Shown: positions 1 to 64,000 of the stretch, in pieces | Numbering within the stretch: position 1 is the stretch's first letter | Layout of the letters: the number at the start of each line of letters is the position of its first letter | Assembly (NCBI GenBank): GCA_026770705.1 | Contig: JANJGN010000010.1 | Location: forward strand, 1,302,001-1,366,000 | Direction of reading: 5' to 3' | DNA length: 64,000 nt | DNA from: Isurus oxyrinchus | Lineage: Eukaryota | Translations under genes and position numbers: made by a program | The notes under the pieces: model-generated | The model's database searches: none | Seen by the model: only the letters and a program-made list of their open reading frames with translations | What the model was told of the DNA's origin: nothing

Positions 1-441
1 AAGACAGAGGTGCCTCAGGGAGATTAGTTTTAAGTTTTAACAGTTCAATAAAGTGTTTTAAAAATGTTTGTGACATGCCCCTCATGTGAAACTGTCACAT
101 GAGCTGGGACATGTACATTAATTTTAATAAAAATTATGCTGAAAATTTTAAATCATTCACGAAACCTCAGCCCGCCCGTGGATGAGGTTTCATGAGAAAT
201 GCGAAGGCCGCCTGGGCTCTTCACCTGCCCGCTAACATTAAGGTTGGATGGGCAGCTTTCTCAATAGGCTTAATTAGTTCATTAATGGTCTTTACAGGCC
301 TTTGGCAGTTCGGTGGGTGCGTAGCCGACTCAGCTGTGCGCCTGCCGAACTGAAACTCTAAATAACGCAGGGTAACGTCGGGACGCGTGCCCCATGTCAT
401 TTAACGCCCTGCTCCTGCTCACCGAGCCGAAGATTCAGCCC
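1..441. mobile_element. PIF/Harbinger-type MITE, truncated by window start
   Basis: Same internal sequence as the copies at 13212, 19681 and 22815; ends in the TIR AAGATTCAGCCC. Confidence 0.8.
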
Positions 442-1380
442 AGTGATGTTGCTCGCATCAGGTACAACAGAAGTTCCCCCTCATAATCTGACATTCAAAT
501 TCCATATTTAAAAAAATATATAGATCACACTGCCCATTTCTCTTTTTCATTGCTTCCTAGTAAAGTTCCTGATTTCTGTGCTTGCTGCAGTGTGGCTGAG
601 AGCCACTCTTCAAGGCTTGTGTATTCTCTGCAGCAGCAGGGACAAATATATTTTCAGGACATGCAAACAATGCATTTATGTAAGATACATTCCCCTGATC
701 CTCATTGTACCATGATTCTGAAAACACATTCTCACGAGAACACTTTAAATTGACAGATTAATTACTTTGTTGAGGGCACTATGAATTTTCACTGTGGGTA
801 ATGTGTAAATGTGCTGAAGTACTGCAGAGTATAGAAATGTGTTCAGTTTGTCCAATCTGTAATTGAAATAAAAATGCCTGATTAAATTATCAACATAAAG
901 TGCCACACTGTGCAATATTACTATTACTAATGTTTGATCAAAACAATTTATTTATGGGATACAGGAACTAGAAATACATTTACTACTTAAAGCTTTTAAT
1001 TGAAACAGCCTCAGAACGTGGGTTGAATCTCGAGTTCGACTGTTGGGTTGACAGTTTCCACTGTCAGTAATGATAACATGGAGTAAGTTCCTATTGGGGC
1101 ATGTGTAACAACACAGAACTGCTCCAATTTAACATTAGATTGGCAGCTATTTTGCCATTGTGGGGGAACATAAATATTAAACTGTACGGTTTAGTTCCTG
1201 TGGTGAAGTTGAGGTTGAGACCCAATGGTTGGAGCCTAGTCAAGGGAAATTTACTGTCAGATAATCCCCTGGATGTGGGAAATGCTTGGACCCAAAACTA
1301 ACGACTCAAAACAGAAATGATTTCATCTCAAGTGCTAAGAATCCAAACGTCAACGCACAAAGCATTTACATAAAAAACTA

Positions 1381-2987
1381 ATTCACTCGATTCACTCCAC
1401 ATGATATCAAGAAACAGCTAAAGGCACTGGATACTGCAAAGGGTATGGGCCCTGACAATATTCCAGCAATAGTGCAGAAGACTTGTGTTCCAGAACTTGC
1501 TGTGCCCCTAGCCAAGCTGTTCCAGTACAGCTACAATGCTGGCATCTACCCGGCTATGTGGAAAATTGCCCAGGTATGTCCTGTACACAAAAAGCAGGAC
1601 AAATCCAACCTGGCCAAATACCACCCCATCAGTTTATTCTCCAACATCAGTTAAGTAATGGAAGGTGTCATCAACAGTGCTATCGAGCAGCACTTGCTTA
1701 GCAATAGCCTGCTCACTGACGCCCAGTTTGGGTTCCGCCAGGGCCACTCAGCTCCTGATCTCATTACAGTCTTAGTTCAAACATGGATAAAAGAGCTGAA
1801 CTCCCGAGATGAGGTAAGAGTGACTGTCCTTGAAATCAAGGCTACATTTGACCGAGTGTGGCATCAAAGAGCCCTAGCAAAACTGGAGTCAATGGGAATC
1901 GGGGAAATCTCTCCACTGGTTGGAGTCATACCTAGCACAAAGGAAGATGGTTGTGGTTGTTAGGGGTCAATTATCTCTGTTCCAGGACATCACTGCAGGA
2001 GTTCCTCAGGGTAGTGACCTCGGCCCAACCATCTTCAGCTGCTTCATCAATGATCTTCCTTTCATCATAAGGTCAGAAGTGGGGATGTTCGCTGATGATT
2101 GCATAATGTTCAGCACCATTCGCAACTCCTCAGATACCGAAGCAGTCCATGTCCAAATGCAGCAAGGCCTGGACAAAATCCAGACTTGGGCTGACAAGTT
2201 GCAAGTAACGTTCGTGCCACACAAGTGCCAGGCAATGACCATCTCCAACAAGAGAGAGTCTAACCATCTTCCCTTGGCATTCAATGGCACTACCATCGCT
2301 GAATCCCCCAGTATCAACATTCTGTGGGTTACCATTGACCAGAAACTGAACTGGACTAGCCATATAAATACTGTGGCTACAAGAGCAGGTCAGAGGCTAG
2401 GAATTCAGTGATGAGTAACTCACCTCCTGACTCCCCAAAGTCTGTCCACCATCTACAAGGCACAAGTCAGGAATGTGATCAAATACTGCCCACTTGTCTG
2501 GATGAGCGCAGCTCCCACAACATTCAAGAAGTTTGAAACTATCCAGGACAAAGCAGCCTGTTTGATTGGCACCCTATCCTCAAAAATTCACTCCCTCCAC
2601 CAGCAATGCACAGTAGCAGCAGTGTGTACCATATACAAGATGCACTGCAGGAACTAACCAAGCTTCCTTAGACAGCACCTTCCAAACCTACAACCGCTAC
2701 CATCTAAAAGGACAAGGGCAGCAGATAGATGGGAACACCACCACCTAGAAGTTTACCTCCAAGTCACTCACCATCCTGACTTGGAAATATATCAGCCGTT
2801 CCTTCATTATCGCTGGGTGAAAATCCTGGAACTCCCTCCCTAACAGCACTGTGGGTGTACCTACACCACATGGACTACAGCGGTTCAAGAAGGCAGCTCA
2901 CCACCACCTTCTCAAGGGCAACTAGGAATGGGCAATAAATGCTGGCCCAGCCAGTGACACCCAAATCCCATACAAAAATAAAAAAAT
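1381..2987 (+). mobile_element. 5'-truncated LINE (CR1/Jockey group, family A): decayed RT and 3' tail
   Basis: RT motifs GPDNIP, QFGFRQGHS, GVPQGS.LGP, FADD across frameshifted ORFs; AATAAA-containing tail and A-rich end. Confidence 0.9.
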
Positions 2988-3463
2988 GTTATATTTGTTG
3001 CAACACTTTCATTAACAAAGATGCCTTGCCTATGTAATTCTGTGGACAAAGAGCATTGTACTGATAAACCTAATTAAAACATGGTCTATTTAGCACTGAT
3101 CACACAATTATGACCTCTCAATATAATCCTTAGCTAACTTTTAGTTTTGTTTGGAAAATATTGCGTAATTCCTCTCCTCACTTTTATCATGTTTCCTTGA
3201 ACTGTGCATCATTATTAAGATTTCGCTTCTGGATCAGAAGCCTGTTGATATGAGCGAGAAATCAGAGCTGAAAATTTACCCCGACCTTCTCTGCAATATC
3301 TTCACACACCTTTGTCACCTATAGTATCGATCACCCAATGTTCTGGCAGACTTCCTATTCTCTAGCCTCCATAAAGGTCAGCATATCCAGAGCTCTGCTG
3401 CTAATATCCTATCTTCAAACAATAAGTTTCACTTGCCAATCACTATTGCCCTTGTTAACCTTG

Positions 3464-3739
3464 TTGACCTTCCTCCCATCATAAGGTCAGAAGTGGGGAT
3501 GTTTGCTGATGATTGCACAATGTTCAGCACCATTCATGACTCCTCAGATACTGAAGCAGTCCATGTCCAAATGTAGCAAGACCTGAACAATATCCAGGCT
3601 TGGACTGACAAGTGGCAAGTAACATTCACACTACACAAGTGCCAGGCAATTACCATCTCCGACAAGAGAGAATCTAACCATCACCCCTTGACGTTCACAT
3701 GCCCACCAAGTTTTACGTTGTCAGCAAACTTGGAAATAT
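3464..3739. mobile_element. LINE family A RT fragment (+) abutting a CR1 fragment (-)
   Basis: Near-identical to 2050-2285; then tcagcaaacttggaaatatt, whose continuation resumes at 5188. Confidence 0.75.
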
Positions 3740-4504
3740 TGTTATGACCGGTGCAGTTGGTAAAGGAGAATTATTAAAAAATCTCAGGAGAGAAACTTCA
3801 AACAACTGTCATAACCTTTTATTTTAAGTGTTGTGTTTGAGCTGCATCTCTCAATTCAGGAATCAGACCACTAGTTCTCGAGGTTTTATACTAAACTAAA
3901 TGAAACATTTCATTAATTTACACAGGTTAAAATATATAGATGCATGGCTACAAATTACTACTATCATCACTTTTAACAAATTCCCAAACTAATCTCCATT
4001 AAGACAATAGCAACCCATAGGCTTAACCAAACACCAGGCAAAGCATTTTCACCTTATTAATTTAAAATGAGGTTCCTTTCACTGAAGAGCCAGTTGGGGG
4101 CTTACAGCTGCCTTTTGATCTCACATTGCCTCTGCTCTGCACACCCGAAAACTACTGAAGTTATACCTACCACCACTGATTGAATTCAAATTCTCACTGT
4201 CACACCAGCCTCTTTGAATTTCACCTTTTAACAATGAAACTCCTTTCATAGTAGCAATTTTATTAGTAACATAAACACATCGCTTGGTAGCTGTTAGAAA
4301 GGCATCAATTTTCACCCCACTTCTTGAATGCTCTATTCAAAAAAATGCAAATGCACGCTATCTCTCCATTTATATCACAAACTAGTACATTAAAGGACCC
4401 AGACTAGCTGGCTTTAATCCAATTAGGATGCACCCGCAGACCAAACTTCTGTTTTAAAAGAAAAATATTTTCCAAAATGTTATATACATTAACAGTTTCA
4501 TAAA
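3740..4504. mobile_element. Solo-LTR-like insertion
   Basis: Starts TGTTATGA, ends TCATAA(A), interrupts a CR1 fragment; no clear TSD. Confidence 0.45.
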
Positions 4505-4511
4505 GCGGGGT

Positions 4512-5187
4512 CAGCTGCATCTTCCAGTTGGTGATGGGGGCGGGGCCCACTCGCTGGTGTGTAGAATGATGTGGTGTAACGTTGGGCCTGTGTCCTGACA
4601 TCACCCCGCATCATTTACTCTTTCAGTTCATCAGGTGCACAGCCAAATTGTCAAAGACCTTTTAAGGCCATTAAAAAAGTAATTAAAGTGACTGATGGAC
4701 CTTAAGGTCAGCGAGCAGTCTGGGACCCCAGGCAGGCTTCAGAAAAAACATGAAACCTCATCCATGGGAGGGATGAGGCTTCATGAGGTTATTAAAATTT
4801 GTACGAAATCTCTAAATAAAAGCAATTGACAAGTCGCACCCCATGTGACAGTGGCACATCAGGGGACATGTCAGTATTTTTTTTTCTCATCTTTATTTAA
4901 TGTTTCAGACCTGAGCCGATCTCCCTGAGGTGGGACTTTGGCCCTGGGAGATCTGTGCGCCCTTTCATGTGTCTATGTGAAAGATCCCACCCCCGGCTTA
5001 GGGAATCCACCCCACTCCGACCACACAAGGAGTGCACAGCATTTCTGAGTGGGCATCACGCTGGGTGGGCCTTAATTGGCCTGCCCACATAAAATAGCAG
5101 CTCGACCCTGACTGGGGACGCTGATCGGGGACCCGCGGTCCTGTGCCTGCTCCAGCGCACCCCCCCAATGGGGGGAAAATGTTGCCC
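4512..5187. mobile_element. PIF/Harbinger-type MITE
   Basis: Family body; right TIR GGAAAATGTTGCCC followed by resumption of the host CR1. Confidence 0.8.
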
Positions 5188-5321
5188 AATATTACGTTTG
5201 GTTCCCTCATCCAAATCATTGATGTACATTCTGAATAGCTGGGGCACAAGCACTGATCCCTGCGGTACCCAACTAGTCACTGCCTGCCACTCGGAAAAAG
5301 ACTCATTTATTCCTACTTTCT

Positions 5322-5400
5322 GGGCAGAATTTGCCCATTGGCGTGTGGGATTGGGCCCCGCACATCTGCACATGAAATGATGCGCGGTGACATTGGGGAG
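5322..5400. mobile_element. Left end of a Harbinger element (TIR and subterminal region)
   Basis: GGGCAGAATTTGCCC TIR and the first ~80 bp shared with the MITE family. Confidence 0.75.
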
Positions 5401-8400
5401 CACCCCGACATCACCGTGACATTACCCCGACATCACCGTGACATCAACCTGACATCACCATGACATCGCTGTGACATCACCACAACATCACCGTGACATC
5501 AACCCAACATCAACGTGACATCACCCCGACATCACCGTGACATCACCATGACATCACCATGACATCACCCCGTCATCACCGCAACATCACCCCGTCATCA
5601 CCCCGACATCACCCTGACATTACCCCGACATCACCGTGACATCAACCTGACATCACCGTGACATCACCCCGACATCACCGTGACATCACCATGACATCAC
5701 TGTGACATCAACCCGACATCAACGTGAAATCACCCCGACATCACCGCGACATCACCATGACATCACCATGACATCAACCCGTCATCACCGCGACATCACC
5801 GTGACATCACCCCGACATCACCGTGACATCAACCCGACATCACCACGACATCACCCCGACATCACCGTGACATCGCCGTGACATCACCACGACATCACCG
5901 TGACATCAACCCAACATCAACGTGACATCACCCCGACATCACCACGTCATCACCGCAACATCACCCCGTCATCACCCCGACATCACCACGGCATCACCGC
6001 AACATCACCCCGATATCATCCCGACATCACCCCGACATCACCGCGACATCACCCCAAAATCTCCCTGACATCACCCCGACATCACCAGGACACCACTCCG
6101 ACATCAACCCGGCATCACCGCGACATCACTCCGACATCACCGTGACATCACCGCGATATCACCGCCACATCACCCTGACATCACCGCGACATCACCCCGA
6201 CATCATCGCGACATCACAGTGACATCACGCCGACATCATTCCGACATCACCGCAACATCATCATTCCGACATCACTCTGACATCACACCGACATCACTGC
6301 GACATCACTCTGATATCACCCCGACATCACCGTGACATCACTCCAACATCACAGTGACATCACTCCGACATCACTCTGACATCACTCCGACATCACCCCG
6401 ACATCACCGTGACATCACTCTGACATCACTCCGACATCACCCCGACATCACCGTGACATCACTCCGACATCACCCTGACATCAGTCCGACATCACCCCGA
6501 CATCACTCCGACATCACTCCGACATCACCCCGACATCACCATGACATCACTCCGACATCACCCCGACATCACCGCGACATCACTCCGACATCACTCCGAC
6601 ATCACCATGACATCACTCCTACATCACCCTGACATCACTCCGACGTCACTGCGACATCACTCCGACATCACCCCGACATCACCAAGACATCACTCCGAGA
6701 TCTCTCCGACATCACTGCGACATCACCCCGACATCACCCCGACATCATGGCGAAATCACTCCAACATCACCATGACATCACCCCGACATCACCGCGACAT
6801 CACTCCGTCATCACCCCGACATCACCGCGACATCACCCCGACATCACGTTGACATCATCCCAACATCACCATGACATCACCGCGACATCACCCCGGCATC
6901 ACCTTGACATCATCCCGACATCACCATGACATCACCGCGACATCACGCCGACATCGCCGCAACATCACGCCGACAACACCATGACATCACCGCGACATCA
7001 CTCCGACAACACTCCGACATCACCCCGACATCACTCCGACATCACTCCGACATCACCCCGACATCACTCCGACATCACTCCGACATCACCCCGACATCAC
7101 TCCAACATCACTCCGACATCACCGTGACATCACTCCGACATCACTCCGACATAACCATGTCATCCGACATCACTCCGACATCACCCCGACATCATCGCGA
7201 CATTACTCCGACATCACCCCGACATAATCGCGACATCACCCCGACATCACTGCGACATCACCGCGACATCACCCCGACATCACCGCGACATCACCCCGGC
7301 ATCACCGCGACATCACCGCGACATCACCGCGACATCACTCCGACATCACCCTGACATCACCCCGACATCACCATGACATCACCACGACCTCACCGCGACC
7401 TCACCGTGACATCACCGTGACATCATCCTGATATCACCCCGACATCGTCGCGACATCACCCGGACATCAGCCCGACATCAACCTGACATCACTGCGACAT
7501 CACCCTGACATCACCCCGATATCACCCTGACATCAGTGCGACATCACCCTGACATCACGCCGACATCACCCCGACTTCACCCCGACATCACCGCGACATC
7601 AACCTGACATCACCGTGACATCACCCCGACATCACCCTGACATCAACCAGACATCACCGTGACATCACCTCACCATCACTCTGACATCACCCCGATATCA
7701 CCGTGACATTACCCCGACATCACTCCGACATCCCCCCGACATCACTCCGACATCTCCCCGACATCACCGCGACATCACTCCGACATCACCGCGACATCAC
7801 CCCGACATCACCGCGACATCATCCCGACATCTCCCCGACATCACCGTGACATCATGCCCACATCACCCCGACATCACCGCGACATCACTCCGACATCACT
7901 CCGACATCACCGCGACATCACTCCGACATCACCATGACATCACTCCGACATCACCCGACATCACCGTGACATCATGCCCACATCACCCCGACATCACCGC
8001 GACATCACTCCGACATCACTCCGACATCACCATGACATCACTCCGATATCACCCGACATCACCGTGACATCATGCCCACATCACCCCGACATCTTCGTGA
8101 CATCACTCCGACATCACCCTGATATAACCCTGACATCACCGCGACATCACTCAGACATCACTGCGACATCACCACGACATCACTGCGACATCACCACGAC
8201 ATCACCGCAACATCACCGCGACATCACCACGACATCACCGTGACATCACCGCTACATCAGTCCGACATCACCCTGACATCACTCCGACATCACCCCGACA
8301 TCACCGTGACATCACCCCGAAATCACCGCGACATCACCCTGACATCACCCTGACATCACCATGACATCACTGTGACATCACTGCGACATCACCGCGACAT

Positions 8401-9341
8401 CACCACGACATCACCATGACATCACCGCTACATCACTCCAACACCACCCTGACATCACTCCGACATCACCCCGACATCACAGCGACATCACCCCGACATC
8501 ACCGCGACATCACCCTGACATCACCATGACATCACCCCGACATCACCGTGACATCACCGCGACATCACTGCGACATCACCACGACATCACCATGACATCA
8601 CCCCGGCATCACCCCGACATCACCGCGACATCACCCCGACATCACCGTGACATCACAGCGACATCACCATGACATCACCACGACATCACCCTGACCTCAC
8701 CCCGACATCACCATGACATCACCCCGACATCAACCTGACATCACTGCGACATCACCGCGACATCAACCTGACATCAACCTGACATCACCGTGACATCACC
8801 CCGACATCACCGCGACATCAACCTGACATCGCCCCGACATCACTGCGACATCACCACGACATCACCGTAACATCACCTTGACATCACCACGACATCAACC
8901 TGACATCAACCTGACATCAACCTGACATCACCGCGACATCACCGCGACATCACCACGACATCACTGTGTCGTCACCCTGACATCACCCCGACATCACCCC
9001 GACATCACCGCAACATCACCTCGACATCAACCTGACATCACCACGACATCAACCTGACATCACCGCGACATCAACCTGACATCACCGCGACATCACCGCG
9101 ACATCACTGTGACGTCACCCTGACATCACCCCGACATCACTGTGACATCACCGCGACATCACCGCGACATCAACCTGACATCACCGCGACATCACTGTGA
9201 CGTCACCCTGACATCACCCCGACATCACCCCGACATCACCGCGACATCACCACGACATCACCATGCAATCAACCTGACATCACCGCGACATCACCGTGAC
9301 ATCACCCTGACATCACCGCGACATCACCCTGACATCACCAC
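5401..9341. repeat. 11-bp minisatellite, consensus GACATCACNNN, about 360 units
   Basis: Continuous 11-bp periodicity; variation concentrated in three positions (CCC, CGT, CGC, CAT, TCC, CCT, CAC). Confidence 0.98.
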
Positions 9342-9694
9342 AGTACAATAGGAGCCACTGCTCCACAAGGGCTGTGGTGGAGAGAACCATTGGTCTTCTG
9401 AAGATGCGCTTCTGATGCCTGGACCGTTCAGGGGGCGCACTCCAGTATCCCCCAGATTGTGTGTCGGTGATAGTGGTTGCATGCTGCGTTCTCCACAATG
9501 TTGCGCTGGAAAGGGGGGATGCAGTGGACGATGAAGATTTAGATGCAGTGTCTGTGGCTGCACACGATGAGTCCAGCAGTGAGTCCGAGGATGAGCACAC
9601 ACAGGGAAATGCTGAGGAGGTAGACGTTGACCCGGGCATACTGCAGGGAGGCAAGGACACCCGGGAGGCTTTAATCCAATGAACCTTCAGCTAG
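9341..9694 (+). pseudogene. Harbinger (HARBI1-like) transposase C-terminal remnant
   Basis: Frame reads QYNRSHCSTRAVVERTIGLLKMRF*CLDRSGGALQYPP..IVVACCVLHN; the stop at 9413-9415 looks like CGA>TGA; acidic tail follows. Confidence 0.9.
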
Positions 9695-10074
9695 GACACC
9701 ACAGATGGACCTCCAGGACAAGCCTGGGCTGCAGACTCTATGCTTGATACCTAACTGCCAAATCTGCCAGGTTAGGAATATTAACTAAGGGCCTTATTAA
9801 TAAAGCTGAATGTCCCACAAAACACTCATTACATTATTGGAAACCATCCACTTGCAGAAGAAAAGGGCACCCTCAGCCATGGTCACATGCCTGAATTTAA
9901 TATCACAGGCAAAGAAACTTATTGAAACAAACTGACAATAGTGTTCCAGTTCAAAGCAACTCATGAAGACCTCATCTCGGGCCAACACAGAAACACCAGT
10001 GATAAACCTTTGGTGTGCCTAAAGTGCCTTATGTTTAAGTTTTCGGGTGCTACACCTTGGTGCTGACCCCAGTG

Positions 10075-10475
10075 AGGTGCAATTAAAGCTTGAGGAATGG
10101 AATCTCATCTCTCGATTAGGACTTAACAGCCTTCTGAACTTCACATTAAATACAACAATTCCAGACCAGAATCTCTGTCCCCACCCCGCCTCCCCCATTT
10201 TGTTTTCTTTCCTTTGTATGCTTCAACCTCTCCCTCATGTCTTTGCTTTCAGACAGCAGCATACCCGCTCTCAGCACATCTTTCGTTTCTCTGTTTCATT
10301 TCTTGACCCATCCCCATTCCCTTTGGCCCTGGAAGATTAACTCCTCTGATATTCAATCTCTCTTGTTGCCCACCCTATCACAAAACTTCATTTTCTCCTT
10401 ATCCCATCCACCTCTTGCTCAAAACCTATTACATCTCTAACTTTTCCCAGTTCTGATGAAAGGTCATTGACACAG
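10075..10475 (+). mobile_element. Old Penelope-like element, 3' fragment
   Basis: Decayed version of the KLEEQHLIFRLG..QP.GLNIEFNNFR C-terminus seen at 52200-52298; hammerhead core CTGATGA at 10453-10459. Confidence 0.7.
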
Positions 10476-10789
10476 ACCATCTCAGCTGTCCTCCTGAGAA
10501 TGAATTTGTAAAGGGGACATCAGCATATGGCAAGTGACAACTCGTCTTTTGGAGAGGTTCAGGCTTCCATCATTGTCTCCAGTTGAATGATATGATTTGG
10601 CAACTTAGTCAGGATAAAGCCTTGATATGGTGCAAGGGAGATCTTGTTAAAACTGAAATGTATGAAGTCTGTAACAGGGTGAGGTAATACTTTAATTAGG
10701 AATATGCATGTTTCAGAGTGGAAGAGAGTTATTAAAAGATGAGTGTTAGATTCAAACTTTAGAATTCAAAGAGTCTTGGCCAATCGATC

Positions 10790-10855
10790 CCCTCCCCCCG
10801 CCCCCCCCCCACCCCCCCCCCGCTACCACCACCCCCCCCCCCCCACCCCAACCCC
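10790..10855. repeat. Poly-C-rich low-complexity tract
   Basis: Interrupted C runs. Confidence 0.85.
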
Positions 10856-11045
10856 AAGCTGGAGAGCTGTAATATGTGAATTCTTCGGTAATGTGTATTA
10901 TCATAAGTGTAACATTAAACAGATGTGTAAGTATTATCAATGATGGCTATTATTCTATGCTTATTCTTATAAAAGAAAATAAATACTTTAAATCCTATTA
11001 TCCCAAGGTGTAAAATTATACGTAAAAATACCCATTCCCTAACAA

Positions 11046-11632
11046 TACCTGGGCAATTTTCCACATAGCCGGGTGGATGCCAGTGTTGTAGCTGTACTGG
11101 AACAGCTTGGCTAGGGGTGTGGCAAGTTCTGGAGCACAAGTCTTCAGCACTATTGCTGGAATATTGTCAGGACCCATAGCCTTTGCAGTATCCAGTGCCT
11201 TCAGCCGTCTCTTGATATCACGTGGAGTGAATCGAATTGGCTGAAGACTGGCATCTGTGATGCTGGGGATCTCTGGAGGAGGCCGAGATGAATTATCCAC
11301 TCCACATTTCTGGCTGAAGATTATAGCAAATGCTACAGCCTTATCTTTTGCACTGATGTGCTGGACTCCTCCATAATTGAGGACAGGGATATTTGTGGAG
11401 CCTCCTCCACCAGTGAGTTGTTTAATTGTCCACCACCATTCACGACTGGATGTGGCAGGACTGCAGAGCTTAGATCTGATCCATTGGTTATGGGATCACT
11501 TAGCTCTGTCTATCACTTGCTGCTTGTGCTGTTTGATACATAAGTAGTCGTGTGTTGTAGCTTCACCAGGTTGACACCCCATTTTTAGGCATGCCTGGTG
11601 CTGCTCCTGGCATGCCCTCCTGTACTCTTCAT
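11046..11632 (-). mobile_element. LINE family A internal fragment
   Basis: ORF 11016-11300 contains KAMGPDNIPAIVLKTCAPELA, as at 1445. Confidence 0.85.
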
Positions 11633-13211
11633 TATCTAAAATGGATGTAGAAGAGAGATTATTTGTATTTCTCATAAGAGACCCAGGTTATCAAGTTTCT
11701 TATTCCTTCTCTCTCCCTAAAGTTTCCAAATCAGTACTCTGGGAATTTGTTTGAATTCTTCTCCTGTCTCATGAAAGCAGTAACCGTGTTTTGGAATGAA
11801 AAGACAGAAATTAAAACATTTATAAAGTTGTATAGTCTGATTGTCTGGCAAAACTGCGGGAAAAACTAATGACTACAAAATAATGAATGTTTGACCTATC
11901 AGAAATTTTGCAGGACACGGAGGTAACAAAATTCTCCACCAAGCAGCGCAGTGTGATTAGTAGCACAGTTATATTTAAATACAGGCCAAAACCAAAAGGA
12001 GATGGTAATTGTCAGTTTAGTTGACATGTATTCTAGCCTTAGAGTCAGGAGTTATGAGTCAGTTGTTGTGGAGTGGCCGAGTTGAGCTATTAATGATGGA
12101 GTTGATCTGCAGACACTTCTTGGGTGGAAACATTAACTTTATTTACAATATGCTCAGCAGCAACTGCATGTTTACATTCAACTCCAACTCTGTCTCTACA
12201 CTGACTGCTGAGGTAGACTGCACTACTCTCCTAGTGTTACTACAGATCATGTGATCTTTCCTGACAAGTATTATTCTCAAAAATACACTACACAAATAAA
12301 ACCATAATTTTTAAATGCCTCCCCCTTTAACTCGGCTATACGTATTATATTTATGAGTACGTATTTTTCAAGACACATAATATTCACACTGGGTAAGGAA
12401 TTTACAAGTTCAGTCTTTCAGGTGGTTTCCTGGTCTGTGTGGAATGTCGCAGCTCCACAGCTTCAACTTCTCTGTCAGGAACCTCCTTTTCTGGAGTTGC
12501 CTGAACATCAGCTGCTTTGATGGGCATCTGCAGACCTGTATCCTCAACTCTTATATGAACATCAGACATGTCAGTCCTGGGTTGAGTATCCTCAACAGGA
12601 AACACAGACCCGGTCATGATCACTGGTGGAACCAAATCTTGGTAATTTGTCTCTCTCTTCCTTAAATGGTCCCCATGTTTCAGTATGACCTGGCCTTTCA
12701 CCTCCATATGGTCAGATAGAGGTCCAGTCACCGCACTTATTTCACCCGGAAACCACTTTGGTCCTTCCCCGTAGTTTATCATGAAAACCTTCTCTCCCAT
12801 GGTAAATTTCCTCTCGTGACTATGCCAGTCATGTCTAGTTTTCTGGCTTCCCTGACTCCTTTCCACCTTCCCCTCTAAATTCAGCATTATTAAGCTCAAT
12901 CTCATCCTGAGACAGTGTTTCAACAATAACTCTGCAGGTGTAACCCCTGTTGTTATGTGAGGGGTGGTTCTGTAATGAAAAATAAAGCACGTTAGCTTGG
13001 TTACCAAGGAATCACCAATGCGCTTTTTCATGTGTGCCCTGAACCTTTGACTCGCCCTTTTGGCCAGTCCATTTGGGGGATGGGGGTACAGTGCAGTTTT
13101 CACATGAGCGATACCATTGAGATTGATAAACCGTTGAAACTCATCACTCGTAAATGCTGTGCCATTATTAGAAATGACTACTCCTGGTAGTCTGTGAATG
13201 GCAAAACTGTA

Positions 13212-13909
13212 GGGCAGAATTTTGCCGTTGGTGAGCAGGGGGCGGGGCCTCTCGCTGAAGTGTAAAATGACACGGGATGATGTCAGACCGAATCCCCCAC
13301 ATCATCCCACCCCATTTAAATTTTCAGGAAGGTGGGGGTGCAGCAAAATCAGCTGTGGGCCTGCTGACCGGTCAGTGGCTAATTGAGGCCATGGACAGGA
13401 GCATTGAAACAATTAAAGGACCTGCCCGTCCAACCTTAATGTTGTCGGGTCGGCCAGGAACCCCGGCGGGAACTAGAGAAAACATGAAACCAGCGGCAGG
13501 ATGGGGATTCATGCAGGGTTTAAAAAGTTTAGTAAAGATGTTCTGTAAATTATGAACATGTTCCATCTCATGTGACATTGTTACATGAGGGGGACATGAT
13601 AGGGAATTTTATTTTCTATTTTTAATATTTTTCAAAGTGTCAGTGATCTCCCTGAGGCTGCACTTAGCCTCAGGGAGATGTGCGCTCCGTCGTGTGCATG
13701 TGTGAAAGAGCGCACTCTCACTTTTGGGGAATCCCCCCCGCCCGCACAGGGAGTGTATAGCGCTTCCCGCCGGGCCTCATGCTGGGCGGGCCTTAATTGG
13801 CCCACCCATGTAAAATGGCGGCGGGGCCCACTTCGCTGGTGGGGACTGGCTCCCCGCCCACTGGAGATTGGGTCGGGCCTGCCCGCCCGACAGGCAGAAA
13901 ATTCTGCCC
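13212..13909. mobile_element. PIF/Harbinger-type MITE nested in the Gypsy integrase
   Basis: TIRs GGGCAGAATTTT / AAAATTCTGCCC; imperfect 3-bp TSD GTA/ATA; integrase sequence continues on both sides. Confidence 0.9.
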
Positions 13910-14421
13910 ATAGTTTCTCAATTGTAATGACTGACATTGGTGACTTCACCTCATATACGTCCAACTACTTTGAATGGGCATCGACCATGAGCAGAAACAT
14001 TGTTTCCAGGAAAGGTCCAATGTAGTCAATCTACCTGGCTACTCTCATGGGTGGAACGGAGCTGTCGATGGCAACTCTTTCAGTTGCTGACATTACCACA
14101 ATGTTTCATTAAATTCCCTATTTCACCATCCATCCCAGGCCACCAGTGCAGTTTCATTTAATCAGATACGGGCTCTTGTAACCAACCATGAAGCACTTGT
14201 TCTCCTACTTGAGCTAGGACTGGGTCTTGACTTGTCCAGTCTCTGATCTGGTGAGCACATACTGGTGAGGAATCTAAGAATTTTAACAATAAAACAAGTG
14301 CCTGTGGGACTGGGACTTGCTCATCATTTTCTTGTAAAGTCAAATAACTAAGGGCATCGGCGGTTGCGATTTGATTTCCAGGCCTTCGTATCTGGAAGCT
14401 GCCAGGATTAAGGCCTTATTA

Positions 14422-15020
14422 GGATTTCTGCATCTTCTTTCTACACCCCTTCTTCTTTCTAGTGCAGACTTTAATCTCGGCCTTCGTATTGACTTCACTG
14501 TTGGACAGACTTCCCTCAGATACAAGCTCAACTTGTCTGAGCTCAGTCGCTAGGTCTCCCAAAATTTCATTATCTGTCTGCTTCTTGGAAAATTCTGCAA
14601 CTTTTGCTTTCAAAGCCTATTTGTCTTCATTTAACTGATTCTTCGACTCTTCCGTATCTTTCTTGTATTTGTTTGCTGCCTCCTGGAAAACTTAACATTG
14701 TTGTGTCTTCTCTGCCAACTCATCCTTCATTTTGTTCAGAGAGGTGCTGAATTCTTTCTGTTTCTCTTCATATTTGTCCAGAGGTACAAACATTGACCTG
14801 AGGGAATCTTGTCGTGTGGGAAGGTCTTTCATCAGGTTTTCTTTTCCCTGCGAAGGCTGCTCACCTCGTCTCGAACTCTGTCATCAAGCAGGGTCTCAAG
14901 TTCCTTCTGCTGTTCTTCCAGGTTTTGGTTTAAGACAGTCTGCATTTCTTTCGGTTATTGAGTCCTTACACACTCATTTTTCAAAACATGAACACTTCCA
15001 GCTTCCTTTTGGAATCCCAT
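14422..15020 (-). pseudogene. Coiled-coil coding fragment inside the Gypsy pol region
   Basis: Manual translation gives EMQTVLNQNLEEQQKELETLLDD / LRSMFVPLDKYEEKQKEFSTSLNKMKDELAEKTQ, with stops and a frameshift; no RT motifs. Confidence 0.6.
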
Positions 15021-18000
15021 AGGCCCATCAAGGTTGATTTCCCTTAGCCAATTTAGCCCTAGAAGGCTTGGTCCTCTGCCTCTCAATACCAACACTGATG
15101 GCTGTGCTGATTGCCTTCCATAACGGACAGTTACTCTGCGTATGCCTTTTACTTGAATGTCTTCACCCCTATATGTTTTTAGGGTGGCAGCTGTTTCTTC
15201 TAAACTTAGTTGATGTTCACCATTATTCAGATATCTGAAGGTATGTTTCCCAATTACTGTAGTGGAAGCTCCTGTGTCCATTTCCATTCTAACAGGTCTG
15301 CCATTTACTTTCACTGTGACAAATATTGGTTCTGTCTTTTCAGATTAAACAATGAGTAAATGTCAGAATTTGTTGTTTCAGGCTCTTCCACATTGTAGAT
15401 TTCATTGGGCTTCTTCTTTTGTTTACAAGTCTGTTTGAATCTTTCCTTGCGCTGCCTCATTATATGTCCATTTCTGTGACAAGAGTAGCATTCAATTTTT
15501 TAAACAGCCAATCACTAAAAGACTGCTTGTTTCCACCTCTACTAAAATTATTCCTCAATTTTGCTGCTAAGTTATTTTTCTTTATTCTTTGGCTAGTGGG
15601 GGCTGGTTCCCGCTTCTCGGCCTCTTTCGGTTAAGGTTTCCCACCTGATGAATGGCACCATTTTGCGCAACCTGTGTTTCTTGTGAATCTCTTACTGTGC
15701 TTTCCATGGCCAGTGTTATCTCCAGGACCTTCTTGAAATCCAGATTCACTTCAGCCAATAATCTTTTCTGAATCGTGTCCTCATTCACACCACACACTAA
15801 ATGATCACTGAGCGAGTCCTTCAGAGTCGTACCAAACTCACAATGTTCCATTAGCTGCTTCAAATTTGCCACATAGCATGCAATTGTCTCACCCGGACTC
15901 AATTTCGCAAATTAAACCTGAGGCTCTGCATCGGGACTGAGGGTTTGGATTGAAAGTGACTCTTCACCAGGTCCACCAATTCATCGAACTTCTTCAAAAC
16001 CAGGGGACTGGGTGCTGTCAAACTTCAAATCAGACTATAGATTTTGCTCCCACAATTACTCAAGAGGATTGCTCACCTCTTCTCTTCCCCCATAATCTTG
16101 TTCGCTTGAAAAAAACGTGAGGCGTTCTGTATAATGAGACCAATCGTCTGTGGCTGGTTCAAAAGGATCAATTCTCCAAAATTGTGGCATTTTGAGAGGG
16201 GATAACTTATTCAATTCGAATGGAGCTTGCTACTTACAATTATTGGATGAGGGACAGTGCCGATTTATTTTTAACTTGATTTCTTCTGTTCAATCTTGTT
16301 TTATCCTCATCGCCAGTTTATCTGTCAGGTGGCTGAGTTGTACTATTAGTAATAGAGTTGACCTGCAGACACTTCTTGGTGGAAACATTAAGTTTATTTA
16401 CAATATACTCACCAACAACTATACATGTGCTTTCAACTCTAACTCTATTTCTACACTGACAGTTGAGGTAGCCCTGCTACTCTCCAATTGGTTACTACAG
16501 ATCATGTGATCTTCCTTAACAAGTATTATTCTTAAAGGTACAGTACACACTAAATAAAATCACAATTATTACGTAGGTGTATTTTAATTTTGGTTGAGGG
16601 GTTTTTGAGGATGATGTTCAGTTCATATTGATGTTCCTGCAGAAATCACGATTGAATTAACTTTTAAAAATGTTAAAAAGAGGATATTAAGTTTTCCTGA
16701 AACTACTCCATGGTGCAGTGGAGCTAGACTGGGCTAATTCTCTAGTCTCAAACCACTTCACCTTGATGAATAGGTGTACGCAATAAACTTAACATTAGAT
16801 TGGCAGGGTAGTAGGAGATTAATGAGCATCAGCACATGTGTCACCACTAACCATTTGAGCTACCCAGAGGCTGGGGACAGGCTTTCTGTACATCCGTTTT
16901 GTGGTTGGGGATGGTACATGGAGCAGAGGCTGAACAAGCGGAAACTAAATTAATACATTTCAAAAGAAAGGACGAATAGCTGGAATTTCTTCTGAGCTAG
17001 TCACACTCTGACTGCTACTATAACTGCACTGTGAGCATGACAGAAATCCTATTTCAATGTTTAAATGTGTAGATGGGATTTCTGCCTCATTCATGATACA
17101 GTAATGGCTCTCCAAGAGCAGAAAATCTGTTAGCTGTGAGCTAAATAATGTCACTAATGCATAACTGGCACATTTTGGGGAGGGAACTAAATATTGCAAT
17201 GGTCCAGGTCACTTCATTTTATTTTGCTTTACAGACATTATTACAAACCTGGTATTCTAGAACTAGTAGGCAGAAGGTTAATGTACAACTTTGGAAGGGA
17301 TATGTATGGCTGGTGATAATAGCCTTCATTTACCATTCAGCCACATCCCTAACTGACTGAGGATTAGGGACTGTGTTAGTATGAGCTGGCATTGTGTTCA
17401 GACAATGTCCCATTCTCGGTCAGCAGTTAGCTCAATTTGGCAATCTCATAACTTTTCTATTCAAACTAAATCTTTGTCTTTTTTTAGTGAAAAATATAGC
17501 ATAACTAAATCAAAATACTCAATAAACTGGTAAAAAATAGGACTTTAATTCTGCTGTTTTATGTTGTAAATAACATTGTGAATGTTCTGTGGAGTCTATA
17601 CACAGGACTTCAAATCTCTACCTATCTCGAGCTGTTCACCTCCCTTCCTGAGCAGGATTTATCTATTGAACATGCACCCCAGAAACAGGCCAGTCAGCCA
17701 AACCAGTTGGTGTTAATGTTCTATTGAAGCCTCTCTAACTCTTCCACATCTAATTCAATCAGCAGAAACTCTCTGCTCCTTTCTCCCTCAGAAGCTTATC
17801 ACCTTCCATTATTGCATCCACACTATTCACCTCTCCATCCACTGTGGCAGTGAATTCCACATTCTCCCCACTCGTCAGCTAAGGACATTTCTTCTGAATC
17901 CCCTATTGGATTTCTTAGTGATTATCGTATATTGAATGATTCTAGTTTTGTTCTCTCCCAAATATGAACATATGAACTAGGAGCAGGATTGGGCCATTCA

Positions 18001-18804
18001 GCCCCTCGAGCCTGCTCCACCATTCAATAAGATCATGGCTGATCTGACTGTAACCTCAACCCCACTTTCCTTCCTACCCCCTATACCCTTTGACTCTCTT
18101 GTCAATCTAGAATCTATCTAATTCAGCCTTATTAAAAATATTCCATCACCTTGCCTGCACCACTCGCTGGGGAAGACAGTTCCACAGACTCACAATCCTG
18201 AGAAGAAAAAATTTTCCTCATCTCCCCCTTAAATGGGAGTGCCCTTATTTTTAAACTGTGTCCCCTAGTTCCAGTCTCTCCCACGAGGGGAAACATCCTT
18301 TCAGCATCCACCCTGTCAAGTCCCCTCAGGATCTTATATGTTTCAATAAGATCACCTCTCATTCTTCTAAACTCCAATGGATAATCATAAAATAATCTCC
18401 TCATTCCAGAATTCAGTTGAGAGAACCTCCTCTGAACTGCTTCTAATGTAATGATATCATTTCTTAAGTAAGGAGACCAAAACTGTAAAACTGTAGCAAA
18501 ACTTCCCTACTTTTATATCCCTTTGCAAGGAACAACAACATTCTATTTGCCTTCCTAATCACTTGCTGTTCCTGCTCATTAACTTTATGTGATTCATGTA
18601 CCAGGACACCCACATCCCTCTGTACCTCAGAGTTCTGTAATCTCTCTCCATTTAACTAATTTGCTGCTTTTCTATTCTTCCTGCCACAGTTCACATTTTC
18701 CTACATTATACTCCATCTGCCAATTTTTTCCCACTCACTTAACCTGTTTATGCTCCTATGCAGACTCATTATGTCGTCTGCACAACTTTACTGTCCTACC
18801 CTAC

Positions 18805-19390
18805 CTTACCAAATTCAACTACTTCAGACCATGAACTCTCTCCTCCATCTCTATTCCCTTTTTTAATCCAGTAAAAAAAAGTCTTTTTATTTTTAGTTTT
18901 AACTTATATTTTCACTTATTTTCATTTTTATTTATTTGTTTTTATTCATTCATTTTTTAAAATCCTTTTCCCCAACACTCACCATCCCCCCCAACCCCCA
19001 CGGGGTCACCTGTCACTGGTTTCTATGTTGTGTTTTCTCAGAGCACTGACCCTTGTTCTGCTACTAACACATTCTGCACTATCAGCACCTTCTAAAGTTG
19101 TTACCACTACCACTAACACTCCTTTTGTCTTGTGTCCATGACATCTTTGTCAATCTCTCCTTAGCTCCCACTTATCCCAGACCTTCTATCTTGCTCCATA
19201 AGCTCCATCCCCTCTTAAACAGTATAAAACCCATCACATTCCTACTTCTCTTTGACTCTGAAGAGTCTTACGGACTTAAAACGTTAACTCTGTTTTTCTC
19301 TCCATGGATGCTGCCAGACCTGGTGAGTTTTTCCAGCATTTTATGTTTTTATTTCAGATTTCCAGCATCTGCAGTATTTTGCTTTCATTT
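18805..19390 (+). mobile_element. Penelope-like 3' fragment with a decayed hammerhead motif
   Basis: KFNYFRP C-terminus; CTGAAGA-GTC..GAC..AAACGTT at 19258-19290; terminal gctgccagacc..tttccagcatctgcag shared with 52720-52785. Confidence 0.75.
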
Positions 19391-19680
19391 TGCTTTCCTG
19401 CCTATTTCTGTGTCATTGGCAAATTTAACGACCATATGTTCGATCCCTTTATTCAAGTCATTGATATAAATTGTAAATAGTTGAGGCCACTAGTCAGCTG
19501 TGGCATTTCACTAGTTACATCTTGCCAACCTGAAAATGACCCATTTATGCCTAATCTCTGTCTCCTGTTAGCTAACCAATCCTCTGTCCTAGCTACTATG
19601 TTACCCGCTACATCATGGGCTCTTATTTTGTGTGGTATCCTTTGATGTGGCACCTTATCAAATGTCTTCTGGAAATCTAA

Positions 19681-20395
19681 GGGAAAGATTTTCCCCTGTC
19701 GGGTGTGGGGGAAGTTCAGGAGCGGGCGTGAGCAGGCACACCTCTGATCGGTGCTCCCGATTGGGGGCGCGCCGCCATTTTACGTGGGTGGGCCAATTAC
19801 GACCCGCCCAGCGTGACGTCCGGCAGGAAGTGCTATGCGCTCCCTGTGTGGGTGGGGATGGGGGATTTCCCTCAGCTGAGAGTGCGCTCTTTTGTGCTTG
19901 CGCGTGGAAGAGAGCACTCATCTCCCTGAGGCTAAGTGCTGCCTCAGGGAGATCAGCTCCAAATTTAAAAATGTTAAAGAGACGAAAACAAAATTTCCCT
20001 GACATGTCTCCTCCTGTGACATTGTCACGTGAGTTGGGACATGTCCATCACTTTTAATGAAACCTTTATTTAATATTTAAAAACCCTCATGCAACCTCAT
20101 CCGGTCCGTGGATGAGGTTTGATGCTGTTTCTGAAGCCCGCCAGGGCTTCTGGCCTGACCGCCCACTTTAAGGTTGGATGGGAAGGTCCATTAATTCTGT
20201 TAAGTACTTTTTAAATGGCCCCAATAGGCCGTTGACAGGTCGGTGGGTGCACAGCTGATTCGGCTACACCCCCACTGACCTGAAAATGGAAATGATGCGG
20301 GGTGATGTTGGGAGTTCCACCTGATGTCATCCCGCATCATTTCATGTGTTGGCGAGCGGGCCCTGCCCCCACTCACCGACTGGAAGGTCCTGCCC
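19681..20395. mobile_element. PIF/Harbinger-type MITE with TAA target-site duplication
   Basis: TAA at 19678-80 and 20396-98; removing the element restores host CR1 ggaaatctaagtacagcac. Confidence 0.93.
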
Positions 20396-21664
20396 TAAGT
20401 ACAGCACATTCACAGGTTCCCCTTTATCCACATTGCTTGTTACTTCCTCCAGTAAATTAGTCAACCACATCTGCAAAACCATGTTGACTCTGCCTGATTG
20501 CATTGAGAATTTCTAAGTGCCTCGCGATAACTCGTTAATAGATACCAAAAATATCAATGCAAAAACTCTCTCTCAATGTCTATTTTATCAAAAGCTTCCA
20601 TAGTTTTAAAGACCTCTATTAGATCACACCTTCACTTTTCAAGTGAATAGAGATCCAGGTATTCATCCTTTTCCGATAGGTATAACCTCACAGTTCTGGC
20701 ATCATCCATTGAAATATTTTTTGCCTCCTCACCTGTGCCTCTAGAGCCTTTTTACTATATTGTAACCTGAACTGTGCACAATACTCCAAATGTGCTCTAA
20801 CTAAGATTCAATACAAATTTAACATAACTTCTCTACTTTTCAATCCTATCCCTCTAGAAATAAACCCTATTGTTTATTTTTTTATGGTCTTATTAAATGC
20901 ACTGATGTTTTCAGTGACTTGTTCCCCCGGATCCTAACTATCTACAAATCCTCATTCACAGAATCACAGTGCAGAAGAGGCCCTTCGGCCCATCGAGTCT
21001 GCACCGACACCTGAGAAACACCTGACCTACCTACCTAATCCTATTTACCAGAACTTGGCCCATAGCCTTGATTGTTATGATTGAACACGGATTAATCACT
21101 TGACTTGATGGTGATGGAGGAGTGAGGGCTATGAGGGGCTATGAGCTTACACGCTGTGATGGTATATAAATCTTTTTGTTTTATGGAAATTTCTTCACCC
21201 AGAAGATGCACCCCAACAAAGACAGATTCATGTGGTATATCCTTGTTGTAAAACAGTGAGTCCTTTGTCTTCCTGTGATTAATGGTACAAGACATCGGCT
21301 AGTCTTTTAAATAAATGTACAAAATATTTTGTAGCGATAGGCTCAAATACTGTTGGGGATGTCGCTATTTTAATCGATTTATATTATCTGGATTAGTGTC
21401 TCTGTGAAAATAATGGACAGAAAAATGCCATAAGAACATTTGCAGAATTTATCCACCAAATTGCAAATAGTAATTTTCAGTCTATTATATTTCATTTATC
21501 TGTTTATTTTTGTGATGCTCAGTTAATATTTTATAACATTTAGTTTCTGAAGCATACAGTGACCTGGAACTTGGAGACTGTGTGAGCAATGCTTGTGTCA
21601 GAGTGTTTCTGTATAACAGTCATGAGGAAGAGCTGAGTGTCCAATATCAATATTGTAAGTCTTT

Positions 21665-22308
21665 GGGCAGAATCTTGCCCTTGGTGGGTGGGCGGGTCCC
21701 ACTGGCTCGGCGGTGGGGGGACAACTGACCCCCGCCACCGAAACGGGGCCAGCTGCCAATTGGAGTAGGCGGGCCAGTTAAAGCCTACCCAGCGGCCTGC
21801 CCGACAGGAAGACCTATGGCGCTGTGCACTTCCTGTGAGGGGGGGAGGGAATCACCCATCTGTCAAAGTGCGCACTGCTCCCTGAGGCAAAGTCCTGTCT
21901 CAGGGAGATTCGTGACAGGTTAAAAAACTCTAAAAATAGAAAAATAAAAACATTATTAACATGTCCCTCTCATGTGACTATGTCTCACGAAGTGGGACAT
22001 GTTAATAAGAAACACATAAACTTTATTAAAGTTTTTAAACACGAACATGAAACCTCATCCCACCGGGAGCTGGGGCTCTGAGCCTGCCCGCCGGCTTTAA
22101 GGCTGGACGGGCAGGTCTTTAATGATCTTAATAATCCTGTCAATGGCCTCAATTGGCCATTGACAGGTCGGCGGGCGGACAACTGATTTCACTGTCTGCC
22201 CACCTTCCTTAATATTTAAAGGGACCGGGATGACATCGAGGGTTCCTCCCAACGTCATCCCGAGTCACTTTCCCCTCGGTGAGCGGACCCCACCCCCAAA
22301 TCCTGGCC
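21665..22308. mobile_element. PIF/Harbinger-type MITE
   Basis: GGGCAGAATCTT ... AAATCCTGGCC flanked by TTT/TTT. Confidence 0.85.
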
Positions 22309-22814
22309 TTTATGAATTATTTACAATTTAGAGCAATACTGTGGATATAATGATAATAAAACTAATTTTCCTCATGCACTTTGCTCATCTTAGTTTGGTT
22401 ATGTAATAGCATTTATTTGGCTAGATTTATTTTTCTCAGAAGCCTGTAAAACACACCGGGGGGTGAAAATCCAGGGAGGCCTGTATTCCGGGTAAACTTG
22501 GTGTGGTCAGTAGCAGCTGGTAATACCACCGATTGCATCTCAGAACAAGGGAGGAGGCCATGCAGCCCCTCCAAGCTGTTCTGCTATTCAGTGCGATCAT
22601 AGCCGCTTTGTATCTGTGACCAAGCCACCCCCTGTTGGCCCCATATCTATTCACACACTAGTCTAGCAAAAAATCTATTGATTTTCAGGTTTAAGATTAT
22701 TAATTGAACTAACATCTGCTGATTTTTGTCTGGGAGAGTTCCATACTCCCTTGGGTCTATGTGAGAAAAATTATTTTCTAACTCGTCCCCTGAACTGCCT
22801 GCTTCTGATTTTAA

Positions 22815-23498
22815 GGCCGGGATATTGAGTTTGGTGAGTGGGGGTGTGGCCGCGGGATGAGGTTGGGCGGAACTCGCAACGTCACCCCACCCCACTTCAA
22901 TTTTCAGGTCGGGGGTGGGGGTGCAGCCGGGTCAGCTGTGCGCCCTCCTACCTGTCAATGGCCAATTGAGGCCATTTAAAAACTTATTGAAGTAATTAAT
23001 GGACCTGCCCGTCTAACCTTAAGGCTGGTGGGTCGGCCAGGAGCCCCGGCGGGAAGTAGAGAAAACATGAAACCTCATCCACCGGCGGGATGAAGTTTCA
23101 TGTAGGTTTTTAAATACTTAATAAAAGTTTGAATAAAAGTGATGGACGTGTCCCAACTCGTGTGATAGTGTCACATGAGGGGACATGTCAGAGAAATTTT
23201 ATTTTTGTCCATTGACCATTTTTGAATTTGGCGCCAATCTCCCTGAGGCAGCACTTAGCCTCAGGGAGATGAGTGCACACTTTCGCATGCATGTGTAAAA
23301 GAGTGTACTCTCGGCTTAGGGAATCCCACCCCCTCCCACTCGCACAGGTAATGCATAGTGCTTCCTGGTGGACATCATGCCTTAATTGGCCCGCCCACGT
23401 AAAATGGCAGCACCCCCCTGATCGGGGGCGCTGATCAGAGGCGTGTCTGCACGTGCCCACTCCTGCACGTGCCCCCGGACAGGGGGAATATTCTTCCC
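22815..23498. mobile_element. PIF/Harbinger-type MITE with TAA TSD, inside an old CR1 tail
   Basis: TAA at 22812-14 and 23499-501; family body. Confidence 0.9.
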
Positions 23499-24309
23499 TA
23501 AGCTCTGACTCCCCCCCCACAGTCCTTGACACCCCCCCACCAGTAGAGAGAGTTTCTCACTATCTGTACCCTATCAATTCCTTTCCAAATTCTAAAACTC
23601 CCAATTAAATCATCCCTTAAACTTCCATATTCCAGGAAGACCAGCCTATGTTGTGTCACCTCTTCCTGAAATCAAACCCTAGAGCCCTGGCCTACTCCAA
23701 TATGTTGTAGATTGAGGAAATCTCGCTGATTTGGGAGGGGGTGTTATGTCTTTTCCAGAAATAGTTTAAATGTGTCCTTAGTAACTGCATTTGTAAAGGA
23801 GCTGCTTTACAATCTATAATATTTTCAGAATTCTATTTGCTTTGCGTGCCAAGGTAAGTGGCCAGTTGAGGCCTATGTCTGCTGTCAGCATGAGATGTAG
23901 CTGCTGCTCATCCCTACTCTGTGGCTCTTTGGTATTTGGGAGTTTGGAAACTCCTGGCTTGTGAGAGTCTCCAGCCCTCACCTTGTTATGATGCTGACCT
24001 TGTCCTGAAGCTTTGTCCCTTACAAGGCTGGTGAAATCCCAATGTTAGGCTGGGAGCCGGAATATTCAACATCCAGGAATATTCCAACACTCTCTGAGTG
24101 ACGTACACTGGGAAGGCCACAGACCTTCAACTCCGGTGATGTGGGTTAGGCTGTTTACATACGTTATCCACTGACTAACATGGTTCATGAGAAAGAAAAG
24201 ATCAGCATATGTCAAACTTACAGTCACAAATTACTGAAAACCTTTGAAAAGCTTTAGCAACTGACGTGGCCAGTAAGACAAGGATAATGAGACAGAGGCA
24301 TAAGAAGAG

Positions 24310-24557
24310 GGTAGTGTTCTCAGAGGCTAGCGAATGTGTGGAATTCTCTACCTCAGAGAGTTGTGGAGGCTAGATCACTGAAAGTATTTAACGAGGAGGT
24401 GGATAGATTTTTGAAATATTGGGGAGTTGAGGGTTATGAGGAGCTGGCACGAAAGAGGAATTGAGGCCTGGGGCAGATCAGACATGATCTTATTGGATGG
24501 CAGGACAGGCTTGAGGGGCCGAATGGCCTACTTCTGCTCCTATTTCTCATGTTCTTA
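24310..24557 (+). mobile_element. CR1 LINE 3' tail fragment
   Basis: Typical tail ending gggccgaatggcctacttctgctcctatttctcatgttctta. Confidence 0.75.
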
Positions 24558-25499
24558 AGACATTGGAAAATATGAAGCAAAACCCGACATGGACACAGGA
24601 ATAAGTCTGCAGAAAAGTAGAAAAGCAGGCTGGATCCAGTTTAATGTTGCTGAAGTCAAGATGATGTTAGGGACAGGAGAGGGATTAATTTAAACAGCCC
24701 TGATTTGTCCACTCCCTACCTTCCGTAAACAAAAAGGTGTTTCTCATTTCTGATTTCTCCCTTTCTAAGTAGTGGTGTGTTTTCCCCCACTCTCCAGTTT
24801 GAAGTGATCCAATCCTCTATTAATAACCCCCTCCAGCGAACTCGAGGTAAGGCAAAATAAGAGGGTTGGTTTATTTTACACATATACAAAATGCGGGAAA
24901 GGGTTTTGCAACACCTGCCCTTTTTGCACTATATGATAAAAGAGAGATAAGGGAAAGAAAGGATACAGGGCAAGACCATGATACAAATAAGAGTTATGTT
25001 TTTGCGTGAGGCCAGAGTCCAATGGAGAATTCCTTCAGAGGTTAGCAGGCTCCAATTGTCACAGGGTGACCCATCTTCCCAGAAGAAATGACGTCCACAA
25101 TGAGAGAAAGCATGTAGAGATGAACGAGTCTTATAAGCACAGATACAGAAGTTCTAATATTCCAGCAGTGTACAGTGTAGATTAGGGCCAGGCACTTCAC
25201 CTGGACAGAGCTCTTTCTGCTGCTACCTGTTAGGTGGCAAAATGGTAGGGCTGCCTGAATTCAGTTCCACATGACAGCTTGGGGGAGGTCATGTGACATA
25301 ACTCCCATTTCTTCACCTCTATTTTGGACAAAGAATGTATTTTCCCAGGTCTAGAAGCTTGAGATGTTAATAGAGGTGTCAGGGTTCCTTCTGTCCTTTG
25401 CAGACATACCATCTCTGCTGGCTGGAGTTCTGCCTTAGCAATGCCAAAGGTTTTGGTGTATTTCTTTGGAATTTGATTTTCTGCAGAACAATGGATATT

Positions 25500-26500
25500 A
25501 GGACATTCACTGCAGGAGTTCCTCAGGGTAGTGTCCTCAGCCCAACCATCTTCAGCTGTTTCATCAATGACCTTCCTTCCATCATATGATCAGAAGTGGG
25601 GATATTCGCTGATGATTGCACAATGTTCAGCACCATTCACGACTCCTCAGATACTGAAGCAGTCCATGTCCAAATGCAGCAAGACCTGGACAATATCCAG
25701 GCTTGGGCTGATAAGTTGCAAGTAACATTCGTGTCACACTAATGCCAGGCAATGACCATCTCTAACAAGAGAGAATCTAACTGTCGCCCCTTGATGTTCA
25801 ATGGCATTACTATCACTGAGTTCCCCACTATCAATATCCTGAGGGTTACCATTGACCAGAAACTGAACTGGACTAGCAATATAAATACTACAAGAGCAGG
25901 TCAGAGGCTAGGAATCCTGTCATGAGTAACTCACCTCCTGACTCCCCAAAGACTGTCCACCATTTACAAGACACAAGTCAGGAGTGTGATGGAATACTCC
26001 CCACTTGCCTGGATGAGTGCAGATCCCACAACATTCAAGAAGCTTGACACTGTCCAGGACAAAGCAGCCCACTTGATTGGCACCACATCCACAAACATTC
26101 ATTCCCTCCACCACTGATGCACAGTAGCAGCAGTGTGTACCATCTACAAGATGCACTGTAGGAAATCACCAAGGCTCCTTCGACAGCACCTTCCAAATCC
26201 ATGACCACTACCATCTAGAAGGACAAGGGCAGCAGATAGATGGGAACACCACCACCTGGAGGTTTCCCTCCAAGTCACTCACCATCCTGACTTGGAAATA
26301 TATCACCGTTCCTTCACTGTCGCTGGGTCAAAATCTTGCAACTCCCTCCCTAACAGCACTGTGGGTGTACCTACACCACGTGGACTGCAGCGGCTCAAGA
26401 AGGCAGCTCACCACCACCTTCTCAAGGGTAATTAGGGATGGGCAATAAATGCTGGCCCAGCCTACAAAGCCCACATCCCGTGAATGATGAAAAATAAAAT
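25500..26500 (+). mobile_element. LINE family A 3' kb, inserted in LTR-like sequence
   Basis: Collinear with 1985-2987. Confidence 0.9.
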
Positions 26501-29500
26501 TAGTGTCTCTTTAAAGATAATGAAATTCCTGTTGGTTTCTGAAGGTTAGAAATTCCTCTGGTATGAATCATGGTTAGCCTGACATGTCAGGATAATACCT
26601 TTGTCCATTTTTAAAATAAAATAATAATCTTATAAAGTTGCTAGGTTAATGGAGATATATATTTTCCTTCCTGTCTTCTGGACGAGACAGTGGTATTGTA
26701 TGAGATGCAGAAACACTGTTGAAGTGCACCTCTGGCATGGCTGATATTATGGCAGAGAAGAATATGAAGAATATTTGGGTGGTGACATATGGAAACTCTA
26801 GTTCACTAAGGAGTAGTTGGCAAGTTGTGTCTGTGATCCAGCTCACATATAGTGAGAGTTTTCAATGTCATGTAGTATCACCGTGACTAACAGGAGCAGA
26901 GGCCTAACTACAGGCTGTGGGCTAATAAAGCAGCCAAGGAATGGACACGGAACAACAAAGGCCAATCCTGGGGGAAGACATCTAGATAACACTATACAGC
27001 AGAGATGGTTCCTTGGCTTCTTTAGGCACTAGGGAGCCACTGAGGTGACCAAGATGGGGTCTTGTGCTGAAATGCCAGTTGAACCTGTTTAGCGCAAGAC
27101 ACAGTCCTGGTAAAGGAGTTGAAGCGTGCACTATGAACAGCGATTGGTGGTTTGTTAGGGGGCTGATCACACTTAAATTATCTGCTAGTGCTCATTAAAG
27201 TGGCAGCATGCCAGCTTGGTAATAACACTTGTCCTAATGTCCTCTCCTGACAGCAAATAGCTGAATAGGAGTAAACAAGTCAATTGTTATTCATCTGTTA
27301 TTGTTAACTTAGCCGCTAGAGATTTGGAGATGACTTCTGAGACATATTGGGAGCTTTTCATTGACAGTTTGTCAAGACTTCATCAACACAATGTTAACAT
27401 TTACCATGGACATTTTCTGAGTACTTTGTCTAACAGAGTGAATACTGTGCTCCATCTTATTGGACACATTACAGGGGTTAGAGGGGAAAGGGAGAGCATG
27501 GTTATGACCATCTTGCTCAGAGTCCCTTCAGATTGGGAGGAGGACATGAGGCTGCTGCAGGAGAGAGGGACAGGAGAGTGAGGTGGACTTATTCACACAT
27601 ACACCCCGCTCACTCCCCCTGTGCACCTCCTCCACCACGATCTTCAGTGCCATGTTCAACAATCTATTTATCCTGTTCCTCAGTGCCAGGGTCACCCTGG
27701 AACCTGCCTCCTGCCTCTGAGCCTATTGCAGCCTAATGGCAGTGGGCATGTGCTCACACACACTGCTGCATTCCAGAACGAAACTTGCAGGTGTCTGTTT
27801 TAGCTCCTCTGGCAGGTTGAAAGTAATCAGCGATTCAGTGTACTGAAAACCACACTCTCAGACAGGTGTGTCTGAATAGCAGAGTGCCCATTTCACACCA
27901 ATTTTCACCCTTTCACCAAAATAACACCGCGTCTTTTCTGCAGGGAGTCTCGAAGGGGAGGCAGAAGAAATGTGTTAAAATGGGAAAAAGAAATTAGATA
28001 ATAAACATCTCAGATAAATGGTCATTATTTTTATTGTTTTAAAAATAGGAAAGAGAAAAGTCATTCAAACACTGTTAGTCTTCCTGAATATAAGACAATC
28101 TCCCAGGCCTAGATTACAGGTAGACTCCTTCAATCCTCATTCTTTCCATGAACTAAGTCCCTTATTTTCTGGTGGGTTATTCCATGATATCTGCCTTCCC
28201 TTGACAGTAGTTTAATTCATCATGAAGAGCTTGTTTAGTTTGTGCTTTCTACAGGTCACAGTGTTCCCTGGTAACTCCTGCACAAAGAGCTCCTCTCTCT
28301 CCTTATCAAATCCCTGCACAATTGTAAAAACTTTAAGCATGATTTCCCCCCCCCCTCCCTCATTCACAATCTTTCTTCTACAAAATTAAATTGAGCTCAC
28401 CAACGGTTTCAGCATTTACATCAATACAAGGGCTAGAAGCCATCCTGTTGTCATACTGAGTGATACCAAAGCTAAGTGTGGCGAGAGAGAATAGAAATTC
28501 TCCACTTACACAAATGGAGCAGAGCTCTCCATTCACAATGTGCACAGGTAAAACATCTTTCTTGCATTCTTTTCAATAGTAACGCATGTGAAATGTTGTC
28601 ACATTTGAAGCTGAGCAGAGAGCAATAGTTTCAGATATTTCAATTTATGTCTGTCAATGTTTTTTGAGCATAGAATTTATTCTGAATCAGGAACCTTGGC
28701 AGACCAGAAGCTACAAGAATTGTCTAACAATTATAATGATTTTTCTTTCAATAAAGATGAGCTCAGGTTCACAAACAGTACTTTGGTTTACAGATATACA
28801 GACTGAGAGAGTTTAAGAGTTTTGCAGTTTTACATCACGGCTGCAGCATCGGTGAATAGGCAAATCTGATTTGTACCAAAGGTAAACCTGGAGTGTAAAT
28901 GAGGAGTGAAGGATTCCAAACTGACTCTGAAGTGAATTGAGTGAGCCCAGAACCTGCTTCACTTCAGTGTCAGGTAAAACCCTGGCTCCAATAGGCTGCA
29001 TTTATGTCAAAAGTATGAAGTCAGTGCAAAGTGAAATGCACCAAAGAAGATTCATTAAAAATATTTAAAGGCCAAGAAATACAGTTGAATTTTTGTATTT
29101 TGAAAATCCCAGGGGAGTTACTGCTTGTTTTCTGAAGGTCATTTTACTGCAGTGATATTTAGTCTCATTGAATACAATCTGTGGAAGGACTGGCTGAATG
29201 CAATAAATGTCTTTTCTTCATTTCCTTCATATCTTTTATGAGCCTAAATCAAATCCTCTTATGAGATGCAGTGTTGCTCTCTGTAGCCTTTGCCAAGGAT
29301 ATTAAAAAATAAGACCAATATAAAAGGCATGTTTATTACAAATTCACAACTGGATCAAGAGAGGCAGTGAATGCAGAAAGAAAATGGTTTAAAATTTTCA
29401 TCTATATCTGTTCAGCATTTAAATGGGATTTACTGTAAATGGGCTGACGTATTGAGAAACAAGCTGTACTGCGAAGCTAAACTAATTCACAAGATGGCAG

Positions 29501-29564
29501 CATTTTACACGTCTACAGCCGGAGGAGGTTTGAGAGCCCCAGTAACTGAAGGGGTGGGGGTCAG

Positions 29565-29760
29565 TTAGCTGATACAGACCGATTCCAACAGCGGGGGTTC
29601 AATCCCCAAGTCGGCAGAGGTCATCCATACAGGTCGCACCTTCTCAACCTCACCCCTCACCTGAGGTGTGGTAACCCTCAGGTTAAACTCACCACCAGTC
29701 ATCTCTCTGTCTAATAAGAGAGCAACCTCTGGGACTACAGCAACTTTCACTTCACCTTCA
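29565..29760 (+). mobile_element. tRNA-derived SINE
   Basis: B-box-like GGTTCAATCCC near 29598; short-repeat tail (actttcacttcaccttca). Confidence 0.55.
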
Positions 29761-30029
29761 AATGAAGGTGGAATTTACTGGTGCTGGAGGAGAATTCATT
29801 CAAAAATAACAAAGGGAAATCTACTAAAATAACAAAGGGAATTCTACTAATCAAGATAAATTAATTATTTAGATTATACATAAATACAAGAAAGTTGTGA
29901 AAAATAGAAAGAAAACTAAACAACTTAAATAAGATTAAAATATAAAATAAAAGTCAAAATTGCAAAAGTTACATAAAGCATCAATTAATTTAAATAATGA
30001 AGAAAATGACACAAATTAACATTCTTGTT

Positions 30030-30300
30030 TAGGACTGTGGTTAAGTGTGATTGCTGGTTGAAGGGTGATGTACCACCACATCAGCTGCTACAGAGGTAGC
30101 ACTAGAAGAGGTAGAGACAGTTCCTGTTATTTCAGAGTCAGCTTCATGGTTCGGAGCAGATGGGAGCCTCTCTGAAAAACATATTGTGTGAGAGAAAGGT
30201 AAATGTAGAGACTGCTGCTGCTGTCAATACTTGTACACTGACTGATTTAAATAAGTGTGGAGCTACTTTCAGAGCTTTGTAAGCAACGTTCCTGTAAGTT
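30030..30300 (+). promoter_or_regulatory. Candidate RAG1 promoter / non-coding exon 1
   Basis: RUNX TGTGGTT 30036-42 and ACCACA 30075-80, E-boxes CAGCTG 30082-87 and CAGATG 30157-62, TATA-like TTTAAATAA 30246-54, donor-like AAG|GTAAAT (30199) and CCT|GTAAGT (30294). Confidence 0.35.
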
Positions 30301-30689
30301 TGCACATCCTGTATAGCTTAATCTTACTGAAGATTTCTACCATGGAACATAGATCATGTATTTATTATATGGGATCAGTATAATATATGCGAGTAGGTCG
30401 AGAGGTAAGAAGTTGAGCAAGAAACATCACATGTTTAACTGATATATTTAGATATTTTTTACTTAAGCGTTTTAAAATAAGAGATAGTAAATGAAATAAA
30501 GATTATTTTTCAGTTTTTAAATTGACAGCAGCTCTCCTAGCTGTTGTACTGGACATTGGATGATATTGCAGTTTTATTATGTTCTGTATTAGAAGGAACT
30601 GTAAGAAGAGTAAGGAGAGATGGTGTGAAGAGTAAGGAGAGATGGTGTGAAGATGTGAAACACCTCATGGATGCTGCTGAAAATTTTTA

Positions 30690-31302
30690 AAAATTTATTC
30701 ATGGGATGTGGGCTTCGCTGGCTGGGCCAGCATTTATTGCCCACCCCTAACTGCCCTCAAGAATGTGATGGTGAGCTGCCTTCTTGAACTGCTGCAGTCC
30801 ATGTGGTGTAGGTACACCCACAGTGCTGTTAGGGAGGGAGTTCCAGGATTTTGACCCAGTGACAGTGAAGGAACGGTAATATATTTCCAAATCAGGATGG
30901 TGAGTGACTTGGAGGGGAACTTCCAGGTGATGGTGTTCCCATTTACCTGCTGCCCTTGTCCTTCTATATGGTAATGGTCGTGGGTTTGGAAAGAGCTGCC
31001 TAAGAAGCCTTGGTGAGTTCCTGCAGTGCATCTTGTGAATGGTACACACTGCTGCTACTGTGCGTCGGTGGTGGAGGGAGTGAATGTTTGTGGATGTGGT
31101 GCCAATCAAGCGGGCTGCTTTGTCCTGGATGGTGTCCAGCTTCCTCTGTGTTGTAGGAGTTGAACTCATCACACTCCTGACTTGTGCCCTGTAGATGGCG
31201 GACAGACTTTGGGGAGTCAGGAGGTGAGTTACTTTCTGCATGATTCCAAGTCTCTGACCTGCTCTTGTAGCCACAGTATTTATATGGCTGGTCCAGTTCA
31301 GT
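30690..31302 (-). mobile_element. LINE family A 3' fragment
   Basis: Reverse complement of ~2345-2985 with a small internal deletion. Confidence 0.9.
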
Positions 31303-31542
31303 TTATGAAATCACGGAGACTAATTTCCTTAAAATTTGTCACAGATTATTATTTTTTGAGGAAACAATCAGAACTGTTCTTCCATTCAATTTGTTGTTTT
31401 TATTCTATCATTTTATCACTGAAAAATAAACAACTTAAATAAGTTTAAAGTATAAAATAAAAATCAAAATTGCAAAAGCTACATAAAGCATCAATTAATT
31501 TAAACAATGAAGAAAATGACACAAATTAACATTCTTGATATT

Positions 31543-31865
31543 TTATTCAGTGGGTATCACTGGTAAGACCAGCATTTGTTGCCCATTCCTAATTACCCCT
31601 AGAACTGAAAGGCTTGTTGGGCTATTTCTGCAAACAGTTGGGGGTCAACCACATTGCTGTGGGTCTGGAGACACAGGTTGGCCAGGCCAGACCAGTTAAG
31701 ATGTGTTTTTATGTCAATCAATGATAGTTTCATGGTCACCATTACTGTCACTAGCTTTATATTCCAGGTTTATTAACTGAATTTAAATTCCACCAGCTGC
31801 CATGAAGGGATTTGAACTGTTAGCCTGGGTACCTGGATTACTACTCCAGTGACATAACCACCATC
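31543..31865 (-). mobile_element. tRNA-derived SINE sharing its 3' tail with LINE family A
   Basis: tRNA-like head on the minus strand (..GTTCAAATCCC); tail ccagcatttgttgccc shared with the LINE; second partial copy at 39395-39530. Confidence 0.7.
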
Positions 31866-33355
31866 TCTCCCAACACTTGCTTCTGCTTAAACTCCCTATA
31901 CTGGAGTTTAAATATACTTTAATATTAACATTGGTGATTGGATTTGGTTATGAAGATTTTGAATATGTAGTAATTTAAAAAAAAACCAAGATAAATTGTA
32001 ATGGAAGCCAACATTTTCTGTTATCAGCTCTGACATGGCAGTACTGATGTTTGGAAAATGCCAAATATGCTGTACCACTTTCAAAAATAATCACTGCAGA
32101 TTCTTACATGAAACATGTTCTTCGGTTAAGTATGTAAAATATCTTGAAAAACATTTTAAGCACTAAAGCTGTGCTGTGTGGGTTTTGGAGGCCCAGTTAG
32201 TGCCACTGCATCATCTTGTTGTCTTTCTCTGTGAGCTGGTCAATATTCTTGCAGAGTCTGATGTTCTATTGATGCCTCTTATTAGTCTCAAGCAATATTT
32301 CCTTGAGTATAATCAGTCCTATATCTACTTTCAAGAGATACAAATTCACGGCAAGGAATTGTTAAATTGCAGACAAGACGAAACTAGTGTGTGTAAACAT
32401 GGGATAGTGATCAAAATATTACTTCTGAGCAAATCATAAAGAAATAAATATGTATTATTACTCAGAATGAGATTTTGTGTGTTTCATCATGAAAAGATCT
32501 TAGGGATAAAGGGAGAAATTTCAAATTCAGATCGTTCTTACAGATTTGAGTCACCCTATCCTATGGGGCAATATTTTAGCGCAGTCTGACAATTGTAGCC
32601 ATTAATTTTGTGACAATTTAAAATTTATCTCCACAAACCTTTGGTTTTCTGTCTTTTGTTAAATACCCATATCAGCAGTGGCTTTTTTAATGCAACATGG
32701 CATTTATATTGACTGCAGACACCACTGATAAAGGACCATTAACAGCAGGCAGCAGCATTGCCTGTTCCATTTGCATTGTGCGATTACAGCCAATTTCTGC
32801 TTTGTGTTAGAATACAAAGGAAATACCTAAGGAAATTAATTTGAACTATTTAGCTGTGTAGGTAAATACAGATTGGTTAGGTCTGTTATCTTGTTGCAGC
32901 TTTTATTTATTTCGATGTATTTATAAATATGTGAGCTTTGCCTATGAAATTTGCAGTGAGAACCTTAAATAATAATCTTGTACTAACTGGTGATGTTTTT
33001 CTATTTTTTTTCTTCCTTAGCTAAGTTATATGTTTTTCATCATCAAACAGTGTCAGTGTGACTTTAATCTAACCCAGCCAGTGAGAAAAGAAATAGGTGG
33101 GGTCGGCTGCCTGTCTTACACCCTGTCCCAATTAATTCTTCATTTGTGTAAAATGAGCAGCTTGCCCAGCCCTGTCAGATTCCTGCCAGGTGGGTTAGGT
33201 TAACATTAACCCCCTGTTATTGGTCTTTTAGTGAACTGAATCAAAACCCCAATTTAAGTGCAGCTCTAATGTTGTAAACTGTAGCTATCTGAACAATGAA
33301 TGATTAGAATGTGAGAGGTGTAAATTAACATTAAGCATGTGTTGCTCATGAAGAT

Positions 33356-33537
33356 CAAAAACAGAATTACCTGGAAAAACTCAGCAGGTCTGGCAGCATC
33401 GGCGGAGAAGAAAAGAGTTGACGTTTCGAGTCTTCATGACCCTTCGACCCTTCGGCTGCCAGACCTGCTGAGTTTTTCCAGGTAATTCTGTTTTTGTTTT
33501 GGATTTCCAGCATCCGCAGTTTTCTTTGTTTTTATAT
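33356..33537. mobile_element. Short Penelope-derived insertion with inverted arms and 14-bp TSD
   Basis: TSD TTGCTCATGAAGAT at 33342-55 and 33538-51; perfect 42-bp inverted arms 33356-97 / 33455-96; sequence matches 52670-52799. Confidence 0.92.
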
Positions 33538-33574
33538 TTGCTCATGAAGATGCTGAATTGTAATCATGTTTTAA

Positions 33575-33620
33575 TCAATAATCACTTTTTATATCTGTTA
33601 GGTACCCTTGTTTTCTGGAA
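33575..33620 (+). promoter_or_regulatory. Splice acceptor and short 5'UTR part of the RAG1 coding exon
   Basis: Pyrimidine tract cactttttatatctgttAG (AG at 33600-33601), then GTACC 19 nt before the ATG; matches the AG|GTACC start of mammalian RAG1 exon 2 as I recall it. Confidence 0.75.
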
Positions 33621-36600
33621 ATGGAATTGGAAATGGAATTGCCCCTGCAAATGATTCCTGATGATTTTAGACACTCAGGGACCACGTCTTTCATAAATTC
33701 CCAAAAGGAAGTCACGACTTCAATGGAAAAGCTTCATGAGACAGAGACTGTCACACCAGCTCGTGGCCAAGTGTGGCAACCCTCATTCTCTCTAACCAAA
33801 CCAGTGGGAACTCTGTCTTTGGAAACACTGCCTTTAGACAAGAAGACTTTGGAAGATAAGTCCCTGGAACACATGCCTTTAGAGGTCAACCCACTGAAAC
33901 ACAAGTTCTGTGACGTTCGCCAAATGGAGGCAAAGTCTTTGGAAGAACATATGTTACGGTTACAAAATCTTTGTCGTATTTGTGGGACTTCTTTTAACAC
34001 CACCAGTTATGACATGAAATACCCGGTTAGTGGCCCTGTTGATGATGTCACACAAGGGGTGCTCAGGAAAATGGGACACGGTGACTGTTTTTGGCCAGAA
34101 CTCATCCGTAACGCATTTAGGATTGATGTCAAGACCGATACAGAAGCCCAATATCCCACCCACTTTTGTTATAACTGCTGGCGGGTTGTCATACAGACAA
34201 TCAACAACAGTACGAATGAAGATGCGTTCTTCCCTGTCAGCACCATTGTTGAGTGGAAGCCACATTCCAATCTATGCAGCATTTGCAACTTTTCCAGTGG
34301 GACTCGCAAACGAAAAGGTCTCAAACGAAGTCCCCCAGTGGCAAAGAAGCCCAAAGTAGCAGCTGATGCTCCAATCAGACCAAGAGTCATGAAAAGAAAA
34401 GATCAAATAAATAGTACAAGTATTTTATTGGCTAAAAAGATTGTCAACTGCAAGAAGATCCACCTAAATTCAAAACTCCTTGTACTTGATTATCCCAATA
34501 ATTTCATCCAGTCAGTAACTTGTCAGGTTTGTGAGCACTTACTTGCTGACCCTGTGCAATCACCATGCAAGCACCTTTTCTGCAGAACGTGTATTCTCAA
34601 ATGTACTGCAGTCCTGGGCAAGTATTGTCCAGTTTGTAGGTTTCCTTGTGGTCCCACCGAGTTCAGGAGCCCGGTTAAGTCATTTATAAATGTCCTGAAT
34701 TCACTAGTTCTAAAATGTCCAGTGACAGACTGTGAAGTGGAGCTGAGACTAGGTGAATATTGTAACCATGTCCAAAACCACAAAGAACGAAGAATGAAGC
34801 AGGCTTACTCACCAGTAAACAAGGGGGGCCGGCCAAGACAACATTTGCTCTCTTTAACCCGAAGAGCTCAAAAACATCGTCTGCGAGATCTCAAACTTCA
34901 GGTGAAGGCTTTTGCAGATAAAGAGGAAGGTGGTGATGTAAAGTCAGTATGCCTCACCCTGCTGTTGCTGGCACTCCGAGCTGGAAATGAGCACAGGCAA
35001 GCAGATGAGCTGGAAGCTGTAACGCAGGGACGAGGATCAGAATTGAAGCCGGCAGTCTGTCTTGCCATTAGAATCAACACATTTCTAAGTTGCAGTCAGT
35101 ACCATAAAATGTATAAAACAGTCAAAGCTACTACAGGGAAGCAGATCTTCCAGCCTTTGCATGCACTCCGGAATACGGAGAAAACACTGCTGCCAGGTTA
35201 TTGTTCATTTGAATGGCAACCTCCATTAGCAAATGTCTCTACAAACACTGAAGTGGGAATCATAGATGGCCTGAGTGGTTGGGCTCAATGTGTCGATGAT
35301 TACCCAATGGAAACTATTTCAAGACGATTTAGGTATGATGTGGCACTCGCTTCAGCTGTGAAGGAGCTTGAGGATGATATTTTGGAAGGCTTAAAATGCC
35401 AAAATATGGACGAGTGTGTGAGTGGACCGTTCACTGTTGTCATTAAAGAATCTTGTGATGGAATGGGTGATGTCAGTGAAAAACATGGATGTGGTCCAGC
35501 AGTCCCAGAAAAGGCAGTGAGGTATTCCTTTACAATCATGAGTGTAAGCGTGATGAATGAAAACAATGAAAATGTGAAAGTGTTTGAAGAGCTAAAGCCG
35601 AACTCTGAGTTGTGCTGCAGGCCACTTTGCCTGATGTTGGCAGATGAATCTGACCATGAAACACTGACGGCAATCCTGGGCCCAGTAATTACCGAAAGAG
35701 AAGCCATGAAGACCAGTGATTTAATACTTGAAATTGGAGACTTACACAGATCTTTCCAGTTTATCTTTCGAGGCACAGGATATGATGAGAAGCTTGTGCG
35801 TGAAGTGGAAGGTCTTGAAGCCTCAGGTTCTATCTACGTCTGCACATTGTGTGATGCCACTCGAAGTGAGGCTTCACAAAACTTGGTCCTTCACTCCATA
35901 ACAAGGAGCCATGAAGAGAACTTGGAGCGCTATGAAATTTGGCGTTCAAATCCTTATCATGAGACAGCTGAAGAGTTACGCGATAGAGTGAAAGGGGTTT
36001 CAGCAAAACCATTTATAGAAACTCAGCCCTCCATAGATGCCTTGCACTGTGACATTGGAAATGCAACAGAATTCTACAGACTTTTCCAGGATGAGATCGG
36101 GGAGCAATACAAAAATCCTAACTCATCTAAGGAGGAAAGAAAAAGGTGGCAAGCAATGCTCGATAAACACTTGAGAAAGAAGATGAATTTGAAACCTGTC
36201 ATGAGATTGAATGGAAACTTCGCAAGAAAACTAATGACAAAAGAGACTGTAGAAGCCGTTTGTGAACTGATCCCATCTGAAGAAAGGAGAGAGATTCTCA
36301 GAGAGTTAATGCACCTTTACCTCCTCATGAAGCCAGTGTGGCGTTCCACATTCCCAACTAGAGAATGCCCAGACCTTCTTTGTCAGTACAGTTTTAATTC
36401 CCAGAGATTTGCGGAGCTGCTGCGTACAGAGTTCAAGCACAGATATGAAGGGAAAATCACTAACTATCTGCACAAGACTTTGGCTCATGTCCCTGAGATC
36501 ATTGAAAGAGATGGCTCCATAGGTGCATGGGCAAGTGAAGGGAATGAATCAGGCAACAAACTTTTTCGGCGTTTCAGGAAAATGAATGCAAGGCAGTCCA

Positions 36601-36827
36601 AATGCTATGAATTGGAAGACATTTTGAAGCACCATTGGCTGTACACTTCAAAATATTTACAGAGGTTCATGGATGTACACAATACATTAAAGTTTGGAAA
36701 GATTGCATCTGTCCCACCTGAAGTAACCAGCCAAGATAATACAGTAGTTGAAGATAATACAATAGTTGAAGATAATACAATAGCTGAAGATGATACAATA
36801 GCTGAAGGTGATTCCTTTAATTTTTAA
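33621..36827 (+). CDS. RAG1: V(D)J recombination-activating protein 1, single coding exon, 1068 aa
   Basis: Intact ORF with N-terminal Cys motifs (LCRICG, FCYNCW, WKPH..CSIC), C3HC4 RING ([17 protein letters not shown]), zinc finger A, nonamer-binding domain ([21 protein letters not shown]) and catalytic triad D613 (SCDGMGDV), D722 (GTGYDEK), E976 (EGNESGNK), equivalent to mouse D600/D708/E962. Confidence 0.99.
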
Positions 36828-38960
36828 GCTGAATTATTGGAGCTGAAATTGCTTCTAAGTATCTTTAACCTACAGGAGACTATGAACAGTCTGTACAATG
36901 TGGGTAGTTGGATTTATCATTGCCAAACTTAGTGTGCAAAGTTGACATAGGTGAAAAAGTTCTAACAGTGTTATTGAAAGCATATACTCAGTGCACTGTT
37001 GAATAGGCTGTGATAAATATATGTATCAACTGCAGCCAGAATAAAAATTGTTCACAAAGAAGTGAACCTTTCTATAATATTTGTCCCATGTTAAATATTC
37101 ACAGAGAGCAGCCATTTTGGTTAGATTTGGTGCTTAAATGTGAAAGTAAAGTGGGCAAGATAATAACATTAAATAAGATGGTAATTTTCCAGACGAAGGA
37201 GTGGATAATATTTTCTGAATTCAAGCTTTTCAGAACCAACACTAGCAGGTTTATTGTAGGATGGGGAACGTTGATGATGTTCAGTTCCAGTTGATTCACA
37301 TCTCTCAATCTTTGCTGTGTTTTCCATATTCTTATCCAGCTATTTATTGATTTCTTTTGGAAAATAATGTAATTTTTAAAAAATTACTACGCTACTTTAC
37401 AGAAAGCTTTTTTTAATGAGATTTGGAATAAGATACTCGTCTTCTAAATGTCATCGATTAATTTGATTTGATTTATTGAGAATTACTAATTGTGTTGCTG
37501 TGGTACTCATTTAGCCAGGCCAGAAGATTGGCTGTTTTATAAGGACAGGAGCATCATGAGTCCTGTACTCCGTAATGCACCACATTCAGCTGAGAAAGGG
37601 AAGCTTTGCATAACCATTAAGCCGGTGAGGTGCTTTCCTTAATTCGAAATTCCTCAGGTCAGGTTAGAATGGTTTCCTTTGGATTTTTAAAATATTTTTT
37701 GAAGCTTTTTTGTGAAATCAATTGGAAGATATTTTCAGTTTTGGCAGAGAGATTCATTTGTACATTGGGAATTTTTATATGCCCTTTTTCTCTTTTTCAA
37801 ATCATTTAAAAGTGCAGAATTTACATTGGTGACTTCTGTGACATCTAAAATATAACTAAAGGACCTTCAAGCCCTTCTCTATATACAGTAGTAGCAGATC
37901 GCCCATGGTCAGGCATTCTGCTTGGTCTTAATAGAAATGTTATCAACAAATTGGGCAATTGCCACTTGAAGCAAGTGTAACATTTATAGGAAGTGTCAAC
38001 TATAAATAAGAGATTTTGAAGTTGGTCAGTGTTTCACTCGGTATTTGGGGACAAAACAGGCATCTTAAACATTTAAATTTGCACAGCCACTGGTCCCATT
38101 GCTAAATTCACGGGGCCCATTTTCTTTTAGGAATCCTGCTTGATTTTGTAAGTTAGGGACCCAATGCCTCTAAATGACCCCTTTGAAAAATTAATGATTG
38201 ATGTCTGCTTTGTTCAAGATTTTTCAGCCACTACATCTGCCAAAATCATCCTGTGGGTCCAGGATGTGGTGCAGGAGCAGAAATGTTCCCCCAACTCCAC
38301 TGGAGACCTCCCTGTAACTCAACCTCCCTCCTGGGACTTCCCTTTGCAACTGATCCCCCTCATTACATGGAGGCAGCTTCCCATCATTATTCAGATGAGG
38401 CCTGAGAGATCCTATCTTTCTTTTGCTTAGGCCTGAAAATGGGTCGAAACAAATTAATTCCCCTTCGTGTTATAAGGTATTATTTTTCCTTTATCATTTA
38501 CTTCATTCTGGTCACCGTTTTGATGCCCAATTCAGATTAAATTTCAGACTGTGGTTTGTAAGCAACCTAATGGGAGACCTGTTAGTATTATTGATATATA
38601 TTATATATATATATATACATATTATACTTTATATATATATATATATATATATATAAATATATATCTGGCAGATCCCATGCATTTATTTTTATCATTCTGT
38701 AATATTTTATGTGTCTATTACATTGAGATCATGGGGCCATTGTTTTTTTTCAAAAAAATTACAATTAATACTTTTGTTTTGGTGACATCATTTCTAGTTA
38801 TTGAAGCTTTTAATAGTTTTCTACAGATACACAATCAAGACTTTGTAATTTATACCACTTGCTTCATGGAAGGAGTAAGGAGGTTTTAAAACTTTGGCAA
38901 GCTGTTACTGATTTTCCAACTTTGAGATATAAAGTATTAAACAAAATGAAAGTTGCAGTG
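36828..38960 (+). other. Probable RAG1 3'UTR with candidate poly(A) signals
   Basis: AT-rich and nearly TE-free, unlike the flanks; AATAAA at 37040-37045 and ATTAAA at 38936-38941. Confidence 0.45.
38595..38663. repeat. (TA)n microsatellite
   Basis: Interrupted TA run. Confidence 0.9.
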
Positions 38961-39722
38961 TCACTGGACAGACATTATTCCAAGATTATTATTTCAAACA
39001 TTCTAACACATCATTTACTTTCCTAGACATTTTCGTCAACCTCTTAATTTTGTACTTGGTTTTGTTCTATCCAGAGTTAAACGTTAATATACAAGGCTGC
39101 AATGAATAGACTCCACCTTGTCCATTACTGAGCCTATTGTTAATCACTTGTGCAAAGTAGCTTTCTCTTTCACATGAAACTGTTGCAGCTGCTGACATTG
39201 TGTGTTTGACAGTAGTGGCAAAACCAAACTGGAGTGAACGTTTAAAAGCAATATGATGCAAGCTGAAGTTGCTGTGTCTGTTGACAGGCAAACAAAAGTG
39301 TGATTAATGATATGTCAGGTTTATATTAATGCAGATTTTAATTGTGATTAAGTATTATCTGGTATAGGATGGGGTCAAATGCTTGATTTTTAAAATTCTT
39401 TCATGGGATGTGGATGACGCTGGCAAGGCCAGCATTTGTTGCCCATCCCTAACTGCCCTTGAGAATAGCTTGCTCGGCTATTTCAGAGGGAGGTTAAGAG
39501 TCAACCACATTGCTGTGGGTCTGAAGTCACAGGCAGATAACATATAGATAGGAGAATGGTTTGCATTTTATAGCAGATTTAATCTTTAATATAGTTAAAG
39601 TAAATGATTCTTATGCATTGCTGACTTTTTTTATTAGTCACACATGGAATCAAATCAGCTTTGCAGAATTGTTTACTTCCAATCTAGGATTATAGCGCAT
39701 TGGGATTGGATGCTTATTGTAT

Positions 39723-39809
39723 TGTAATATTGAATTTTACTGTAACCTGTAATATTGAATTTTACTGTAACCTGTAATATTGAATTTTACTGTAATCTGT
39801 AATATTGAA
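39723..39809. repeat. 25-bp tandem repeat, 3.5 copies
   Basis: Unit TGTAATATTGAATTTTACTGTAACC. Confidence 0.92.
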
Positions 39810-41042
39810 CCTGTTGCATTTTCAAGAATTTTTCTGCATTTGAAGCAAATTTTACATTAAAAAACTTTGTGCTTTCAATGAGTCCGACCTGGACCAGGTT
39901 TCTATACTGATTGTTTAAATCATTATTGAATGCACTCTATTTACTTAAAGGCTAACCCAAGCTGTTAAACATTAGTATACATGGTGGTAACCCGTTTACT
40001 GCAATTGTTAACTTTGGTGTAGCTTTTTTAAAAAATAAAGATTTACAACTTTTAAACATTTTGTTGTGTAGAATTTGTAATTTACAACATTTTCTAGTTA
40101 TATTCATTCAGCTCGATTATAACTTACCTGCTCTGCTGACTGAATTGTCAGGTCAGCCTCAACATATGATTTTCTGGCTGAGAAATTTAACTTCCATCTC
40201 AAACTGGTCTGTGGACAATCATTCTGAAGAATGGACGTCTGTTAGAATCAGACCAATTTAGGCTAGGGCCTCATTTAAATGCCATTGCACCACACGAGCA
40301 CCTTACTGGCAATTTGCTGGATCTGGGAGAGAAGGAATCCAGCCGGATCCTAAACTGAGGCGGCAACAGGTTGGGTTTGGGAAAGGAGGGTTGCGGTGAG
40401 GGAGGGGGCTGAGGGAGTTTTAGACAGACCAGTGTTCGGTGGCTGTATGAGGAGCACTCCTGCTCCCAAAACACAAACTCCAAATTTCCTTGCACAGTTT
40501 TTGAGGAGCTGACAGTGATCCCTTTAAGAACCAGCAGGTTATTCTCCACAAGGCCTGATATAACTGGATAGATTGTACATGGCACATGCTCCACACATTA
40601 GTCGCTGAATTTTGCAGTTGGTGTACTGGCACCAGCATTGAACCGATATTTGCTGATTTAAGTAGCTAACAGCTACCTCATTTATTACTGCTCTTATCTC
40701 ACTTTCTAGTATTTCTGGCCCATCGACATTACTCTCTTCATCTCAGCTCAATCAGTTCAGTTTTTTCATTTTTTGCAATTAGTTCTTCAATATTCTCTTT
40801 TCATCTTTTTCTTACATCACCTGGCTTTGTTAATAAAACACTTTCCTTATTCTCCGTGCTGTTGTTTTCAATCCTTTATGCTGAGTCTCTCTTGTTTTGC
40901 ATACATAAGGTGTACTCTTCCTCCTTAATCTAATTCTTCGAATATATCAGACTGCTCTTTTAACCATTGTTCTTGTACCTTTTCTGTTTCTCTTATTCAA
41001 GTGTCTGTCTTTTAGCTTTGCCTGCATTTATTATTCTTTCAG

Positions 41043-41337
41043 TGGCTGGACCAGCATTTATTGCCCATGCCAGATTGCCCTTGAGAAGGTGGTGGTGAGC
41101 TGCCTTCTTGAACCGCTGCAGTCCATGTGGTGTAGGTACACCCACAGTGCTGTTAGGGAGGGAGTTCCAGGATTTTGACCCAGCGACAGTGAAGGAACGG
41201 TGATATATTTCCAAGTCAGGATGGTGAGTGGCTTGGAGGGGAACTTCCAGGTGGTGGTGTTCCCATGTGTCTGCTGCCCTTGTCCTTCTAGATGGTAGTG
41301 GTCGTGGGTTTGGAAGGTGCTGTCGAAGGAGCCTTCT
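41043..41337 (-). mobile_element. LINE family A 3' tail
   Basis: Reverse complement of ~2660-2955. Confidence 0.9.
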
Positions 41338-41818
41338 TCCATTTTCTCCTTTCTTCAATCTTTCATGGCATTGTAGTTTGTAATCTCACCCCACCTCTGG
41401 TCTAAAAGTTCTTGTCTCTACTCTTGATATCATTGACACACAATAATTTGGGATACTGTTTGACTAAATGTGAAACACCTTCACTAAATCTCTAAACAAT
41501 AGTACATACTCCCAATGACATTCAGAATGACTGACCAGGCCATTCTGCTGACTGCAGTAACAATCACCATGAGGGCTGTGTCTTTATATGCCTCCCTGAA
41601 CCTGGCCTTTGGCACATAATATAATACCTTGAATCGGACCATCCGATTGGATTATTAATCCTAATCTGGCCATCATGGACATATCCTGCCCCCAGCAGGG
41701 GTAGCTGTCTCCAGGCACTTGTCACCAGTGGGTGTGATCATAGTATCTGGGGACAGGACGAAGGCAATTCACACAGAGATGAAGTGTCTGTGGCAAATCA
41801 TCACCTCAGGAGCCTGCC

Positions 41819-41819
41819 T

Positions 41820-41861
<42 letters not shown>

Positions 41862-41898
41862 TTATGTGAGTGTCTGTGTGTGTCTGTGTGTGTGTGTT
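41819..41898. repeat. (TG)n microsatellite within LTR-like sequence
   Basis: TG run. Confidence 0.9.
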
Positions 41899-42487
41899 TG
41901 TTTAGCTGAAGCTGCCTTTATTTTAAAACAATTTGAGCCTCAGTGATTCCTTTGGTGAAAACTCTTTTCCATGTTTTAACCACCATGAGACAAGCTCTGC
42001 TCACAGGACCCCACCAAAACCCACTTACATTCACTAATATGAAAGAAATAAAAGCACGGTTATATGATTAAAAGAGATTCATACAATACAATTTAAATGA
42101 TGCATTGCTTACATGTTACAACCCATAGTTTCATGATCCTTTTTCCTCATAAAAATCCTTTTGCTATTTACCCCTCCCTTGAGATTCTTTCATCTGTTTC
42201 CATTGCTCATCCTGATCTTTACCAGCTGCTGCTGCATTCACCTCATTTACAAATACTTCATTCACCTCTTTCAGCCTCTGGAAGTTCCGCTGTTTTCTGC
42301 ATATTCCACCCTGGATCGTCTTCAGTTGGAATATTGTTCCCATTTTACTGATGTTTCATTGTGAACTGTGAGGAGGGTGGTGTAGAAATTCAAAAGGACA
42401 GAGACAAGTTGGTGGAGTGGGCAGACAAGTGGCAAGTGAAATTTAATTAATGAGAAATGTGAAGTGATTCATGTTGGTAGGAAGAGC

Positions 42488-42897
42488 AGGGACATGTCAA
42501 AGAATAAATATATAAATTTTTATTAGATTTTAAAACACTTCATGACTTCATGAGGTTTCATGATAAATGCGAAGGCCGCCTGGGCTCTTCACCTGCCCCC
42601 CGCTGGCCTTAAGGTTGGACTGGCAGCTCCGTTAACTATTTTAATTAGTTTTTAACGGGCCTTATTAGGCCTTTGACACTTCGGTGGGTGTGTAGCTGAG
42701 TCGGCTGCGCACCCACCGAACTGGAAATCTAAATGACAGGCGGTGATGTTGGGACACACACATGCTCGCTGACCGGAAATTTCTTGCCATTGGCCAGGAT
42801 TTTCTGGCCCCGTTGTGGGTGGGACTGGCCGCAGGCGAGGCAGCGCCACAGGGGACCGGAAGATCGTGGTGGTGGGTAGGCATGGAAAATCCCACCC
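42488..42897. mobile_element. Partial Harbinger MITE followed by a ~105-bp mini-MITE
   Basis: Family body to 42788; then GGCCAGGATTTTC...GAAAATCCCACCC. Confidence 0.7.
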
Positions 42898-43374
42898 AAT
42901 GACTTACAAAGGACATCACTTACATAAATATCTAAGGTTAGGAAAGCCACATAAACTATTCCTGGTTGGTCAAGGGGAGTGTCTCCTCCCACGCGGAGCT
43001 GAAGATGAGCGGGGTGAAGAAGGGGTTAATTGGATAACAGCCAGGATAAGGATGTCCTCACGGCAGAGAAAACACCCTCCAGAGGCAAGAACAAAACAAG
43101 AGACAAAGGAGGGAGAGGGGAAGAGAGACAGAGAGAGAGCGAGCGGGACAGAGAGAGAAAGAGAGAGTGAAAACCTGTGAGTGTGCTCTACCAGCCAGTT
43201 CTCGGCATGGGCAGAACTTCCGTGTTAAACTGTAAATCACACTAATCAGAGAGAAACTGTTCCCATTGGTGAAAGGATCAAGAGCCAGAGGGCAGAGATT
43301 TGGCAATTGGTAAAAGAAGCAATGATGACAAGAGGAGAAATATTTTTTACTCAGCAACTGATTAGGTTCTGGAA

Positions 43375-45135
43375 TAGAAACTAGGAGCAGGAGTAGGCCA
43401 TTCGGCCCTTCGAGCCTGCTCCGCCATTCAATATGATCATGGCTGATCCTCTATCTCAAGGCCATATTCCCGCCTTCTCCCCATGCTCCTTGATATCTTT
43501 ACAGTCCAGAAATCCATCTATTTCCTTCTTAAATATATGCAGTGACTTGCCCTCCATAGCCTTCTGAGAATTCCACAGGTTCACCACCTTATGAGTGAAG
43601 AATTTCTCCTCATCTCAGTCCTAAATGGTCTATCCCGTATCCTGAGGCTGTGACCCCTTGTTCTAGACTCCACCCAGCCAGAGGAAACATCATCCCTGCA
43701 TCCAGTCTGTCCATTCCTGTTAGAATTTTATAAGTTGCAATGAGATCCCCTCTCATTCTTCTAAACTCCAGTGAATACAGGACTAGTGGGCCCAATCTCT
43801 CCTCATACGACAATCCTGCCATCCCAGAAATCAGTCTGGTGAACCTTCACTGCACTCCCTCTATGGCAAGTATATCCTTTCTTAGGTAAGGAGACCAAAA
43901 CTGCACAGAATACTCCAGATGTGGTCTCACCAAGGCCCTGTACAGCTGCAGTAAGACATCCTTGCTCCTGTACTCAAGTCCTCTGGTAATGAAGGCCAAC
44001 ATACCATTTACCTTCTTAACTACTTGCTGCACCTGCATGCTTGCTTTCAGTGATTGGTGTACAAGGACACCCAGGTCCCTTTGTACACCAACATTTCCCA
44101 ATCTATCACTATTTAAATAATACTCTGCCATTCTGTTTTTCCTATCAAAGTGGATAACTTCACACTTATCCATGTTATACTCCATCTGCCACATATTTGC
44201 CCACTCACTCAACCTGTCTAAATCATCTTGAAGCCTCTTAACATCCTCCTCATCACTCACATTCCCACCAAGTTTCATGTCATCAGCAAACTTGGAAATA
44301 TTACATTTGGTTCCCTCATCCAAATATATATTGTGAATAGCTGGGGCCCAAGCACTGATCCCTGTGGTACCCCACTAGTCACCGTCTGCCACTCCAAAAG
44401 GACCCATTTATTCCTACTTTCTATTTCCTGTCTGCTAACCAATTCTCAATCCATGTCAATATTTTTACCCTCAATCCCATGTGCTTTAATCTTACATACT
44501 AACCTCTTATGTGGGACTTTATCAAAAGCTTTCTGAAAATCCAAATACACCACATCCACTGGTTCTCCCTTATCTATTTTGCTAGTTACTTCCTCAAAAA
44601 CCTCCAGTAGGTTTGTCAAACATGATTTCCCTTTTGTAAATCCATGCTGACATTGTCTAATCCTGTTGATATTTTCTAAGTGTCCTGTTATCACATCCTT
44701 TATACTAGAATCTAGCATTTCCTACAACTGATGTTAGGCTAACCGGCCTGTAATTCCCTGTATTCTCTTTCCCTCCTTTTTCAAATAATGGGGTTACATT
44801 TGTCACCCTCCAATCTGTCGGGACTGTTCCAGAATCTACAGAATTTTGGAAGATGACAACCAACACATCCACTATTTCCATGGCCACCTCCTTTAGTACC
44901 CTGGGATGTAGATTATCAGGCCGTGGGGATTTATCAGCTTTCAGTCCCATTAATTTCTCCAGCACTGTTTTGTTAGTAATACTAATTTCCTTCAGTTCCT
45001 CCTTCTCACTAGACCCTTGGTTCCCTCACATTTCTGGGAAGTTATTTGTGTCTTCCTCCATGAAGAGAGAACTAAAGTGGTTGTTTAATTGCTCTGCCAT
45101 TTCCAATTCTCATTATAAATTCTCTCATTTCGGAC
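43375..45135 (-). mobile_element. CR1 LINE (family B) RT region and 3' tail
   Basis: KSPRPDNLHPRVLKE, QHGFTKGKSCLTNL, YLDFQKAFDKVPH, KFADD, YRALVRPHLEY. Confidence 0.92.
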
Positions 45136-45614
45136 TGAGCAAGAGAGTGGTGGAGGCAATGTCAATCGAGGCTTTCAAGACGGAATTGGATTCAAGAGAG
45201 AATCCGCAAAGGATGAATGTGAAGATTACAGTGAAAAGGCAGAGGAGTGGGGCTAGGTAAATTGCTCCTTTAAAGGGCTAGCATAGACGTGATGGGCCAA
45301 ATGACCTCTTTCTGTATTGTAACCATCCTGTTTATTTCTGAAAACAGTTATATGCTATGAGTGGTTAGGATTAGAATGCAGTGAGGGTGGTGGTTACAGA
45401 TTTAATCACATCATCCAGGGATATGGAGAAACAGAGGGGGAATGTGACTAGCTGGATTCCTCTTTGAAACAGCTTGGGCAGATTTGATGCAGCAAACGCC
45501 TTCTCTCTGTGCCGTACTAATCTATGACTCCATGATTCAACTTACCTGAGCAAGATACTAGGCTTCTCACTGGAAAACTAAACTGAGCCATTGGGGGTAC
45601 TTGTGTTCTAACTC

Positions 45615-48600
45615 ATAGACTCATAGACGTTTACAGCACAGAAGGAGGCCATTCGGTCCATTGTGTTCTCGCCAGTCACCAAAGATCTGACTACATTAAT
45701 CCCATTTTCCAGTGCTTGGCCCATAGCCCTGGAGGACTATGAATATCTAAATAATTCTTAAATTTAACGAGAGTTTCTGACTGAACCACCCTTTCAGGCA
45801 GTGGGTTCCAGACTCCCACCGCCCTCTGGGTGAAAAAGATTCTCCTCAACTCCCCTCTTAGCCTTCTACCTCTTACTTTAAATCTATGCCCCCTGGTTAT
45901 GGACCCTTCTATTAATGGAAAAAGTGCCTTCCTATCCACCCTATCTATGCCCCTCAATCTTATACACCTCAGTCAGGCCCCCCTTCAACCTTCGCTGCTC
46001 CAAGGAAAACAACGCCAGCCTATCCAATCTTTCCTCATAGCTCAGACCCTCCAGCCCAGGCAGCATCCTGGTAAATCTCCTCTGCACTCTCTCCAGTGCA
46101 ATCACATCCTTCCTACAATGTGGTGACCAGAACTGCGCACAGGACTCCAGTTGTGGCCTAACCAGCGTTTTATTCAGTTCCAGTATAACCACCTTGCTCT
46201 TGTATTCTATGTCTCAGCTAATAAAGGCAAGTATCCATGTGTCTTCTTAACCACCTTATCTACCTGCCCTGCTACCTTCAGGGATCTGTGGATATGCACA
46301 CCAAGGTCCCTCTGATCTTCAGACACTTCAGTACAAGGTCCTTCCATTCATAATCTAATCCCTTAACTTGTTAGCCCTCCCCAAGTGCATTACCTCACAC
46401 TTTTTCAGGTTAAATTCCATTAGCCACTGCTCTGCCCACTTGACCAGCCCATTGATATCCTCCTGCAGTTTACAGCTATCCTCCTCACTATTTACCACCT
46501 TACCGATTTTTATGTCATCTGTGAACATCTTGATCATCCCCCCTACATTTAAGTCCAAATCATTTATGTACGCCACAAACAGCAAGGACCCCAGCACCGA
46601 GCACTGCAGAACCTCACTGGAAACAGACTTCCAGTCACAGAAACATCCCTCTACCATCACCCTCTGCTTCCTGCCTCTCAGTCAATTTTGAATCTAACAT
46701 GTCACTTTGCCTTGGATCCCATGGGCTCTTACTTTCTTAACCAGTCTGCATTGAGGGACCTTATCACAGAATCAGAATCACAGAGTCAGTGCAGAAGAGG
46801 CCCTTCAGCCCACTGAGTCTGCACCGACACATGAGAAACACCTGACCTACCGATCTAATCCCATTTACCAGCACTTGGCCCATAGCCTTGAATGTAATGA
46901 TGTGCCAAGTGCTCATCCAAGTACTTTGTAAAGGATGTGAGGCAACCCGCCTCCACCACCCTCCCAGGAAGTGCATTCCAGACTGAGTATCAAAAGCCTT
47001 GCTAAAGTCTATGTAGACCACAGCAAATGCATTACCCTCAGCTACATCCCTGGTTACTTCCTCAAAAAACTTGACCAAATTTGTCAAACACGAACTTCCC
47101 TCAACAAATCCACGCTGACTACTCCTGATTAATCTGTGTCTCCAAGTGCAGATATATTCTGTCCCTCAGAATTCTTTCTAGTAACTTCCACACCATTGAG
47201 GTTAGACTAACAGGCCTGTAATTTCCTGCTCTATCCCTTCCTCCCTTTTTTAATAATGGGACAACGTTAGCAGTCCTCCAGTCCTCTGTCACCTCACATG
47301 CAGCCAGAGAGGATTTGAAAATTACTGCCACTGCCCCTAATATCCCTTCTCTTGCCTCCCTCAACAGCCTGGGATACATCTCATCCGGGCCTGTGGATTT
47401 ATCCACTTTTAAGGCCACTAAACCCACCAGTACCTCCTCTCTCTGTATGTTAATTTCCTCTAATATTTCACAATCCTCCACCCTGATGTCTATACCTGCA
47501 TCATCCTTTTCCATTATGAAGACAGACGCAAAGTATTCATCAAGGACCGCACTCACGTCTTCCGGGACCATACATACATTACCTCTATGGTCCTTAATTG
47601 GCCCTACTCTTTCCCTAGTTATTTTCTTGCTCTTTATATAGTTAAGAAACCCCTTTGGGTTTTCCTTTATTCTACCCACCAATGCTTTCTCATGCACTCT
47701 CTTAGCTTCCCTAATTTCCTTTTTAACTTCCCCTCTGCATTTTTTGTACTCCGCTAAGGACTCTGCCGTATTGAGCCTCGGTATCTGCCATAAGCTTCTC
47801 TTTTTTTCTTAATCCTGACTTTTATGTCCCTTTGACATCCAGGGTTTTTTGGACTTGGTCCCCCCTTTGTTTTTATGGGAACATATTTGCCCTGTACTCT
47901 CTATTTCCACCTTGAATGCCTCCCACTGCTCTGACACAGTTTTATCTGCAAGTAGCTGCTCCCAGTGCCCTTGGGCCAAATTGTATCTCATCTTAGTAAA
48001 ATTAGCCTTTCACCAGTTTAGAACTTTTATTCCCAGCCCAAACATTCTTTTCCATAACTATTCTAAATCTAACTGAGTTATGGTCACTATCTCCAAACTG
48101 CATCCTGACTGATTCGCCTTCCATCTGCCTGGGCTCATTTCCAAACTTTAGCTCCAGAACTGTCTCCTCCTTTGTTGGGCTTTCTACGTTCTGGCTAAAA
48201 AAGTTCTCCTGGATGCAACTTAAGAATTTTGCTCCCTCCCTACCTTACACACTGAAACTATCCCAGTTATTATTTGGGTTGTTAAAATCCCCGACTATTA
48301 CTGCCTTATTATTCTTACACTTCTCTGAAATGTGATGACATATTTGATCCTCTATCTCTCCCTGACTGTTTGGGGGTCTATACCACACACCCAACAGCGC
48401 GTTTGTCCCTTTTGTGTTTTTTACTTCTACCCATATGGCCTCATTTGATGATCCTTCCAAGAGATCATCCCTCCTCACTGCTAGAATTGATTCCTTGGTC
48501 AATATTACAACTCCACCTCCTCTTCTATCCCCCACTCTAACTTGTCTGAATACCCTATAACCAGGAATGTTGAACTGCCAATCCTGCCCTTTTAGCCAAG

Positions 48601-48985
48601 TCTCGGTCATAGCTATGATATCAAACTCCCACGTGCCTATCTGTGCCCTCAGCTCATCTGTCTTATCCCTCAGGCTCCTTGCATTAAAATATATTCCATT
48701 TAGCCTTGCTAAACTCACATCTTTCTTATCTAGCCTATGTTTCCTCTGCCTTCCAGACTCACTTACTAGTGTTTTAACTTCTAATTCTATCCCAGCTTCT
48801 CTCCCTCTGAACTACTTTTCAGGATCTCATCCCCCTGCCAATTTAGTTTAAATCCATCCCAGCAGCATTAGCAAACCTCCCTGCGAGACTGTTGGTCCCG
48901 TTCCTATTCAGATGTAACCCATCCAACTTGTACAGATCCCACCTCCCCCAGAAACAGTCCCGGAATCTAAAGCCCTCCCTCCTCA
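45615..48985 (-). mobile_element. Near full-length CR1 ORF2 (APE endonuclease + RT), decayed; a CR1 tail is nested at 46767-46987 with TATCA TSD
   Basis: YFNARSL..DIIAMTETWL, YRPP, VGDFN (endonuclease); GNYRPVSLTS, DFSKAFD, YINDL (RT). Confidence 0.92.
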
Positions 48986-49351
48986 GAGTATCTTTTATTT
49001 GCCCCCGGAATGTCTAATTGTAATTTGCGGTGAGAGGAAAAGCAAAACAGGTGATGATGCTGCGACAGGTTGTCTGACACTGCACCTGACTTCCTTTTTC
49101 AATGGGAGTGTTAGCTGAACAGATTGTAACGCTGGTTGCCAATCCACTATTGGTGTTAGTGCCTGGGATGAATTCTGTCCTTAATAGATGGTGACGCAGC
49201 TCATTCCCAATTTCAGTCAGAACATGAGAAGGAGACACTAAGAGGAAGCTGGGACATCTTCTCCATTGGGGGTGGAATATCTGGGAGAGAATTTTCATTC
49301 CCAGTAACCGATTGAGTTGAGCTGATATTGTCCCAGGAGAAAGCCGCTAAT

Positions 49352-49704
49352 ACGGGACCAACAGCCTCGCAGGGAGGTTTGCTAATGCTGCTGGGGTGGA
49401 TTTAAACTAAATTGGCAGGGGGATGAGATCCTGAAAAGTAGTTCAGAGGGAGAGAAGCTGGGATGGAATTAGAAGTTAAAACACTGGTAAGTGAGTCTGG
49501 AAGGCAGAGGAAACATAGGCTAGATAAGAAAGATGTGAGTTTAGCAAGGCTAAATGGAATATATTTTAATGCAAGGAACCTGAGGGATAAGACAGATGAG
49601 TTGAGGGCACAGATAGGCACGTGGGAGTTTGATATCATAGCTATGACCGAGACTTGGCTAAAAGGGCAGGATTGGCAGTTCAACATTCCTAGTTATAGGA
49701 TATT
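49352..49704 (+). repeat. Inverted duplicate of 48549-48901
   Basis: About 350 bp; about 8 mismatches by eye to the reverse complement. Confidence 0.95.
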
Positions 49705-50448
49705 ATATTAGACTTCTGCCAAAAGACGGGACTGGAGATGAATTCCAGGAAGACCAAGGACTTCCACTTCATCCACAAAAGGAAGACGTTCCTGTACAAC
49801 ACAAGAGCAAACTGGCAACTGAAAGGAGGTCCGATCTCTTACATACCACCAGGAGACACAGAGAAATACCTGGGTGCCAGAATCGACCCATGGGCAGGAG
49901 TCACTGAGGAGCAATGGGGATCCAGAATCGGTATGTGGATAGAGAATCTGAAGAAAGCAGCTCTTCGGACTATCCAGAGGATTGAAATCCTCAAAACGCA
50001 TATGATACCCTGAATATATTTCCACCTGATCCTTGCAGAGGTCTCACAGAATACAATAGTCAAACTGGACCAATGTATCAAGAATGGAACAAAAGAAACC
50101 CTATACCTTCCGCCACATACAATGGATGGTTTACTATACAGCAGCAACAGGAATGGAGGTCTGGGCATGTCAAGGCTCGAAGTGCAGATTCTGTCCGCCA
50201 TTATCCGAAAATTAGAGGCGCTGGAGAGCTCACCGGACGCGGTGATAGAGGCCTCTTTTGAATTCAGCGGAATTGACAACAAACAAACAATCGACTCCCT
50301 GAGGAACCTCAAAGTACTCAGAGAGATCGAAGAAGCCCTCAAGGATAGTGGAGGTCTAAGAGGGACCGATGAAGGATATGGCGCGGATGAAATTGGTATC
50401 ACAATGGGATGGACGGATACTACCCAAACGTCCAGACCCAAACCCATC
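49705..50448 (+). mobile_element. R2-like (RLE non-LTR) reverse transcriptase C-terminal/thumb fragment
   Basis: One frame with a single stop (50011-13): DFCQKTGLEMNSRKT..EKYLG..QRIEILKTHMIP*IYFHL..DGLLYSSNRNGGLG. Confidence 0.75.
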
Positions 50449-52298
50449 AACTTACTGCACTCTGTTCCCTCAGGTCCAACCCCAACATTGTCATCAAACC
50501 CGCTGACAAGGGTGGTGCTGTTGTTGTCTGGCGCATTGACCTCTACCTCGCGGAGGCTGAGCGTCAACTCGCAGACACCTTCTCCTACCTCTCCCTGGAC
50601 CATGACCCCACCACTGAACATCAAGCCATTGTTTCCAGGACTGTCACTGACCTCATCTCCTCTGGAGATCTTCCTCCCACAGCTTCCAACCTGATAGTTG
50701 CCCAACCTCGGATGGCCCGCTTCTATCTCCTACCCAAAATCCACAAACAGAACTGTCCCAGTAGACCGATCGTGTCAGCTTGCTCCTGCCCCATGGAACT
50801 CATTTCTCGTTATCTTGACTCCCTTCTCTCTCCCCTTGTCCAGTCCCTTCCCACCTACATCCGTGATTCCTCTGACATCTTACGTCACATCAACAATTTC
50901 CAGTTCCCTGGCCCCAATCGCTTCCTCTTCACCATGGACGTCCAATCCCTCTACACCTCCATCCCCCACCAGGATGGTCTGAGGGCCCTTAGCTTCTTCC
51001 TCAAACAGAGGCCCAAACAATCCCCATCCACCACTACTCTCCTCCGTCTGGCTGAACTTGTTCTCACACTGAACAATTTCTCCTTCAACTCCTCTCACTT
51101 CCTCCAAATAAAAGGTGTGGCTATGGGTACCCGCATGGGCCCCAGCTATGCCTGTCTCTTTATGGGGTATGTGGAACATTCCTTGTTGCAGTCCTACTCC
51201 GGCCCCCTTCTACAACTCTTTCTCCGGTACATCGATGATTACTTCGGTGCTGCTTCATGCTCTCGTCGGGACTTGGAAAAATTTATTAATTTTGCTTCCA
51301 ATCTTCACCCCTCCATCATTTTCACATGGTCCATCTCTGACACTTTCCTTCCCTTCTTTGACCTCTCTGTCTCAATTTCTGGTGATAGACTGTCCACCAA
51401 TATCTATTATAAGCCTGCTGACACCCACAGCTATCTCGACTACAGCTCCTCACACCCTGCTTCCTGTAAGGACTCCATCCCATTCTCTCAGTTCCTTCGC
51501 CTCCGTCACATCTGTTCTGATGATGCTACCTTCAAAAACAGTTCATCTGACATGTCCTCCTTCTTCCTTAACCGAGGTTTTCCACCCACAGTCGTTGACA
51601 GGGCCCTCAACCATGTCCAGCCCATCTCCCACGCAACCGCCCTCATGCCTTCTCCTCCCTCCCAGAAACATGATAGGGTCCCCCTTGTCCTCACTTATCA
51701 CCCCACCAGCCTCCGCATTCAAAGGATCATCCTCCGCCATTTCCGCCAACTCCAGCATGATGCCACCACCAAACACATCTTCCCTTCACCCACCCCGGCG
51801 GCATTCCGTAGGGATCGTTCCCTCCGGGACACCCTGGTCCACTCCTCCATCACCCCCTACTCCTCAACCCCCTCCTATGGCACCACCCCATGCCCACGCA
51901 AAAGATGTAACACCTGCCCCTTCACTTCCTCTCTCCTCACCGTCCAAGGGCCCAAACACTCCTTTCAAGTGAAGCAGCATTTCACTTGCATTTCCCCCAA
52001 CTTAGTCTACTGCATTCGTTGCTCCCAATGTGGTCTCCTCTACATTGGAGAGACCAAACGTAAACTGGGCGACTGCTTTGCAGAACACCTGCGGTCTGTC
52101 CGCAAGAATGACCCAAACCTCCCTGTCGCTTGCCATTTTAACATTCCACCCTGCTCTCTTGCCCACATGTCTGTCCTTGGCTTGCTGCATTGTTCCAGTG
52201 AAGCCCAACGCAAACTGGAGGAACAACACCTCATCTTCCGACTAGGCACCTTACAGCCTCCCGGTCTGAATATTGAATTCAACAACTTTAGGTCTTGA
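50409..52298 (+). CDS. Penelope-like element RT + GIY-YIG endonuclease, uninterrupted 629-aa ORF (5'-truncated element)
   Basis: IKPADKGG, YLLPKIHK, RPIVS, DVQSLYTSIP, GVAMGTRMGP, RYIDD, VYCIRC..C..LYIGET, terminal GLN. Confidence 0.9.
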   Translation: MDGYYPNVQTQTHQLTALCSLRSNPNIVIKPADKGGAVVVWRIDLYLAEAERQLADTFSYLSLDHDPTTEHQAIVSRTVTDLISSGDLPPTASNLIVAQPRMARFYLLPKIHKQNCPSRPIVSACSCPMELISRYLDSLLSPLVQSLPTYIRDSSDILRHINNFQFPGPNRFLFTMDVQSLYTSIPHQDGLRALSFFLKQRPKQSPSTTTLLRLAELVLTLNNFSFNSSHFLQIKGVAMGTRMGPSYACLFMGYVEHSLLQSYSGPLLQLFLRYIDDYFGAASCSRRDLEKFINFASNLHPSIIFTWSISDTFLPFFDLSVSISGDRLSTNIYYKPADTHSYLDYSSSHPASCKDSIPFSQFLRLRHICSDDATFKNSSSDMSSFFLNRGFPPTVVDRALNHVQPISHATALMPSPPSQKHDRVPLVLTYHPTSLRIQRIILRHFRQLQHDATTKHIFPSPTPAAFRRDRSLRDTLVHSSITPYSSTPSYGTTPCPRKRCNTCPFTSSLLTVQGPKHSFQVKQHFTCISPNLVYCIRCSQCGLLYIGETKRKLGDCFAEHLRSVRKNDPNLPVACHFNIPPCSLAHMSVLGLLHCSSEAQRKLEEQHLIFRLGTLQPPGLNIEFNNFRS

Positions 52299-52799
52299 AC
52301 TCCCTCCTCCATCCCCACCCCCTTTCTGTTTCTTCCCCCTTCCTTTTGTTTTTTCCAATAATTTAAATAGATTTTTCTTTTCCCACCTATTTCCATTACT
52401 TTTAAATCTTGTGTGCCAGGCTAGTCTTTCCACCCCACCCCCACTAGAGCTGTACCTTGTTTGTCCTGCCATCCATTCTTAATTAGCACATTCGTTTAGA
52501 TAATATCACCACCTTCAACACCTCTTTGTTCTTTGTCTGTGACATCTTTTGATTATCTGCTCCTATCACTGCTTGTTTGTCCCTACATCCACACCACCTA
52601 CCCCCACACCTCCCCTCCGGCTTAAACCAGCTTATATTTCACCCCTTTCCTAAGATTCACTTAGTTCTGTCGAAGGATCATGAGGACTCGAAACGTCAAC
52701 TCTTTTCTTCTCCGCCGATGCTGCCAGACCTGCTGAGTTTTTCCAGGTAATTCTGTTTTTGTTTTGGATTTCCAGCATCCGCAGATTTTTGTTTTTATA
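52299..52799 (+). mobile_element. Penelope 3' pseudo-LTR region containing a minimal hammerhead-like motif (52663-52701)
   Basis: AGTT-CTGTCGA-stem II-GAAACGTC-AACT; T-rich terminus. Confidence 0.75.
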
Positions 52800-53976
52800 A
52801 AGGCCACCTGTATCCTGTTTTCCAGAAAGTAGTGCCGGTGATTTAAAAGAAGGAAGGAAACAACTTTTAAAGGGAGATTAAATAAATTTTAGAAAGAAAA
52901 GTAAGCCTTAGAAAGCCAAAATTATCACTCTTGTTTGAAGCAACATAAGTTAAATGAAAGGAATAAGACGTATAATTATACATCTGTGCAAAGCCAGTTG
53001 CATCCATAATCCAAAGCAATATGAAATAAACTACCTTTACTCTCAGAGGTTAAGACAAGTGTTGTTCATCTATAGTTTAGACAGTACGAGTCTCATACAG
53101 CTGGCAGCTTGCTGTTATTCTGATACACTTCTGTGTGTAATTTGTTGCACGTTGTTTGAACCACAAGCACACTGTATTTGGGCAGAGGTTCTGTATGGTG
53201 TTGTGTATAGGTCTAGGATAGATCTTTGATGTCCGCAGCATGTCTAAAGCATCTGTTTGGATCTGATGTTGAAAATAATCCTCTTACACTTCATTGTCTG
53301 GGAAACACACTGGGATATGTATGTGGTTATAAAAAGACTTTGGCCTCAAAGTTAGATTCCCCGTGATTGTAGTTTTGATGCAATGAGTTGGTATTGAAAT
53401 GGCATCAGCAGCGTTTGTACACAGTTCTGGTGTGGCCATGCTGGGTGTTGTCCTGGTGAAGGTGCGACTGTTGGTGTGTGTTCTGGGGGCTTGCTGATTA
53501 ACGCCGGTTTGACACCAGACTATAATTTATGATCTCACTGCTAAAGGTAACACCCTCTCTTAAACACACATAGTTAAACATGTGAACAACCGCAGGAAGC
53601 ACTGCCCCATCCCACTCTCAGTGTCTATCGTAAAGGATCATCAGCCACAATCAGAATCGATGGGCCGAAGGGCCTCTTTTGCACTGTGTGATTCTGTGAT
53701 TCTGTGAATCAGGTTAATCACTGATTAATTTCTACTGTCTCCGTTTGAAGTTGTAAACCTGCTGCTGGTTTCCAAAGTTGTCTAAGGTTAGTGATGTTTA
53801 CAGTAAGCCATGGAAAAGGCCTTCTTGTCAGACCACTTGTTCCCAGTTACCCCTCCCGTCAGCCTGCAGCATCAGAGGGAGATAGACAGAGGCAGGGGAG
53901 AAGAGGATAAACACTCACAGTGCCAGTATCTGAGCTGGTGGCTGCAAACGTGTGATCAATTGACAGCTGTGGTAAT

Positions 53977-56900
53977 TGTAAGTTAACTGTTTTCTGAATG
54001 CTATGGGGATCATGTGACTGTACAGACAAATCAGCCCCAAGCATGGGGAATCTTGGGGGAAGAGTTTTCTAGCCTTGATTTTGGAACAAGCATGTAGCCT
54101 CATCTGGAGCCTATAAATAGAGTTCACTGTTTCTTACAAGAAACCAGTCCTGCATTCCAAGTTTATTATATTTAGTGCTGATGCTGCGCCTCGACTTGCA
54201 ACTGTGGGTGTTTCGCTGTTTTAGGGGAAAAAAGAAATGAAGCATTTTCTCCCGTAATGCCTCTCTCTAGCAGAATTCACCCGGACGACTCATCCATCAA
54301 GGGCTGTAGTCAATACATAGAGCGGTTAGGTTTCTACTTTGTGGAAGGCTGGTCTCCTAAATATCTGTGGGAGCAAAACATATAAACCTAATCCTTAATC
54401 TGAAGACTCTGAATGTGCCAAATTCCAGATCCTTCACTGAGCTAGTCGACCTCGTGAAGGGACATTTTCAGCCTAAGCCCTCGGTGATCATGCAAAGATT
54501 CAAGTTTAACTCTTGAGTAAGGATTCCTGGTGAGTCGATTGCAATGCACATTGCCAAGTTAAAGCAGTTAATGGAGCCACAGTGACTGCGGGGATTCTTT
54601 AAACAACACATTGCGAGATAGTTTGGTTTGCGGCATAAACAATGACTCCATTCAGCACCGTTTGATTACAGAAGTTGAGGTAGATCCAAAGGAGATAGCA
54701 CGAGCAATGGAGAGAGCTGGGAGGGACTCGCAGGCTCTGCAGGTGTGCAACATGGTGCTGTTTTGTAGTTAGGGCAGGAACCTGCCGCTGGGAGACAAGC
54801 ATGAAGCGGGACACAGTCTGTAATTCTAGAAAAACAAAAAGAAATACTGGAAGCAGCTCACCAGTAACCAGGAGTTAAAGTGATACCGTTGTGGGGGAAA
54901 TCATGCACCTGAAGTCTGTAGAATGAAAGAGACAGAATGTCACAACTGCCACAAATAAAGGGCATGTTGTTAAACAGTGGAGGGCGAGGTCAAGGCAGCC
55001 ATTCAGACAGCAGGTCAAGTTAAATGAAGTGCACAATACAGATGAGCCAGAGATTATTGAGGCTGACGTTTATTCCCTACACAATCAGAAGGCCAGGCAA
55101 ACTGAACCATTCACTATTACACTTCAAGTAAATGGAAAGCCTCTGATCATGGATGTGGACACAGGAGCGTCGACCACAGTGGTGGGAGAACACGTCTTTA
55201 AATACCTCAGAGAAGGTATCCAGCCATTGAGTTTGGAGAAAACCACTGCTCAGTTAAAAACGTTTACTGGGGAAGTCATACAGGTGAAAGGCAACAAGGA
55301 GAAGGACCAAGCCTTCTGGGCTGTGATTGGTGGAAAGAAATCAAACTAAATTGGTCAGAAATCCTTCGGGTCAGGACAGGAGGGATTCCTGAGTTGCTGA
55401 AACAGTATTCAGATATGAGCTGGGGAAAATCAAAGGTCTACAAGCTAAAATACACATGGGCCCTGAAGCAACACCCCGGTTTTTTGTGCCTTACGCTCTA
55501 AAATAAAAGATAGATGTGGAATTATGTGGTTTGGAGAAGTTAGGAATAACTCAGCCAGTCCAATTTTCAGAATGGGCAGCACCCATACCCGCTATGATGA
55601 AACCAGACCAAACCATTCGAAAACAGAGATTATAAATTAACTGTAAACAAGGCTGCGAAAATAAGCAAATAGCCAATCCCATGGATTGAAGATCTGTATG
55701 CTAAAATTGCAGGAGGAAGATCCTACACTAAACTGGACATGAGCCATTCCTACCAACAGCTCGAGCCGGACAACAGATCAAGAAGTTATGTCACCAGAAA
55801 CACGCACAAGGACCTGTACCAATAAACACACCTACTCTTCAGTGTGTCATCTGCCTGTGTAATTTTCCAACCAACCATGGAAAAATTACTATAAGGACAT
55901 CCCCGAGTTATAGTGTACCTGGGTGACACCCAGATCACAGAATTCTCAAAAGCAGAACGTGTGGCCAACCTGGAAGAGGTTCTGGAGACTTTTGGAGGCT
56001 GACATTTGTTGAAAAAAGAAAAGTGCACCTTCCAAGCAAAGGAAGTCACGTATTTGGGTGATCGAGTGAAAACCAAAGGGTTGCATCCATTAGAGGGGAA
56101 AGTCAGGGTAATCAAGGAATCACCGTCTCCCACCAAACATCACGGAGCTCAAGTCTTTTTTGGGCATGGTAAACCAATATGGCCACATCTTGCCTAATCT
56201 ATCTACAGTGTTAGCTCCTTTACACTTACTATTGAAGAAGAAGCACAGATGGTCCTGGAAGGCACTGCAAGAGGAAGCCTTCCTAAGAGTCAAGAAGCTT
56301 TTACGCTCGTCGTGTCTGCTAATGCACTATGACCCGTCTATAGAATTGATACTCATTTGTGATGCAACTCCCTACAGAGTGCGACCAGCAATTGTCACAC
56401 AAGAAGGAGGATGGATCTGAAAGACTGCTAAGTTATGTATCCAGAACCCTTTCTGCAGCCGAGAAAGGTTACTCTCAAATTGAAAAAGTGGCTTATCTAT
56501 CATGTTTGGAGTAAAGAAATTCCATCAATATTTGCACAGTTGACACTCACCATAGAGTCAGATCACAAACCCCTGTCAGGTTTGTTTAGTGAAGATAAGG
56601 CAATCCCACCAATAGCCTCTGCTAGAATTCAAAGATGGGTTTTAATTTTGTCAGCATGTGAGTACACTTTTATGCACCGCCTGTTTGTGCACATAACAAA
56701 TACAGTCTCCCTGAGTCAGCTCTCTTTGCCAGACAGTATTACACATGCTCCAGTACCTCAAGAGGTTGTATTTGTGTTGAATTTCCTGGACTCCTCACCA
56801 GTCTGCGTGAGACAGATAAAGAATTGGACAAAAGAGGATCCAATTTTAACAAGAATCCGAGAACAGGTATTGCAAGGATGGTCAAATGCACAAGTCTCTG

Positions 56901-58020
56901 AAAAATTAGAATTCTGAGTTGTCAAAATGGTATCTTGTTATGGGGAGCAAGAGTCGCTTTCCCTGTGTAAAGAAGAGAACCTTTATTGGAAGAACTGCAC
57001 AGTGCGCATCCTGGTATTTCGAAAATGAAGATGCTCACACAAAGTTATATCTGGTGGCAGGTATAGACAGTGATAAAGAAAAAAATGGTGGAATGCTGTC
57101 TCCAGTGTCAGCAACGGCAGAAGTTGCCTGTTTCGGCTCCACTGCATCTACGGGAGTGGCCTGGTCAACCCTGGGTTAAAGCACATATAGACTATGTAGG
57201 TCCATTTCTAGGTACCATGTTTCTTGTGATCATTGACGCACATTCAAAGTGTATGGACGTGTTTGAAGTGAGATCATTTACATTGTCGGCAACCATTGAA
57301 AAACTACCCCAAAGTTTCAGTGTTCATGGTTTACCTGAGGTTATTGTGTCAGACAATGGTACTGCTTTCAAAAGCACTGAATTCCAAAGATTCATGAATC
57401 TAAATGGGATTAAACACATCAGAGCAGCATCGTAATGTCCCTTGTCCAATGGATTAGCAGAAAGGGCAGTACAAACTTTTAAAACAGGCATGAAGAAACT
57501 ATCCAAGGGAACATTAGAAACACAAGTTTCGAGATTTCTGTTCAGCTATCGTATAACTCCTCACGCGCCCACTGGTTTAACAGCTTCTGAATTGCTAATG
57601 AAGCATCGACTTCATACAAAATTGAATCTAGTATTCCCTAATTTAAAGGGGAAGGTGGAGAGAAGCCAAGGGAGTCAGGAAGTGAATTATAATGTTCACA
57701 GTAAAGGTTAAGGATTTACTGTGGGAGAAAGAGTTTTTGTACCAAATTTTGCAACTGGACCAGGTTGGAAAAGTGGAAAACAGGATTGTTGGGAAACACG
57801 TGGATCACCTCAGAAGTTGAGACACACTCTCCAACAATCAGTTACTCCACCTGCAATCAAAGTCAAACCTTTAATCTCTGAGGTGACAGACTGACAAAGA
57901 ACAGACAAACCTGATGTCTCTGTTGAAGTAAAGAATTCTGAACTGCCATTGTCTAAGGATGTCTCTGAAGCTGCAGCTCCTGATCAAGTCCATCCAATGA
58001 ACGAGGCTCCAGTTGTCTGT
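53977..58020 (+). mobile_element. Decayed Gypsy (Mag-like) provirus, gag-PR-RT-RNaseH-IN, no 3' LTR
   Basis: MDVDTGAS protease; KKEKCTF..VTYLG; ILICDA; SDHKPL; HIDYVGP, IVSDNG, SNGLAERAVQTFK; many frameshifts; homologous to the 12-16 kb element. Confidence 0.9.
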
Positions 58021-58321
58021 TTTCCAGCCTAATCCTGTTTATTTCCCAAAATTCTTCATTATCTCTTTTTCTTATGCCTGAGGAATATTGAAAAATTGTT
58101 TATTTTATGTAAATTTTATTTTTATGTTGATTAGATGCTGCTGGATAGAATGCTTTTTCAGTCAAACCTTAGAGATGGGACGTGTATCATTTCAGTGGAT
58201 GATGTAAGGAGCAATGGTTCTCATTTTAAAAAAACCTGCATTTATATAGCATCTTTAACCTAGTTACATGTCCCAAGGTGCTGTACAGGGGCACTTTCCA
58301 ACAAAATTTGACACTAAATCC

Positions 58322-58730
58322 TTATTCATCGGCAGCTTCCTGTCTTGTGGGTCACGCCGTGACTGTCGACTCTGTGTGAAGCATCACCTGGTGCGGCTCA
58401 GGGTCTCACTCTGACATGGCTGTCTCTGTCACACTTCCTGCAGAGGAAGACAGTGGGCTGAGAAGGTGAGCGATTGGCTGGCCTCTGTTTTCTCTGGGTC
58501 CTCTTCCCAGTCGGCTGACCTTTCCATTTCTGCTCATCTGTTCCGATGCCCTTCCAGTCAACCTCCAGAGGTCATGGTCATTGGTGATTGTCTCCCAGTT
58601 GTCAGTGTCGATCTCTGCCAGCTTCCTGTCTTGTTTGCAGGATACCTTGTAATGAAGGTATGGACGACCAGCCGGTTGTGACCCAGTGGCTAGTTCACCG
58701 TGTAGACAATCTTTGGGTGTACAGCCATCA
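58322..58730 (-). mobile_element. RTE-clade (BovB-like) LINE 3' fragment
   Basis: MGDGCTPKDCLHGELATGSQPAGRPYLHYK..WE....DHDLWR resembles the RTE C-terminal motif. Confidence 0.7.
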
Positions 58731-59477
58731 CCCATTCCAATGTTGTTCTCTTGCCTTCTCCCCATATCCCTGCAAATTCCTCCTTTTCAGAGAATAATCT
58801 AATTTGCAGGGGGTGGTGGTGTGTGTCAGTTTCACCTCTGGCTTCTGAGTGGTTCGAATCGCTCCCACTCCCTGGGTTCTAGACCTTGGACTTATTTGAG
58901 GGTTGTGACAAAGTGCAGCAGACAACTGGGTTTGGTGCAAGAAACAAAACTGGGTTTACTGAAGTCACAAATAAACTTATAACATTAGGATTACACTGAG
59001 ATTATACAGACTTACAAAGTACACTTAGTTAAGAATGGGGAACACAAGGCATAATGAAGGAAAATCACGTTACTAATCCCCTTACCCTTGTCCCACCCCC
59101 AAAAACCTAACTAAACTGAACTAGGAGAGGTCAGGGATCATGCTCACCAACCAGGGTTCCTTGACAGTTCGAAATCTAGTCAGGTATAAGCTGGTTGCAG
59201 TTTTGGGGTACGCTCTTTGTGTCCTCTGGGGCCTGCTATCCCCACTTGGTCCTGGTCTGTGACATCTGTGAAGGTTCTTCAGTCGGGTGGAGGACGCGGT
59301 TGAGGGTGGTCAATCTTCGTGGAGGGCTGCGGTTGCAGCCTTGTTGTCTTCAGTTGAGACTGCCACCTTGCGCCCCTCGCCGTGATGTTGCCTGTGAGCC
59401 TGCAAACCTCCAGATCTTCTTCCTCCACTTGGCTCAGCTCCCTCCAAAAACTCTGCTAACCCTCCTGTGTATGCTTT

Positions 59478-59548
59478 CAAAACTGCCCACCCTTCTGTCT
59501 CACTGCGCAAAACTGCCCACCCTTCTGTCTCACTGCGCAAAACTGCCC
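59478..59548. repeat. 30-bp tandem repeat, about 2.4 copies, in LTR-like sequence
   Basis: Unit CAAAACTGCCCACCCTTCTGTCTCACTGCG. Confidence 0.85.
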
Positions 59549-60079
59549 ATCCTTCCTAACTGCTGGCCCAATTATACTGTTTTTTTGAATTTCTTATCTG
59601 AAACCAAATCAAGGTTAATTCTTTGTCTGATATAGTCTTCTTCAGGTGATTGTTGTCCCGTTGTTTTTAATGGGCTCGCATGTTGGTTATCATTGTCTTC
59701 CTGCCCCCGTAACTAGTCTTGAACTGAAAGCCATTGTATATGTGGAGTAATGATGGGTTCGCATAATTGCATTGATTGTGGCCTTCTGGCCTTAGTAGTT
59801 AAAAGTGATTATTTATGCAAGATTTTGATGGGCTTTAGTTTCATGTAAGATGAAGTCTTTCTCTGGGCTGATTGTTTTAAAGAGAAGAATTTGTATTCTG
59901 TCTCCTCTCGTTGTCTGGTTACAGGCAACAAACCACATTGTACTCAACAAGCCCGGGCATGTCCAGTTCCAGGCCTTCATGAGCTGCAGGGTTCTACACT
60001 TAACTAGCAGGTGGGTCCTCTGCCATAAAAGTTCAAAAGTCAGATCCTTGTTGATGAAATGAAAAATGTGGGAATTTTG

Positions 60080-61730
60080 AAAACCCTTCAAATTACCTCT
60101 TGAATGTCTCGATTGAACCTGCCTCCCCCACACTCTCAGGCAGTGTATTCCAGATCTAAACACTTGCTGCATGAAAAAGATTTTCCTCATATCATCACTT
60201 CTTTAGGCAATTACCTTAAATCAATGCCCTCTGGTTCTCGACCCTTCCACCAATGGAAACAAATTCTCCATATCTACTGTGTCCAGAGCCCTCAGGATTT
60301 AGAACACTTCTGTCAGGTCTCCTCTCAACCTTCTCTTCTCCAAGGAAAACAGTCCTAACTTCTCCAAGTTCCTCACCCTGGAACCATTCTCATGAATCTT
60401 TTCTGCACTCTCTCCAATGTCTTCACATTCTTCTGAAAGTGTTTTTTATTCATTCACAGGATGTGGGTGTCTCTGGCTGGGCCAGCATTTATTGCCCATC
60501 CCTAATTGCCCTTGAGAAGGTGGTGTTGAGCTGCCTTCTTGAACAGTTGCAGTCCATGTGGTGTAGGTACACCCACAGTGCTGTTAGGGAAGGAGTTCCA
60601 GGATTTTGACCCAGTGACAGTGAAGGAACGGCGGTATATTTCCAAGTCAGAATGGTGAGTGACTTGGAGGGGAACTTCCAGGTGGTGAGGTTCCCATGTG
60701 CCTGTTTCCCTTGTCCTTCTAGATGGTAGTGTTCGTGGGTTTTGAAGGTTCTGTCTAAGGAGACTTGGTGAGTTGCTGCAGTGTATCTTGTAGATGGTAC
60801 ACACTGCTGCTACTGTGTGTTGGTGGTGGAGGGAGTAAATGTTTGTGGATGTGGTGCCAATCGAGCGGGCTGCTTTGTCCTGGACGGTGTCAAACTTCTT
60901 GAGTGTTGTGGGAACTGCGCTCATCCAGGCAAGTGGGGAGTATTCCATCACATTCCTGACTTGTGCTTTGTAGATGGTGGACAGGCTTTGTGGAGTCAGG
61001 AGGTGAGTTATGCACTGCTGGATCCCTAACCTCTGACCTGCTCTTATAGCCACAGTATTTATATGGCTAGTCCAGAACTGATGGTGCCCAGAACTGGACA
61101 CAATATTCCAGTTGAGACTGGACCAATGTTTTATACAGGTTTAACATAACCTGCTTCCTTTTATACTCCTTGTCCCTATTAATAAAGCTAAGGATACTGC
61201 ATGTTTTATTAACCACTCTCTCAACCTGTTCTGTCACCTGCAATGATTTATGCACATATACAGCCAGCTCCGTCTGCTCCTGCACCCCTGTTAGAATTGT
61301 ACCCTTTGTTTTATATTCTCTCTCTATGTTCTTCCTGCCAAAATGAATCACCTCACACTTCTCTGTATTGAATTTTGTTTGCTAACTCTCCACTCATTCC
61401 AACAGCATTAGTTGGGTGCACCTTCCCATCTATCTCCATTTGAAGTTCTACACCACCCTCCCTCACAGCTCACAATGATTCCAAGTTTTGTATCATCTGC
61501 AAATTTTGAAATCATGCCCTGTACACCACAGTGTAGGTCATTAATATACATCAGGAAGACCAAGGCTCCCAACGCTGAACCCTGGGGATCTCCGCTACAA
61601 ACCTTCCTCCAATCTGAAAAACAAAGCTCCACCACTTCTCCCTGTTTCTGTCACTCAGCTTATTTCATATCAACATTGCTTCTGTTCCTTTTATTCCACG
61701 AGCTCTAACTTTGCTCACATGTCTGTTTTG
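60080..61730 (-). mobile_element. CR1 family B fragment with a nested LINE family A 3' end (60443-61080)
   Basis: GDPQGSALG..YINDL..KFADDTKLG, LYKTLVQSQLEYCVQFW; nested copy matches ~2345-2985. Confidence 0.85.
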
Positions 61731-62069
61731 TGTCGGGTGGTCAGATTTTCAGAAGTCAAAGCTGGGATGGTGAGCTCGCCATGTTGGGCGACCAGTGGCA
61801 GGAATCTGGGAGGGTGCAGCTGAAGACAGGAGGTCATCTGATGATACAAATAGTCATCTAATAATCAAGAGTGTGAAAATCCTGTGACCAATTTGGCCTA
61901 ATTGCTGTTGCTTGCATTCCTTTTTACTGATTTTCAGTATTATAATTTTAGGGTGCCCGCGAGATTGGTGTTAATGTAATTGCATTTAAAGTGAGGGGCT
62001 GGGCGGTGGGGAGGTGGGGGTTGGGTTGTTTGGAAAGGGGTGGAGGGGAAACAGTGAAAGGTGGTGAAA

Positions 62070-63630
62070 CCCAGCTCAGGCCTTAGCTACAACCCCTGTG
62101 CCCGGAATTGGTTATCGCTTCCCAGCTGGACTTTCACTCACTGACTGCGGTTGTGGTTGTCGGCCAGCTCTGACATGCTGCAGACCTTACGGCCAGAGGA
62201 GCCTGGGTCAGTGTGCACCATGCTACAGGGCTGTACCTGGTACGTGTCTTGGTCCCAGTCCAGAGAGGGGGGTGGGGGTGGGAGGGCCTGTCAGTGCTCT
62301 ATCAGTTGTGCCCAGCATGATGTGCAGGGAGTGGTCAGTCCTTCACACATTTGAGTCCTGGGGGCTGGTGCCCTGGTACTGGGCCACAGGTTGCACATTC
62401 ACAGTCAGCTGAGGCACCTTCAGCCTGTAAATAGGAAACTGGTAACTAAGAGGGGGGTCACTCGATGGTCTCATGGAGGGGGTGTATCTCGGTAGGTCCC
62501 TGTGCATTGGGCCTCTGATGGGGAGGGTGAGGCCGACATGAGGCATGGGGACATCAAGAGAAAGTGGTTCCGGGGGAGGACAGGATATCAACTACTACCA
62601 CAATGGGCTCCAAGGTTAAAGGGGGAGGCAGGGGAATGAATGGAGCGAGGGAAACTTCTCATGATATTCTTCCAGGACGATAGGAGGGATTCTGAGGGTC
62701 ACAGAGGGTTAGGAGGCGTTGGAAGCTGGTCTTGGAATAGAACCAGAGCAGCATGGTCTCCACAGCTAATAGAATGACACTGTTGAAAAATAACCTTGGA
62801 AAAAATCACCGGGGAGGGGTCTGAGTGCTTGTGGGGTGAGTTGACTACTGCGGTTTTGGGCTGATTGAAGGGGCACCCAAATAATTACCACTTCAGGACA
62901 TGGAGAGCAAGGCTGAGTTAAAGCATGTTGTAGTAACTGAAGGTATAGCCTCTCCTGCTGTCTATCAGGGTCACGTGGAGGGAGGCCAAGGTTCCCCATC
63001 CACCTAACCACCATCCCAATCAAAGCCACAGCGATGGTGGGCAGGCCTGAGTGCATATCCAGCAGGTACTGCTGGACCAGTGGCTCCGTGGCAACTGCCA
63101 CTCTTCCACTGGTGACCTCAATGTGCTCGCATGCTGGAGCCACAACATCAGAGAGAACGTGGATAGGATCCTCCACCCTTCATTCTAATTTGTTGACGAC
63201 CTCTGACAATCCTGCCTGCTGTACCCTTGACTGTTTTTGGGACTTCAACATTTTTTTCAGGGCCAATTTCAGAGGCTCGTCATCTGACTCGGACTCAGCA
63301 GTGGCCCGGTCTCCAGCAGTCCTCCGAGTGTCGGAGACCTTGGCTATCACTGCCTCCGCCTTCTGTGGAGTTACGTCTGTGCTGTGCTGTGCCCGATCAT
63401 GACCCCAGGCCTGCTGTAGAACTAGTTCCCTCCGAGGTGTGTGTCTCTGTGCTGGTGGAGGGTGCAGATGAACGTAGTGACGGGTTCCCCTCAGATGCTT
63501 CCTCAGGATCCTTATCCAAGGTGCTCTGGGAGCTGGGGCTAGATGGGCTGGCTGGTGGTGTCCAGGTGCCTTTTCTTGCTGGTGGCTGTAATAGAGAGAA
63601 GAGATAATTAGTGGTTGGCTGGACAGCCAC
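62070..63630 (-). mobile_element. Possible decayed Harbinger second ORF (Myb/SANT-partner gene)
   Basis: GC-rich, Ser/Pro-rich broken frames (PSTSTETHTS); weak similarity of 62080-62097 to 10045-10070 downstream of the transposase remnant; no Myb domain seen. Confidence 0.3.
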
Positions 63631-64000
63631 CTACATTAAAGAGCATTGTAAGGAGAATATCATTTTCCTAATATTACTGTGATATACTGAAGCAGGCTTG
63701 TGGGGGCTGCATGTGTGTGTTGTGTTTGCGTGACTAATTTCATTAAACTGCAGACAGTTGGACTGCAAGGTTGGAATCATCAAATGGATGTGTGTAAAAG
63801 CAGGCATTTTGAAATAGAGATGGGAAAGCTAGGATGAGATCTCAGTAGATACAGTATGAATGGAATTTGCATTAGGAGATAAATGAGGAGTGAATTGTTA
63901 GCTGTTTGAATTTCAAAAGAGGCATAACAGGAAGTTATACAACCGGCAAAATCGTAAATAATTAAGAGAAGTTATTAAGTTTATTTTTCCCAAAAGTGCT

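Follow-up and report, generated by a model that had tools for sequence, protein, structure and literature searches.

The array and its host element

The window, i.e. the whole stretch of 64,000 nucleotides that was analysed (G000:C10:1,302,001-1,366,000), belongs to a 4.98-Gb assembly and therein to C10 (169 Mb), the locus being situated 1.3 Mb from the C10 end. A dispersed repeat at 5185-5321, presumably LINE-like, forms the host flank and was the insertion target of a PIF/Harbinger-type element; other copies of this flank continue differently past 5321, and their continuation is absent after the broken 3′ end of the element. The element, read on the plus strand throughout, opens with a 5′ TIR (5322-5335) that is present on both ends of full-length sisters and on the MITE at 13212-13909, so that the TIR is indeed common to element and MITE family, as the earlier note had stated. 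A subterminal hairpin follows (5380-5422), recognized by its DNA fold and by alignment with the 5′ ends of the family. Within its right arm, 79 bp inside the TIR, begins an 11-bp minisatellite of approximately 358 units with interspersed variants (5401-9340), the arm itself being unit 1. Behind a deletion junction (9340-9342) lie the 3′ part of a DDE transposase frame with two internal stops (9343-9694, identified by translation and by 89-91 % DNA identity to sisters) and more of the element interior (9695-10074, its end being approximate), detected when full-length sisters were compared with the window by blastn. The comparison copy of the earlier note is the neighbouring related MITE on the plus strand (4509-5188, limits approximate), whose own hairpin is unexpanded. 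Elsewhere in the window, an inverted repeat of 353 nt with 98 % complementarity and a spacer of 450 nt (48549-48901 / 49352-49704) and a perfect 42-nt inverted repeat of SINE-like copies standing head-to-head, 57 nt apart (33356-33397 / 33455-33496), were observed.

A search of the assembly with 9341-9800 returned 8,750 first-look candidates, and the best 39 other copies were 89-91 % identical. In 29 of 29 sisters inspected, normal transposase sequence preceded the homologous piece and the array was absent. The sisters measure 3.3-4.8 kb from TIR to TIR, typically about 4.5 kb. The Pfam scan was done on sister frames, of which the copies L002 and L104 matched DDE_Tnp_4 (E 1e-35 and 5e-33) and Plant_tran, and the piece in the window was assigned via its 86-91 % DNA identity to them. 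By this type of DDE transposase the host element is placed, as far as sequence assigns it, in the PIF/Harbinger superfamily. The target site duplication of the sisters matched exactly over 3 bp in 3 of 12 cases and at 2 of 3 positions in several, with one end mis-set. In one sister, two frames on the opposite strand were without a Pfam match to a Myb/SANT domain; the copies are decayed.

Alignment to full-length Harbinger copies, which the earlier note had recommended, showed the window copy to be collinear with them and revealed what it has lost. It retains about bp 1-99 and 1,321-2,050 of the element; the missing interior amounts to 1,220-1,287 bp (measurable against 11 of 12 sisters), and with the stop at about 10074 a further 2.4 kb or so and the 3′ TIR are missing from the window. 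The copy is unable to transpose as one unit. Compared with the family majority, it has diverged by 7.5 % at non-CpG positions, and the sisters by 7.2 %. The expanded arm had been attributed to the neighbouring MITE; it belongs instead to the transposase-bearing family of about 4.5 kb, the 5′ ends of which are 78-87 % identical to the window copy.

Units, seed and variation of the array

Tandem Repeats Finder (TRF) reported 5401-9339 with period 11, 358.4 copies, 79 % matches and 0 % indels, and a unit parse gave 357 units, 350 of them of 11 nt. The unit aligns to the hairpin arm of the family, in agreement with the earlier description of some 360 units derived from that arm; it is collinear with the transposon segment, and transposon sequence flanks the array directly and in register. 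Folded as single-stranded DNA, the hairpin 5380-5422 reached -12.7 kcal/mol (z -3.3), a value equalled by none of 200 shuffles, and z ranged from -2.6 to -3.3 in all three copies folded. The array showed no secondary structure above that of shuffles (z 0.5 and -0.5). A coding role of the array was rejected on 39-123 stops per frame in all six frames of 5322-9700.

The amplified motif is flanked by a short direct repeat (5401-5407 and 5412-5418, offset 11 bp), read directly from the sequence. This seed is not the perfect CCCCG pair proposed before; the two 7-nt copies match at 5 of 7 positions today and matched at 6 of 7 prior to CpG decay. Both copies have left a trace in the units: the variable tetramer occurs most often in two states (76 and 48 of 357 units), and these are identical to the two seed-copy ends. 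Core positions 1-6 are invariant at 95-98 %, and variation consists mainly of the two founder states and CpG decay. Since the units deviate by 2-5 % at the core positions, less than the 7.5 % non-CpG divergence of the element, the array is younger than the element or was homogenised. Variants cluster regionally, an 11-unit block is duplicated (7838/7958), and two runs of at least five identical units were observed versus a shuffled mean of 0.03; unit identity falls slightly with distance, from 0.80 to 0.79. The seed repeat itself is ordinary, because of the 77,197 site-offset pairs in the element 348 have an equally good microhomology (at least 6 of 7), and a special status of the microhomology in the arm was accordingly rejected.

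Junctions and read evidence

The final unit adjoins transposase sequence without a spacer, as the earlier note had observed for its HARBI1-like frame, and the sequence beyond shares 89-91 % identity with this region in the 39 best-scored other copies. If two CpG decays are allowed, 9340-9342 fits both the unit end and the family majority of the transposase, which suggests a 3-nt microhomology at the 3′ junction with both CpGs since decayed. The junction pattern, searched with up to one mismatch, matched once in the genome, i.e. in the window only. This search yielded no copy carrying the deletion only, so that any order of deletion and expansion is tentative.

Short reads support the 5′ junction. 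A 111-bp contig of run X2, which is possibly the sample of the assembly itself, covers 5273-5383 including the 5′ insertion junction with 0 differences, and a second contig of this run, composed of array-type letters, loops from 5445 to 5401. Array-like reads at 5400-5445 occurred under both organism labels, for which other arrays may be the source. The read-run search found no run with half of the query words, the best share being 0.38.

Related arrays in the genome

A triple-unit pattern had 121 matches in the genome, 117 of them in the window array, and the remainder led to C22:4.58 Mb. Variant patterns and a DNA search yielded further arrays, and 16 outside the window were inspected; as the patterns were exact or nearly so and at most the best 40 candidates were scored per DNA search, this number is a lower bound. 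At two further matches, C19:18.6 Mb and L094, there was no array, and they are not counted among the 16. The expectation that such arrays would be linked to Harbinger ends held for five of the 16, which reside in the arm of a hairpin belonging to a related TIR element, and failed for the other 11. With five further arrays at arms, the proposed route from transposon to satellite is recurrent.

These five cover a wide range of sizes. The smallest have 3.2 units (C4:3.24 Mb, in the opposite arm of a hairpin) and 4.3 units (C23:32.28 Mb, followed by the element body, its head unrecognised). C22:4.58 Mb holds 110 units of an 11-mer over 1.2 kb between head and body of an element. The array at C21:85,813,040-85,927,720, read in near-contiguous 9.9-kb pieces, comprises about 115 kb or 10,400 11-mers and is bracketed by the head and body (13.6 and 51 bits) of a single MITE-like element; other tandem repeats abound in the DNA nearby. 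The largest, C20:1,547,868 to about 2,481,150, consists of an 18-mer in roughly 52,000 units (about 933 kb) and starts about 70 bp inside a decayed TIR. All 37 stretches sampled from it were array (about 192 kb, 21 %), and the 150 matches listed out of 256 all fall in this interval. It contains kb-scale block duplications (offsets of, e.g., 2,051, 3,579 and 9,934 bp), and no element body was present after its end. The commonest 18-mer of C20 matched at least 15 of 18 positions at the arm position in 23 of 107 hairpin ends versus 1 of 400 random windows. The C20 head was weak with the first profile (5.9 bits). With a profile of the TIR and left part from which the arm was excluded, applied to the 120 nt upstream, the scores were 49.5 (window), 39.5 (C22:4.58 Mb), 18.4 (C20:1.55 Mb) and 13.6 bits (C21:85.8 Mb), values attained by 0, 1, 5 and 5 of 3,000 random windows, respectively; the remaining 10 of 14 arrays had no match to this profile. 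The element body resumes right after the arrays in C21, C22 and C23 (51-70 bits), thus a deletion is unnecessary for expansion. Heads, registers, periods (11 or 18) and diagnostic bases differ among the arm arrays, which points to independent births. A mobile subfamily carrying the array was rejected: 117 of the 121 triple-unit matches are in one array, its junction is unique, and the 3′ TIR is missing.

The arm link was rejected for C10:164.08 Mb, C22:4.33 Mb, C28, C48, C10:118.9 Mb, C7, C239, C2834, C18, C1:87.2 Mb and a 29-mer array in L093. Several of these have features of their own. The 13.3-kb 11-bp array at C10:118,853,600-118,866,860 has a unit near that of C21 and is without a transposon flank, being either an orphan or convergent. 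A G-to-T change at one unit position, not explained by plain CpG decay, reaches 27-55 % in three arrays (C20, C21 and C10:118.9 Mb) and is rare in those of the window and of C22. A 9/10-bp array is found at C7:979,036-1,014,266 (35 kb) and C239:248,907-256,290 (7.4 kb) with near-identical flanks; the difference in length may be allelic or paralogous, and the array sits inside what we take to be a retrotransposon reverse-transcriptase frame, at the catalytic motif. At C2834:49,719-52,808, a 3.1-kb 11/22-bp array with an arm-like core lacks a transposon flank and is surrounded by presumably LINE-like reverse-transcriptase sequence. A 20-unit 11-bp array at C1:87,224,176-87,224,402 has a TIR of the type described above about 110 bp away and sits at a different motif; hence other sites in these elements also expand. 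In the family copy at C12:104,285,869 (L091:1501-1525), a second arm-like unit stands in place of the segment past the arm, possibly a first-step duplication or a conversion.

Frequency of arm-born arrays

The pattern of a single unexpanded arm had 3,019 matches in the genome. The earlier note had regarded the array as tying the MITEs to their autonomous parent; this tie exists and is evident from the full-length sisters, but with so many unexpanded arms the array is not needed for it. A pattern of one duplication (dimer) matched 4 times, 1-2 of the matches looking like true arm duplications, and back-to-front control patterns matched 5, 7 and 4 times. Applied to 257 kb of unselected DNA, the hairpin profile detected 14 ends (reversed control: 0), corresponding to about 270,000 per genome, and the same pool contained 23 tandem arrays, about 90 per Mb; the pool is small and was drawn in part from repeat-rich neighbourhoods. 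As the arms cover about 0.2 % of the genome, this rough background of arrays lets many arm-born arrays be expected by chance. All searches were seeded with the unit of the arm itself, thus recurrence is established and its rate is not. Two arrays of more than 100 kb from one site of about 20 bp are suggestive of a hotspot, yet the recurrence likely reflects the huge copy number of the transposon and not a special mechanism.

Origin of the array

We favour, with a probability of about 0.62 for the model as a whole, a minisatellite born by slippage in a dead copy, later enlarged by unequal exchange and joined to the transposase by a separate microhomology deletion. Replication would have slipped between the imperfect 7-nt direct repeats 11 bp apart in the hairpin arm, the first duplication following the Haber-Louis route. 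Slippage together with unequal exchange or conversion would have driven the later growth while CpG decay went on, and about 1.25 kb of the interior would have been lost separately via the 3-nt microhomology. The expansion would have occurred after insertion, in an immobile copy, and the array would play no role in transposition; its recurrence would be mostly an effect of numbers, with a few hundred thousand hairpin copies at hand. Counting against this model, the clustering of units is weaker than long turnover might give.

The earlier note had combined the loss of the transposase 5′ part with the amplification. The loss stands; its coupling to the amplification in one event is not supported. 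A single repair event, either abortive gap repair or iterative templated synthesis, would explain the flush and unique junction with its inferred 3-nt microhomology, and abortive gap repair was proposed for Medicago PIF/Harbinger VNTRs in the accessible part of PMC2213677. The three arm arrays in C21, C22 and C23 are without such a deletion, however, the regional variant clusters and the block duplication indicate stepwise growth, and the unrelated 3′ truncation of the same copy implies that deletions are common here; we regard a single event as improbable. That one array spread to other hairpin copies by ectopic conversion or circular DNA is very improbable. The G-to-T change at the same position, common in C20, C21 and C10:118.9 Mb, the last without a transposon flank, would fit such a spread, but period, register and diagnostic bases differ, the window unit shares the bases of its own head, and the heads come from different subfamilies. 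An assembly artefact that stitched the array between unrelated transposon pieces is hardly credible: read support is limited to short reads at the 5′ junction from a run that may be the assembly's own sample, but both sides are collinear parts of one family, correctly ordered and oriented, the units are heterogeneous with regional structure, and the short-read contigs cross the 5′ insertion junction exactly and loop from 5445 to 5401.

A true hotspot in the hairpin arm, where fold-back in replication or repair or the binding of the element's Myb-like protein triggers or favours expansion, is doubtful. It would draw on the fold of the hairpin in all three copies, on the six arm arrays including the window, two of them above 100 kb, and on a zebrafish Myb-like protein binding a 9-bp subterminal motif (Harbinger3_DR, reported second-hand in the accessible part of PMC9710019). 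Opposed to this are the scarcity of dimers among thousands of single arms, the equally frequent matches of the back-to-front controls, the arm births predicted by chance from the rough background, and the array's failure to fold. G4 potential is low in the window array, with 6 % of windows scoring at least 1.2, and high in the C22 array (95 %); the G-quadruplex as a general driver was rejected, as the high score is confined to C22. An extended version, in which the hairpin is a nursery of satellites, its fold or Myb-like site raising expansion far above background, and the C20 block of about 0.93 Mb, close to the end of C20, acts as heterochromatin or centromere, appears quite improbable; if true, it would provide a full series that starts with a duplication of 2 units and ends with a satellite of megabase size, the parent transposon bracketing each. 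Slippage in a dead copy, repeated by chance among many copies, remains our preferred reading. By itself the window array is an ordinary transposon-born minisatellite, and the set is more useful: one homologous site of about 20 bp gave arrays of 3, 4, 110, 358, about 10,400 and about 52,000 units. The ancestral state is known from thousands of unexpanded copies and the parental flanks are legible, which makes stalling versus megabase growth testable, as well as the accumulation of variants and kb-scale block duplications with size.

Comparison with known systems

A literature search, with subscription journals and Repbase/Dfam outside its reach, found no account of these arrays, which is weak evidence for novelty; the accessible part of PMC11406177 is silent on them. 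Mini- and satellites born from Alu, B1, MaLR and MITE sequences are described in the available portions of PMC9659126, PMC6947457 and PMC12628747, the first two giving in tables and citations a mouse B1-derived VNTR family, the MaLR-born Ms6-hm and Hm-2 and Alu-derived minisatellites. Like the B1, MaLR and Alu cases, as far as these excerpts describe them, a short GC-rich unit was here multiplied where it stood, at a single site of a dispersed repeat with many copies. Unlike the SINE- and LTR-born repeats, the parent is the hairpin arm of a DNA transposon, the arrays reach 115 kb and about 0.93 Mb, and one site gave two periods. The mouse B1 VNTR family, too, arose repeatedly at one site. The Haber-Louis model, in which minisatellites are born between direct repeats of 5-10 bp (second-hand in the accessible part of PMC6947457), is matched by the imperfect 7-nt direct repeat flanking the amplified motif; beyond it, both seed copies are still legible as the two main unit variants.

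Within the superfamily, Medicago MtPH-A6-4 has 60-bp subterminal VNTRs with 2-35 repeats in 18 of 23 members, at the extreme filling the interior (PMC2213677, accessible part). The window element is likewise PIF/Harbinger-type with subterminal variable-number repeats. In MtPH-A6-4, by the same partial text, the VNTR travels with the family, whereas here rare single-copy events occurred against a background of thousands of arms without expansion, units measure 11 or 18 bp, and the window copy is without a 3′ TIR. In contrast to mobile families that carry repeats (MtPH-A6-4, miDNA4, DTC84 type), the window array was not dispersed by transposition. For the MITE-derived satellites Xstir/Xmix and miDNA4 of Xenopus, growth driven by microhomology and later loss of ends were proposed in the available text of PMC12628747; in both genomes MITE, MITE-plus-array and orphan-array forms coexist. 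The Xenopus elements belong to other superfamilies, and according to that text miDNA4 probably took up a repeat that already existed, while the model for Xstir involves a pair of adjacent elements; the unit in the window, by contrast, derives from the arm of the element itself, within one copy. The array resembles the B1-, Alu- and MITE-born repeats; its origin is of a known kind, notable for the range of sizes.

Follow-up and report, generated by a model that had tools for sequence, protein, structure and literature searches.

A single-copy insertion of Penelope with an adjoining R2 fragment and an inverted local CR1 copy in Isurus oxyrinchus, and recurring R2-Penelope joins elsewhere in the genome

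The chimeric insertions of LINE-1 (U6/L1, 28S/L1, tRNA/L1, Alu/L1) carry a target duplication, and their partners are attributed to template switching or ligation when in sense orientation and to twin priming when antisense (PMC13174262; the word 'Penelope' is absent from its available text). Here and below, statements about published work extend to the parts of each paper that were available. Complex LINE-1 insertions string RNA-derived pieces together and, at the target site, have either a duplication of local sequence in inverted orientation or a deletion, much as at the locus described here (PMC11702581). Among Penelope elements, PAc/Poseidon cuts and extends both strands in vitro, with two internal starts that define the tail; no copying of foreign RNA is reported in the available parts of that study (PMC11167929). 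Capture in trans is represented by Adineta vaga, in which an NRPS gene lies between Pen3a pseudo-LTRs, and template jumps have been proposed for such captures (PMC3846280). How Penelope elements complete insertion and form inverted ends is still open (PMC8557442, PMC11167929). R2 elements have been reported from cartilaginous fish (PMC13188248); PMC9977147 belongs to the further literature for comparison. Like the LINE-1 chimeras of PMC13174262, the present locus has a piece of foreign RNA origin 5' of a truncated retroelement in what is probably one insertion.

The composite and its parts

The locus lies between the convergent RAG1 and RAG2 genes in a 64,000-nucleotide stretch of DNA, called the window in what follows (assembly GCA_026770705.1, contig JANJGN010000010.1, positions 1,302,001 to 1,366,000). 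It is a composite of an inverted CR1 copy, an internal R2 fragment and a 5'-truncated Penelope element, all on the + strand (Table 1). The initial annotation, made from the letters alone, had these three parts adjoining without spacers; they do adjoin in that order, except that a 6-nt filler precedes R2. The R2-like part that it placed at 49705-50448 is indeed R2, with the limits given in Table 1, and the Penelope element that it placed at 50449-52799 keeps its start and 5' truncation but ends one letter earlier. The 3 letters directly after the filler (49705-49710) are compatible with both the CR1 template and R2 in the junction alignment. At the other inner junction R2 stands directly 5' of Penelope on the same strand, with an overlap of 3 nt (50449-50451).

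Table 1. Features of the composite and of its flanks, in window positions
Feature	Position	Strand	Basis
Older 5'-truncated CR1 LINE, donor of the inverted arm	46988..48983	-	APE endonuclease domain PF03372 at 48245-48811; other CR1 copies align from ~47000 to 48983 at 82-90%
Left arm, template inside CR1	48549..48901	-	Best non-self match of the right arm (best 40 of 3515)
Left flank, single-copy	48984..49351		1 match in genome; contigs of two related organisms, A and B, extend over it
Right arm, inverted local copy of 48549-48901	49352..49704	+	345/353; 11 shared non-majority states
6-nt filler	49705..49710	+	The arm's final 5 nt repeated, and one further base (junction alignment)
Internal R2 fragment: end of RT, thumb, linker; one stop; without R2 3' end	49711..50451	+	Positions 2641-3381 of a 4709-nt rDNA R2
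Open frame from out-of-frame R2 ATG into truncated Penelope ORF	50409..52298	+	Judged incidental
5'-truncated Penelope-like element, probably endonuclease-bearing, with RT, putative C-terminal GIY-YIG, 3' pseudo-LTR (52442-52798) and tail	50449..52798	+	Positions 1326-3697 of reference copy L090
Right flank, single-copy	52799..53300		1 match in genome; no target duplication with left flank

The two arms are each 353 nt long and match at 345 positions, all 8 differences being transitions, which bears out the ~98% identity first noted and the reading of the right arm as an inverted copy of the neighbouring CR1. They stand 450 nt apart, the loop consisting of 48902-48983 and the single-copy flank 48984-49351. 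The right arm is 98% identical to the left, as against 94% for its next match (among the best 40 of 3515 candidates). At 11 sites both arms carry the same state where most of 23 other CR1 copies have another; 2 of these states occur in none of the 23. By these shared states and this best match the right arm is a local duplication, and an independent neighbouring CR1 insertion is ruled out as its source. Host pre-mRNA was also rejected as the arm's template: no host exon was found in the 95 of 143 listed non-repeat frames that were scanned, and the site lies between RAG1 and RAG2.

The middle piece is 87% identical in DNA to L088, an rDNA-resident R2, and in the part compared its protein matches that of L088 at 120 of 144 aa (83%; E 1e-78). 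Judged by its sequence, it belongs to the genome's true 28S-rDNA R2 family, of which L074, L075, L087, L088 and L102 are inserted in 28S rDNA, the window fragment itself lying outside rDNA. The open 1300-aa ORF of L088 has an RT match (E 5e-34) together with Myb, C2H2 and zf-RVT matches that fall under the cut-off, and by eye it appears to contain a restriction-like endonuclease motif.

The dispersed R2 copies deserve description in their own right. In a tree of 30 rows they branch off stepwise towards the current rDNA copies and can serve as a record through time of a single R2 lineage. Off-target copies with native 3' ends include L080, L085, L097, L082, L100 and L099; several copies of this kind terminate in TAGC or TAGCC, like the 28S target, and L082 has a target duplication of 33 nt. 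Two full-length off-target copies retain ~20 nt of 28S sequence at their own 5' end. Six dispersed copies (L083, L105, L177, L180, L182, L282) carry 55-335 nt of downstream 28S sequence and were likely copied from read-through RNA. A cluster of similar rearranged copies at ~11.7-16.2 Mb of G000:C3 (L095, L096, L098, L106-L108, L184, L185) was likely amplified by segmental duplication. At L172:4527-5582 and L103:4566-6572, R2 fragments are followed by further R2 pieces, inverted or shuffled, with no Penelope attached.

The Penelope part matches the RT profile PF00078 above cut-off (E 2.7e-8) and, at its C-terminus, the GIY-YIG profile PF01541 under Pfam's cut-off (E 0.14 in the window, 0.0018 in copy L091). 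Its right end is the native terminus, set against unique DNA. The family makes up ~5% of 400 kb sampled; reference copy L090 has a ~390-nt repeat at both ends (pseudo-LTRs), and inverted arms are also present in the family. With standard Rfam models, no hammerhead ribozyme match was obtained at E<=5 in 52200-52900. Elsewhere in the window, a short head-to-head Penelope end insertion (33356-33536) lies ~50 nt before the start of the RAG1 open frame.

The initial annotation correctly counted one stop in the R2 frame and none in the Penelope frame (over 635 codons), and correctly placed an ATG at 50409 in frame with the Penelope ORF. This ATG lies within ordinary R2 sequence, in a different frame from the R2 ORF. 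The suggestion in the initial annotation of a mobile R2-Penelope chimera, which would be translated from this ATG, has become scarcely credible. The fused frame is open over 630 codons, whereas 0 of 16 other copies is open over the 566 codons compared; however, the 8 closest Penelope copies carry just 1-2 lesions each, so that zero lesions are unremarkable and the open frame of the window is read as chance. A mobile unit would also have to do without the 5' pseudo-LTR and the N-terminal domain of Penelope, and against the majority of 16 Penelope copies the fused frame shows 28 non-silent and 15 silent codon differences, many at CpG. Finally, a 33-nt pattern spanning the R2-Penelope junction, searched with up to 2 mismatches, has 1 match in the 4.98-Gb assembly, 1 hit among the best 40 scored spans both halves, and the junctions of sister loci differ from that of the window and from each other. 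RNA runs contain 7-12% of words by word matching, a figure that is not read as expression. The in-frame ATG is judged incidental from the sequence, and the locus is a single-copy, non-functional scar, its product dead on arrival.

Coarse age estimates can be made for all three parts. The R2 piece has an end branch of 0.032 (3.2%), of 1699 sites in the Penelope part 46 (2.7%) depart from the majority state among 16 copies, and the arms carry 3 and 5 changes in 353, the 5/353 of the right arm corresponding to 1.4% (95% range 0.5-3.3%). Estimated in this way the ages would overlap, the point estimate for the arm being about half of the other two. The earlier description of all parts as young holds only loosely, given the divergences of R2 and Penelope and the 87% identity of the R2 piece to the rDNA-resident R2.

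Target duplication is absent from the window composite, the best TSD score of 5-6 lying within the null. In contigs of organism B, whose unique flanks are 2-4% different, the left flank is followed by 31 letters of the arm (X6) and the right flank is preceded by 28 letters of the Penelope end (X6, X12); in organism A (X1) 30 and 29 letters cross the two outer junctions. These crossings of 28-31 letters are at or under the 31-letter rule, although a halt shortly past the outer junctions is usual for contigs that enter a high-copy repeat. The insertion is likely older than the A/B split. An assembly artefact could appeal to the shortness of these crossings and to inner junctions known from the assembly sequence alone, but it is a very improbable explanation: two organisms have contigs that connect unique flank with arm and Penelope end with flank, the 8 differences between the arms are those expected of copies that have aged, and junctions of this kind are found again at many loci.

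The surroundings can be described briefly. RAG1 (33582-36827, + strand) is intact, with a 1081-codon frame matching PF12940; RAG2 (L344:5924-7528, - strand), ~14 kb past the end of the window, is also intact (535-codon frame, PF03089), and the two genes face each other ~41 kb apart. As a pair they mark the host as a jawed vertebrate. The window further contains a 3.9-kb tandem array of an 11-nt unit in 358 copies (5401-9339) and broken LTR-retrotransposon pieces with aspartyl protease, RNase H-like and Gag matches (54927-57179, 14958-15344, 748-951).

R2-Penelope joins at other loci

R2 loci were pooled from 7 genome searches, the best 40 being taken from each set of 218-1404 candidates. One scoring rule was applied to 55 rows, from which rDNA copies, most of the C3 cluster and the duplicate L203 had been left out beforehand; dropping the window and the duplicates L288 and L295 leaves 52 that were counted. 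A join was counted where Penelope stands in sense at the R2 3' break or inverted at the 5' end, with the Penelope 3' side facing the flank, within an adjacency limit of 35 nt that was chosen after the first examples had been seen. Dispersed R2 copies with a broken 3' end are joined to an outward Penelope in 19 of the 30 listed (window excluded), a proportion that is not a genome-wide rate, because the loci come from lists of the best 40, the limit was set late and 3 of the 7 R2 queries were cut from composite loci (R2 part only); the opposite orientation is found in 0/30. None of the 16 listed copies with native ends is joined (Fisher p=1.7e-5 for 19/30 vs 0/16 listed copies), one of these, L283, having a sense Penelope end 28 nt upstream; among listed R2+28S read-through copies 2 of 6 are joined. 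Chance adjacency is expected at ~0.35% per end. The gap is at most 9 nt in 17 of the 19 listed joins; at L289 it is 31 nt, and at L169 just a short Penelope tail is present.

Target duplications were called at a score of at least 11, the calls comprising 13-16 aligned letters. A duplication encloses the whole R2+Penelope unit in 7 of the 19 listed joins (L077, L078, L169, L276, L277, L292, L293), and the other 12 listed sister joins have none at this cut-off. Whole-unit duplications occur in 0/11 listed broken copies that are not joined (p=0.03) and in 0/400 shuffled flank pairs. Their length in sister composites (13-15 nt) agrees with that at plain Penelope insertions, and plain Penelope elements nested in R2 have duplications of 14-17 nt in 3 of 3 cases. 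One duplication around the whole unit indicates a single event at each of these seven sister loci. In true nesting (L083, L105, L175, L181) R2 sequence is present to either side of the Penelope and abuts its termini; simple nesting was rejected for the window locus, where no R2 continuation is found within 44000-56000. Among 10 composites with a long Penelope part, window included, the identities of R2 and of Penelope to their references rise together (rho 0.79, p 0.007). Taken as sequence evidence, the joins are suggestive of repeated uptake of R2 RNA by the Penelope enzyme in this genome.

The same joins might be produced by read-through, or 5' transduction: a truncated Penelope would first sit in an R2 copy, for instance in rDNA, strong transcription there would yield a fused RNA, the Penelope enzyme would copy this RNA without any template switch, and the donor would be lost later. 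Penelope does enter R2 copies, as the four nested loci show, and under read-through, too, the junction would be in sense orientation and the unit as a whole would lie inside a target duplication. Such a donor should, however, yield offspring with a shared junction, whereas that of the window is single and those of the sisters differ among themselves, except at duplicated loci with the same flanks (L201/L203, L287/L288). Nor does read-through explain L077 and L277: at both, Penelope stands in inverted orientation on the 5' side, and the target duplication directly adjoins the broken end of R2, with no Penelope sequence there. This explanation is therefore considered unlikely. The arrangement at L077 and L277 suggests that copying began directly on R2 RNA at one of the nicks and on Penelope RNA at the second.

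How often Penelope takes up cargo was gauged in 40 arbitrarily chosen 10-kb regions. These contain 16 young Penelope insertions, 9 with an adjacent duplication, 1 with a duplication offset by 18 nt and 6 with none; long cargo inside the duplication is found in 0/16, so capture is rare per insertion. One search for host mRNA cargo, with eEF1A-family C-terminal domains, gave 7 matches, which by eye are intron-bounded exons, with no retrocopy among them, a result of little weight for host mRNA cargo in general.

Two further observations concern these loci. Some R2 5' breakpoints are common to independent loci, 3162 twice (L276, L292) and 2551-2556 three times (L081, L083, L084), and may mark a pause or a joining hot spot. 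An 810-nt inverted repeat of 98.5% identity (L104:242-1051 and 1716-2528) lies ~2 kb upstream of a composite.

One event or several

The composite of the window is best read, at a probability of roughly 0.7, as a single-copy Penelope insertion that became joined to an R2 fragment and to an inverted local copy in what was likely one event. The Penelope endonuclease would cut at 52798/52799 and reverse transcription would start at the tail end of the element's own RNA. At Penelope position 1326 the growing cDNA would move onto R2 RNA by way of the 3-nt match and copy 741 nt of it. The other target end, at 49351, would be trimmed, fold back on the CR1 450 nt upstream and copy 353 nt, after which a 3-nt match and a slip of 5 nt would link the foldback arm to the cDNA; trimming of this end would account for the missing target duplication. 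The initial annotation had proposed one reverse-transcription event that jumped from Penelope RNA to R2 RNA and then to flanking DNA. Its first jump is retained as a one-off capture of R2 RNA by Penelope, mainly on the strength of the sister loci inside one duplication; its last jump is less simple than foldback. Foldback of the target top strand is likely the simpler origin of the arm than a third jump of the reverse transcriptase, and the sequence fits copying by the Penelope RT or by a host repair polymerase equally well.

A single event is supported by the R2 fragment, which is without the 3' end needed for its own insertion, and by the Penelope element, which stands on its native terminus. 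What speaks against it is the lack of a target duplication at the window composite, the lower point estimate for the arm, and the fact that no sister locus has a comparable local copy: none was found at sister 5' ends, 22 of which were checked by junction alignment and 23 by self-comparison, the 22-locus check giving a single 48-nt hit, at L172, that is without explanation.

The missing duplication also fits two events, in which an R2 copy with a foldback 5' end was inserted first and a later Penelope downstream was joined to it by microhomology, with loss of the 3' part of R2. Native ends are indeed present in some off-target R2 copies (16 of the 52 listed), and microhomology can join the 5' end of a Penelope to the target with no duplication arising (PMC3846280). 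Two events would nevertheless require a deletion of at least 1.3 kb; they leave unexplained the 7 sister loci where one duplication encloses both parts and the concordant ages of R2 and Penelope, and the ages of the window's own three parts overlap. We regard this history as rather unlikely and prefer the single event.

A proposal of wider reach, to which we give a little less than even odds, is that Penelope is a main escape route of rDNA-specific R2 sequence in this lineage, its enzyme switching onto broken R2 RNA and being able to start directly on foreign RNA at the second nick, as at L077 and L277. If this is true, one retroelement class repeatedly writes the RNA of another into the genome, and the loci provide in vivo evidence for two-ended, template-promiscuous priming by Penelope.

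Comparison with known systems

The finding that merits follow-up is the repeated capture of R2 RNA by Penelope, which is open to testing in the PAc system already established in vitro; the window locus by itself is without sign of function. The R2-Penelope joins offer an explanation for many R2 fragments outside rDNA, and since the foreign cargo marks which end came from which RNA, these loci show template choice at both nicks. The class of Penelope-R2 chimeras was not found in the literature searched, which did not reach supplements and most subscription journals.

The source family resembles the R2 of 28S rDNA in PMC13188248 in that its single ORF of 1300 aa matches zinc-finger, Myb and RT profiles and that it resides in 28S rDNA; the piece in the window differs in being internal, outside rDNA and without a 3' end, and dispersed copies are not discussed in the available part of that paper. 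The Penelope ends, which fall near 3662 and 3697 of reference copy L090, 35 nt apart, are reminiscent of the two internal starts of PAc/Poseidon (PMC11167929).

The window locus, we infer, works like a chimeric insertion; because it has no target duplication around the whole unit, membership of that class is shown for the 7 sister loci only. Both partner orientations known from LINE-1 chimeras also occur here. The driver differs, being in this case a telomerase-related Penelope RT with a putative GIY-YIG nuclease, and so does the cargo, which is the coding RNA of another autonomous retrotransposon, ~0.3-2.8 kb of it. The complex LINE-1 insertions of PMC11702581 arose after induced L1 expression in human cells, whereas the present one would be a fixed germline event driven by Penelope. 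Closest in architecture to L276 and L292 are the captures of Adineta vaga, in which unrelated sequence likewise lies between direct and inverted pseudo-LTRs inside one target duplication; there the cases are few and the cargo is intron-containing or unidentified (PMC3846280), whereas here one cargo, R2 RNA, recurs at ~20 loci with differing junctions.
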